Of a DNA stretch of 64,000 bases, positions 1 to 64,000 are shown in pieces. The first letter of the stretch is position 1; each line of letters opens with the position of its first letter. The notes under the pieces are model-generated. The model was not told where the DNA came from. It was given only the letters and a program-made list of their open reading frames with translations, and did not search any database. The DNA is from Convolutriloba macropyga. Taxonomy: Eukaryota. The translations under genes were made by a program, and so were the position numbers. The DNA lies in contig NC_134470.1 of NCBI RefSeq assembly GCF_964194025.1, positions 79,732,001-79,796,000 of the forward strand. The letters are read 5' to 3'.

Positions 1-1360
1 AACACAGAGCTTTGTATAAACCCTCTCGAAAAAACTTGTTTTCTGGCGCCATTTACCTGGCCATTTTATTCTGGCTTCTTTTAAAATCCCTTCTTCGATC
101 AGTTTACCCATGAGAGCGCCTCTATCAACAAAGCCGAAGGCTTCTACGAGATCAATGAACAGCATAAAATTCTTACTTCTTTTCTCTTGCTGTCTATACT
201 ACGCTATGGAGCAGCCAATTTGCTTGATGCGTACTTTACATTTTCTGAAAACAAACTGGAGATGGTTCAATTCCATTACAGTCAAATAATCGATTCTCCC
301 TCTTTGCCAAGCATAAATATTTCCTGATCTTTTTGGTCCCCTTTGTATTTCTGTGACACTCCCTCTTTAACACAGGATGCGGTTTTTGGTCAAGATGGGA
401 CCTATGTTCTTTGAATGTCACTTGTAATTCCACAATGCCCTCCTGCTTTCCTGCTGCCCCTGGGACGGCTCTTTTGGTAATTTATCTGTAAAATTCTGTA
501 ATATTCATGAAACACTGTTGATAGGCATTTTTTTCGTCTCTTTTGTCTCAATCCATGACACTCGATAGCACCTGAGTTCCTTTTTGAGAGCTTTTGTCCT
601 TCTGATATTTCGCGTGTCCTGTAATTTTAGTACATTTTAAACCTAGTTCTAAACAGATTTCGATTGCTAGTTATTGACAGTCAGCTGTAATCTTCCTAAT
701 TTTCTTGCTACGTTCATCTCTTTTGAATTTATTACTGACTTTCCTTGCTATATATAGTTGTACGGATTTTCTTTCAGGCAGAGTTTCAGTTTCGGCTTGG
801 GTCGAGTGTTTTGTTCAATGGTCAGTCGGTACGTTCCCATTATCTTCGCGGGATCAATTTTGGTTGCCTTTACAGTACAGCGCATTTTTGAACTTTCTTG
901 TTTGGCAGACGTTTTCACTTTTTTGTTTGACGTCTGTTCTGACGTCTTTTTCAAGTCTTTTACGGCTGGCTCGCATGATTTTTTTTAGGAGATCTTTACC
1001 CTTAATGCGGCACCACGATGATAACGATCTTGTCTATCCAGGAAAATATCAAGTACTGAATTTATAATGAGTTCTATGAGCGAAGCAAAAGCATTTCTGC
1101 TGGATCTTTTACTGATGTCGCTAGATAATTTTTAGTTTTTTTCCTGAAACATTCTATTTGTGATGCAAGGGCTGATCTCTGTAATCAATTGTGTCTTTTC
1201 ACCATTCCATTTTCATCTTCAGGAAGGAGTATTCCAATGTGTTTGGGTGATGATCTTGCATCTCTTTACTGTGTTGCGTTTGCGTTAAGATCTCTGATTA
1301 CAGTCAGCTGGAATTCCTTCCGTGTCTTTACTTTCAAAAACCCAGATTGCAAGACTTCTG
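1..1360 (-). mobile_element. Decayed non-LTR retrotransposon (LINE) ORF2 fragment
   Basis: Minus strand near 90-175 reads NFMLFIDLVEAFGFVDRGALMGKLIEEGI, resembling the RT motif FIDxxKAFDxVDR. The rest is broken by stops and frameshifts, so the extent is approximate. Confidence 0.55.
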
Positions 1361-1363
1361 ATT

Positions 1364-2547
1364 ATAGCTGCGAAGCTGTAAGCTGAGCGAAGCTATATTG
1401 CGGTGCTCTTGGTTTTTTTACAATTCAAAGAATTTGAATTGTATTGGGGCGCTGTCTTTTTTTAAAGATCTGTTCACACATTGATTTTTGAAGTCAAATT
1501 GGAGTGCGAAAATGGTGTTTGAACAAAAATTCGGTTTCTCGGTAGTGGTTTTTTGTTCACATGCGGCAATTTCACTCTGATTTTTACTGTTTTTTCGATT
1601 TTTTGGATCGGATTTCTAAATGGTTTTCGCTCATTCTAGCTCATTCTCATTCTAGGCCTAGTTTTTTGTTTGAATTAAATTTTACTTTCTCGCTACTGGT
1701 TTTTTTGTTCACATGCGGCATTTTGACATTGATTTTCAGTTTTTTTCTTATTGTTTTTATCTGATTTTTTTAAAATGGTTTTCTCAATTCACTCATAATC
1801 CATTCCAGGTCTAGTTTTTCTGTGTAGTCAATGAAAATTCTTTGAATTGTTCGTCAGGACTTGTCCTGCTATGTTTTTTGTTTTTGGATTAAATTTTCAT
1901 TTCTCGCTAGTGGTTTTTTTTGTTCACATGCGGCATTTTGACATTAATATTTTGTTTTTTTTTATCTGATTTTTTAAAAATTGTTTTCTCAATCCACTCA
2001 TAGTCCATTCTAGGTCTAGTTTTTCTGTTTAGTCAATGAAAAATCTTTGAATTGTTCGTCAGGACTTGTCCTGCTATGTTTTTTTGTTTCGTCGTCTGAC
2101 GCTCTTTTTCGTTTTACATTTGTTCACACAGCAAAGCTGAAAAGGTCAAATTTTCTGATTGACTTCTTCCTCTCACTAACGGCGTTTGCGCGCGTGACGT
2201 CATTTCTCAATCTCTCGAGAGAAAGTATTTAAGGCATTTGCGTGATTAGATTTTGATCATACGTGACTTACCTCGCTCAATAAAATGATTTTTGCACTTC
2301 AAAACTTTAAGTTTAAATTGAATTAATTTAAGGTCAAAGGAACTCATATATGCAGTGAAGGTTCCTAATAAAAGGTGTGTGCGGAATGAATTTTAACAAG
2401 CTTTATTAATTTATCGCTGAAGGTTTTTACCTAGATTTTTGAGCGGCGTCGATTTTTTTCAATTTAGATCTGTATCTGTTTCTATCTTTATTATACGGCA
2501 CGCAAGTCTATTCTTTCGCAGCTATTCCGGCAATCTGCCGGCTATGT
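1364..2547 (+). mobile_element. Helentron-like non-autonomous element (HINE-1 relative) with a nested HINE-4 at 1420-1873 and a duplicated HINE-4 3' end to 2078
   Basis: Subterminal inverted repeat ATAGCTGCGAA (1364) / TTCGCAGCTAT (~2515). 3' hairpin CCGGCA-ATC-TGCCGG followed by CTATGT. No TSD. Confidence 0.65.
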
Positions 2548-4263
2548 TTGTTAAGGTCTTCTACATACTCTTTTTCTAGTTTTCTTAGTAGGTTAGGTTA
2601 TAACTATAAATTTTGTAACTATACCGAGCAAAGAGATTATCAGCCATGTCACTGGCTGTCTTCTCAATAGCACAGGCTCAGCTTTAAGGTCAGATTGTCT
2701 GCTCCCGTCGAGCTTTGAAATTGTTTACCGGCCAGAGGAATTGTTCTCCATAAGGTTATCGGTCTTGGTCTCCACCATCTCGTTCTACATTTTGGGTTTC
2801 AATCTTCTTCCTCCTCTTGTCACTTTTTTTGATTGTTTCTCGCCTTCGTTGACTGCTAGACCAATCAAGGTCAACCCTCTTTCAGGCTAATTAATGGTTT
2901 ATACATAGGTGATCGTAGCAGTTACTATCTCACATCTCTTCTCAGAGGTTAAGTGGTGCGGGAGTTTAAATACCTCGGCAGTATTATAACCACAGACTGA
3001 ATTGTCTGGCTTAAATAGTTTGAGTTAATAGAAAAAGGAAAGATTGCCAGTAGCAAAGCTCAACGCAGCAGTAGTCAGTAGAACATTCAGATGGAAAGCA
3101 AAGTGTGGACTGATAAGTCTTCATAAAACCAATCTTATTTTATGGCCTTGAAACAAGCATCTGAAGAAACTGATATAGATGCAGTGTGCAGTGTTAAAGA
3201 AAGCACGTGTTATTGTCAGGAAGATAATAACTGGAAACTTTTGCAAATAAAAGGAGTTAGATTCTGATGTAGTTGAGATATCAACTATAACACTGCTTGG
3301 CTGCCCCTTGAATTGCTGTAACAAGTCGTTAAAACAGTAGACTGGTGGAAAACCTCCTTAAAAACGTGGCAGTAGATCTGCAAAAATTGACAGACAAGGA
3401 AGAAACAAGTACTGAAAAATCAAAAGCTTGCACATGCTGAGTTTAGACTCTGGACACTAGCAGAAAAATGCTGCCAGAAATGCAGGCGACATAAAGTCAA
3501 GAAGAGCGTTATAAATAATCGAGACGACAAGCGTGGCTGATCCCAAAGTAAAAGCAGACAAGTCGGAAAGCATGATATAGAATCTCTACGCGGATGCTCT
3601 CGTTGGACAAACCTCGGGCGCGTCTCACGGTAGTCTAAGGAACTGACCCAATCAATCTCCTGTCGCGAACCCCGAAGGTCTAATAACTAAAAGCAGGCAG
3701 TCGGGTATCTAAACGTGCCTACCAATAGTTGGAGCTACCACGTATTCCTCTATCCGTTTTTGAAGGTGGCATCAAGCTGTAAGAAAGTGCAGATGCACAC
3801 GGCTGATTGTTGTTTCAAAATTCCATTAGACTCTGATTCCCGATTGTGTGGGTTCATGATGACGAAATTTTGAAGGCCCGATTGGTAGGGTTTCTGGGAA
3901 CAAACAAAAGGCAAATGCTCAATTGCGTAGGCACCATGGTGATTTGTGGGCACAAGGCTGATCGTAAGAAAACTTTCTGAGAATCGACAGAACTTAGAAA
4001 TGATTTCAACAATGAGTTCCCCAACCAAGCATACCTTAAATTTATTATAATAAAATTTAAAAAAGTTAGACTCTGATAGTTTTTTCAATAAATCGACAAT
4101 GTTTTTTAATGTTAACTTCCATCGCTTACATAGGTGTGGTTAGGTTTTTAATTCTGAGCCATTTGCATTCTTCTGGACGGATGTTTCCTGCGGAATTGAT
4201 TCAGTTTTTACTGATCAATCTATAGTGTGTGTCATTCTTTTCTTGTGCAACAGCTTTCTTGTT

Positions 4264-4792
4264 AATAGCCGCCCTCATCTTCTCAGCCGGCTAATATAGC
4301 GCTCCTATTTTTTTTTTACTTCGTCGAACTTTTTTTCGCTTTACCATTTTGCCGCTTTTTCGACATTTTGCGTGAAATCTTTTTGACTTCTCTAGGCTAG
4401 TTTCTCTCTTCTCTCATTCTGCTAAAAGTGAATTTGAACATCAGTTGCTCAGCAAAGCAATTCAAAATGAACAGAGTCAGTATAAAAAATTGAAGTCAGA
4501 ATTAGAAACGGAATAAACCCATAAAGCCCAATTTTAGATGCCCGCTATTTTAACGTCGTTCCTATAAGTCTTAGTTACCTCTCTCTAATGCTTATTGGTA
4601 TTGATAGTAGCCCCTGTAGCCTCTCTCTAAGAAACAGAAGTATATTCAACTACGAAATGTCATCAAAATAAATCGGACTTAAAAAATGCTTTTGTACAAA
4701 AATCTTTTTTTTTTTCAATATCTATTCTTTCAATCCCAATCATGCTTATTGGAATCAACGGTGGCTATTTTCCGGCAATCTGCCGGGTATGT
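4264..4792 (+). mobile_element. Divergent HINE-1-like element
   Basis: 5' AATAGCCGC; 3' GTGGCTATT followed by the CCGGCAATCTGCCGG hairpin. Confidence 0.5.
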
Positions 4793-4948
4793 TTCAATAA
4801 TTGCAGCAAGAATATTCTGGTACTGCAAGAATTCGAAAACTGCTTGACATTTAACAGCCTTATTCTCTGTGGGATATTTTTAGAAGGGGACAGATCTGGA
4901 TAAAAATAAAGATCTGGATTGTTAATATCATTATCGTTTTTTAAGCAG

Positions 4949-5070
4949 GGAACCAGCGAGTAGCAGACTTGTGTTCGTCGAGTCATTCAATGTACCGAGG
5001 CATGAGTTCTTGGGCAAGTACGATGACCTTTACTGGAAGAATAAAGCAGTGCTGTTTGAAGCCATTTTGG
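4949..5070 (+). CDS. CAPS2: CAPS2 exon
   Basis: ttttaagcag acceptor; G|GTAAGT donor; encodes EPASSRLVF...FEAIL. Confidence 0.75.
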
Positions 5071-8000
5071 GTAAGTTCTCAAATTCCATCGACACTCGAC
5101 CGAAAAGTATTTTGAGTTGTCGAAAGATGTTTCAACTACAATACTACCTATTCGGAGTTATGACTACAGAGTTTTCGTTTTGGCCTATTGGCTTGTTTCA
5201 CCAGGACGAGTTATATTACCCTTATGTAAAAGAATATTAGAAATTCAAGCGTTGGAAAATCAATTCATATTATTTTGCTTTGAAATTTTAGTTGATCAGC
5301 TATCGAGATCTGTGCTATGTGACCCTGCTCAAGACGTCTCACGTGCTTCCAGTCGGCCATCCTCCTCTCGCATGAGACTGGGAGCGACCAAAGGAGACAA
5401 GCCTCCTATCAACTTGCACCAGACACTTGTTAACCCCACAGACAAGACTGTCAATGAGGCTGTGTTGAGCAAAAGAGTTCAGTTTGACGCCAGAGTCGTC
5501 TGTAGAGATGGAAGTTTGGCTTTAAAGGTTAAAATTGCGTTTTCGGATCTATTCTGTCCCCCTCCCCCCAGTTTTTTCTAACGCCCCCCAGTTACAAATT
5601 AAATGTTGTTATATAGCGCGTTACTATGTAAAAAAATGGCAGGTGCGCCTGGGGGAGTAAAAGATATAAGCCCACTAAGCTGGGGGGGGGGGGGGGTGCA
5701 GAATAGATCCGCGTTTTCATTTAAAATCTTGGATCTATTCTGTACCCCTCCCTCCCCCCGGTGGCTTTTGTATTCTCTACTTGCTAACAATGTGTTGCAA
5801 AATAGCACGTTGTAAAGAAATAACACGCGTGCCTGCTGATATTTTTACATTCGAATTGGTGACATTTTTTGCGCAACCGAAAAAGGTAACGAGCTGTAAT
5901 TTTAAACTAGCTCCCTAGTTTCTAAGGCTAAAGTTGAAATGTAAAATGCTGCTCCTGCCGACAATTAAGCCTTTATCTACGAACTGTGAAAATAATTATA
6001 AAAGTTTTGCTAGAAAATTTTCGATTGTTCATTTCACAGAAATTCGAGGATAAACCCAGTCTATAAATCTAGGTCATTTTTTTTCAGGAACTGTCGGGTA
6101 TTTATTTCTATTACGACAATTCAATAGTCGTCTATGAACTGCGACAATTTGGAAAGCAACGGTACACATCACTCCCTTTTATCGAACGAAGCAATTACGT
6201 CAATCTAGCCAAATTCATATCCACTGGTCCTGAAATGGAAAAGGCAGTTTATGGAATACACGACATAACACCTGGTTTTGATTTGGTATTTATGACAGAA
6301 GAGCAGAATTGCTTGCCTCCTTCTATAAAGCAAGCAAGACATTGTGTGGTGCTGCGAATTACAGCGATTGACGAAAGTGCCAAATTTGCGATCTTACAAT
6401 CGAGTACAGCAATACTGTCAAAACAGATGACAGTTCAAGAGAAACGTGAATATCTGAAACTGATAGAGATTCAGAAACAAAATCAAAATCAGCTTGCAAA
6501 TGAAGCCAAGCTGTTGAATGTGTTTGGAGCTATTATCGATTGTTGCAATAGAGGGACGGGGTATTACAGTTTAGACTTCTACGCCAATATCATAAGTGTA
6601 AGTATGTTTTTCTGTAAAACATTTCCTAACTTAAACTCCTCAACTTTTCTATAGAAAAAATTTTTCAAACACTGTACTTTATAATAGCTGAACATCTTTT
6701 TATCGACGTGAATCATTGTCAGTGTACAACTGAACTGCGCTAATTATTTGATATTATGAGATGACCTCAAAAGACGTCGATAGCGTTAATTTGGGTCATG
6801 TTAGTTTTTCCTAAGGAATGTTCGGATCGTCGATCGTCACCGATAGTGACGAGGAGACAAAAATTATAGTGTGGTCGGCTAGTTAGTAGGTTGCATCATT
6901 CCGTTTTTTCTACGCTTTCCTGACTATTGAGCCTAGTCTACCTGTGCGTAAGCTAGCTACAACCAAAATTAGTGCACGTCAGCCTTTTCAGCCCAATTCT
7001 TACAACGTTTTTTCATTACACTTTTAACTGCGAAGCTGTGAATCGAATGTATCTATGTTACTGTACTCTTATTCTGCTGTCTTGCGCTTATTTTCGCTTG
7101 ACTTTTTATGCCTGAAAACAGCCAGGTGGTTCATCTTTTGACGCAGCTCTTTAACTGCTTTTCTGTGCATTACATCATTTGTTAGACTCATTATCAGTAA
7201 TTTTGAACCGAATTGCTTTATTAGTCAAATATTTTTTTGATATTTAAATGGCTTTAACCAAAATTACCGTCCTGTAAAGTTACTCTAAATCCCTCGAGTC
7301 CATTTCACATCTAATTCTGCAATTTGCTGAATGAATAGTTTTTAATAGCTCTCGTAGAGAAGCAATTATTGTAAACGTGTGCGTCTTTTTTATGCAAAAT
7401 TTTTGCATGACCGTTTTGACTTTTCGAGTGACTTCTACGCCCTTGACCTTTTGCGTTTCGCGTGATCACAATTCTCTCTCAATCACAATTTTAAGCAGTT
7501 GAACTCAATTGGCGGCAATTTAAAACTACAAGTCAAATTAAAAGTGCGCCGAAACTGGTGGCATTTTTCACTTAAAATATTTTTTGTGGTATGTTGACCT
7601 GTAATGTCGTTATTTTAAGCCGAATTTTGAGAACTCCCCCCCCCCGACTGAAACAGGCTGCAATTGATTAAAGCTCCCACTAGTCGTTCGAGAGCAATTC
7701 TTCCGACGTTTAGTCGGTTATGTTTATTTAAAGCGCTTTCTAAGTCCCTCACGATCTGAGTTGACACATTTATAGTACATTTCGGAGCTAATTGCTGGTG
7801 GGTTGCTACAAAAGTCAAACCAAAGCTATGTCAAAGTTAATTTGATTACCCAGTTCCAACCAATTTGTTTAAACGAGAGCCATTGGAACCCCCAGAGAAT
7901 GTGAGCACCAGCATCACTAGTTTGTTTAAAAAAGAAACAAATTAACTGTCCGTGTCGTTTGAAATGATTCTCTTCATGCATTGTTATTTGCTCTCAAACG

Positions 8001-11000
8001 AAGTTTGTAGCAATTATATTAGTCCTGTCGGTCTTTTTTTGTGCGATTTTTCGGTTGACCATCGGGTGTCGTCTGACGCATTGAATTTTCGTCCTCAAAA
8101 ATGGGATGAACAGGTAGCGCCCAACGGGAATTAAGTGCTCTTAGAGTCTTTCAGATCACTATTCGTCAGGTCGATTCACAGAATCTGTTTTGGAGGCTTA
8201 CACTTATGGCGCGAAGGGCGGTTCTTAGAGATTGACTCCCCCCCCCCCCACTGTTGCCACACCCCTTCAATTAAGCTAAAGCCAGCCGCACTAAACCGTG
8301 CCTAGCTACTGACGAAGCCAATCGCTCGCCGGTCGTTTGAGAGCAATTCGACCGTCGTTAGCCGGTTATATTTTTAGATAGAAATCAATTGAAAAAAAAA
8401 GATATTCTAATGTTGGTTTCCGTTTTTACTTGTGAGCTGGTGTCACTTTTTGAACTGTTTTAAAGTTCTGTGATGGAAGCAAAGTAGATCGAACATAAAT
8501 ATACTTTTAAGAGAAATGAAGTGATAGCGATTCTGAGATTGAGCTTTTCGTGGTGGTTACTTTCTCGCGAACGGCAAATTATTTGCCACCAATTGTCGCC
8601 TAGTTTTTCAGATAGGCAGTTCTGTGAGTCCAAAGTTTCCATTTTGTTCACATGAATGAGAGGTTATTTTGTTGATTTTTTTATTGATGCTGCTCCCTTC
8701 ATTCTTCGGCCATTGTGCCCATGTTGAGGATAATAAGCAGTTCCACAGCCAAGTAATTTAGATATAATTAAATCAAGATTGAAATCTTAATATTAGTATA
8801 TTATATGCTCTAATACCATCATTTTATACCCCCTCCCTGGCTTATGTAAGGCCACCCAATTATAACCTCATCCGTAGATTTGAGAGAAGTTCAGCCGAAC
8901 GTAGTCGGCTATGTATTGCAACTACTCGTTGTGAAAAGAGAGGAGGTTTAATGTCATCGAGGCGCTTTAATTGGTTGTATTAGAGCTTGTTATATGTTGT
9001 ATTAGAACAATTTTAAGATCTCAATTGCGTTATTTTATTTGCAGCAGTTCTTCTATTTTTTGTGAGTTTGTCGCGTCAATCCTGTACTTAGAGGCAGTTT
9101 CGTTGTAGAACTAGCTGTCCTAATTCATAATGCTGTTGTTTTTCATATTTGGATTCCAATTTCATTTCATCCATAACGTTAGACTGTTTCTTTCTTTGTA
9201 GGTAACCGTTCATTTAGCTCTTTCTAGGATTGTTAACTTCTCTCAAGAGATGGTAGGGCAATTTTTGCAGCTCCTTTTTCGTCGTCGGTTTTGTCCAACT
9301 AATTTTATGTGACTTTTTAAACTGCTTTTGAACGAAGTTTGAAGCAATTATTTTAAACGTGCTAGTCTTTTTCATGCAAAATTTTTGTTTGACTGTTTTG
9401 ACTTATCGACTAATTTTTACGCCCTTGACTTTTTGCGTTTCGCGTCATCTAGCTTTCTCTTTCATAAGTGGCACCTGCTGAACTCACGTTGCGGCAGTTC
9501 ACTACTGAAAGTCAAATGAAAAGTGCGCCAAAATTGGTGCAAGTTTTTCACTTAAAATTTTATTGGTGGTTATAGTGGTATATGATAGCCTCTAATGACG
9601 TCATTTGAGCTCTGAGTGACTTTAACCCCCTCCCCCCCCGCGCCGACTGAAACAGGCTGCAATAAATTCGAGCTCCCACTAGTCGTTTGAGAGCAATTCT
9701 TCTGACGTTAGTTGGTTATATTTTTGCATTTCTGATTTCTGTCGTTTCCATTCGGAATCGCATGCACCTTAACATAACTTTACGCGTTTTTTTCTGGTAG
9801 CTGTTTGCTATTGGGCTATGATTACATGGCTTCATGAAGCTTGGAAAAAATCTTCAACAAAATTTCTCTAATTTTTCATTGAAATTTTAGGATTATGGAT
9901 TTCTGACAAGCTCAGAAGACTTAAACACTGTCTGGAGTTCAATCAAAGATAAAACCTTCAATGATGAAGCACCTTTTGAGCATTTTATGGAAGCGTTTTT
10001 CGGATCACTGCCTGAAGACGACAGCTTCCTGGTAAAGAAATAATTTTTAACTAAAGTTTGAACTAAAACTAAACTAAACAAAATCAAAATCAGCTTGCAA
10101 ATGAAGCCAAGCCGTTGAATGTGTTTGGGGCCATTATCGATTGTTGCAATAGAGGGACGGGGTATTACAGTTTAGACTTCTACGCCAATATCATAAGTGT
10201 AAGTATGTTTTTCTGTAAAACATTTCCTAACTTAAACTCCTCAACTTTTCTATAGGGAACATTTTTCAAACACTGGACGATCGTCGATCGTCACCGATAG
10301 TGACGAGGAGACAAAAATTATAGTGTGGTCGGCTAGTTAGTAGGTTGCATCATCCCGTTTTTTCTACCCTTTCCTGACTATTGAGCCTAGTCTACCTGTG
10401 CGTCAGCTAGCTACAACCAAAATTAGTGCACGTCAGCCTTTTCAGCCCAATTCATTACACTTCTAACAACACTTCATTACAAACGTTTTTTCATTACACT
10501 TTTAACTGCGAAGCTGTGAATCGAATGTATCTATGTTACTGTACTATTATTCTGCTGTCTTGCGCTTATTTTCGCTTGACTTTTTATGCCTGAAAACAGC
10601 CAGGTGGTTCATCTTTTGACGCAGCTCTTTAACTGCTTTTCTGTGCATTACATCATTTGTTAGACTCATTATCAGTAATTTTGAACCGAATTGCTTTATT
10701 AGTTAAATATTTTTTTGATATTTAAATGGCTTTAACCAAAATTACCGTCCTGTAAAGTTACTCTAAATCCCTCGAGTCCATTTCACATCTAATTCTGCAT
10801 TTTGCTGAATGAATAGTTTTTAATAGCTCTCGTAGAGAAGCAATTATTGTAAACGTGTGCGTCTTTTTTATGCAAAATTTTTGCTTGACCGTTTTGACTT
10901 TTCGAGTGACTTCTACGCCCTTGACTTTTTGCGTTTCGCGTGATCACAATTCTCTCTCAATCACAATTTCAAGCAGTTGAACTCAATTGGCGGCAATTTA

Positions 11001-13899
11001 ATACTACAAGTCAAATTAAAAGTGCGCCGAAACTGGTGGCATTTTTCACTTAAAATATTTTTTGTGGTATGTTGACCTGTATTGTCGTTATTTTAAGCCG
11101 AATTTTGAGAACTCCCCCCCCCCCCCCCCCCCCCCCCGACTGAAACAGGCTGCAATTGATTAAAGCTCCCACTAGTCGTTCGAGAGCAATTCTTCCGACG
11201 TTTAGTCGGTTATGTTTATTTAAAGCGCTTTCTAAGTCCCTCACGATCTGAGTTGACACATTTATAGTACATTTCGGAGCTAATTGCTGGTGGGTTGCTA
11301 CAAAAGTCAAATCAAAGCTATGTCAAAGTTATTTTGATTACCCAGTTCCAATCAATTTGTTTAAACGAGAGCCATTGGAACCCCCAGAGAATGTGAGCAC
11401 CAGCATCACTAGTTTGTTTAAAAAAGAAACAAATTAACTGTCCGTGTCGTTTGAAATGATTCTCTTCATGCATTGTTATTTGCTCTCAAACGAAGTTTGT
11501 AGCAATTATATTAGTCCTGTCGGTCTTTTTTTGTGCGATTTTTCGGTTGACCATCGGGTGTCGTCTGACGCATTGAATTTTCGTCCTCAAAAATGGGATG
11601 AACAGGTAGCGCCCAACGGGAATTAAGTGCTCTTAGAGTCTTTCAGATCACTATTCGTCAGGTCGATTCACAGAATCTGTTTTGGAGGCTTACACTTATG
11701 GCGCGAAGGGCGGTTCTTAGAGATTGACTCCCCCCCCACTGTTGCCACACCCCTTCAATTAAGCTAAAGCCAGCCGCACTAAACCGTGCCTAGCTACTGA
11801 CGAAGCCAATCGCTCGCCGGTCGTTTGAGAGCAATTCGACCGTCGTTAGCCGGTTATATTTTTAGATAGAAATCAATTGAAAAAAAAAGATATTCTAATG
11901 TTGGTTTCCGTTTTTACTTGTGAGCTGGTGTCACTTTTTGAACTGTTTTAAAGTTCTGTGATGGAAGCAAAGTAGATCGAACATAAATATACTTTTAAGA
12001 GAAATGAAGTGATAGCGATTCTGAGATTGAGCTTTTCGTGGTGGTTACTTTCTCGCGAACGGCAAATTATTTGCCACCAATTGTCGCCTAGTTTTTCAGA
12101 TAGGCAGTTCTGTGAGTCCAAAGTTTCCATTTTTTTCACATGAATGAGAGGTTATTATGTTGATTTTTTTATTGATGCTGGTTCCTTTGGATGGGTATGC
12201 TTCTTCGACGTCCCATATTTCGAGTTGCATACTAACGTCCCTTTAGAGCTACATTTCGCAGAGTTTTTGTTGCATTTTTTTTACGCTCCCTTCATTCTTC
12301 GGCCATTGTGCCCATGTTGAGGATAATAAGCAGTACCACAGCCAAGTAATTTAGATATAATTAAATCAAGATTGAAATCTTAATATTAGTATTTTATATG
12401 CTCTAATACCATCATTTTATACCCCCTCCCTGGCTTATGTAAGGCCACCCAATTAAAACCTCATCCGTAGATTTGAGAGAAGTTCAGCCGAACGTAGTCG
12501 GCTATGTATTGCAACTACTCGTTGTGAAAAGAGAGGGGGTTTAATGTCATCGAGGCGCTTTAATTGGTTGTATTAGAGCTTGTTATAGACCAATTTTAAG
12601 ATTTCAATTGCGTTATTTTATTTGCAGCAGTTCTTCTATTTTTTTGTGAGTTTGTCGCGTCAATCCTGTACTTTGAGGCAGTTTCGTTGTAGAACTAGCT
12701 GTCCTAATTCATAATGCTGTTGTTTTTCATATTTGGATTCCAATTTCATTTCATCCATAACGTTCGACTGTTTCTTTCTTTGTAGGTAACCGTTCATTTA
12801 GCTCTTTCTAGGATTGTTAACTTCTCTCAAGAGATGGTAGGGCAATTTTTGCAGCTCCTTTTTCGTCGTTGCTTTTGTCCAACTAATTTTATGTGACTTT
12901 TTAAACTGCTCTTGAACGAAGTTTAAAGCAATTATTTTAAACGTGCTAGTCTTTTTCATGCAAAATTTTTGTTTGACCGTTTTGACTTATCGACTAATTT
13001 TTACGCCCTTGACTTTTTCGTCTCGCGTCATCTAGCTTTCTCTTTCATAAGCGCCACCTGCTGAACTCACGTTGCGGCAGTTCACTACTGAAAGTCAAAT
13101 GAAAAGTGCGCCAAAATTGGTGCAAGTTTTTCACTTAAAATTTTATTGGAGGTTATAGTGGTATATGATAGCCTCTAATGACGTCATTTGAGCTCTGAGT
13201 GACTTTAACCCCCCCCCCCCCGCCGACTGAAACAGGCTGCAATAAATTCGAGCTCCCACTAGTCGTTTGAGATCAATTCTTCTGACGTTAGTTGGTTATA
13301 TTTTTGCATTTCTGATTTCTGTCGTTTCCATTCGGAATTGCATGCACCTTAACATAACTGTACGCGTTTTTTTCTGGTAGCTGTTTGCTATTGGGCTATG
13401 ATTACATGGCTTCATGAAGCTTGGAAAAAATCTTCAACAAAATTTCTCTAATTTTTCATTGAAATTTTAGGATTATGGATTTCTGACAATCTCAGAAGAC
13501 TTAAACACTGTCTGGAGTTCAATCAAAGATAAAACCTTCAATGATGAAGCGCCTTTTGAGCATTTTATGGAAGCGTTTTTTGGATCACTGCCTGAAGACG
13601 ACAGCTTCCTGGTAAAGAAAGTAATGCTCAAATTGGATCCAACGAGAACTGGCTTTGCAAATCCGGACAATTTCCTCAAGTTTTACAAATCTGGAAGAAG
13701 CGAAAGCCTGTATCGGTCCTTACAAAAGCTGTCTCTGCCAGATGTTAAAGAATACTTCTCGAACCGATCTGGAAGAATTTTGGATGAAATGACATGGGGC
13801 TCATTTAATGATTTCTATTTCGTCCTTAGTATCTGTATCCGTGATCCGAGTCTATTTAATCAGCTGATTTCTGAAACTTGGGGCGTACAATTTGAGTAA
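4949..13899 (+). CDS. CAPS2: Calcyphosin-2 (EF-hand protein), 3' part; exons 4949-5070, 5292-5527, 6088-6597, 13471-13899
   Basis: GT-AG exons join in frame. EAILVDQLSRSVLCDPAQ, LSKRVQFDARVVCRDG, ELSGIYFYYDNSIVVYELRQFGKQRYTSLPFI and EMTWGSFNDFYFVLSICIRDPSLFNQLISETWGV match recalled CAPS2 motifs (VEQLSRAVISDPEQ, KLQFDGRIVSR, IYEYRQFGKNRTNVLPFI, EVSYGEFEDYY...PWGI). Upstream exons were not found in the window. Confidence 0.85.
5292..5527 (+). CDS. CAPS2: CAPS2 exon
   Basis: aattttag acceptor; AAG|GTTAAA donor; encodes DQLSRSVLCDP...SLALK. Confidence 0.8.
5545..5710. mobile_element. Merlin-like MITE
   Basis: TIR GGATCTATTCTG...CAGAATAGATCC with a perfect 8-bp TSD GCGTTTTC. A partial copy follows at 5731-5835. 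Confidence 0.75.
6088..6597 (+). CDS. CAPS2: CAPS2 exon
   Basis: tttttcag acceptor; GTAAGT donor; 170 codons open. Confidence 0.85.
7344..7721 (+). mobile_element. HINE-2 family element (other copies 7987-8369, 9320-9720, 10823-11213, 11478-11857, 12903-13300, 39275-39745, 40361-40787, 41941-42286)
   Basis: Family termini: 5' (A/T)TTGCTCTCGAACGA; 3' TCGTTCGAGAGCAAT, then hairpin CCGAC-GTTTA-GTCGG and TTAT. Flanks are T-rich. Confidence 0.65.
9891..10043 (+). pseudogene. Truncated duplicate of the CAPS2 terminal exon
   Basis: Near-identical to 13471-13620 with an intact acceptor, then TAA at the duplication junction (10041-10043). Confidence 0.75.
13471..13899 (+). CDS. CAPS2: CAPS2 terminal exon (EF-hand region)
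   Basis: aattttag acceptor; ends WGVQFE-stop; AATAAA at 13991-13996. Confidence 0.85.
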   Translation, partial: DYGFLTISEDLNTVWSSIKDKTFNDEAPFEHFMEAFFGSLPEDDSFLVKKVMLKLDPTRTGFANPDNFLKFYKSGRSESLYRSLQKLSLPDVKEYFSNRSGRILDEMTWGSFNDFYFVLSICIRDPSLFNQLISETWGVQFE

Positions 13900-14177
13900 T
13901 ATCGCATTGGTAAGGTAAAAAAAATTGTGAGATTGTAGATATTTTAAAAGTGTACTTATTGTTGATATGTAAATAGTGTGCTTTGGAAAGAATAAAATTA
14001 GTCATTAGTTTCGATTGTCCAAAATGTTTTCATATAGTGTATATTAACAAGTGATAATCACAATTACAATGAGCAAATTTCTGACAACATTAACGTATAC
14101 GTGATCAGATGTTTCCACGATTCAATTGAAATAATTTCTACTTAAAGTTTGTATAAACAATGACGCGTTTAGAATTC

Positions 14178-14352
14178 GGGTCTTCTCCGTTTGTGCCCCC
14201 CCCCCCCCCTCCCAGTGGATGCATATTATTTGCAATCCCCACGCCCCCAGCCCCAGACGCTCATGGCATATTTTAACATACTGCTTTACTGTAATGGCAC
14301 GTGCTCTGTTACTAGGGGTGCATAACGTACTGGGGGCACAAATGCAAGATAC
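14178..14352. mobile_element. Merlin-like MITE
   Basis: Degenerate GG-starting TIR with a perfect 8-bp TSD TAGAATTC. Confidence 0.7.
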
Positions 14353-14454
14353 TAGAATTCTTTCCAGTTTAGAAGTCTTCTTGCATGGGCGAGTTTTTCT
14401 CTGATGCAACCAACGTTTTCCTTTGACTGTCAATAATATACACGAGTGCAAGGA

Positions 14455-14681
14455 TTAGTCGTCCGATATGAGAGACAGCTCCTGGTTATCATCTCCTTGT
14501 TCGGCGATGTCATCGATATTACCCTGTGTCTGTTGTCTGTCATTGACGAATACGATTGATTGAACTATGAAGCGCAGTGGGGACCTGCACTGTCTGATTA
14601 TGTTGATTGCTTGTTCTCTCGTAGCAGTAGTCAGGTCTTTCCCATTCACTGAGGTTAATCTGTCCCATGGATAAATACGGT
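14455..14681 (-). CDS. MPDZ: MPDZ-like terminal exon
   Basis: DRLTSVNGKDLTTATREQAINII...stop. Confidence 0.8.
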
Positions 14682-17600
14682 CTGAAATTCAAGCTAAGTA
14701 ATTACTGTTCCATAATGTTCTGCACAGAACCAAATTTATGCGAGAATATTGAAAACAGAGGCTTATAACGACGCCATCATCTGTTGAAGACGCTATTGTT
14801 GCGGTAAATCAACACAGTTTTGTACGCCAGGAATGTTCATAAATCTAGGCTTTTTTATTGATGCAGGTTGGCGTCGAAAAATTGGTGGAGTGTTAGAAAA
14901 AGATGCTCCGTATTCAGAAGTAACAATAGTTCTATGAAGTTTCAGAACAGTTTTCAACTTGGATGGATGTTTCTTAACAATTTTCTTGTTCGTGTTTTGC
15001 TTTTCAATTTGACAGCCTCAGAATTTGGATAGATTTTTATGAATACTTTTGTCTTTCAAGTAGGAGCCGAAGAACTTGTGTTAATTAGATACAAAATAAG
15101 GATGCTCGGTAATGTGCGTACGCACATAATGTTCCGACCGTGCTCATCCAGATTCTTGACTTAATTGGCTACCCAATGATGAAGAGATAGAAAACTTTCA
15201 GAAACATACACATCGTTCAATAAACAACCAAATACGATAATGCCACGCTAGAGGGCCGATGAAAGTTGCTGATAATAGGACTACTAGAAAAGACCAAAAT
15301 GAAAATCAATTAACAAACATTGTTAAGGACCAAAACTATAATAAACTGTATAATAAAATATAATAACCAAATATATAAAAAACAAAATCAAACTCGCATC
15401 AGATAAAAAGCAAATTAATTTAACCTATACTTTATTAGAAAAGATGTGGGACCTGTCCCCAATGCGACTGGTTAACAGTTCGACAAAAAAGAGCAAATAG
15501 GTGCGAAGTTCAAAAATACTTTTCCATTTTTGAAAACAATTAATTTCACAGTTATTAATGTCATTATATATCAACTGAAACCACTAAAATGTTCATTAAT
15601 ATATACATAGGAGATGTTCGAGACATGTCATTATCCAATTTTGGATAGTGCAAAATTTCAAAAACAATGGGATCAGCGATTTTTGTTATAATTCAAAAAG
15701 AAACCAAAAATCCTTTGAAATGTCCAAAGATATAAAAATCTAACACTTTATGTGATCTCATAGTGACAGTAGTAACAAAGCTGGGAAACAAGTAATTGAA
15801 GCTATAACCGTTATAAATTATAGCTCACTGGAAATGGGTTGTGGCCTGTGTTTACAGAGCTACAAATCTACCGAAAAACTATTTAAAAAAGACGAAGCTC
15901 AAAAACCCAGTTATTTTTTAAAACAATTTTTTTTTCAAAAGTCACAACAGACTTGGGATTACAACAACAATTGATGGATAAAGTTTCAACACCTCAGGAA
16001 TTCAATTAATAATGAGACTAAGTCACGAGCACGCAAAAAAACAAATTCACAAAGAAGCCAAAACTTCAAACAATTTTACGACGACACTGTTCAAGGCTCT
16101 ATAATTACAAGATGTTGCCTGCAAGAATTGTAAATCATCAATTTCGTTTCATTTTAAAATCAACAAGTCTTCCTTATAAAAGGACCACTAAGACATGACA
16201 AAAAGAAACCCAAAAATTGAACAGTATAGAAATCTCGAAAAGTTTTTCGAAGCAATCAGTCACAACATATAGCCAAGCGGGAAAAAAATGTTTGAGTCAA
16301 TAAAAGTAATTGAGACCTCCTATGAGTGAGGTTGAATTAGTTGGCGACGAAAATAAAAGCAATAAGGAGACAGATGAAAGAAATCTTTTTTTAAATTTAA
16401 TTTGAAAGTCATTGGAACAAACAGCTATAAACTGAAATCTTTAACCAGGTTGAAATATACCTCTTGAGGAAGCAATTAAGATCTATCTATATCGGGTATA
16501 TGGCCTACAACAACGACAAGAGAGAAAAACTTGGGCAAAATAAGAAATCAACAAAGTTTTGCGAGATAACTGTGTCTCAGCCCAAAAAGCATAAACTATT
16601 CAACAAAAATAATTAACTTATCCAGTTGCGACTTTTTCCAACGCTCTGATTTTTCCCTGCAATGCCTTCCTTTAATTGGACTTGTCAATAATGGGATAAT
16701 TTGACAAGGAAACAAAATGCACTAATAAAATATGCAATTATGATAAAAAAGATATTAAAAAAAATTGAAAACGAGTAGTACCAAAATAAAGAGACCATCA
16801 ATTGAATATAAATTTGTTACCATCATTAATTTAAGTCACAGGAAGTCGGTTTAAAGTCTTTACAGAAATTAGATAACAACTGAAAAAATTGTCTTGGCTC
16901 TTTTATATTTTTTAAAACTAACTGGATCTTTGATTGAGGACACTGAACTACAAAAATAAGAAATGAAAACAAAACGCAAGAATGCCAAAACTTTTACGAA
17001 AACAATTGGTCAGAGCCATAAAAATCATGAGCTTAGTTTTGAAAGCATAATATAAGCTCGTTGGGTCTCGTTTATTGTAAACAGTATCTGTCATTAATTG
17101 AGCCCTGATTTGAAATTCCCGTCCGTAATTTACATAAAAATGATTTAAACAGCGGAAATTTTCTGAAAAAAGATCGCGCCCAATTAGAACCTAAAAATTT
17201 TTTGAAAAGGATCCATGGTGAGATTGAGTTCGGCTCACATATTGCTGAGCGTCTAACAAAACACTCAATTATTGAAATGGTTGCGAAATAGATCAATTTT
17301 GTACAAAATTTTTTAGGTTGTCTTAAATAAAGCTTTTTGTATAATTATCGACTTAAAATTTGCAAAAAAATTGTGGCAAAATTTTAGTTCCAGAAGACTC
17401 TTAAAGCCAGCGGTAGTACAGATAGCTTTTTTTGAGCTTAAGAAGGATATGGCAGCAGTTTGATTGTGTCTATTTCCAGCAAATTTAAAGCAAGTGGTCT
17501 AAAAAAGCCATTTTTTCGACAAAAAAATTCTAAATTTTAGAAAAATACAGCATAAATTCTGGCCAAAAAAACTCGGATCGAACAATTAAGCAATCCTTCT

Positions 17601-20600
17601 CTATCTTTTGTTCAACTCTAATTTTTCAACTCTAATTTCAACTCTAAACCCTCAGATTCAACTCTAATTTTTCTTTCCAAATGGTGTTTCTTACCTATGA
17701 AAGAAATTCGCCCGTTTGGGAGCTCGTCTTTAAGTTGTTCTTTTGAATACATTTTTCTATTTTAGCCCTTTCCTAGGCATTTTTTTCGCCTTGGTCTTCT
17801 CTTCTTTTGATGCAACTGGTAGCATTTTGCAGTGTTTGTGTATACGAAATTTGAGTACATTGAGTCATAATTTGACCTCTTGTCTTTGTGAGTTTTTTTG
17901 CCGTGGATTGGAGCAAACAGGAGATCATCTGATAATGTATCGCAATTGGTAGATTTTTTAAATGTCAACAGATTTTTTTCAAACATAAATTATTACATTT
18001 AAATCAGCTTGGTTATCAAATTTTTGGTCTCTCAGATAAAAAACAACAAACGATTCATAAGGGAGCACTTAGAGTTTTTCAGAGAGTTTAATGTTTTTGA
18101 GATAGCCCATTGATTTTGTGTTTTGCTCTTACATACGATTGACTTCTCTCTGAACTATTAGTTCACGGCGGAGAATTATCTATCTTCTTTTCTGATCTCC
18201 GTCCGCTGTTTTGTACTTCAATCTTATTCCCCTTCATCTTATTCCTTTTATCTTATTCTTTTCCCCCTTATTTGGGTGGAAAAGATTTGTGAAATTTATC
18301 AATATACCATCAGGTGACAATGATTCAAACAATCTCCTTCTTTGGTCGGGCGAATAGGTAATGTAAAACAGTAAACTAGACGGCTCTTGCTAATAGCATT
18401 GTTGCAAATCCTCAAATAGTGATGATTGATAATGATTGTATGAGTTTACTCAACACAAGAGACCACACCTGCTCCTGAAAAGAGCGATTGTCACTTAACA
18501 CAGCCAATCGCTTACCAACAACATTGATACAAACCTGGCCCTTCCATGTCAGCGGGGCTTCCCTCTCGAATGCTCTGCACAATAATGCCAATTGCCGAGT
18601 AGTCAACGATACTGATTCCGAGAGGCTCGTCGTCTCCTTTCACGATCTCTACAAATCTCTTCGGTCCCAATGTTACCTAAATTCAATTGATCGATTCGAT
18701 TTTTTTCTATATTTTTTATTTATTGCGGACACTGCTTCAGTCTAGCAAACGTTCCTATTCTTCAAAAGTGTGAACGCAGTGTGAAATAAGATCGGAATCG
18801 AATTGAAATAAAGCTGGTTGGTTTTGCTTTTGATTTGAACAAAATATATTATCATTCTTGGCGATGATTAGTTTTGAAAATTCTGCTGCACGCTGCCAAA
18901 TTTCTTTGTAGCCATTATTGCAGCTTTTCGCTGAAATTTCGAATAATTTTTCATCTATGTCTTGAGAAAATAACTTATGGGATCTCTGAACGTTCAATTT
19001 TAAGTTCAATGGCAGTTCTGTTACAACCGTTGGATTTGATGATCCAACCTGGTCAAAGCTGGGTTCCTGACTCTGATTAACCGAATCGTTGATTGATGTC
19101 CGGTTGACCAGCATCGAATAGTCGGGAACTTGATTACTACCGGAAACCTGAGTTTTACTAGACTCTCCGGGAGGTACTTGCTCTGTAGAGCTTGGTACCT
19201 CCTCCCTGTATGCTTCTTCGGCACCCTCGCTGTTGAGGCTGTCTCTGGGAGTAGTTCGAGAACTTGTGGTTGATGGGATTTCCCCGTTTTGCAGAAAGTA
19301 TTCTGCGTCTTCACTCGAAACGAACTGAAGCTCGACTATGTTGTGGAACCTGGGGTCACTCATAGCCATTTGCATGATGCCTTGGAGCTCGGAAGGAACG
19401 CTGCCTAACTCGTACCCGTTGATGGCTATCAAATAGTCACCTGGAACAGCAGTACATGTAGAGTTGATCGAAGCGACAGTTCTGGAGTGAAAATTATCGA
19501 GTGTAGATAGATTTGTTCCGGTCTTGGCTCAATTGATACCGGTTTTCAACAATTTTCACCGGGGAATTGCTTCCTTGCTTCTTGTAATAGCTTCTTGTAA
19601 AATTTGGGTTCTCTTTTAGATAATTTAACTGCATGTTTTATACACCCGTTGCTGTCTTAATTCTCAGTAATATGATCCAAATATGAACAGCAGAAATGCC
19701 TCATGACTGTAGTGTACTCCTTTTGGAAGATTTTCAAATTCACTTGAGAAAGAAACGAATCGTTCGTATTTTTGTAAACAGATTTTGAAATTCTTCTAAA
19801 CCGAGTAAACTACAAGTCAGGAGGTATTTTTGATATTCTTATTTGAATCACACTACAGGGAATTTAGACAGTACCAGGTGTACATACAAAACATGCTGTT
19901 AAATTATCTGCAAGAGAACCCAAACACTGTTTATTATTTATTTTGTTTACATTTTCTTAGATTATTATGAATAAATTCGAGAGCCCTAGATGTAATCTAT
20001 ATGGATGCAAAAATGACCGTGGAAAGTAGTGACATAAATTGCGGACAGATGAGACGAGATATTGTAAAATTGTCCGCGATTTGCGGTGTCATGATCTTTT
20101 CATTTCTCATCCTTTTTTCATTGTTTTCTTAAACCATTCTTTAACCTGTGTAACCAATCAGTACGAAATTTTGTATCTGGTTAGATTTCCGATACAATAG
20201 TGATTAAAGTTTCATGCTCTCAAATTATTGTAAACTAACCTTCCTGAATTCTGCCATCTTCTCCGATTAGACCATCTGGAGAGATTGACCTGACTAGCAT
20301 GCCTGCATCGTTGAAAGGAAACTGTCGTCTCTTATCATGAGGAGACACCAGCCCCATTCCCATCAACTGGTTCGGCTGTTTCTCAATCACTATTGTCCGG
20401 AACAGGGCTTCAGGCCATTTTGTCAATTGACTGAGGGTGCTCCCGTCCTCTGGTTGAGGGCTGCCGATTTGTTCAGAAGCGGATGGTGTCTGGTCAACGT
20501 TTGAATTGGATTCGCTTCCTATCATCGCCTCAGCTAGTCTGTCGCTCACATCTTCAATGGTTCCAGTGTCATTAACGGGACCCTTTTTAGCGGTCGATAG

Positions 20601-23600
20601 CCTGGGTTTGATGTGGCTTGACTTTGATTTTGGGCTGGTCTCCTCATGAGCTTGATGTGCGTTTTCACTGGAGTTTGAGAGTGATGTAAGTGCATTTGGT
20701 GCTAAAGATTTAGATGTTGAGTTGGATCTGTTCGAGTGAGGGTGTCTGTCGTAGTTATTGGTATCACTTTTGGTGAGGTGCGATTCCAAACTCTCATCGC
20801 GGTTTGTTGACAAGGTATTATCAAGTCTGAAAAAATGAAAATAGGAATTAGCTTGTTATTACTCGGACATCAATGTATTAAGGTGTTTGTCTTTCTACTG
20901 GAATGTGTATTATAGAACACTGAAGTCTATGTAAATTTCAATTTTTAGTCTCAATAAAGAATATTAATGAAAGCTGCTAAAAAAGACTGTGCTCTTGGTG
21001 TTTTTAATCTTGAATGTTTAATTTTGAATGTTTAATTGATCTCGAACGAATTTTGAAGCAGTTAGTGTAAACATTTTGGTCTTTTACATGCAAATTATTC
21101 GCTTAGCTGTTTTTGCGCTTTTGTTCTAGAACATTCTTTGACTTCTTGATTGATTTTTTTCACACTTCAGTTCTTCTTTTTTGAGTGATCTAAGTTCCTT
21201 TAGGTCTGCAATTAAGTTAGTTGCTGGAAGTAATTAAGATGTCAGACTGCCACCCTGGAGGCAAGTAGTTCGAATCCCTGTGGGGTCTTCTTTTTTGCAC
21301 CCATAAAACATTTCTGAGCTACACCCCCTCTAAATTAAATTGCTCCCAACCTGTCGTGCGAGAGCAATTCGTCCGATATTAGTCGGTTTATGTTTATAGT
21401 TTAAAATGATAAAATTGTTTCTTGATAAGGTGTCCTGATTCCAATTGGCGGCGTCTTCATTGCTCCTACTTTTACTCCTCCTTGTTAGTGTTGCCTTTAA
21501 AATTTTTCCTTAATATTAAACGGTTTTCCGCTTTCTATTGTACTCCCCTCATTGAGTGTGCCATAATAGTAAACAGAAATTTGAATTGTTGCCCCCTCTC
21601 ACTGTGTGACAAATTTAAGAATTGTATCTCCAAAAATGGTTAGGGTGTACTTGAATACTCACATGTGGTAATCTTTCCTAGATTCTTGTTTGGCCCGATA
21701 CCCGACGAGAACCTCTTCCTCGCTTGCCTCGTGACTAGAAGCTGAGTTTTGAGCTTTGTTTCTTCTTCCCAAGTTTCTAAGTTCATTCCCAACTTCATTC
21801 CTTTGAGCTGAATACATCTTTTTGTTCACGCTCTTCAGCAATGGTTTGTCACTTTTGTCTTCCTTGACGCTTTCTTCTGTCAAGTTTTCTTGTCTGTCAT
21901 TCGGGTCACCGTCTTGTTCGTCGGCGTATTCGCTCCCGAAGTGGGTCATTTCACGCGGCGTTTCGCCCAAATCTGAGCCCTGGATTTGGTGATAGCTTGG
22001 TGGAATGTACTTGCGGATTCCGAATTTGATTTGCCCGTTTGGTAGCTGGTTCATGAGGCTAACGAAGTCTCTTCCGGGCCATTTTGAAGTGTCAAAGTTC
22101 ATGACCTGAAATTGGATATCATTATTTTCAAACTAGTGATCAAATGCGGAAACTCATACTGAGGAAATAAATGAGTTTCTTTATGTCGTTATCTTGTTCA
22201 GTAATCCGATAACAAATTAGCAGTCGTTATTACAAGGATGTTTTAACATACTTAAGCGGATAATTTAGTCCCATATATTCGGTTGTGGTAGTTTCAAATC
22301 AAGTTGTAAATGCTTCGTTTCAACTAGAATTATTTCTTAAGTGCTTGTAACAGGTCACTGTTAATTGCTGATGAAAACTGATTGCAGGCATCACTCGACT
22401 AGGCTATATAAGCCTTCTGATGTCCTCTCAAATTTAAGTGATGTGTTTGTATAAATAACAATAACATCTGTCCTTAGATTTGAAAACCGAATTTATTATA
22501 GTCCCATGGGCCATTTTATTATATAGTCGGCTAAATCGTCGTTCTGAGAGTGGCAGGTTGGGTATAATGGCATTGGGTATAATAATTGTCCTGACACCAT
22601 TTTTATGTTATTCTTATGATCATATTATCTAAATTGATTCGGACCGATACTATACAAGCGTGCAAATATGTATTGATTATATGTAACAAATCGTGGTTCA
22701 GCATTGGAGAAAATTTCATCAGTTTCATTGTGATCAATAGTTGAGATGTATGCTATTTGAGAAACTGAATGTTATGACATACCTGAACAATGCGGTCATT
22801 TGGGGCCAGAATGTCAGCTTTCTCCGCTTCGCCACCTTCCACAATTTCTTGAACCACAATGACGGGAACATCGTTTTCCAAATTGACTTGGGAAATTTTC
22901 AACCCCATGCTTTCACCCTCCACTTTGCGAACAGCGCAAAACTGAACCGTGGGTTCCCACGAGGACTCTACAAAGGTTATTGATCTCTCTGCTTCGGTTG
23001 TGGTGGCGTCGCCTCGTGAGTGTACCGAACTGAGCTCCAGTTCGTACGCGTTCGCTTTTGAGTCCGCAGCTGTTTCTGTTTTGGAGTGAATTGAACTCAA
23101 TTCTCCTTCGGGGAAGATTTCCTGGTACTCCGTCATCTTGGATCGCCGCAGTTCATCGTACTCATTATTGGAGGCGCTGTGGTAACTTACCACGCGCGGA
23201 TCGTCCGATGACACCTTTCTTTCCTGGTCCATCTGGGGAGATGTCCAGGTCTGGTATTTGGAAGTATCCGGGTGTGATTTTTTATTACCACCTTTATTTT
23301 TCGGTACTGGTTGAGCAGTTGTTGCTTTTTTCTTAGGAGCAATCACCATCTCCCGGTAGATATTTTGATCGGATTTTGAATGGGATTCGTTTGAAGTTTT
23401 AGTGATGTTTGGGTTCTTGTGTTTGATTAGTCTTTCGTTAGATTGTGATCTCCGTTCGATATCGCCCAATGTGTCGCCCTCGCTCAAATCTGATCTCTGA
23501 AAAATAAGAATTATAACAACAAATTGTGGTTGACTTGCGTCGTCAGGGATACGTGTCAAAATCAAGCTGGCATGTTGAAATTGATGTGTGCTTCGACTCA

Positions 23601-26600
23601 CTTCTCAAATTTTGTAGCACTGGTTTTGATCCTCAGTTATGTTCGCTAGATTTAGTGATTTCTAGAAACTGCGATAATGATTACAAAGATTTGCAATTTT
23701 TTTGCATTTTTTGTTTACTCAACATATGCGTTTTCCGTAAGCTAGTTTTAATGATTTTTTGTTACCGATAAAAAATTTCTCCGAGTAAACTATTGTGAAT
23801 AAAGAAATCACGTGCATGCTTTTATTTTAAAATTTTACGTTTGCGGCTCACAAATTTGTAAAGAGTTATTTTGTATAAATTAATCAACTAAAAGGGAAAG
23901 TATACTATTAGATCACTTCTAATTACCTTTACTAGTGCCTTTCTGAAGGAAGTTTCCGTGTTACTATTAAAAAATGTTTCTAATTGCGTTTTGATGTTAG
24001 ATCTAGCTGCCAGTTATCTAAAGAGACTACATCAGAAAATTGTGGTAAACAATTGCTGAATTTGGTCAATTTTATAGAACAATTTGATCATTTGACTTCG
24101 AGTTCTCTCTCAGCCAGTAAAGAAGTGAAGTGAATATTCTGAGTCTGTTAAAAAAATTTTATGTTGTGTTAGAATGATGGACTATTTTTACAGTCATTCC
24201 CAGATAGCCGTGTGCTTAATTTTTGGCGCCTCAGTTTTTTATCCGTTTCCCGAAAAAATGAAAAAATTTGACTTTTTTCAGTGTTGTGATTAAATTTATT
24301 TTGCTTTAGTGTTGAAATTTTTAACAGTTTTATAGCATAAGGAAAAGTTTACCGCAGTGTTATTTTAATAAAGGATTTAGTTAGTTCCTCGATCTAAAGA
24401 ATTTATATTACGTTTATCCACACAAGAAGTAGATATGAGATAGGAAGCGAACTTTGACCCGAGTCTTGATGTACACCGGATTCTATGCTGGAAATGCTAT
24501 CTGTTGTTTAAACAAATTCTATGCGAATTTTTTTGCGCCCAGAGTTTCCTCAACAGTTTTATCTGTCGTTTAACGAGAGACTTTCAAGGGGGTGATTTGT
24601 CAGTGGCATTTTTGTAAAGTTTTCCAACCAAACAAAGTTGCGTCTTAAGTGCTCTAAAACCCAACCGCAAGTTTTAGCAATTAAATTTAATGTGACATGG
24701 GTAATTTCGATAATATTTTTTCAGTTAATTCTTTGATTGTTTGTAAACAAAACTGGCCAATTCTTGTATAAATTCCTTTATCTCTTTCGTTTTGAAGTGA
24801 AAGAATTTTTGTGATTTTGAAGAAATTTATGTGGATAGATTATTTCTTAATGCAGTTAACCAGAGAGGTGCTCAGAACGTACATTTTCTCAGAATAGCAA
24901 TAATTGAGGTCAATAGTGACCCTATTGTTAATTAGCTGCCTGGTTTATTAAATCAAGAAGGAAATTGTTCTTTTTTCAGAGGTTTATAGCAGAACAGAGT
25001 TGTTGCTTCAAGTCATATTTGAATTGAAATAAATTTTTGTTCTATTCCTTTTATTTTGAAGTGCATTTTTTAAACACTATTGTGTCTCATTGTGATGGAA
25101 ACTAAAAGAAATTGTTGGCTGGTTTCTTAGCTTGTTTCAATTTTTTCTTGACGGAACGTACGGAAATTTATCTTGGCGTGACTTTAAGTTTTCCTGAATT
25201 ATTTGATGTAATGTAAACTGAGATTTTTTGATTTGTCTTGACGTTACGTGTCTCTAACTGTTAGTTTCATGAACATTTCAAGAATTTCAGTGCTTTATTT
25301 TTTACTTCATTGTTTTCGAAGTTTTTAATTTCTCTTGAACGAAGTTTTACGACTCGAAGAGGAGTATTGGTTTTCTTAAGGTTTTTTACCTGAAGTACTA
25401 TTCATTCAGACGATGTTTTGACCTAACAGTGAAAGTGAGTAAAATTGCCGTGTGAACTAATTTTTTCTGAGCGAGAGAAGTTTTTTGATCATGCGCCGCG
25501 TTTAGTGAATGACTTTTTGACTTTGAAAAGTAGTTTTTGACTGAATGGCACATATAGATAACCGTTTTTAACCGTTTTTTCGTCTAAGCGGCCCAATTTT
25601 TTTGCTTGTGATTTGGTTTTTGTGGAAATAATTTTTATTCGATGCTATATTGAAATTTCAACCTCGGAAATTGATACCACAGTGTTTTGCAGAGCCTGAA
25701 GATGCGTTTCAAGTTCAAAATTGGCACATAATTCTTGATTTTTTAGTTATTTTTTGGCTTTTTTTCTATTAATTTCTTCATTTTTGGATCTTTTAACCTT
25801 CTTTTTGTCAAAAATCTGTTAATACGGCAACTTCCTTTTGATAATTCATAGACTCAACGCCTCTTTCTACCTCGATGTAATTTTGTTTTATAAAATTGTT
25901 CTTATGAGAATCCGGTTTTGGTAGATTTTTTTCTGTTTTTCAGTTTTTTGTTTGTATTTTGGTTTTAATGACTAGAAATAGTCTGTTTGTGCAACGTGAT
26001 GGACTTTAATTTTGTTTAAATAAAAGTTCAATAATTTTTTGGCGTTAAGTTTTTGAAAAATAGTTAAAACTTTTTCACAAATGCAGTCTTAAAAGTTTTT
26101 TTGACCATTTTTTTGCAAAATGTTCCGATGTTTCGTATTTTCTCTTTTTTCCATTTTTGAGTTCTCTGCAAGAGGCTAGATCTTCGTATCGGATGGCTCG
26201 TTATGTTTTCTCTGTCTCAAATGCTTAATAATGAAATGTGTTCGTTTTTCTTGATTTTTTTAAATGTGATTTTTAACTTTCAAAAATCAAGATTGTCATC
26301 ACGGTGTTCCTTAAATTGTGTCCTTATTTCCCACATTCTAGTTAATATCATTCTAGCTTTGGCTGGCACCTGCATTTATTTTCGGTATATTGATTTTGTC
26401 AGTTGTTAAAAAATCGAATGATTTCAGCTTTTTCTTAGATTTTCGTCATTTCTCTGGTTTGCAATTAATTTCATTCAACATAAGGCAGTACTGAGAGTCT
26501 GCTAGCAAGACTTTTCCAAAACATCCACTTATTAATGGTTACTGCAACTTTTTTCCGGCCTTGAATTTAATTAAACGATTATTTGCCTTTGAATATTCCT

Positions 26601-29600
26601 CTGCTGCTTATGTCTTTTCTATGATCAATTTAATTTTTGAATTAGTATGAAACCATGTTGTCTAGCGTATGTATAAGGAAGAAGTATATTTTTTTCTAAT
26701 AATTGCAGTGATTAGAATTGTAATTGTAGTGGTTTTCTGATTCTTAACTTTGAGAATTCTTTTTTGAAAAGATTTAACTTAGTTTCTAAGATTATTATCT
26801 GCCGTTTGCTTTCGCGATCTTTGAGATTAGAATCATGAATTAATTATTAGAGGACAATTGATAGCCCTCTCAGCTTTTTCAGCCTATCAGTATTTTGACC
26901 ATGTTAATTGTTTTGGACTTTTTTAACGTTACCAAACGTTTTCAATAATATAAAAATTTGCTGCAATTTGTTTCTCTTGGTGACAGTGGCTTAAGTCACC
27001 AAATTTTAGATCAGACCTAGGGAGGTAATGAGTTAATGGTTTAATACAAATGGTAATTGCTTCTGCTGCATTTACGGTTTTGTTTGTGAAGTTCTGACGC
27101 TTCGAGTCGCTTCCGGAATTCTTCCGGCTATATTTTTACAATTCAAAGAATTTGAATTGTATCGGGGCGCTGTCTTTTTATCTGTTCATACATTTTCATT
27201 CATGATTTTTGAAGTCAAATTGGAGTATTTATTTTGGTCACGCAGAAACAGGAAATGGAGCTGAAAAGCGAGTGGTTTTGCGGCGTAAAACTTTTTCGCT
27301 CTAATTTTGAAGTAGTGAGAAAACGGTGTTTCAATTGTTTTTTGTTCACATGAGGCAATTTCACTTTGATGTTTACTGTTTTTTCCTATTTTTTTAAATC
27401 TGATTTTTTCCCGAAATGTCTTTCCCAATTCACTCATAATCCGTTCTAGGTCTAGATTTTTGTTAAGTCAATGAAAATTCTTTGAATTGTACGTCAGGAC
27501 TTGTCCTGCTATGTTTATTGAAATTGTTTGCTTGACATTTTTGCACTTTTCTTCTAGAACATTCTTTGACTTCTCAAGTGACCTTTTCACGCTTTTGTTC
27601 TTTAGTTTTGAGTGATCTCTATTGTTCTCACTCCGAAGTAAAGCTTGTTCCTAAAATAAAAACGATTGCAGCATAGCAACAAGCAGGGGCTGATAGCCGA
27701 GTCGGCAGTGCTTCTGTGGAGGGATCGGGAGGTACATGGTTTGTATCCCGGCGTAGTCAACTGTTTTTGCACCCATAAAGAAAAATTGATCTAGGCTACA
27801 GCCCTTCAATTAAATTGCCTCGCCTGTTGTTCAAGAGCAATTCTTCCGACATTAGTTGCTTTATATTTCCTTTTACATTAGTTGCTTTATCTTTTTTTGC
27901 AAAGTTCTTCTTGGCTGCTAAATTAATTTTAATTGAATTCCTAATTAAAAAATATGTTTTTCAGATCTTTCCTACAAGTTTTCTGATAATATACTAGAGG
28001 AAAAGTTGTGATTCCACTTAAGTTGAACAACAGACTCGTAATTTTACATACCGTTATGTCTTGGAACTTTTGGAACTTTTCAGGCCTGAAGAGTTGTAAG
28101 TTTGTATCAATGGGGTTCCTTCGACTCATTTGAGGAGATTGCTGCCCAACTATTCCTCTTTCCTTTTGGTTATTCACTGTTTCGAAGACAGGATTTTCAA
28201 TGTACGCATTGTTGGGCCTGGAAACCTTGAACAGAATTCTGCATAAAATTATAAGCTCGTTTTTACTAATCAAGTTCTTTAAATAACTAAATTAATATTT
28301 AAATTTTACATAATTATAGATGGTTAACTGTACATTACCTCTACTATTTGCATTTTATTCTTAGATGTAATAGCAGAATTTAAAATGTTGTTTTTTTTAA
28401 AAAAATATTGTTCTATGCATGTATTGGGGTACTAATGTAGAAGAGGCAAAAATTTTGTACAAAGATTTGTTGCTTAGGAGTTCATCAGGTAATGTTGAAA
28501 CTCAAATTTCGCGAAATTGACCAAAGTTAACGGCAATTAACCTAAATTGAATTATTTGAAGCCGTAGTCAACTTTATTTGTCATTAGAACTGAATGCCCA
28601 CCGGACCGAAAGATGAAAATTTAATTTTAAAGTGAAGATTTGAGTTACCTTTTGTGTATCTTTTACTCTTGTCAGTCGAGTATATTCGTGAGCTATAATT
28701 CGACAGAATACAACTGTTATGAAACGACGTCGGTCAACCTCTGGTCCGTAGAACATAGGGAGTACTGGGTTTAGTGGATCCATATTAATTGTCTGGATTC
28801 CGTCAATTTCAAGAATTTGGTCTCCGGGCTCCAGCGGGTAGGCGCTTGCGACAGCCAGAGCTTTTCCAAACGAAGAGTTATTACGGATTTGAGGAACCTC
28901 GTCAATGCTGAAGCATAAAGGACTAAATTAATAGGGTGGGTGTCTTTTTTGGAATGGTGGGGGGGGGGGGGGGGGGTTAAGCAGGTGGAGCTACTGTGAA
29001 AATGAATCACTGCTGGATTCGAGCCAGCATCTCTTACTTGCAACCCTAAAGTGTTAACCATGACACCCACTGGTCTTAAGCTCTCGAACTTGGGCATCTC
29101 ATATGACCCATGCTTATGTTCTTCTTGTTCCTCAAGGCTTCTTCTCTAACCAAGTATACGTTGAACAAGTAGAGCTTCTTTTAAAGCTATGTCAAGCTTA
29201 TCTTTTGCACAATTTACATTAGCTTGTTCTCTCTCAGCCTTGTACGTGATCAGCCTGAAGAAAGTGAAGTCGTCAATCTGTTCATTAAAGTATTTGTTGC
29301 TGACGTCGTTAAACATAGCTTGGATAATGTAGAGGCTAAGATTCCGGTTGTTACGTACAAGTATTTGGTATCTCCATTCGGCAGTCTGAGCTCTTTGACC
29401 ATTGACAAGAAGTGCTCAATGGAAACCTGGCAATGTTCCACGGTGTAACTGCTTCCCATTCGCTCCTGGTATAACTCCTTTCTGTTTTCCACACTTTCCT
29501 GTTCTGGCACACTGGAGTTGCTCTCAAGCGGAAGCATCTCAACCTCTCTGAGGAATGTCAAGTGAACCTCGTTTGAGTTCTGCTTGAGTAGCTTCAGAGA

Positions 29601-32600
29601 GTCCTCCTTGGTCAGATGGCTGATTGATTGCCCATTTACACCTACTATCTGGTCCATAGGCTGGATCATTCCACATTTGTCCGCTGGTGATCCCGGAACG
29701 ACATCTTTGATGAAAAGCCGCTCGTCTTTGAAGTCTTTACTTCCCGGAAGGGAACGAATGTTGATTCCTGCAACAGAAATAATTTGTATCTTTTCCGTTT
29801 CTGCTCCCAGCTTAGTGGGTGCATATTATTTGCACCCCCAACAGAACGTGCTATATTTTTACATATTGATTTACTATGTAATGACACGTGTTCTGTAACG
29901 AGGGGGATTTGGGGGACACAGACAGAAAAGATCCCTATTTTGACATCTATCAAAACATAAATCAGAAGATATGGTACGTGCGTCTGGGGGTGGGGGCTGC
30001 AAATAATTTGCACCCACTAAGACAAAGCGCGCGGGGGGATCCGAATGGTCATGATGTGATATGTGAAATCTTATGATCGTTGTATGACAACAAGAAACTC
30101 GAGTGGAGTTGTTCAAATTTGCTCACCAAGAGATCCGAATATCTTGGTCAGAGTGACATGGTAGAAATGGTTGAGATTTTTGTCGAATCTGATTGGGAAA
30201 TCGAATCTCTGGTATCGCACTATTGTCAGCTCTGTCATCGTTCCACATGCCTTGAGAATTCCCACAACTTCATTTGAGTTGAGACCTCCGATTGGCATGT
30301 TGTTTATACATTGGACTATATCTCCTTTTTTCAGTCGCCCATCTTTCGAAGCCACACCATTTTCCACCAGTTTTTCAACCACCTAAATATCCGATAAGAA
30401 ATTTCGAATGGCATTTTGGCTTCTATGTTTACTACTTAGGCTATATGAGTTACTCTGGATCTATTGTCTCCCCCCGTGTTTTTTACGCCCCCCCCCCCCA
30501 GTTAAAAATTATATGTTGTTATGTAGCACGTTACTATGTAAAAAAAATAGCACGTGCGCCTGGGGGGGGGGGGGGTAAAATATGAGCCCGAGAAAAACAA
30601 TTAAATTAAGATAAACTAATTTTGATTTAAAAGATGGTAATTTTTAATTAAACAGATTAAAATAGTTAAGCTGCAGTTTAAATCGGACTAATCACTGGAA
30701 TACTTATTTACGAGATAGAAAATTTATTATTAAGTTTTTTATTTCGATTGGATTGTATGCTAGAGTATAACAAAACATGACATTCCTGCTTGCGGCTGAA
30801 ATAATGGTTAAATGACTCTGCTTGAAGTCAGCGAGAACTTCTGGCGTATATCGAGAAACGCGAAGTGTTTCGAGATATTAAGTCAGAATTTCGAAGTGAC
30901 TTATGCTGAGTCACTTAACCATGCTTAAAACAAGAAACGCGCACGGTTTAAAATGGCGAAAGTCAATCGAAGTCAACTTCTGGCTAAGTAGCAACATTTG
31001 GCTTTTTAACTTCTGGCACTGCAGACTTTCGGCATTTTAAAATGTGCACGTGAGTGTTTTAATTTTAGAGAAACAATTTTTTTCAGAAAGGCTAATTCGA
31101 GATGAGCTGTGCCTTTGTGAAAGCGAATGTTAAAAGACTCACTTGCACATTCTAAAAAGTCGAAAGACCGCAGCGCCAGAAGTTAAAATGCCAGAAGTTG
31201 CTACTTAGCCAGAAGTTGACTTCGATTGACTTTCGCCATTTTAAAAGGTGCGCGTTTCGTGTTTTAAGCATGGTTAAGTGACTCTGCAGAAGTCACTTCG
31301 AAATTCTGACTTAGGATCTCAAACTGCTTCGCGGTTCTCGATAAACGCCAGAAGTTCTCAGTGACTTCAAACAGAGTCTCGTAACCTATACTTCTGAGAT
31401 AAACATGATAATTACTTACCGTCAACCTTTGGAAACTGACGATAGCGAATCCGAAGCTGCCTCCCACCTCTCTCATTTCCAGGTTCACCACCAACTTCTG
31501 TTCTTGAAACCGCAGAACTGACTTGTGCAAATTGGAGTCGTTGAGCAGATTCTGCTCGAACACAAACTCCACCGAGTCATTCCGTCCCGACAACCGATTA
31601 GTTAGGGCCTGTTACAAAATTTAGCACAGTAAAGACCTTTTTGTTGGAAGGACCAGATAGCAAGCGTATGTAAATTGTGCAAAAGATAATCTGGACATAA
31701 CTTGACAAGAAACTGTACTTGTTCAACGTATACTTGGCTAGAGAAATGAAACCTTGAGGAACAAGAAAGAACGTGAGAACGGGTTATAAGAGATGCCCAA
31801 GTTCGAGAGCTTAAGACCAAATGGTGTTATGGTTAGCACACTATGCTTGCAAGTAAGAGATGCTGGTTCGAATCCAGTTCTGGTCCATTTTCACAGTAGT
31901 TGCGGCTACTTAGACGGCCCCCTAGCACTTTGAAGTATTATGTTTATGAATACTAAGTTCATGAAAAGAACAGTCTGAAATATGGGGAATAACAAGACAC
32001 AGGCTGCTGTGGCCTAATGCTGTTCCGCTGCGATTATGCAGAAAACACTATTATTTTTATGAAGTTTCGATCAGTAAATTTCATTGTCTTTTAATTGAGT
32101 GAAGTAATTATATTATGGGCAAAATTTTATTACCAGGAATTCTTGTTCAGTTTAAAGCAGAATTGACAGCGTTTTTAGAGTCAATTTTAATACTATTCGA
32201 TTTGTAAAGAATTTTTGATCAAACAACCGAAATTGTAACGTCTTCTAATCCTCATTAGCAACCGGAGTCTGTTTGAAACTACCTAATAGGGTGAGTGAAT
32301 TGATGAAGTTACGTAATAGGGCCGACCTTGAAGTGTTTTGGGGTTTGGATGACGTGGTTGTTGATTAGAATGAGTTCGTCTCCTGGTCTGATCAACATCC
32401 TCAAATGTGCCTCTTTTCTATCCACATTGGCCGCTTCTACATTGTCCACCACCAGTTTACACACCTGTAATGAAAACATTAAACAGAGGTCACTATTGGG
32501 ATCGGCGGATGTGATTAAAACACTCACGTGCACATTTTAAAATGCCGAAAGTCTGCAGTGCCAGAAGTTAAAATGCCAGAAGTCGCTACTCAGCCAGAAG

Positions 32601-35600
32601 TTGAATTTCGTCATTTTAAAAAGTGCGCGTTTCGTGTTTTAAGCATGGTTACGTGACTCTGCAGAAATCACTTCGAAATTCTGACTTAATATCTCGAACC
32701 GCTTTGCGGTTCTCGGTAAACGCCAGAAGTTCTCAGTGACTTCAAACACAGTCACGTAACCATTACTTAAAATGGAGGAGTAATAGTTCCTTTGCATGTG
32801 ATCACCGTTTTCCCTTTCGTTTTTTTAAAGTCATCAAACTAATCTAACCAATAAAGTAATTTTTCCTCGATTATTAAGTCCGTTGCCAAAAAAATCTGCA
32901 TCGTTGTCCTGATAAATTTTTTTATCTATTGCAGAAGGAAATTTAGAAACTTAAGATATGGTAAATTTCAAAAATGAAAAATAATGAGTTTGGTTCATAA
33001 CTGGAAATAGTTTATTCTCACTTGTTCATGCCTGGGGATTGATACTTCATTGGGGTCGTTGCTCAATTCCACCCCTCCTACGCTGAAGCCCCACGAAGAT
33101 CCAGGTCTAGCTGGAAAGTGAACCCTAAAGAATGGAGAGTTTATTTGGTTAGAATGGTTAGTTTATTTCTGCTAATAAATGTGAAATATGTAGTAGAATA
33201 GAACGAGAGGTATTAGCATTGGGTGTATTTGGTACAGGGAGTGCGCCAATCTATCAAATGAACAATTTTTTCACGAGTGTGTGCGGGAGAGAACAGAGTA
33301 TTTTTTGATAAATTTGATGGATCAGATATATAGCACTGAATATTTGTATGCTCTTATTTCACATTCACCATTTGAAAAATGCTTTTTAATAGCCGCACAG
33401 CGATAGCTGGGGCTATTATTGGCCTTCTCTTGGTTTTTTTACGACTCGAAGAGGAGTATTGGTTTTCTTAAGGTTTTTTTTTTACCGGAAGTACTATTCG
33501 TTCAGACGATGTTTTGACCTAAAAGCGAAAGCGAGTAAAATTGCAGTGTGAACTAATTTTTTCTGAGCGAGAGAAGTTTTTTTATCATGCGCCGCGTTTA
33601 GTGAATGACTTTTTGACTTTGAAAAGTAGTTTTTGACTGAATGGCACATATAGATAACCGTTTTTAGCCGTTTTTTCGTCTAAGTGGCCTAGTTTTTTTG
33701 CTTGTAATTTGGTTTTTTGTAGAAATAATTTTTAATCGATGCTATGTTGAAATGTAAACTCCGGAAATTGATAGCACAGTATTTTGCATAGCCTGAAATT
33801 GCGTTTCAAATGCGAAATTGGCACATATTTCTTGATTTTTTAGTTAATTTTTGGCTTTTTTTTCTATTAATTACTTCATTTTTGGATCTTTTAGCTGTTT
33901 TTTTGTCAAAAATCAGTTAATATGGAAACTTCCCTTTGATAATTCATATACTCAATGCCTCTTTCTACCTCGATGTAATTTTGTTTCATAAAATTGTACA
34001 TTTGCTAATCCGATTTTCGTAGTTTTTTTGCCAATTTTTTTCAGCTTTTTGTTTGTATTTTGCTTTTAATCACTAGAAATAGTATTTTGGGGAACATGAG
34101 GGACTTTAATTTTGTTTCAATAAAAATTCAATCATTTTTTGGTGTTAAGTTTTTGAAAAAACAGATAAATTTTTTTCACAAATGCAGTCTTAAATATTTT
34201 TTGACCACTTTTTTACAAAATGTTTCATTATTTCGTATGTCTGAATTCTTCTTTTCCTTGTTTTATTCTGTTCAGCAAGTTGGATTTTTGTCTCGAATGA
34301 CTCGTTGTCTTTTCTATGTCTCGAATGCTGATCAATGAAATGTGCTCGTTTTTCTTGATTTTTTTAAATTTGATTTTTAACTTTCAAAAATCAAGAATTG
34401 GTCTTTTTGTTACGGTGTTCTTAACATTGTGTCCATATTCTTCACATTCTCGTTTGTATCATTCTAGTTTTGTCCTGGCAGCTACTTTTGTATTCGTTAT
34501 ATTGATTTTTTCAGTTGTTAAAAAATTGAATGAATTCAGCTTTTTCTTAGATCTTGGTTTCTTCGGTTTGCAATTGATTTAATTCAAAATAAGGCAGTAC
34601 TGGGAGTTTGCTAGAAAGTCTTTTCCAACATTTCGACTTAATACTATTCATTGCAATTGTCTTCCGGGCTTGGTATTGTTTTTAGACGACTGTTTGTCTT
34701 CGAAAATTATTCTGTTGCTTTTGTTTTTCTATGATTAATTTAATTTTTGAATTAGTATGAAATCATGTTGTCTTGCATATATACAACAAGGAAGAATCAT
34801 GTATTATTTTTGTCTTAATTGCCGTGATTAGAAATCTAATTGTAGTAGTTCTCTGATTTTTAAGTTTGAGCACTCTTTTTTGAATAATTTTGACTTTCCT
34901 GTCTTTTTTGAAAAGTTTTTATCTGCCGTTTGCTTTCGCGATCTTTTTGAGATTAGAATCATTAATTATCTGAGGACAATTGATGGCCTGTCAGCTTTGT
35001 CAGGCTATCTGTTTTTTGACCATCCTAAAAATTTCAGACTTTTTTAACGTTACCAAACGTTTTCAATAATAAAATTTTGCTGCATTTCCTTTCTCTTGGT
35101 GACAGTGGTTTAAGTTTCACCAATTTTTAGATCAGACCCGTGGAGGTAATGAGTTAATGGTTTAATACAAAAGGTAATGGCTTCAGCTTTTTGTGAAATT
35201 TTGGTGCTTCGAGTCGCTTCCGGAATTCTTCCGGCTATGTTTTTTATTTCGTCGTCATGATTTTTGTTACGACCATATGACGTCACAGCCACTGTTTGTT
35301 CATTCGTTCATGCAATTTCAACTGAATTGCATGTGTGACGTCATTTTTCGCTCTTAGTGGAGCGAGTTTTTTTGTTCATGTGCGTGATTAAATTTTTGAT
35401 CACACTTGACTTGCCTCACTCTCAAAATGACTTCCTCACTTTGAAATTGACTTTTATTTACTTCAATTCAAAGAGATAAGGTCAAATGGGTGTATGTCGC
35501 TCTAAATGAAGACTCTTTGAGAGCATCTAATAGAGGCAGCAAAAACTTATACAGATTTTGATCAAAATATAACATATCGGCCTTCAATGAAAAGACGAAA

Positions 35601-37733
35601 TTTTTTTGGTCTGTCTTTTTTACTGTTTTTTTTAGACTGTCGATCTACGAATCTATTGCGGCTATTTTCTGGCAATCTGCCAGCTATGTTTCTACGTTTG
35701 TTTAAGCTACAAAATGAATTAATTGGTAACTAAAATTATAACTGAAATTTACGAGAGAATTTAAGAAATTAAAATGAATTCAGCCAAAACTTTTTTACTC
35801 CTTAAATATTACGATATAAATATATCAAGCTTTACAATCGGAAGCACCTGTAACCGAAGATGAATTTCATGGAATTTATGAACTTTTATTGATAAACATT
35901 GTTTTCGAACAACAAAGTTAACGAACCCTTCTCCTTTTTCTTACCTATTTTTTTAGACTGCCATTTTATAACTTTTGAACTTGCTTTATTTTCTCATAGA
36001 ATTCTCATGGCAACAGTTTCATTAACATGTTGTATTTTATGCACATAAGCGTAAACAATAATACGGTGAACTTCGGGCCTTAGTATGTCTTGGCAAAAAA
36101 ATGAAAAGGCTCAGCAAGGGTAGATTCTTTTTTTCAATAGCTCAGTGAAAGAATTTCTGTATCTCTTCGGAACGGCATTGATCGGGCACAATTGACTGGA
36201 CAAAATAGGCAGATTTCATGAAGTGCGTAAACGAGAAATAGAGGGTTGGAACAATTATGGATATGTAATATTCATTATTCATAATGAATATTAGTTAGCC
36301 ATGAGTCATCAATATTCTGAATTGTTACTGACGCAGTTTTATTTCGCCACAGTTTTTTTACATGAAGACTCCTGTTAAGAACGTTAGGCAAAAACCATTT
36401 AAAACAAAGACGGCTATTCAAAGCCCACTTTACGCTATAAGGTGCTCAATTGTCTCAAAGAATATATGTAGAATGTTCTATTTTTCAACTTTTAACAGTT
36501 GTTCACCCCTCGGTAATATCATAGGAAAGGATTTTGTCAAGTTTACAGCGGAAAGAGGCGAAGACTTTTTTTTAAAAAAAACTCGCTTGTTGTTGAGCTT
36601 GTCGAATGGATGTCGCAATTTATGGTAAAAAGCGCGATTATGCTTTCCACGAACTGTTTGAGGAAAGTAAAATATTGACAGTTTATGAGCTTTATTGTTT
36701 TGAACTGATCAAATTCAGTTTAAAATCATTGAGGCTAGAAACTCCATCTTCAATAACTTATATGCTAGGACGGAATCAGTTTTCGAAACAAGGAACTCAC
36801 AAATGGGCCTTCTAGCTACGCCAAAATGCAAAACCAGAAGACGTCTCTTGGGCTAAGAGGTACCAAGCTAATCAATGTCTTACTCAACCGTGATTTGATC
36901 CCTCCAGATGTTTGTTGCTTTGATTAGAATCGTTTTACAACACTTACCAGGAAACTCAAGTCTATTGTTCGAACTGAAAAGTTATCAGATCTAATTTTTT
37001 GAAGCTTGGTTAAATAGGTACTCTATATAAGGGCTGTTGCCTGTAGGAGGATCCCTCTGATGCAATCAATATTCACCATTTTTTAACTGTAATGTTCTTA
37101 TGTACGCGTCAGAAAAATTTTTTCGTGCTTTCTTTAAGTAGTTTAGAGGCCGTTGGGCGCAGGAAAAATCTAAAAAGTGTTGGAGTTTTTGTGGTGGGAT
37201 GGAACTAAACTGAAGTGCTGCAAAGTTAAAAGCCTTTTTTCTGTGTTCATTTAAGCTATTATGTTGAGTTGATTGATAGGGACACTTAAGTACTTTAAAG
37301 CGTCAAGTGGTATTTGAAGTACCGTCTTTCATTTTAAAAGGTTTTTCAGGTATTTTTCATTGGGTGAGGGAAATGTCGAAAGAAGTCCTTTTCGGTCTAA
37401 ATATTGACAGTCAACGTACCTGTAAAAGTTGTCGGGCAATGTTGAAGAAATCACTGTGCTAGTTTGCGATTTGAACAACTCTTTGTTCTCACAGTTGAAC
37501 TTGTAAATTTCCCGGAATACTGGATCTTTCAATAACACAGTGAGCTGTCTCAGCTGGTCACAGCCAGGGTGATTGCTGTCCGGGTAACTTGTTAAGAACT
37601 GGTGGAGAACAGCATGCGTGCTCCGTTCGATTTGGTCCAGCCCAATTGTCGCGTCACCCTGGTGGGGTTGCGGGGACCAGGGTGACCTGGTGGGCTCACG
37701 ATTGTAATAATTGTAATTTCCGTCGTTCAACAT
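14455..37733 (-). CDS. MPDZ: Multiple PDZ domain protein, MPDZ/PATJ (INADL) family; L27 + 7 PDZ, ~1448 aa, 14 coding exons
   Basis: Exons 37420-37733, 33022-33124, 32327-32464, 31420-31608, 30127-30382, 29359-29767, 28649-28907, 28052-28225, 22783-23496, 21663-22105, 20240-20826, 19049-19440, 18535-18676 and 14455-14681 join by GT-AG in one frame (4347 nt). L27-like DQLRQLTVLLKDPVFREI; PDZ loops SSWGFSV, GSFGFAI, GSLGINI, ESMGLKI, QLMGMGL, EPLGISIV. The last domain (REQAINIIRQCRSPLRFIVQS) resembles MPDZ PDZ7. MPDZ versus PATJ orthology is unresolved. Confidence 0.8.
15550..17330 (+). mobile_element. Highly decayed LINE (APE endonuclease + RT remnants)
   Basis: A-rich strand with a WVVACVYR (endonuclease-like) remnant and RPS/QGS-like remnants; many stops. 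Confidence 0.45.
18535..18676 (-). CDS. MPDZ: MPDZ-like exon 13
   Basis: GPKRFVEIVKGDDEPLGISIV...IREGSPAD. Confidence 0.85.
19049..19440 (-). CDS. MPDZ: MPDZ-like exon 12 (donor position uncertain)
   Basis: GDYLIAINGYEL; CAG|GTTGGA donor. Confidence 0.75.
20240..20826 (-). CDS. MPDZ: MPDZ-like exon 11
   Basis: GMLVRSISPDGLIGEDGRIQEG. Confidence 0.85.
21034..21391 (+). mobile_element. HINE-2 element with a tRNA-Gly-like core
   Basis: HINE-2 termini; internal TCAGACTGCCACCCTGGAGGCAAGTAGTTCGAATCCC followed by a T-run. Confidence 0.6.
21663..22105 (-). CDS. MPDZ: MPDZ-like exon 10
   Basis: LMNQLPNGQIKFGIRK; GTGAGT donor. Confidence 0.8.
22783..23496 (-). CDS. MPDZ: MPDZ-like exon 9
   Basis: ESMGLKIS...GGEAEKADILAPNDRIVQ. 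Confidence 0.85.
24200..25250 (-). mobile_element. Probable decayed LINE fragment
   Basis: A-rich minus strand with weak RT-like remnants; no intact ORF. Confidence 0.35.
25327..27863 (+). mobile_element. Composite: HINE-2 containing HINE-3 (25349-27132) and HINE-4 (27138-27513) in tandem
   Basis: Each module has its own subTIR pair and 3' hairpin+CTAT. HINE-3 is colinear with 33441-35239. Confidence 0.7.
28052..28225 (-). CDS. MPDZ: MPDZ-like exon 8 (linker)
   Basis: Open frame, GTATGT donor, phase 0-0. Confidence 0.6.
28649..28907 (-). CDS. MPDZ: MPDZ-like exon 7
   Basis: LEPGDQILEIDG. Confidence 0.75.
28991..29099 (-). mobile_element. tRNA-derived (Ala-TGC-like) SINE-type repeat
   Basis: Homologous to 31791-31900; A- and B-box remnants. 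Confidence 0.55.
29359..29767 (-). CDS. MPDZ: MPDZ-like exon 6
   Basis: LFIKDVVPGSPADKCGMIQPMDQIVGVNG. Confidence 0.85.
30127..30382 (-). CDS. MPDZ: MPDZ-like exon 5
   Basis: GVASKDGRLKKGDIVQCIN. Confidence 0.85.
30806..31386. mobile_element. Palindromic MITE with ~255-bp TIRs; solo arm at 32514-32761
   Basis: 30806-31063 is the diverged reverse complement of 31130-31386 and of 32514-32761. Confidence 0.8.
31420..31608 (-). CDS. MPDZ: MPDZ-like exon 4
   Basis: GGSFGFAIV; GTAAGT donor; phase 0-0. Confidence 0.8.
31791..31900 (+). mobile_element. tRNA-derived (Ala-TGC-like) SINE-type repeat / pseudo-tRNA
   Basis: 31815-31887 partly folds: D arm GTGT/GCAC, loop CTTGCAA, T arm GCTGG-TTCGAAT-CCAGT. 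The anticodon stem is mispaired. Confidence 0.55.
32327..32464 (-). CDS. MPDZ: MPDZ-like exon 3
   Basis: LIRPGDELILINNH; phase 0-0. Confidence 0.8.
33022..33124 (-). CDS. MPDZ: MPDZ-like exon 2 (PDZ1 start; not in the ORF track)
   Basis: VHFPARPGSSWGFSVGGVEL; phases fit both neighbours. Confidence 0.8.
33388..35689 (+). mobile_element. HINE-1 with a nested 1.8-kb HINE-3 (33441-35239)
   Basis: Outer subTIR AATAGCCGCA/TGCGGCTATT with hairpin CTGGCA-ATC-TGCCAG+CTATGT. Inner subTIR CGACTCGAAG/CTTCGAGTCG with hairpin CCGGAA-TTC-TTCCGG+CTATG. Confidence 0.75.
36400..37100 (+). mobile_element. LINE 3'-end fragment
   Basis: LFEESKILTVYELYCFELIKF is homologous to the 3' part of the minus-strand LINE near 62020-62080. 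Confidence 0.55.
37420..37733 (-). CDS. MPDZ: MPDZ-like exon 1 (L27)
   Basis: ATG at 37733; AG|GTACGT donor. Confidence 0.75.
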
Positions 37734-38289
37734 TGTGGTATTATATAACCCAGCTTTTAGAGTTAAAAAATGAAAGGTATACAATGTTCACAAATGTAAT
37801 GGAAATTTCTCACATTCGGTCTTTGGCTGTTTTCAATCAATAAAGTAATTTAAAAATATTAAATGTTGCTTCCCTATTGATTTACTTTTTAAGTAGTAAA
37901 AAAATAATTTCCGCAAAAGTGTAATGTAAATTTATATCGGATGGTCAGTGATTGGTAACTTGGTCATTTTACACAAGAAGTCGGAGTGGTCAACGAACGA
38001 TACTCTACGCTTGTATTTGCGTGTTTATTATTTAGCGTTTGGTTTCATTCAAAGGTATATTAAATATGCACACGAATAATCATGTTCCGTATCAAATGTT
38101 TGTTTCATTATTGTCTATAGAACAAATATACCATTATTCAATGCTGTACTGTAGTACTCATTTTTTGTCTGTTTGAAGCGTGTTTAATCTGCAACTAAAC
38201 GTGTGGTAGAGGTCTTTGTCCAATTATGATAGCAAAAACAATGCTGTTATCTTCAGCAGGAATTATTCCATGTAACTGAGCTATTTTAC

Positions 38290-38600
38290 CTGATTGGAAA
38301 TGATAGTAGTTTGGTTTGAGCTTCACCGTCTTTGAAGCTTCTTTGTTGGCTAATAATATTATTACGTCAGGGCCGAGAATTCGGAGTGTAAACTACAAAA
38401 TGTGTATTTTTAACCGGAACCAGTTGGAAATGTGATTTGAAGGTCTGTGGAACGGTTTAATTAAATCTGTTTGACGATATGTGATAAGTTACAGCTTTAA
38501 TCGGCCGCGAAGAATCTAAACATATGACGTCATGTCTGTGGTCAGAACTAATAAACATATCACCTAATTTGTCTCAAGTTGAACTTGATTAATTTTTCAG
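38290..38600. promoter_or_regulatory. Putative bidirectional promoter between MPDZ-like and DMAC2L
   Basis: Divergent genes with ATGs 915 bp apart. A minus-strand CAG|GTAAAA donor at 38289 implies an MPDZ 5'UTR exon. CRE/ATF motifs TTACGTCA (~38362) and TGACGTCA (~38525). Confidence 0.5.
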
Positions 38601-38647
38601 TTCAATGTGTGACTGTTAGTGGCGTTGTTGTAGTCGAGATAAAAAAG

Positions 38648-41600
38648 ATGATGTTTAAGAGAAGCATATCGTTTTCGTACGTTTATTGGATCTTCAACAG
38701 AGTAGACAGAAAAAGGATAGCAGAGGTCGGTCCTGACATCGCGTGTGCAGAATGGTTGCTGAGGAACAGTGCCTTTGTGAGGTTCAAAGGGAGGCCCAAG
38801 CTAATCACAGGCTGGTAAATATGCACCCATAGATAACCTTATGGTCTTATTTATTACTTATTTGCAATTTTTCTGTAGATCTTTCTAACGAAGGTTTCTG
38901 GTCGCACTCACCTGTTTAATGGTAGGACCATAGATAACCTTATGGTCTTATTTCTTAACGAAAAATCTGCAATTTTTCTGTAGATCTTTCTAACGAAGGT
39001 TTCTGGTCGCACTCACCTGTTTAATGGTAGGACCATAGATAACCTTATGGTCTTATTTCATAACGAAAAATCTGCAATTTTTCTGTAGATCTTTCTAACG
39101 AAGGTTTCTGGTCGCACTCACCTGTTTAATGGTAGGACCATAGATAACCTTATGGTCTTATTTCTTAACGAAAAATCTGCAATTTTTCTGTAGATCTTTC
39201 TAACGAAGGTTTCAGGTCGCACTCACCTGTTTAATGTCCTCTTAAGCAATTTTCCATCATCCCTCAAGGTTATTAATTGCTCTTAAACGTTACTAAAGTT
39301 TAGCTATTATATTAGTCCTGTTGGTCTTTTTATGCGGTTTTTCGCTTGACCGATTTTTCGTCTGACCCATTTGTCTTGTCGTCCTCAAAAACGAGATAAA
39401 CAGGTAGCGCCCAGCGGGCATTAAATGCTCTTAGAGCCTTTCAGCTCACTAGTCTCCAAGTATGCGATTCACAGAAACTGTTTTGGAGACTTGTAGTTAT
39501 GGTGGGAAGGGCGGTTCTTAGAAGTTGACCCCCCAACCCCTATCACTCCCCGAGCAATCCACGCCTCTGCAGATCGTTCAGGCCATAAAGGCCCCGTGCA
39601 TCCAAAGACCCCCCCGACTGTTTCCCCCAACCCCGTCCCCACTGTTGCCCCCCCCCCCCCCCACTGTTGCCCATCAGCCCCCCTTTGGTGCACTCCCTCC
39701 CGCTGCGCTTATCTCAAGCCCCTTCAATTAAGCTAAAGCTATGGACGTCATGACGTTTAATAAGGCTCTCTTCTTTAAGATCTGAGAAAATTGTATTGGG
39801 CGCTCAGTTTTTGTAAGATGTTTTCATGCATTGTGAAAAGTTTTGATTTTGATATGTGTTAAATCCGTATTAAATGGCCGTGACTTTGAGTTGACGTGCC
39901 GGAACGTGACGAACGGACGTCCCAATGAAATAAACAACGCTTCAAATTGTCAAGCAGGCTGCATGTCACATGGTTTTTTCATCGTAGGGCCAAAGTTTTT
40001 CGTGTCCTATTTTAACCACGCTTTAAAAACCTTCTGCTTACGTTTTTTGACCGCATTTTTCTTTGTTAACTTTCAATTTATGCTATTTAATACTTTTATG
40101 AAAAGAACAATGAACAGTGTGCAGCTATTGATTTGATCAATTTTGACAGCAAAATGCTCCTAAACTTTTTTTCAGAATTTGCAATTTTGTCCAACTTTCT
40201 TGCTGTTTTATTTCTTGCTGTTAACAAAAGTGATTTCTGAAGCTTTCTAGTGCTGCTCTGTTTTGAATTTTGACAAATTCAGCACACAAATTTTAAACAA
40301 TGTCTACTATTTGTTTTACCCCCATTTCTTGTCGTTTTGTTATTTTTTCATGCTATCATTGATTGCTCTCGAACGAAATTTGAAGCAATAATTGTAAATG
40401 TGCGTTTTTATTTTTGCAAATTGTTAGCTGGAGCGTTCTGAATTTCTAACTAGAACAATCTAGAGAGATTCTTCCGCTCTCTTGAGTGATATAATTTGTC
40501 TTTAAAAACGGAGTGAACTGGTAAAGGCTTGAGGTATTGATTCTCTGAGCAGCTATCTTAGAGCTTTAATAAGCTCTAGTTTTACGGTTCTGAAGAACGC
40601 TTGCGGAGGCAGATTTTCAGTATTTGAAAAGGGATCTTTGAGCGTCGGTCCCGACATGTTTTACCACTTCCCGCGTCGCTGTTATCCTCGCTCACTGAGG
40701 ATTACCTCCCTGTGCTTACGCTAGTTACAACCAAGCCGACTCTGTGCTTGTTGCTTGAGAGCAATTTTTCCGATTGCAGTCGGTTATTTCTAGAAGATTC
40801 GCAGTTTGAATTGCGTGGAGGGTTCGCTGAGCCGTTTTCATTTTGCTGATTTCGCTAAGGCCTATGCTTTCATAAATTGATAGGATCTTAAGCGATCGTA
40901 CCCCACCTCACGAATATGTTATGAAAACACCAATTACAGGGCACATGCCATTACATTGTAATTCGTTGCGTAAAAATGTCACGTGCGTCTTGGGGGTTCA
41001 ATTTATATGCACCCACTACGGTGGGGGGATGGAAGAGATCCAAAGGTTGTAATAGTTCTCTTATGATTCACATTTTCGTTTACGTAGCATATAACAAGGC
41101 GGAGCTATTGATTTTATTGGTTTTGAAATCACTGATTTTCAAGAGGTTTAATAGAAGTTATGTGTTTTCTCAAGATTCATGTTTGTTTAATTGCTTAAGC
41201 GTGGGTTACCGTTTTGAGTGGAAGTTTGGAAGTAGCTGTGTGAAAGTATAAATGAGCGATCCTCCTTGTTTGCAAATGAGTTTAGGCTACCTAAATTGTT
41301 CAGACTTAGCGTTAACAACTTTGAGGCTGTATCACTTGACCTGGCTATGGAAGCTTATTGTACACCTTTTAGATAGTTTTTAGTAGATGTGGTCTAGTTA
41401 ATGGGTCTAGTTGATATACAAACAGCTTTGGTTGTTTGTTTGAAAAAAATCTGTTCTCAAGTTTGATCGAAATTGCGTTTTGAATAGTTGGTTGACCGAT
41501 AGCTACTCGTTTGGACTCATGTACAACTCAAAATTGTCCTAAAGTTAATTAATTTTTCACGACGCGGCATCTTGGCTCAGAATTTTAAAAACGACAGAAG

Positions 41601-44109
41601 ACTTGAAAGAAGACAAAGCTAATTTTTTTTTGAAATGGCTTCCCTATTGGAGCGATTCAAAAGATAGCTGTTTTTTTTTTACTTTTTAGCTAAAAGCTTA
41701 ACTGAAAAGCGGATTTATGAGCTCGCTTTTTTTTCTATACCCATTTTTATTCAATTTTCACCAGAAATATTGATTGGTAGCAGACATGACCGACAGAATC
41801 GGAAAGTGTTTTCAAAGTAGAGATTGGTAGCAGACATGACCGACAGAATCTGAAAGTCTTTTCAAAGTAGAGATAGGCGTTTAGCGACTGTGGAATAGAG
41901 AATTTCGTTTTCTCCAGTTATTAAGTTTGAAGCGATGTTTAGTTTGAAGCAATTATATAAACATGTTAGTCTTTTTATGCCAAATTTTTTCTTGACCGTT
42001 TTGATTTCTCAATAGACTTTTACGCCCCTGACCTTTTCGAATTGATTGATCTAAATTTCTCTCTCATTCACAAGTGCCGGAAACTGAACTCGTGCGCCGA
42101 AATTGGTATATTTTTTTCTTAATTTTGTGTTTATAGGGTTATATAATAAATTCTAATGACTTCATTTGAAGCCCCCCCTCTTATTGAATTTAGAATTTAG
42201 TTATTCGCCCGACTGAATCAGCTATCAATGGATTTAAGCTCCCACCAGTCGTTCCAGAGCATTTCGTCCAACGTTAGTCGGGTATTTTTAACTAAGGTTT
42301 TCCGTGGAAATTTAGACAAAATGATCCAAAATATTTAAATATGGGAAATCATATTTCTCATCTTGCGTGACTAGTTTTCCTATTTCAAGCAGAACTCTAA
42401 ACATTAACAAGTTTTCTAAGCGGTTTATATGTTTCCTTAAAAGATATGAAAAATAAATGTCGAAGATCACAGAATTTTAAAGTAAAAACGATATCATTAG
42501 CTTTTTGAATTCTTTGGGAACAGTTTCAGGTTGCCTTGAACAGCTGCATTTGAGAAAAAAATATTACAGAAATATAAAGCGTCCATAATTTTCATTCAAT
42601 GACCAGTGAAGGTGTTATAAATAAGTTTAGCTCAAATTCTTTTCAGTCAAATAATCTTGAATATAAAATTATTAGGGGAAGAGACCGCGACAGCTGATTA
42701 AACTTTTCCGTCGTAGCTGTACTGTTGACTCACGTAGATGAATAGTAATTGTGACAAAAATATTTCTGAATTAACGACGTATCAGGTTTTTTCATTGTTA
42801 ATCAAGAACCATTATTCAAAAGTTCTCTTGTGAGCTACTTGTTTGCAATTGTTACTGCAACAGTTTTTAGTTTTAAAAATTTAAGCGGTAAATAACTATT
42901 ATTTAATTGAAACATAAAGTTTTTAGAAAAGGAAAAATTGATTTTATTTCAAAGATCTATACAGTAATCAATGGAAGTTTACTGTCCGAAAGCAGTGTTC
43001 ATAGTTAATTAGCCCATCGCTCCTAGAAAGCATTATTAGACCTAAAAAATGAAAGTTGTATGGTAAAAGAACAATTTACTGATTTTGCTCTGAACTTCAA
43101 ATCATTTTTTAATGAATCGTTTTTTAAAACACATCCCAGAAGCAGAAACATAATTGACAGATTTAAGTGAGGGGTATATTTTTATCATAAGTTAATTGTT
43201 CATCGATTATTGAAAGTGATAGCAAAAAAAAAGACTTTTCTATCTTTGTTTTCATTATTTGCTCTCAGCCGCTCAAATGCTCGAAGTAGAGTGAACCTCC
43301 AGACTAATACATTTGTATACCGATTTTCATGAGATGTATCATTTTGGGCAAAATTCGAGACTCCTTCTCATTTTTGACAGTTCGATACAAATGTATATGG
43401 TGTGATTAACGGTATGTACTGATTCCAGGCTACTATCAGCTGCCTCATGACCGCAAACTGAAGCTGTCTGAAATTCATGCAGTAAACTGTGGCATTACTG
43501 TGGACGGATTCCCTTATCTAAAAGGTTTGCATTTTTTAATAGCCCCAACCAATTATTCCAAATGTAACAGTTAGTTGCCGCTATTGTCGCATTTTTCAGC
43601 TCTAAAGTTCGAGAAGGTTCCATTTTGCCTAATGTATAAAGAATTACCTAATTCTTTTAAAACCAAAAAACCTCGATTAGTTTACAATACGCGAATCACT
43701 CAACTTAATAATGCTGAATCAGCTTTATTTGTGCCATGCTACTTTCAACAGAAATTAAATTGAAGTTAAAGCATAGCGTCTTGTTTCAGGATTAGAAGGT
43801 CTGGAGAAAATGCTGATGATAAATTCAAAAATGATCGACAACCATTGCCTCAATGCCCTCCAAGTCGTATCAGAATCACTGACTCATGTTGAACTGGAAA
43901 GGTGTCCTGACGTCACTCTAAAGGGAGTTCTGTGCTTGGCTAGGTTGAAAAATTTGAAGTACCTCCGGCTGCATCAATTAGACGGTTTGACAAGTGAAGA
44001 GTGGGAACGATTGACGCTCAATTCAAAGGAGTTGTTTCCGAATTGTGATACTGTTCTTGGAGCGGCTGATTTTATCGAGGCCGAACATGCATTACCGCCT
44101 CCTTCGTGA
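38648..44109 (+). CDS. DMAC2L: ATP synthase subunit s (coupling factor B), mitochondrial; exons 38648-38810, 43429-43524, 43790-44109 (192 aa)
   Basis: IFNRVDRKRIAEVGPDIACAEWLLRNSAFVRF matches ATP5S VFNKVDYDRIRDVGPDRAASEWLLRCGAMVRY. The LRR-like C-terminus CPDVTLKGVLCLARLKNLKYLRL also matches. Confidence 0.9.
38827..39237. repeat. 105-bp tandem repeat, ~4 copies
   Basis: GGTAGGACCATAGATAACC recurs at 38921, 39026 and 39131. Confidence 0.95.
41772..41873. repeat. ~50-bp tandem duplication
   Basis: GATTGGTAGCAGACATGACCGACAGAATC...CAAAGTAGA occurs twice. Confidence 0.9.
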
Positions 44110-44381
44110 AATTTTTGAACAAACATTTTTTTGTAATAATCTCTTTATAAATTCTAAATTTTACTGGTTATATTGGTCCTCTAGACGTCATAATTTGACC
44201 TCCAGTTTGGCTCCTTTCAAAGGTCAAAGTTTGCAAAGATTGCTAGATCAGTGCTGAGATTTCATTTCATCAATTTGCAAGCCTGTCAAGTTGTCTCTCT
44301 GTAAATCGTGATTATGTTTACTTAGCGTTTGTGGTGTTGACATGTTAAATTTAACTCGCGTTCACTCATTTCAGAATTTAA

Positions 44382-45224
44382 ATGTCACAATCTAAGTTGA
44401 GTAGCAGCAATAAAACTAGCAACAACGAAAATACCACCATGGCAAGTGGAGTTAGAGGTCTAGACGGGGGTTCCATAACGTCTTCTAGCATCATTGTCGA
44501 GGAGTGGGAGGATCTTGGATCATCGACGTCGGGTTCCATTCGCCCACCTGGTACTCAAGGTGGAGGAACTGCTTCAACCTTGGGATCCGTGGATAGCGAA
44601 GTCATAAACTCAGTTTCAAGTCTGTCATCGACAGCTTCTGGAATTTCGTCGAGCAATGCCACTAACACTTCGCCTTATAACGACGAGTTGGAGCGTCTTC
44701 TGTTGGAAGCCCAACGAGAGGGAAGTTCGAGAGCAACGTCAATCAGAAGCAGCAGTGGGCCACATTCGCCCGTGTGGTCAGTTGGAGGCGGGACTGGATT
44801 TAGCAGTCCAGTATTGTTACAGAATTCAGCCAATCAGACTAATTTGGAAACCGCGTTGGCAAATTATTCAAGTCGGCCAGAATGTACTCCTTTGAAACCT
44901 CACGAATTAGCAGAAAAATTCAGGCATCCAAATGGTCATAACTCAATTGTATCGGGAAATGTATTGATGGTATCAGAAATCGATCCAGAGCAGAACAACC
45001 GATTAGCCAATAGCAATTACCCTCTATTCATATCAGACTCTGAAAGTGAACCTGAACCCGAACCCAATTTGGGGTGGCTGACTAGTTTGTCATCCTCCTT
45101 TAGAACAATATTCACTCCTCCGTACTCATATTTCCTTATTCCAACGCACGTAATTATGTTTGGACTGGGAGCCCTGTGTGCTTATGTATACTTTGCGAAG
45201 AGGATGCTCAAAAAATGGAGATAG
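44382..45224 (+). CDS. BNIP3: BNIP3/NIX-like mitophagy receptor (280 aa, single coding exon)
   Basis: LIR-like EEWEDL; ELERLLLEAQRE (cf. MEKILLDAQHE); YSSRPECTP..KFRHP (cf. WSSRPENIPPKEF..RHP); C-terminal TM THVIMFGLG followed by a basic tail. Confidence 0.88.
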   Translation: MSQSKLSSSNKTSNNENTTMASGVRGLDGGSITSSSIIVEEWEDLGSSTSGSIRPPGTQGGGTASTLGSVDSEVINSVSSLSSTASGISSSNATNTSPYNDELERLLLEAQREGSSRATSIRSSSGPHSPVWSVGGGTGFSSPVLLQNSANQTNLETALANYSSRPECTPLKPHELAEKFRHPNGHNSIVSGNVLMVSEIDPEQNNRLANSNYPLFISDSESEPEPEPNLGWLTSLSSSFRTIFTPPYSYFLIPTHVIMFGLGALCAYVYFAKRMLKKWR

Positions 45225-46725
45225 AAAACAAAAATAGTCCAAACTTTTAAGACAAAGCGTACCAACTTATCTTTACAAGATTTGTTGAATCGGCAATTTT
45301 GAAATTTAATACTCTCAAACGCATGAGTTCCTTTCTGTCAATGCGTTATCATTGTTAATATGTATGTAGTTTAGATGACGTCACTGAATGGTCTGATTAA
45401 TTTCTGATTAGAATTACTCTTTAATATTTATGTCGAATAGAACCTTTCATTGTTAGATTTGTTTATTTTTATGCAGTTTGACCAATGCTTCGTGATTAAG
45501 AATTAAAGCGACAATTTGTCCCCCATTAAATGGTGCTTCTATGCATTCAAGTAGCAAAATACGAAATGGAATTAGAAAGGTTTGTTAAAATCGTTTTTTT
45601 TTTCTATTAAGTTGGGAAAATCTTAATATAAGTCAAACGCTAAGGGAAGCAATAGGGTTTAAATTTTGTCAATTTTAACCCCGATTTTTAAATCGTTCTA
45701 TGTACGGATACCTGAATACGTTAACTACTTCCACATTTCACACCGAATTAATTTTTTGCCTTAATGAAGGACAGTTAAGTATCCATGCTTAAAATTGGGG
45801 TCAAATGAATGAATTGCAAATTTCTAAAACTGCATATAATTTTCATACCTCAGACATTTACACCCAATTTTCACAATCAATTTAATTAAAAATTTTAAGT
45901 TTGAAGCAAAGCAGAGATTTTTTGCCTTAAAAAGCACTCTAGGCCATATAACAAAATTGATATCTTATTTTCAAGCTTACAAAATTAATTCACATACGAA
46001 GAAACAATAAAATGTGTTCACCGTTAAATTTGTTCCCGAAAACAGCCTTTCAGACAAAATTTTGAATTTTTTTTACCGAATCCATTGATTTCCCAAATAT
46101 GTACACTATGCACACACGAATACATACAAATGCAACTCAAATTTTCTCAAATTTCAGTCGGTTTTTGTTTTTAGTTACAAGGGTGGTGATTGACGAAAGA
46201 GATTTGATTTGCGTTGGAAGTTAACCGTTTTGGTCTTTGAAGAAAGAAGAAATAACTGCACTTCTATCGCGAAGAGTAATTGGGATTAGCCGTATAGTAA
46301 GAATTTTTTGTCAGTTTGTTGGTTTTGAATTTATCCTTGGTTTTTGACCGTACTCAAAAGCTTTTTCCAAAGAGGCTGCCTACATTTGTCATAGAAAAGT
46401 GAAAAAAAACCTGGTAATGAATAAATTTTGACCTTTAGAGGGATTTTGGAATATCATGATAACCAGCTCCCACTTCATCTTCAGTGCCCTGAACTTTTTT
46501 AAACGTTGCTGAGGCCTCATTTCCAGCAAATTAATTTGTATGGTTTTGTTTTCGGCCTTAGCCTTGTATGTCGAGACAAAATTTATTGAACGCTTAAATT
46601 CTCTGTTTCCCAAATTAGAGCCTCAAGTTGATCAACATATACAATTACATTCGCACGATTTTGGATACAATTGTCGAACAAGATATTTATGCTGAAACCT
46701 TTGTAGAAGTTACATCCAAATTGTG

Positions 46726-46930
46726 GGATCTATTCTGTTTCGCCCACCCACCCCCTCCCTCCCTCCCTCCCTCCCTCCCTCCCTCCCTCCCTCCCCCCCA
46801 GCTTAGTGGGAATATGTGTTTTAAGACCCCCAGGCGCACGTGCAATCTTTTTACATAGCAACGTGCTATATAACAACACATCATTTGTAAGGGAGTATAA
46901 AAACACTGGGGGACCGAAACAGAACGATCC
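46726..46930. mobile_element. Merlin-like MITE with an internal (CCCT)n microsatellite
   Basis: TIR GGATCTATTCTGTTTCG / CGAAACAGAACGATCC; TSD AAATTGTG/GAATTGTG (7 of 8). Related copies at ~29785-29935, 30457-30590, 40937-41042 and 60205-60381. Confidence 0.7.
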
Positions 46931-48039
46931 GAATTGTGTAATGAAACGGGGAAAATCCAAGTTAAATATAATATAGGAGCAATGAACTCAAGCATCGGAT
47001 GACTTATGGAAATGAATTTAGTGACTTTGAAGGGATTTAGTTCCATTTTAGTTTACAGGGTTGAGAGATAAAGTTCAGCCCAAAAATTCTTTGATTGATT
47101 GATTCGTTTTTTTTTTGGATGATGAACAAAAGCACACACAGTACGTTGCAAATTTGACATATTCGTCTAATTTATTAGGACAAATATGCGATGCTAATCT
47201 TGCAATGATTGTGTAACAACCATTATATAGAGACTCGCGTAATGATTTTGGGTAACGGTTAAACCACGAGTATTCAATTTACTTACTCGCCAAATCTCTT
47301 TAAGAAAGTTTCATGAGAATTGTTTAAGGACACATTGTTTTTGCTCGATTTTGGAAAGCAAAGCCGGCAAAAAATCGTAACAGCAATCGTCTCAAAAGCT
47401 GACGGAAGTAGTTGACTTCTTGAAAACCCTTTTCATTGCAACAAAACAAGCGACAGCAAAAGTAATTTTAATAGTACGAAATCATAATCAATTCCGAGAA
47501 TGATTGGCAAGAATGACTCGACGATATAGGAAACTTTTTGTTGTCTTATGTACCATTTTACTAGTAAATTTTTGCCGTAAGAATGAACCGAATATATTGG
47601 CAAGCGTAACCATAGCTTGCTGGAAAAAAATTAAAAAAAGACAAAACTGGCTGTAACAAGGAAAATTTTGATTTCACATAGTATTCTATTAAATTAAGAA
47701 ATAATCGATTTTTTCTTGGTTTTTTGGGTTGCATTAATTTTTGGCTATATTTTGATTTGTTATTTGACGTAAGATAGAAAAAGTATAATAAGAAACAATG
47801 AAGCATCCAAAGATTTAAGAAATCAATTATTTGTTCATAGAATCGTCGAACAGAAGGTAAACACAATGAGTTTTTAGCAAAGGTCATTGACATAAGCTGA
47901 ATCAAATAGCTGCTTTTAGCATTGTCTAGTAAAACTACTTAAACAAATCGGATGTAGTCAAATATAATAACAAAACAAGGATTTACAGGCGAGTGAATTA
48001 TGAACCGTGCAGCTTTCCTTCAACAATTGCAGACGCAGA

Positions 48040-48995
48040 AAAATTGGCGGTTGTGTATGACTTCTTGTGAGCTCTACATCCCCTGAGACACAAGATACAG
48101 CTTCGCGGGAGTGCAAAACCCTGGTTCAGACTAAGCTGATGGTGCCTGAGTATTGTTTGTTTTTCTTGTCGGCTATTTTGTTGACTAACTTTTTCATGAC
48201 TTTCGTGGTGGAGAGGCCAGCACCACCAGTGCAAGCAAATACTAGAGGATTGAAAGAACTGTTTCCAACTTCAATAATGTGAGTCTCATATTTTAGTTTC
48301 TTATGCTGTTCGTGATATGAGTAGGCATCTTTGATAGTTTTAGGGCATTAATATGCGAGGAGGTTGAAATCTTTGACATCGAAAAGAGTCCTAGAGAATC
48401 GAGTTTCCTAGAGTTCATTGGCTTTGATGTCCAATCGAGCGTCGTCATCAATGCTTGTGGCGAAAGGATTCTCCTGAAAGCGACCGAAGCTTTGGCTCTA
48501 TTTCAACATCATAAACTTCGTTCATCAAACTCGAACGTGTCTCGGATTTCGTTATAGCGAATGTGTGCCCGCATTTTGCACAGTGGAGGGCATGCGTTGT
48601 GTTGAATTTTTCACCACAGTGACATGTACTTGGCATTTTTGTTAATTCGCGGTCATTTTGTAAGTTAACTCTAACTTGCATAGGCAGAAATTGTACTTTT
48701 TGAGTGGCCGGTCATTTAGCCAGCTTTTTCTGAATCAATTTTCATAGAGTATTTTTTCTGTTGATTCATTGCTTCTTCCAGACTATCTAGCTTGGCTTTT
48801 TCTTCTGTAATTCGAGCCATTTTTATATCCTGTTGCAAACGATTTTGAACGAGCTCAGCCTGGATAGGTTCATGGTTGCTTGGGAGGTTGGAGAGGTTAA
48901 TCGAGTCGAATAAATCACGTGTACCTTCAGTTGGGTAAGCTATATTCCACACATCCAGGCGCAAGGGTAAGGCGTAAGTGTGACCTAAGTTACTT
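48040..48995 (-). mobile_element. 3' fragment of a CRE-like non-LTR retrotransposon with restriction-like endonuclease
   Basis: ALPLRL; PLKKYNFCLCKLE; CHCGEKFNTTHALHC zinc knuckle; DVEIEPKLRSLSGESF; DDARLDIKA; FDVK; SFNPLVFACTGGAG. Frameshifted. Confidence 0.75.
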
Positions 48996-48999
48996 TTCA

Positions 49000-50150
49000 T
49001 TGTTGTATTTAAAGCATTCTAAAATAATTTGAATCGATGTCTAAATTTGAGTGAAAGATGATAAGTTAAGTGTTGGAGAAAATATGATCACCAGCCGATA
49101 CGTTTGATAACGCAGTGTTTTTAACTTTTTCACCATCTTCAAACACAATAATTGGATAGAAAAAAGACTGCTCCATAAGCATGCGACACTTTAAAACTCG
49201 GAACGGCAGAAATATTCTATTTGTGAATCCCGAACTTAATTCGCTAAAATTTGTAAAGATATAGATCAACTCCACATTTTTGTAGAGACAAAGAGGGATA
49301 TCACATGGCAATGGAAAATAAATTAATGCGTAATTTGCCATTTTGAACGGCTTTTAGCTGAAGGACATGTAAAGATGCCAATAAATCTCCTGCAAAGCTA
49401 ATAAAAGCCGCAAATCTTTTGAAAAGTTTTTCAACATTACGGCTCGTTTTGGGCTACTTTAAAATGATAATTTCGGAGAGACTTTACAGTACAATTACAA
49501 ATAGATTAACAATTGGAAGAGAAACAGTCTATTGATTAGTATGTATTCTTAGTTGTCTTCCACAATAGAACCAAATAAATAATCCAACTGAAAAATTAAG
49601 AAACAGCCTAATCGCCTAATCGGCAAAAAGAGCAGCAAGTTTTTGTCCTGTCTCCTGAGTTTCCAAATCACGTATAGATGTCAATGATGAATGATATAAG
49701 GGTTGAATAAAATAACATTTTGCAAATAATATTAAGATGTGCAACTTGAGAAACAAGGCTAATTTTAACGTCACCGACAATTTTGAAAAGTAAATTAAAT
49801 TCATATAATTTTTTTTTGTTGCAAATTTTTTTTATAGCGGAATTAGCCAAAATTTTGAAAAGTTACACCAATTATCTCATGTTGTAATATTTTTTTGCGC
49901 AAAATAGCTAAGAAGATGAAAATTCAACATCTGTTTGAACAAAATGTTGAAATTATTCATGTATTATCGATAGACTTTGAGTTTTGAAAATAATAAGCAA
50001 TGGTGGAACAATCTGAAAATTTATCAATATTCTTTGATGGCCTGAACAATTTTAGAACTTCAAAACTCTAAACGTCCGCTTGAAGGACATCTAAACATCC
50101 GCAAAAATAAAATTGATTTGACTGCATGAACCCATATTAATTAAAAGGGA
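49000..50150 (+). mobile_element. Probable decayed LINE RT fragment
   Basis: Degenerate FADD-like and C-terminal RT remnants; no ORF. Confidence 0.35.
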
Positions 50151-50236
50151 ACACGAAAGAAATAACTTTTGAACGTTGAAACCTGTTGTTTTTGCGTATC
50201 CTAACAAAAGGTTTTCACAATTGACACCATTTTTTT

Positions 50237-51115
50237 AATAGCCGCACAGCGATAGCTGGGGCTATTATTGGCCTTCTCTTGTTTTTTTTACAATTCAAAG
50301 AATTTGAATTGTATTAGGGCGCTGTCTTTTTTTTTTCTAAGATCTGTTCACACATTTTCATGATTTTTGAAGTCAAATTGGAGTAGTTATTTTGGTCACG
50401 CCGAAACATGAAGTGGAGCGAAAAAGCGAGTGGTTTTGCGGCGTGAAACTTTTTTGCTCTAAATTTAAAGTAGAGTGAGAAAACGGTGATTGAACAAAAA
50501 TTCGCTTTCTCGCTAGTGGTTTCTTGTTCACATGCGGCAATTTCACTTTGATTTTTACAGTTTTTTCGATTTTTTGGATCGGATTTTTTTTCTAAATGGT
50601 TTTCCCAATCCATTCATAGTCAGTTCTTGGTCTAGTTTTCTGTTTATTCAATGAAAATTCTTTGAATTGTACGTCAGGACTTGTCCTGCTTTGTTTTTTA
50701 TTTCGTCGTCATGATTTTTGTTAAAACCATATGACGTCACAGTCACTTTTTGTTCATTCGTTCATGCAATTTCAACTGAATTGCATGTGTGACGTCATTT
50801 TTCGCTCTTAGTGGTGCGAGCTTTTTGTTCATGCGCGTGATTAAATTTTTTGTCACACGTGACTAACATCACTCTCAAAAACGACATCCTCGCACTGAAA
50901 TTGACATTTACTTTTATTCAAAGAGATAAGCTCACGCGAGTGTATATCACTCTTATTGAAGGCTATTTAAGAGCAGCTAATAGAAGAAACAATTAGTTAT
51001 ACAGATCCCTAATCAAAATTTCAATTTCTTTTAATTAAGTCTGTCTTGTTAAATCTTTTAGACGGCCGATCTACAAATCTATTGCGGCTATTTTCTGGCA
51101 ATCTGCCAGCTATGT
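50237..51115 (+). mobile_element. HINE-1 with nested HINE-4 (50290-50693)
   Basis: Same termini as 33388-35689. Inner subTIR ACAATTCAAAGAAT/ATTCTTTGAATTGT with hairpin CAGGAC-TT-GTCCTG. Confidence 0.75.
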
Positions 51116-52547
51116 TTTCCTTTTGCGTTAAAGTTAAGGTTGATAAAATGTACCCCACACCCTGTTTACATCTAAGGAGATAGTTATCGTTTCAATGATT
51201 TGTTTTTGAAAATAATAAAGTTTGTTTGTAGGTAACCCACAGAATAACTTGCAGTTTTAACGAAAATTTTATTTGTCATTGTCAATTGTGCGCTTCAATA
51301 TATTTGCGTTGAGGCTTGTACGACAGAAGTTCAAAATTAGTTTTTAAAAAAGCATTCGAATTAAATTTGAAAGGATATTTTTAGATAAAGTTGCTTTTTT
51401 ATTGAGGAAATCTGGTGGACGCTAAAATTATAGGACCCATTCTTAGTGACGAAAATATTTCTCACCTTCATTGCGAAAAAATTTTTACTTCAAGTGAAAA
51501 AATGCAGACTTCTATTGAAGAAAGCTAAATTTTCAAAAAAAACCGGCCTATAATTTGCATAAAAAGACGAGCCAAAGAATTTAGTGACCTTCGTTTATAC
51601 TTAAAGTTGAAACAAAAACTATTTTGGTTAAGAACTTTACCATAATTTAGCAAAAAATGGTAAAATTTAGAGAAATCGAAAAAAAGAACAAAAAAGGGTG
51701 AAAATAATAGGAAGATTCGCTAGACTTTAAACTCAATAATCAGTGACTAAGAGTGAATAAAATTAAAGGTAATATCGTGCTTTTTAACAAAACTTTTAAC
51801 AAATTTTAGCTAATATAACGAATTTAACAAGTATAACGAATGAATAAAATTGGAGTCAAAGGCTTAATTATTGCAAAATAGGGCCATTTTTTGCAGAAAA
51901 TCTTGTCAAACAACTGTACAACCCCTTACGGACTGTAGAAATTAGTTTTTTATTCATAACTTTTGCCAATTTTCAGATTTCTGCAATTATCTAATATTGA
52001 CCAAAATTTTGCTCAAATTGTGAAAAAAAGTTGTGAATAATAAGTTAAATAGCAGTAAACCTCGACAACTCCTCGAAAAATGCAAATTCAAAAATTCGTT
52101 TGATATATTCTACACTCGACTGGCTTTCTAGCGATGACACTCATGTTTTTCGACATCAAATATCCGAAGTCGATTGAACGAACAATAACGTCCCGTTTAA
52201 TAAGTTGAAAGAGCAATAGTAAATAGTAATATATTAAAGAGTATTAAACCTGCTCACTGTTCGGGTCTCAGAGGAAACAGGATTCATGAAATCGACGTGC
52301 CTTCATGATTTGGAGAAATCGTCTTTTATGTGCATTTGTAGTACGCCCACCGGAATTATAAATAATGGAAAAAGAGTTGTATTCATGATAACCAAAGCTT
52401 CTTTGAACAAAATAAAAAATATGAACATAAAATCGCCTATTACAAGAAAGTTTTCTTTTTCATGCTTTAGGAACCGCGCCTGTTTAGCGCGATTAAAAGT
52501 TTTATACCGCGTTTTTCTGTGTGTTGAAGGTAAGCGTTTCTAGTTAA

Positions 52548-52793
52548 ATGATGGTAGAGGCTGGACCTCGTTCAGAATCAGCAAACCGCAGAGATAGAAA
52601 CGGGAATATAAACATAAGAGACCATCATAATCGGCAATGTGCCGGAGACCAGGACGATGCAGATGACGTGAACACATTCAAAATCCTTGTCTCTACAGAC
52701 AATCATTTGGGTTTTAATGAAGAGTGTCCCATTAGAGGCGATGACTCATTTGTGTCCTTTGAGGAAGTTCTCCAGTTGGCACAGAAAGAACAG
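52548..52793 (+). CDS. MRE11: MRE11 exon 1
   Basis: TDNHLG motif; CAG|GTAAGG donor. Confidence 0.92.
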
Positions 52794-55700
52794 GTAAGGG
52801 CGGAGGCAATGGAAATCAGATTGTCTGGCTTCGAAAAATGCAGCCAAAAAACCTTTTCATGAAAAATTGTTCAACATTTTTGTCGAAGAATGAGCCCAGG
52901 ATCACGTTGTTGGAGTGAGAGAAATTGAGCTTAGCAGAATTAGTTCTAATTTGAATATTTTATAATTGCTGCCTGAAGAGCAAAATTCTAAATCCTTTTT
53001 AGTTCATTTCCTGCGTGATTGACTTGCTTGGCAAAATTTTTTAATCAAAATTGGTTGAACAAAACTTTTAAATCGTTTTTGCTTTGCGCATATGGATGTT
53101 CAAGACAACTGTGATCAATCATCTTGCACAATTTATTTTTAAGACCTCATTTATGAAATGAATTCAATGGTACCCCTGATTATTCTGTTCGCAAGAGTAT
53201 TTATTCACCGAACCAAATTCATCGCTCTTGCTTTCTACTTTTTTAAATTCTCTCGAACGAAGTTCGAGGCAATTATTGTAAACTTGTCTGTTTTTTATGC
53301 AAAATGTTTGCTTGACCGTTTTTGCAATTTTTGTTCGAGAAAATTGCTTTTGACTTCTTGAGTTAGTTTCACAATTCACTTCTTCATTTATTAGTGAGCT
53401 CAATTGCTGTCTTTGTTGCTATTATGTACCGGATTGTAAGCTGTTGAGTAGCAAAGCTGCTTTAGCGTAGTAGTTACGCTGTCTGAGTAGTGCTTTCCTG
53501 ACGGTCGCGCGTTCGAACCCCTTTGAGGTCGGAGTTTTGCATCCCCGTTGCTCGGGATCAATTCATCTGACGCTCGGGATAGCAAAAAAAATCAAGCAGG
53601 AAAGCATGTTTTATACGAGAGACAAAACTCGAACTTGTGCATAAAGTTGAGACAATTTCTTCGTGCATTTTCTGAGAGTTACATTCAAAACCCTCATTCT
53701 AAAGAGTTTTTGGAAGTGTTTGTACAACCGTCGCGTATTTTAATCTTTTAACCGTATTTAAAAGTTTTTTTTTGACCGAATTTCGTATTCACTAGGTGGA
53801 AGCTCAGTCCTCTCAAGTTGCGTGTTCGAAGGTTGAGTGTACATGAAAATTTACCCACTTCCATTTTACCCAATGCAATTTTACCAATGCCATTTTACCC
53901 AATGCCATTTTACTCAATGCCATTTTACCCAGACATTTTACTCAATGCCATTTTACCCAATGCCATTTTACCCAATGCCATTTTACCCAATGCCATTTTA
54001 CCCAATGCCATTTTACCCAATGCCATTTTACCCAATGCCATTTTACCCAATGCCATTTTACCCAATGCCCTTTTACCCAATGCCATTTTACCCAATGCCA
54101 TTTTACCCAATGCCATTTTATCCAATGCAATTTTACCCAATGCCATTTTACCCAATGCCATTTTAACCAATGCCATTTTACCCAATGCCATTTTACTCAA
54201 TGCCATTTTACCCAATGCCAATTTACCCAATGCCATTTTACCCAATGCCATTTTACCCAATGCCATTTTACGCAATGCCATTTTACCCAATGCCATTTTA
54301 CCCAATGCTCTTTTATCTTTTCATTCAATTATCCGATGTTCGGTTTGATAGTTTCTTATCAAGTCCCACGGGCCATTTAATTTTTTAGTCGGCTAAATAG
54401 TCGTTTTGTATTTTTAAAAATTGGGTAAATTAAAGTTGGCATTGGTTAAAGTGGTATTGGGTAAGTCGGCAGGTTGGGTATAATGGCATTGGGTAAAATG
54501 GAGTTGGACCAATTGCCCTGACACCGCGTTCTAAGTGCCTTTTTTAATTGTCTTTATTCTGCCTTCATTGCGGAAATTTTAAGGCATACAAGCGGGAATG
54601 ACGTTTGGTGGTGACAACGGAAACTTCGCTTTTGCATAGAATACGTTAAAATTGTGACGTTCGAGAAACTTTAAAATAATTTTGCTGGACTTCACGAGAG
54701 CTTGCGTTTATAATTTTCAAATGCGAAGTGGCCTAGTTTGATCGTATAAATTGAACTGCGTTAAAATGCAGAATTAGAGAAACATTGGCCGAATTAGATT
54801 AATGGGACGCTTGGGTATAGAGGTCGTGAATTGCAAATTTAAAAGAGCAGACACAAACTATTTTTTCTTGATTATAGTGCAAAACTTTTGGCCATCGAAA
54901 AAATGTTACTATGATGTTTATAATGGGTTCCCATTGAATAATCCTGCTTGGATTGAAACGGAATCGAAAGCAAGGCAGATAGAAAAACCGAGAAAAGAGA
55001 ACAGCGCGAAGGAATAAAAAAATGCGAAAAATAATAGGAGACGTATTGTGATTAACAGAAGGGATAGCAATTTGTTTTGTTGGAATACAATCAATTCAAT
55101 ATTGACGTTTAAATTCTATCACCGAATATTAGTTTTGAAACCTTGCTTAGATCTTTTACAAGTTAGGCAACGAAGCCCGTTGTTCACCGTGGATAAACTC
55201 CAGTAGCCAGAGCACTCTACATTATATTGCATCAAACAAAAGAAGCATTGACGCCCTTTTGCCCTTTTACCCAATGCCCTTTTACCCAATGCCATTTTAC
55301 CCAATGCCATTTTACCCAATGCCATTTTACCCAATGCCATTTTACCCAATGCCATTTTACCCAATGCCATTTTACCCAATGCCATTTTACCCAATGCCAT
55401 TTTACCCAATGCCATTTTACCCAATGCCATTTTACTCAATGCCATTTTACCCAATGCCATTTTACCCAATGCCATTTTACCCAATGCCATTTTACCCAAT
55501 GCCATTTTACCCAATGCCATTTTACCCAATGCCATTTTACCCAATGCCCTTTTACCCAATGCCATTTTACCCAATGCTCTTTTATCTTTTCATTCAATTA
55601 TCCGATGTTCGGTTTGATAGTTTCTTATCAAGTCCCACGGGCCATTTAATTTTTTGGTCGGCTAAATAGTCGTTTTGTATTTTTAAAAATTGGGTAAATT

Positions 55701-58700
55701 AAAGTTGGCATTGGTTAAAGTGGTATTGGGTAAGTCGGCAGGTTGGGTATAATGGCATTGGGTAAAATGGAGTTGGACCAATTGCCCTGACACCGCGTTC
55801 TAAGTGCCTTTTTTAATTGTCTTTATTCTGCCTTCATTGCGGAAATTGTAAGGCACACAAGCGGGAATGACGTTTGGTGGTGACAACGAAAACTTCGCTT
55901 TTGCATAGAATACGTTAAAATTGTGACGTTCGAGAAACTTTAAAATAATTTTGCTGGACTTCACGAGAGCTTGCGTTTATAATTTTCAAATGCGAAGTGG
56001 CCTACTTTGATCGTATAAATTGAACTGCGTTAAAATGCAGAAATAGAGAAACATTGGCCGAATTAGATTATTGGGACGCTTGGGTATAGAGGTCGTGAAT
56101 TGCAAATATAAAAGAGCAGAAACAAAATATTTTTTCTTGATTATAGTGCAAAGTTTTTTAATTTTTGGCCATCGAAAAAATGTTACTATGATGTTTATAA
56201 TGGGTTCCCATTAAATAATCCTGATTGGATTGAAACGGAATCGAAAGCAAGGCAGATAGAAAAACCGAGAACAGCGCGAAGGAATAAAAAATTTGCGAAA
56301 AATAATAGGAGACGTATTGTGATTAACAGAAGGGATAGCAGTTTGATTTTATTGGAATACAATCAATTCAATATTGATGTTTAAATTCTATCACCGAATA
56401 TTAGTTTTGAATCCTCGCTTAGATCTTTTACAAGTTAGGCAACGAAGCTCGTTGTTCACCGTGGATAATCTCCAGTAGCCAGAGCACTCTACATTATATT
56501 GCATCAAACAAAAGAAGCATTGACGCAGTCAAATCTAGCACCAGTAATAGATCTTGATTTGAAAGATTCAATCTTTGTTATTTTCTCATAAAACATTACA
56601 ATTACATAACAGTGTTGTTTCATTATCCACTAATTCCCTCTCTTTTTGCATTACGTCAACTCGTGACAAAAACATTTTGGCTGATCACGCATAGCTCTGA
56701 TAGAAACTCTTTCAAGTGGACTATCAACAGTTGACAAGCTGTTTATCAGCCCGCAGTTATAGTCGCAAGATTTTTTGTATTAAAGCTTATTTTTTTATTT
56801 TTGGTCGTTTTAGGGTGAGTTAATGATTTTGTTTAAAAATACCCATAGTGCTACCAAGTTGAGAGTGGATTTGATGATGTTATTGACTGTAGACAGTGGT
56901 AAATTCGCATGTATAATATTAACAATAAATTGGATAAATCTATGTTATTTAAATAATAGCAGGTGAACGTTAAATTGAACATCTAAGAATTGGGGCAACC
57001 GACAGTTAGAGATAACCAAAAGATAATAAATATCACTAAATTATTTTTCACAATTATTAGAGCTAGTTTTTTTGTTCATTCGCTCGGCTTTTATCAGTTT
57101 TTGTTATTGTCATTGAGCTCACTTGACATTGACTTTTACGCTGTGTTTGCCTTTTCTCTTTAGCACAAAAATTTGTTAGCGCAACAACTAGATAGTTACC
57201 AATTAAGAAAGAAGATCTACTTGACAATTAAATTTTTTACAAACTACTCAATAAAAGAAATCAATTGAACTCCAACCACAAGAGAGTTTTTAATAGCCGC
57301 ACAGCGATAGCTGGGGCTATTATTGGCCTTCTCTTGGTTTTTTTACAATTCAAAGAATTTGAATTGTATTGGGGCGCTGTCTTTTTTTTAAGATCTGTTC
57401 ACACATTTTCATGATTTTGGAAGTCAAATTGGAGTAGTGATTTTGGTCACGTCGAAACAGGAAGTGGAGCGAAAAAGCGAGTGGTTTTGCGGCGTGAAAT
57501 TTTTTCGCTGTAATTTTAAAGCAGAGTGAGAATACGGTGTTTGAACAAAAATTCGCTTTATCGGTAGTGGTTATTTTGTTCACATGCGGCAATTTCGCTT
57601 TGATTTTTTCTGTTTTTTCAATTTTTTGGATCGGGTTTTTTTTCTAAATGGTTTTCCTAATCCATTCATAGTCTTTTCTTAGTCTAGTTTTCTGTGTAGT
57701 CAATGAAAATTCTTTGAATTGTACGTCAGGACTTGTCCTGCTATGTTTTTTTTTATTTCGTCATGATTTTTGTTACTACCATATGACGTCACAGCCACTT
57801 TTTGTTCATTCGTTCATGCAATTTCAACTGAATTGCATGTGTGACGTCATTTTTCGCTCTTAGTGGAGCGAGTTTTGTTCATGAGCGTGATTAAATTTTT
57901 GGTCACACTTGACTTACCTCACTCTCAAAAATGACTTCCTCAATTTGAAATTGACTTTTATTTACCTTAATTCAAAGAGATAAGGTCAAATGGGTGTGTG
58001 TCACTCTAAATGAAGGTTATTTGAGATCAGCTAATAGAGGCAGCAATAACTTATAAAGATTTTAAATGAAAATATAACAGATCAGTCTTCTATGAAAAGA
58101 CAATTTTTTTGGTCTGTCTTTTTTACTGTTTCTTTAGACGGCCGATCTACGAATCTATTGCGGCTATTTTCTGGCAATCTGCCAGATGTGTTTGAAAAGT
58201 TTCAGAAACAGTTGATTGAGAGTAACTCAAGCAGTCGAAAAAATGGAATGTTATCAATGAAGTTAGAAACTTCAAAAGAACAGCAACTAAAGTCAACTGC
58301 TTAAAAAATAGCTTTGGTAAACTAGTAACAAATAAACAAGAGATTGCTATTCACTTCAGCTACGTTTTTTATCAATTAGGAGCTTTTAAGTTTAATAATA
58401 ATGATAGAAAATAGCAGGTTGAAAACCACCACTCGGTTCCTCTCAATTTTTATTTTAGATTTGTAACCAGCCATGGATGCCTAAGAGTGCTTCTTGACCT
58501 AAACAAAGATAAACCACTGGGTCCTTCTAACTTGCCTGCTTGGGCACTTAAATTAGGAGCACCAGAACTACCTAAACCTTTGTGTTTTCTGTTTAATGAA
58601 TATTTGAAAGCCAAACAATTTCCTTCGCAAATAAAATTTACTCACATCACGCCTCTATTTAAAGAGGTTGATATTGACAATCCATTAAACTATAGACCAG

Positions 58701-61167
58701 TCTCTTTAACGCATGCCTTATCAAAAGTTTTTGAAGAATACCTAAAGAGCAAATTGAAAATATCTTCACAAAGCCAATATCTACAACAAAACGCAATTTG
58801 GGTTCCGGAAAAATTGTTCCACGATAGACGTACTGGTATATTCAACAGAAACAATACGATGCAAACTTGATAAAAAAGACCACATAGCAGCCGTTTTCGT
58901 TGATTTATCAATAGGGTTTGATTCATAGACCACGAGAATTTATTCGCAAAACTTGGGGTTTACCGGTTCAGCCAAGAACATTATCAAAAGTTTTCTTGAT
59001 AGGTTTCACTGAGTTAAAGTAAACAATGTAGAATCGGACTGGTTGAAATTAATCAGAGGGGTTCCGCAAGGTACGGTTCTCGGTCCCCTTTTATTCAATA
59101 TTTACGTTAACGACCTGCAATTCAATTTGTCTCTAATATAGTTCAATATGCAGATGACACAGTCATTTTCTCCTCCGAAAAAGGTTCAAGATAGTCTTGA
59201 AATTCTTGAAAAGGATGTAGAAAAAATTGGTTAATTACTTTGATTGCAATTCTCTTAGGCTCAATGCTGACAAAACGGAATTCATTGTTTTTGGCTCCAC
59301 TGAATCTAAAGATATGTCAGTTACAATTGATGGACAAAAATTATAGAAAAATCGGAAGTAAAATATCTTGGGGTTACTATTGATAAAAAACACCCTTTCA
59401 ATCCGAGGTAAAAAATATTTTACGAAGTATGGCACAAGGCATAAAATCAATTTATACATTACGCAACTGCGTTCCTGAAAGCTTCAAAAAAACACTTATT
59501 AACTCTCTTGTTATAAGTGACCTGCAATATCCAGCAGTACTTCTGTGCTCATTATCTCAGAATCTTATAGCAACTCTCGAAAAACAATTAAACTGGGCAG
59601 TCACAGCTTGCTACAATCGTAAAAGATTTGATTCATCTCACGATCTTAAGCTGAGGAATAACATATTACCGGTTCGGATGTCGAATGTTAATACAATATA
59701 GGGTTGCACTATACACCAGACAAATTTTTAATTACAAAAAGCAAGCATTTAAAAATATTTCTGGCATTCCATTACCAACGGCGAACTTTTTGTTTTCACA
59801 ATCGGACGAGAAAATTAGTAAGTAAAATCATTGCTAGAATTAAATACATTGAAAAGGGGGTGATAAATAGTGGTGTAAGATATCATATTGAAATTTTGAG
59901 GGCGAATGAAACCTTGCCAAAATCTTCTGTAACTGCCCAAAAAGTATACAAAGCTCACTTTTTAGAAAAATTCAAGAAGGACCCAGGCCAAATTCGTGGC
60001 CAATTTTGGCCAATTAACGTGGCGTGAATTCAAATTTAGTTCATGATGTGTGCTGTTGCTACCTATGTATTTTTTAATCTATTTATTTATCTACCATTTC
60101 AATTATTCGGTGGGTGTTCACAATTCAAAAATTACTTCTGTTTATTTGTTAATTACATACACTACCTGCATGATGTATTTTATATTTCATTTCAGGAATT
60201 TACGTGTTCTTTTTTTGTGCCCCCCCCCCCCCCCAGCTGAGAGGGTGCATATTATTTGCACCCCCACCTCCCCCCTCAGACGCACTTGCCATATTTTTAC
60301 ATTCTGATTTACCATGTAATGGCACGTGCTCTGTAAATGGAGTTTGCATAACTTAATGAGGGGTACAAACGTAATAGATCCAATTTTTGTTTGTGTAGGT
60401 TGACTTTGTGCTGTTGGGCGGTGACCTGTTTCACAAAAACAAGCCGTCCAGGCGCTCCATGTTTAAGTGTATCAACTTATTGAGGAAGTATTCCCTTGGA
60501 AACAAGCCGTGTGAGTTCGAATTTCTCGGGGATCCGGATCAAGTAAGTGCTGAAATGTTTGCTTTCAACAAGCAACAGCTGTATTATATTTGTCGTTCTT
60601 TATGTTTTGTTAAACTGTATAATCTAATTTTGTTTTTCTTTGTTTCTGCATATGCCAGAAAAATTTGGGGTCTTTCCAATTATAGCCCCCTGCCTTAGTG
60701 GTCAGATCACTTATAGCCCCCCCATCATGGTAAACTAACCATAATGGGCCTATAATGGGAAAGGCCCCAAATTTGGTTAAGTAAAATACCACACTAAACC
60801 AGTGCTGATTCAGCAATCTCCAATAGTAAAACATTTAATCAGTACTGAATCATGGTATTACAAGACATTCCTCGTCAAGACTTCGCAGAGTAAACCTATT
60901 TTGCATTTTTCAATGACTCACACTGGACATTCGGTTTTTTGTTCTGATTAATGTTCAGAGAGAATTTCGAAAATCAATTTAAGATTTCGAGCGACAATGT
61001 GGTGTCGCTCACAAACAATATATATTAATTTTTGACTATTGCCTGCATGAGTTTCAGTATTATGGTAAGAACTACCACCTATTCAACCCAAGTAGTTCTA
61101 ACTTTAAATCCAAGTTCTCTTTTATTTCAGACTTTTCCTCATTCATCCTTCCCCTGGGCCAATACAG
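52548..61167 (+). CDS. MRE11: Double-strand break repair nuclease MRE11, 5' part; exons 52548-52793, 60399-60542, 61131-(gap)
   Basis: [34 protein letters not shown]|[35 protein letters not shown]|[11 protein letters not shown] contains phosphoesterase motifs I and II; canonical GT-AG sites. Confidence 0.95.
53246..53582 (+). mobile_element. HINE-2 element with a tRNA-like core
   Basis: 5' hairpin CTCGAACGAAGTTCGAG; A-box-like TAGCGTAGTAGTTACGC; B-box GTTCGAACCC. Confidence 0.55.
53860..54308. repeat. 15-bp minisatellite (CCCAATGCCATTTTA)n, ~30 units, inside a foldback-type element (~53836-54524)
   Basis: Tandem array seen directly; inverted degenerate units (TTGGGTAAAATGG) at 54420-54505. 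Confidence 0.95.
55253..55576. repeat. Second 15-bp array, starting the second copy of a ~1.27-kb tandem duplication (to 56526)
   Basis: 54309-55254 is near-identical to 55577-56526. Confidence 0.95.
57292..58189 (+). mobile_element. HINE-1 with nested HINE-4 (57345-57745)
   Basis: Colinear with 50237-51115. Confidence 0.75.
58190..60030 (+). mobile_element. Decayed LINE ORF2 (RT; CR1/L2/Jockey-like)
   Basis: [35 protein letters not shown] and QYADDT motifs with frameshifts. Confidence 0.9.
60399..60542 (+). CDS. MRE11: MRE11 exon 2
   Basis: GGDLFH motif; GTAAGT donor. Confidence 0.92.
61131..61167 (+). CDS. MRE11: MRE11 exon 3, cut by the assembly gap
   Basis: tttatttcag acceptor; FPWAN (cf. 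FPWVNY). Confidence 0.8.
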
Positions 61168-61592
61168 NNNNNNNNNNNNNNNNNNNNNNNNNNNNNNNNN
61201 NNNNNNNNNNNNNNNNNNNNNNNNNNNNNNNNNNNNNNNNNNNNNNNNNNNNNNNNNNNNNNNNNNNNNNNNNNNNNNNNNNNNNNNNNNNNNNNNNNNN
61301 NNNNNNNNNNNNNNNNNNNNNNNNNNNNNNNNNNNNNNNNNNNNNNNNNNNNNNNNNNNNNNNNNNNNNNNNNNNNNNNNNNNNNNNNNNNNNNNNNNNN
61401 NNNNNNNNNNNNNNNNNNNNNNNNNNNNNNNNNNNNNNNNNNNNNNNNNNNNNNNNNNNNNNNNNNNNNNNNNNNNNNNNNNNNNNNNNNNNNNNNNNNN
61501 NNNNNNNNNNNNNNNNNNNNNNNNNNNNNNNNNNNNNNNNNNNNNNNNNNNNNNNNNNNNNNNNNNNNNNNNNNNNNNNNNNNNNNNNNNNN
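61168..61592. other. Assembly gap (425 N)
   Basis: N run. Confidence 1.
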
Positions 61593-61849
61593 TAATCAAC
61601 AATAAGCGAGGACAGATAACGAGGTGATTCGGATACGCTTTTTCAATCTGTCACTAATTACAAATTAACAATAATCATTTGACATGTATAATGGATTATA
61701 TACCTAGCATCATTTCTATTTAAATTCAGTGCATCTCGAACTAACGAACAATTGGAGTTGTATTAATCATGTATTTCTAAACAAGTCAATGCGAAGTCCA
61801 TCGAGGAAAGAAATTTGTGACCTATTCTGCTCAGTCTGTTATTAAGTTT

Positions 61850-64000
61850 AGCACCTCGAAACCCGATTGAATTTTTATTGATCTTTCGTTAACAAAAGAG
61901 CTGTTCCAACAATTTGAGATAGGAAATTCTGGTTACCCTTACGCAGGATTTTTTTAAAAGTGAACAGATTATCGCAAAAATCGCGTTTGTGTGTTGACTG
62001 TTTATAGCTTTCAGATCAAATTTGAGAAGTTTGTAAATGTGTAGCTCATAAACTGTCAGGATTGATTTCTTCGCAAATAAGTCAACGCAGTGATCTTTTT
62101 TTCTGAAGTGAATAAGCTTAATTATCTGCTTTTGTAACAGATAGGTTTTAAAGACGAGTAGCTCCAGCAGCTGTAAACCAAAGCACCATACTGCAAAATA
62201 GGAGCAGAATTAGTAATATACACTAAAAATTTTCTGTTGTATATAGTGTCTGAGCTTTGAAACGTTTCCGCATTGCTTACTGAGTCTTTTTTCACAGTCA
62301 ATACGTGACTGAAATGAGTTTTTTATCTAATGTTTGCACACTAGTTTCTGTGGTATATTATCGGAGTTCAGGTAAAATTTCGTGTATGCGGATATTTATT
62401 TTAGATTTATCTAAACTGTTTTTTCTAGGTATAGTAAATTTGTGCCTTTCGAACCAATTATTGATTGCTTCATGATCTGATTCAATTTCTTTGGTGGTAA
62501 ATCCTATCTTTTAAATAATTGTATAATCGGCAAAAAAACAATGTTAATACTTTTACAAACGTTTGGCATGTCATTGATATAAATGAGAAATCGTAACGCT
62601 CCTAAAATTGATCATTGAGGAACTCCTTTGTTAATATCTCTCCAAATTGATGATGCTCTATTTACTTCAACTCTTTGATATCTGTTTTCCAAAAATGATT
62701 TTAACCAACTCAAACAAGTAACTCTTAGTCCGTATCTTTCAAGTTTATAAAGTAAGTTTTTGCGGTTAATTGTGTCAAAATCTTTCTTTATGTCGAGAAA
62801 AAAAACGTTTGAGCTCTCTCTCATTCTCATTTTCTCAGTAAGTTCAAATAATGCATCAACTCTACAACGTTTGGACCTATGGCCAAATGGTTTACAGCAG
62901 AACACTTATCGTGATTCGCAGTAATAGTAGATTCGATTAACAACAACACGCTCATAAATTTTACTCCAGGCATTTAGAGCCATTTGAATTTGGCCGATAG
63001 TTTGTAAGCTCCTTTAAGTAGGAGTAAAACTTTTGCTTTTGCCAATTCTTTTGGTAAAATTCCCCTCTGAATTGACAAATTTATCAAAAAGACTAAGTAT
63101 TGTATTATAACTTCCACCGAAGTTTAAATTAGATCATTTTTTATTAGATCATCCTCCGACAAAAATTTGTTGTTTAGCTGCGCCACAATTTCTAGCCCTT
63201 CGAATCTAGTTGTTTGTTAAAAAAAACAGATCTCTTCAAATTGAAACTTTGGAGTAAAATGCATTCTTATGTGTTGAGTTATGTTATATCGAATAGTAGA
63301 GCTCAGAACGGTATTTTATATGAATTTGAAGTTTTGCCCTTCAACTCATGAAGAAGTTTGAAAATCTGTCCTCAACATGAATTAAATTTATTTAGAATGA
63401 CTTTTTTTATTTTCTGCTCATTTTATTCCGGCATTTTTATTTCCTGTTAAGCAGATGTCTTCGATTTCTAAACTGTTCAAGTAGTTTCCTTTTCTCTTTT
63501 CCATTTGGAGTGATTCTCGTTTCGCTTGCTTCGTAAATTCTTTTAACCTTTATTGAACCAAACGAGCATTTTGTATTTTTTATTTGCATTTCTTATTGGC
63601 GCATAAAAATCGGTTACTTCACGCAAAAGTTGAGAGATTTCGCTGAAAGCTGTGCAAGGACAATTACTTTAATTTATGAGGTATTCATTGGCTTGTATAT
63701 GCTGTAGCAATGGTTTTTTATATTCAAGTACAAGGCCAGAGCTCTTTGTGAAACTAATATGAAATTTTTCTCCAGTTTTCTTGTTCAAATTTTGTTGACA
63801 GCATTATTTTAACTGGGTAATGATCAGCAATACCTTGTAGTTCAAGCACTTCTACTTTTTCCCGAAACAAATTCTGATTAAAAAACTGGTCCAGGCATGT
63901 TTTTAACGTAAGGTCACACGTGTTGCTACGAGTGGTTGTATATTAAAGCTATTTGCCTCAATTCAGTTTAAATAGTTTGAGGTATTTGGTTTTTTGATCC
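61850..64000 (-). mobile_element. Decayed LINE ORF2 (RT)
   Basis: FLDIKKDFDTINRKNLLYKLERYGLR..WLKSFLENRYQRV..GVPQ. Confidence 0.88.

Follow-up and report, generated by a model that had tools for sequence, protein, structure and literature searches.

The window analysed here is a stretch of 64,000 nucleotides (contig NC_134470.1, positions 79732001-79796000, forward strand) from a genome of 1.18 Gb. It contains short elements of four families, HINE-1 to HINE-4, several of which lie inside one another. In what follows, an element is said to begin with its 'head' (33-50 nt), the T-run next to the head is called the 'pad', and 'tail' denotes the 3' hairpin together with the terminus. The elements and their parts, in positions of the window, are the following.

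33388-35688, plus strand: HINE-1a composite with HINE-3 in its pad
33388..33433, plus strand: HINE-1a 5' head, with a subterminal inverted repeat within a hairpin and then a spacer of 12-14 nt
33388-33397 and 35657-35666: the HINE-1a subterminal inverted repeat, 10 bp
33434..33440, plus strand: left half of the HINE-1a pad, 7 T
33441..35239, plus strand: HINE-3 of the alpha subfamily, 1799 nt, in the HINE-1a pad
33442-33451 and 35207-35216: subterminal repeats of this HINE-3, whose 3' hairpin is at 35220-35234
33474-33483: own pad of this HINE-3, empty
35240..35245, plus strand: right half of the HINE-1a pad, 6 T
35246..35688, plus strand: HINE-1a body, including its 3' subterminal repeat at 35657-35666, its hairpin at 35669-35683 and its terminus
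50237..51114, plus strand: HINE-1a with HINE-4 (50290-50693) in its pad
57292..58188, plus strand: HINE-1a with HINE-4 (57345-57745) in its pad; the host 3' terminus is decayed and the end approximate
1364..2547, plus strand: HINE-1c with an internally duplicated HINE-4 (1420 to about 2079); end approximate
4264..4791, plus strand: HINE-1b whose pad, the T-run 4308-4317, is empty; the fifth HINE-1-family copy in the window
about 25327-27865, plus strand: HINE-2 enclosing HINE-3 (25349-27132) and then HINE-4 (27138-27513) in tandem

The initial annotation had located the cargo correctly (HINE-3 at 33441; HINE-4 at 50290, at 57345 and, in a divergent relative, at 1420), and the T-run that it placed about 53 nt from the 5' end of HINE-1 is present, at 46-52 nt. 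The tandem of HINE-3 and HINE-4 that it described within HINE-2 (25349-27513) also exists, but does not occupy a pad: HINE-3 lies inside the HINE-2 head, about 22 nt into it, and compared with the copy at 53245 this HINE-2 lacks about 30 nt. The junction between the HINE-3 tail and the HINE-4 head in this HINE-2 is one of only 35 genome-wide.

With respect to its surroundings, the HINE-1a/HINE-3 nest is flanked by exons of a multi-PDZ gene, which is encoded on the minus strand (window 18755-37787). A BNIP3-family frame is present on the plus strand at 44382-45224, and the window also holds locally duplicated tracts of 1.3-1.9 kb, two copies of a 15-bp minisatellite element, and long inverted-repeat elements (6475-13625; 53843-56526; 19603-19924; 30798-31394).

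Several lines of evidence support the view that HINE-1 to HINE-4 are non-autonomous Helentrons (HINEs), and all the Helentron/HINE features that could be decided are present. Firstly, all four families possess the subterminal inverted repeats that characterize Helentrons (10-14 bp), the 5' copy lying only a few nt from its end of the element and the 3' copy about 22-33 nt from the other, which is nearer than the 38-60 nt given for mite HINEs in the relevant passages of PMC4067079. Secondly, the 3' hairpins of HINE-1 and HINE-4 (tails with z about -2.6) and the 5' hairpins of HINE-1, HINE-2 and HINE-4 fold better than most shuffled sequences (z -2.1 to -4.3). The folds of the HINE-3 tail (z -1.4, stem present) and of the head at 1364 (z -1.5) are weak relative to shuffles, and neither the HINE-3 head (z 0.8) nor the decayed HINE-2 tail of the window (z -0.5) folds better than shuffles. 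Thirdly, comparison of empty and filled pads shows that the elements insert between two T. The median length is 8 T for empty pads, and filled pads have about 6-7 T on the left and 7 T on the right, being about 5-6 T longer. The proposed lack of a target-site duplication stands for non-T bases, of which no duplication was observed in the inspected flanks; the extra T of filled pads match the variable terminal T listed among HINE features in Thomas et al. 2014 (PMC4067079), but may also stem from a pure-T duplication. Tail-to-head joints, which a circular intermediate of rolling-circle transposition would produce, were found in contigs, where they look the same as joints between tandem copies.

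The identity of the elements is further supported by autonomous partners with matching ends that encode RepHel and an endonuclease. A search for Helitron_like_N yielded 90 matches, and about 30 loci were examined. Autonomous Rep/helicase elements with the same subterminal repeats, which the initial annotation had suggested looking for, were found for HINE-1, HINE-3 and HINE-4, with end identities of 95-97% between F11a and HINE-3 (also for the copy at 33441..35239), 84-89% between F11d and HINE-4, and 80-85% between F9 and HINE-1b; the partner of HINE-2 is tentatively F10 or F11b. F9 has HINE-1b-type ends; it was at first taken for a HINE-4 Helentron that had inserted into a pad, but this was rejected, because its pad is empty in 3/3 copies with a 5' end. 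F11a (44.7 kb) has HINE-3 ends and sits in a HINE-3 pad that itself lies inside a HINE-1c pad, whereas F11d, with HINE-4 ends, is free-standing; the reading frames of both are interrupted. In the decayed element F16, for which no head was found, a HINE-3 tail is followed by HINE-4 and HINE-1a bodies. The elements F1, F2, F5 and F8 were rejected as HINE partners because they are canonical Helitrons.

Pfam hits to Rep, PIF1 and DUF6570 are present in F9a, F11a and F11d, and hits to OTU in F9a, F11c and F11d. The endonuclease gives only weak Pfam hits to Exo_endo_phos_2, below cut-off (E 0.004-0.009, in F9a and F11c), and a homologue is found in 6/7 elements tested, so that the C-terminal APE-type endonuclease, OTU and DUF6570 expected of autonomous Helentrons are all represented. 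A serine follows the Arg-Gly of Rep motif 2 in F9, F10, F15, F11a, F11b and F11c, the motif not being matched in F11d or F16, and the canonical Helitrons F1-F8 have leucine or isoleucine at this position. In a quick tree of 10 rows, for which sequences with at least 250 aligned residues were used (F12a, F12c, F1a, F2a, F5 and F14 fell below this) and whose outgroup F13 is a long branch, the RepHels of F11a, F16, F11d and F11c group together with an SH-aLRT of 100, apart from F9, F10, F15 and F11b. Hence, the transposases of HINE-3 and HINE-4 belong to one clade, separate from that of HINE-1, the assignment of F11c to HINE-4 being tentative. A Pfam domain unique to this clade was not found.

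The F9 loci are on contigs C16 (about 33.93-33.96 Mb), C6 (about 50.29-50.32 Mb) and C4 (about 49.03-49.06 Mb), F11a is on C10 (about 15.63-15.68 Mb) and F11d on C11 (about 52.30-52.33 Mb). These autonomous Helentrons measure 24-45 kb, the bulk of which is a minisatellite between the head and the ORF, with 94-bp units in F9 and F10 (12-24 kb) and 104-bp units in F11a, F11b, F11d and F16 (19-28 kb). Two other groups were encountered. F12 (C10 43.2-43.7 Mb, C4 about 51.2 Mb, C2 about 35.75 Mb, and C807) comprises clustered, very divergent loci with uninterrupted OTU-Rep-helicase frames of about 2500 aa, in which neither HINE-1 to HINE-4 ends nor an endonuclease match was detected. F1-F8 are canonical Helitrons of several young families, which have small introns and a common 3' terminal motif (C5 about 77.5 Mb, C2 about 34.24 Mb, and others). 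Contigs of sequencing run X6, from another organism (B), contain, at low depth, both the joints expected of empty pads and junctions between HINE-1 and HINE-3.

The exact head patterns occur genome-wide 2679 times for HINE-1a (head core), 4169 times for HINE-3 and 8034 times for HINE-4. It had been proposed that the HINE-1 site is occupied in all clear copies. However, counting empty and filled sites showed that 21 of 43 HINE-1a pads on contig C1 are empty (20 scored automatically, one by eye), 14 contain HINE-4 and 8 contain HINE-3, and the copy at 4264-4791 in the window is empty as well. It should be noted that the query of our initial DNA search contained the start of HINE-3, which biased the 30/30 filled sites that it returned, and these were left uncounted. 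An always-filled hotspot specific to HINE-1 is thus rejected.

The picture changes when the location of the cargo is considered. HINE-3 was found directly behind another head in 30/30 copies of a first sample that includes some local duplicates, in 64/66 of an enlarged sample (57 automatically, 7 by eye), and in 29/30 of the best matches across chromosomes, the query included, the remaining copy being free. The corresponding figures for HINE-4 are 29/30, 88/99 (82 automatically, 6 by eye; 6 elsewhere) and, across chromosomes, 23/30 (21 automatically, 2 by eye; 4 free), the sample of 99 being partly enriched by heads within loci fetched for other families. Only 3/43 HINE-1a copies (7%), on the other hand, lie behind another head, and the contrasts of HINE-3 and of HINE-4 with HINE-1a are both significant (Fisher p < 1e-20 each). 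Local duplicates among the sampled loci mean that these counts slightly overstate independence. The window contains 14 heads and 725 runs of at least 5 T, so pads make up 1.9% of such runs, and the 77-97% of HINE-3 and HINE-4 copies that reside in pads are far above this chance level. The initial proposal that a hotspot within related elements is targeted again and again is therefore strongly supported, with two modifications. The hosts comprise six HINE-1 subfamilies, HINE-4, HINE-3 and occasionally HINE-2: the hotspot is a feature of the head of every family, not of HINE-1 alone, and the specificity resides in HINE-3 and HINE-4. Nor is the specificity absolute, as F11d and the free HINE-4 (4/30) and HINE-3 (1/30) copies demonstrate. 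A minor second site is located directly after a resident tail (5/99 and 3/30 HINE-4, 2-3/43 HINE-1a) and generates tandem arrays. At two loci, L371 and L372, HINE-3 occupies an earlier run of 4-5 T within a HINE-3 head, which fits a rule of the first T-run behind the head.

Enrichment of this kind could in principle arise if HINE-3 and HINE-4 entered any T-run and selection removed all but the nested copies. Insertion within another element is nearly neutral, which would favour such an outcome. However, this neutrality applies equally to other T-runs of the residents, which are hardly used. Every HINE-4 has T-runs in front of it, in its pad and behind it. Genome-wide, there are 1724 junctions of HINE-3 in HINE-4 pads, as compared with 35 cases in which a HINE-3 tail immediately precedes a HINE-4 head and 4 in which HINE-3 immediately follows a HINE-4 tail; these patterns were of unequal stringency, so that the ratios are approximate. 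Moreover, the HINE-1a body contains 8 further runs of at least 5 T, and HINE-1a, whose size is similar, persists outside other elements in the majority of the 43 cases. These controls within the elements already largely refute the explanation by selection, and we consider it extremely improbable.

The same junctions reveal which pad is used in a stack. HINE-3 occurs in HINE-1a/c pads at 1015 junctions genome-wide, but only the T-run behind the innermost head is used: a HINE-1 pad no longer attracts HINE-3 once a HINE-4 head follows, even though the sequence upstream of this pad is unchanged. Stacks of three and four heads occur in varied orders, and 129 chains of stacked heads were collected, of which 41 were too short to judge. 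Among the 88 informative chains, 55 close exactly in reverse order and 11 possess the outer tail but have an inner part that is additional or was missed, so that the outer tail was found in 66/88. The 22/88 chains in which it went undetected would be compatible with end-bypass chimeras similar to those proposed for FoHeli, in which a host head plus cargo ends at the first tail. However, in 10 of the 11 open chains with a cargo tail a HINE body resumes at once, and the head and body subfamilies of hosts agree. End bypass, like the nesting of cut-and-paste MITEs, is refuted as the main route, and there is very little chance that either accounts for the nests; MITEs are rejected because the inverted repeats are subterminal, not true terminal repeats, and the partners encode RepHel and no DDE transposase.

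The initial annotation further proposed that the nests spread as composite cassettes. A strong form of this idea is that a few ancient nestings were amplified, that HINE-3 and HINE-4 mostly hitchhike on HINE-1 ends, and that the enrichment reflects founder effects. In separate trees for host and cargo, as suggested at the time, cargo copies do not group according to host, nor do hosts group according to cargo. The HINE-4 tree (66 copies, with 50 rows labelled by HINE-1a/b/c hosts) requires 22 host changes, against 23.8 +/- 1.9 after shuffling, and the nearest neighbour resides in the same host family in 12/50 cases (expected 16.2). By contrast, when head family was mapped on the tree of HINE-1 bodies as a control, 8 changes were needed against 35.8 shuffled. 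The trees of HINE-1a, HINE-1b and HINE-1c show no grouping by cargo state either (for HINE-1a, 16 changes against 15.0 shuffled). Many combinations of host and cargo subfamily exist, since short and long HINE-4 are each found in HINE-1a, HINE-1b and HINE-1c, and HINE-3 of 1.05 kb and of 1.4 kb are each found in short and long HINE-4. These combinations, the varied orders of the three- and four-head stacks and the free autonomous F11d, whose HINE-4 ends can evidently stand alone, all speak against cassettes. The raw distances of host and cargo do correlate (rho 0.72 for HINE-1a and 0.63 for HINE-1b), but these Mantel correlations were set aside as an age effect, because they disappear when the divergence of each copy is removed by double-centring (0.05, 0.09 and -0.08, with one mis-parsed HINE-1a row dropped).

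On the other hand, one composite did spread: the 3' end of F9 consists of a decayed HINE-4 tail and a HINE-1b body in 5/6 copies examined (e.g. L168:1650-2100), and also in F17, and is a fossil of a nested HINE-4/HINE-1b composite. In addition, HINE-1b shows a weak linkage (4 shared host/cargo splits against 1.4 expected, p 0.04), HINE-4 elements filled with HINE-3 cluster slightly (11 against 13.0, p 0.065), and the ages of host and cargo correlate (rho 0.33, p 0.048, n 37). Because the trees of host and cargo are uncoupled, repeated independent insertion outweighs the spread of cassettes; that most composites arose from separate insertions is supported by these trees, whose resolution is limited as they are star-like with few supported branches. 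Cassette spread occurs, but looks like a minor route, and we regard founder amplification as an improbable explanation of the enrichment.

Altogether, the observations show a preference that is restricted to one clade, crosses family borders and is specific in position. In our opinion, insertion of HINE-3 and HINE-4 is quite probably site-specific: the target is the first T-run that follows the 5' head of a Helentron-type element already in place, which the RepHel-endonuclease presumably reaches by docking on the head and then nicks. The targeting is well supported, and docking is what we infer from it. The transposase would carry the incoming element, which is probably circular, as has been published for other Helitrons, and could bind the resident head or a RepHel already present on it. 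The C-terminal APE-type endonuclease would then nick the T-run located 35-50 nt from the 5' end, while the T-run at the 5' edge of the head itself may be covered by the bound protein, which would explain why stacks grow inward. The elements might thereby gain a safe site whose supply is renewed by every insertion, because every cargo brings a fresh pad. The hairpin alone is not the signal, since the HINE-3 head is used as a target yet does not form a significant hairpin.

Plain docking does not explain one further observation. Considering HINE-4 and HINE-1a/c hosts only, HINE-3 of the gamma subfamily was found 27 times in HINE-4 and never in HINE-1a/c, and the alpha subfamily once and 13 times, respectively (p 8e-10). 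In each case, moreover, the dinucleotide that precedes the T-run in the pad of the cargo itself resembles the one in its favoured host. This split may indicate a variant with the same site specificity that is guided by sequence, in which the head, spacer and T-run of the incoming element pair with or mimic the target and subfamilies prefer pads like their own. It may, however, also reflect different periods of activity. Against guidance by sequence, HINE-4 uses HINE-1a/c and HINE-1b pads about equally despite their differing spacers, alpha elements also enter HINE-4 pads (6/30) and HINE-3 pads (5/30) in the cross-chromosome sample, and the unchanged HINE-1 pad remains unused once HINE-4 follows. 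We therefore think that such guidance is rather unlikely and retain docking on the head as the preferred explanation. Going one step further, we are somewhat inclined to believe that one Helentron transposase clade acts as a site-specific parasite of other Helentrons, reading a head structure that is divergent in sequence but common across families and integrating even 45-kb elements at the first T-run, with each insertion supplying the next target.

To our knowledge, the target choice of Helentrons and the roles of the endonuclease and the subterminal repeats have so far not been subjected to tests. The present genome offers a natural contrast between the generalist HINE-1 and the specialists HINE-3 and HINE-4, whose transposases are in separate clades, and with thousands of insertions at a defined target of 50 nt, target selection can be tested by domain swaps. 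This suggests a landing pad for the integration of large cargo and, if our interpretation is true, one that is self-renewing and addressable by a eukaryotic rolling-circle integrase. The nesting also accounts for the erroneous annotation of such repeats as one composite family.

The use of one mobile element as an address by another is known from bacteria. Tn5053-type res hunters use a protein-bound site of another element in this way. Similarly, IS4321 and IS5075 (IS1111 family) target the terminal repeats of Tn21, i.e. the end of another element (Partridge and Hall 2003, as cited in PMC11187229). These bacterial systems differ from the present one in their chemistry (RNA-guided DEDD or DDE), and no homology is implied. 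Among eukaryotic rolling-circle elements, Paramecium Helitrons have been proposed to target telomere repeats. The closest relatives are the Helentron/HINE/DINE-1 elements (HLE2), which, in the sections of Thomas et al. 2014 (PMC4067079), Li et al. 2024 (HELIANO, PMC11417382) and the study on oyster Cg_HINE (PMC7492417) that describe them, share with the elements studied here subterminal inverted repeats, a 3' hairpin, a T-rich target, variable terminal T, and autonomous partners with the Rep motif 2 serine, endonuclease, OTU, DUF6570 and internal tandem repeats. As described in those sections, HLE2 elements have a loose preference for TT or T-rich sequence and cluster near relatives, whereas here most copies of a family occupy a fixed site behind resident heads. 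Neither a fixed pad used across families nor a cross-family, clade-restricted specificity was reported in the papers searched, but self-insertion near 5' ends had already been proposed for Fusarium Helitron2. The HLE2 element concerned, FoHeli of Fusarium oxysporum, carries stacked short 5' termini, which were attributed to insertion of the element into its own 5' region (Chellapan et al. 2016, PMC5148889; PMC13342296). According to the portions of these two reports that deal with the stacks, several heads share one tail, the positions vary (31-85 bp), the elements involved belong to the same family and one true nest is reported. The elements described here, on the other hand, are not multi-head, single-tail chimeras, but form fully closed nests at one defined T-run, with targets in different families, in thousands of cases and by members of one RepHel clade.
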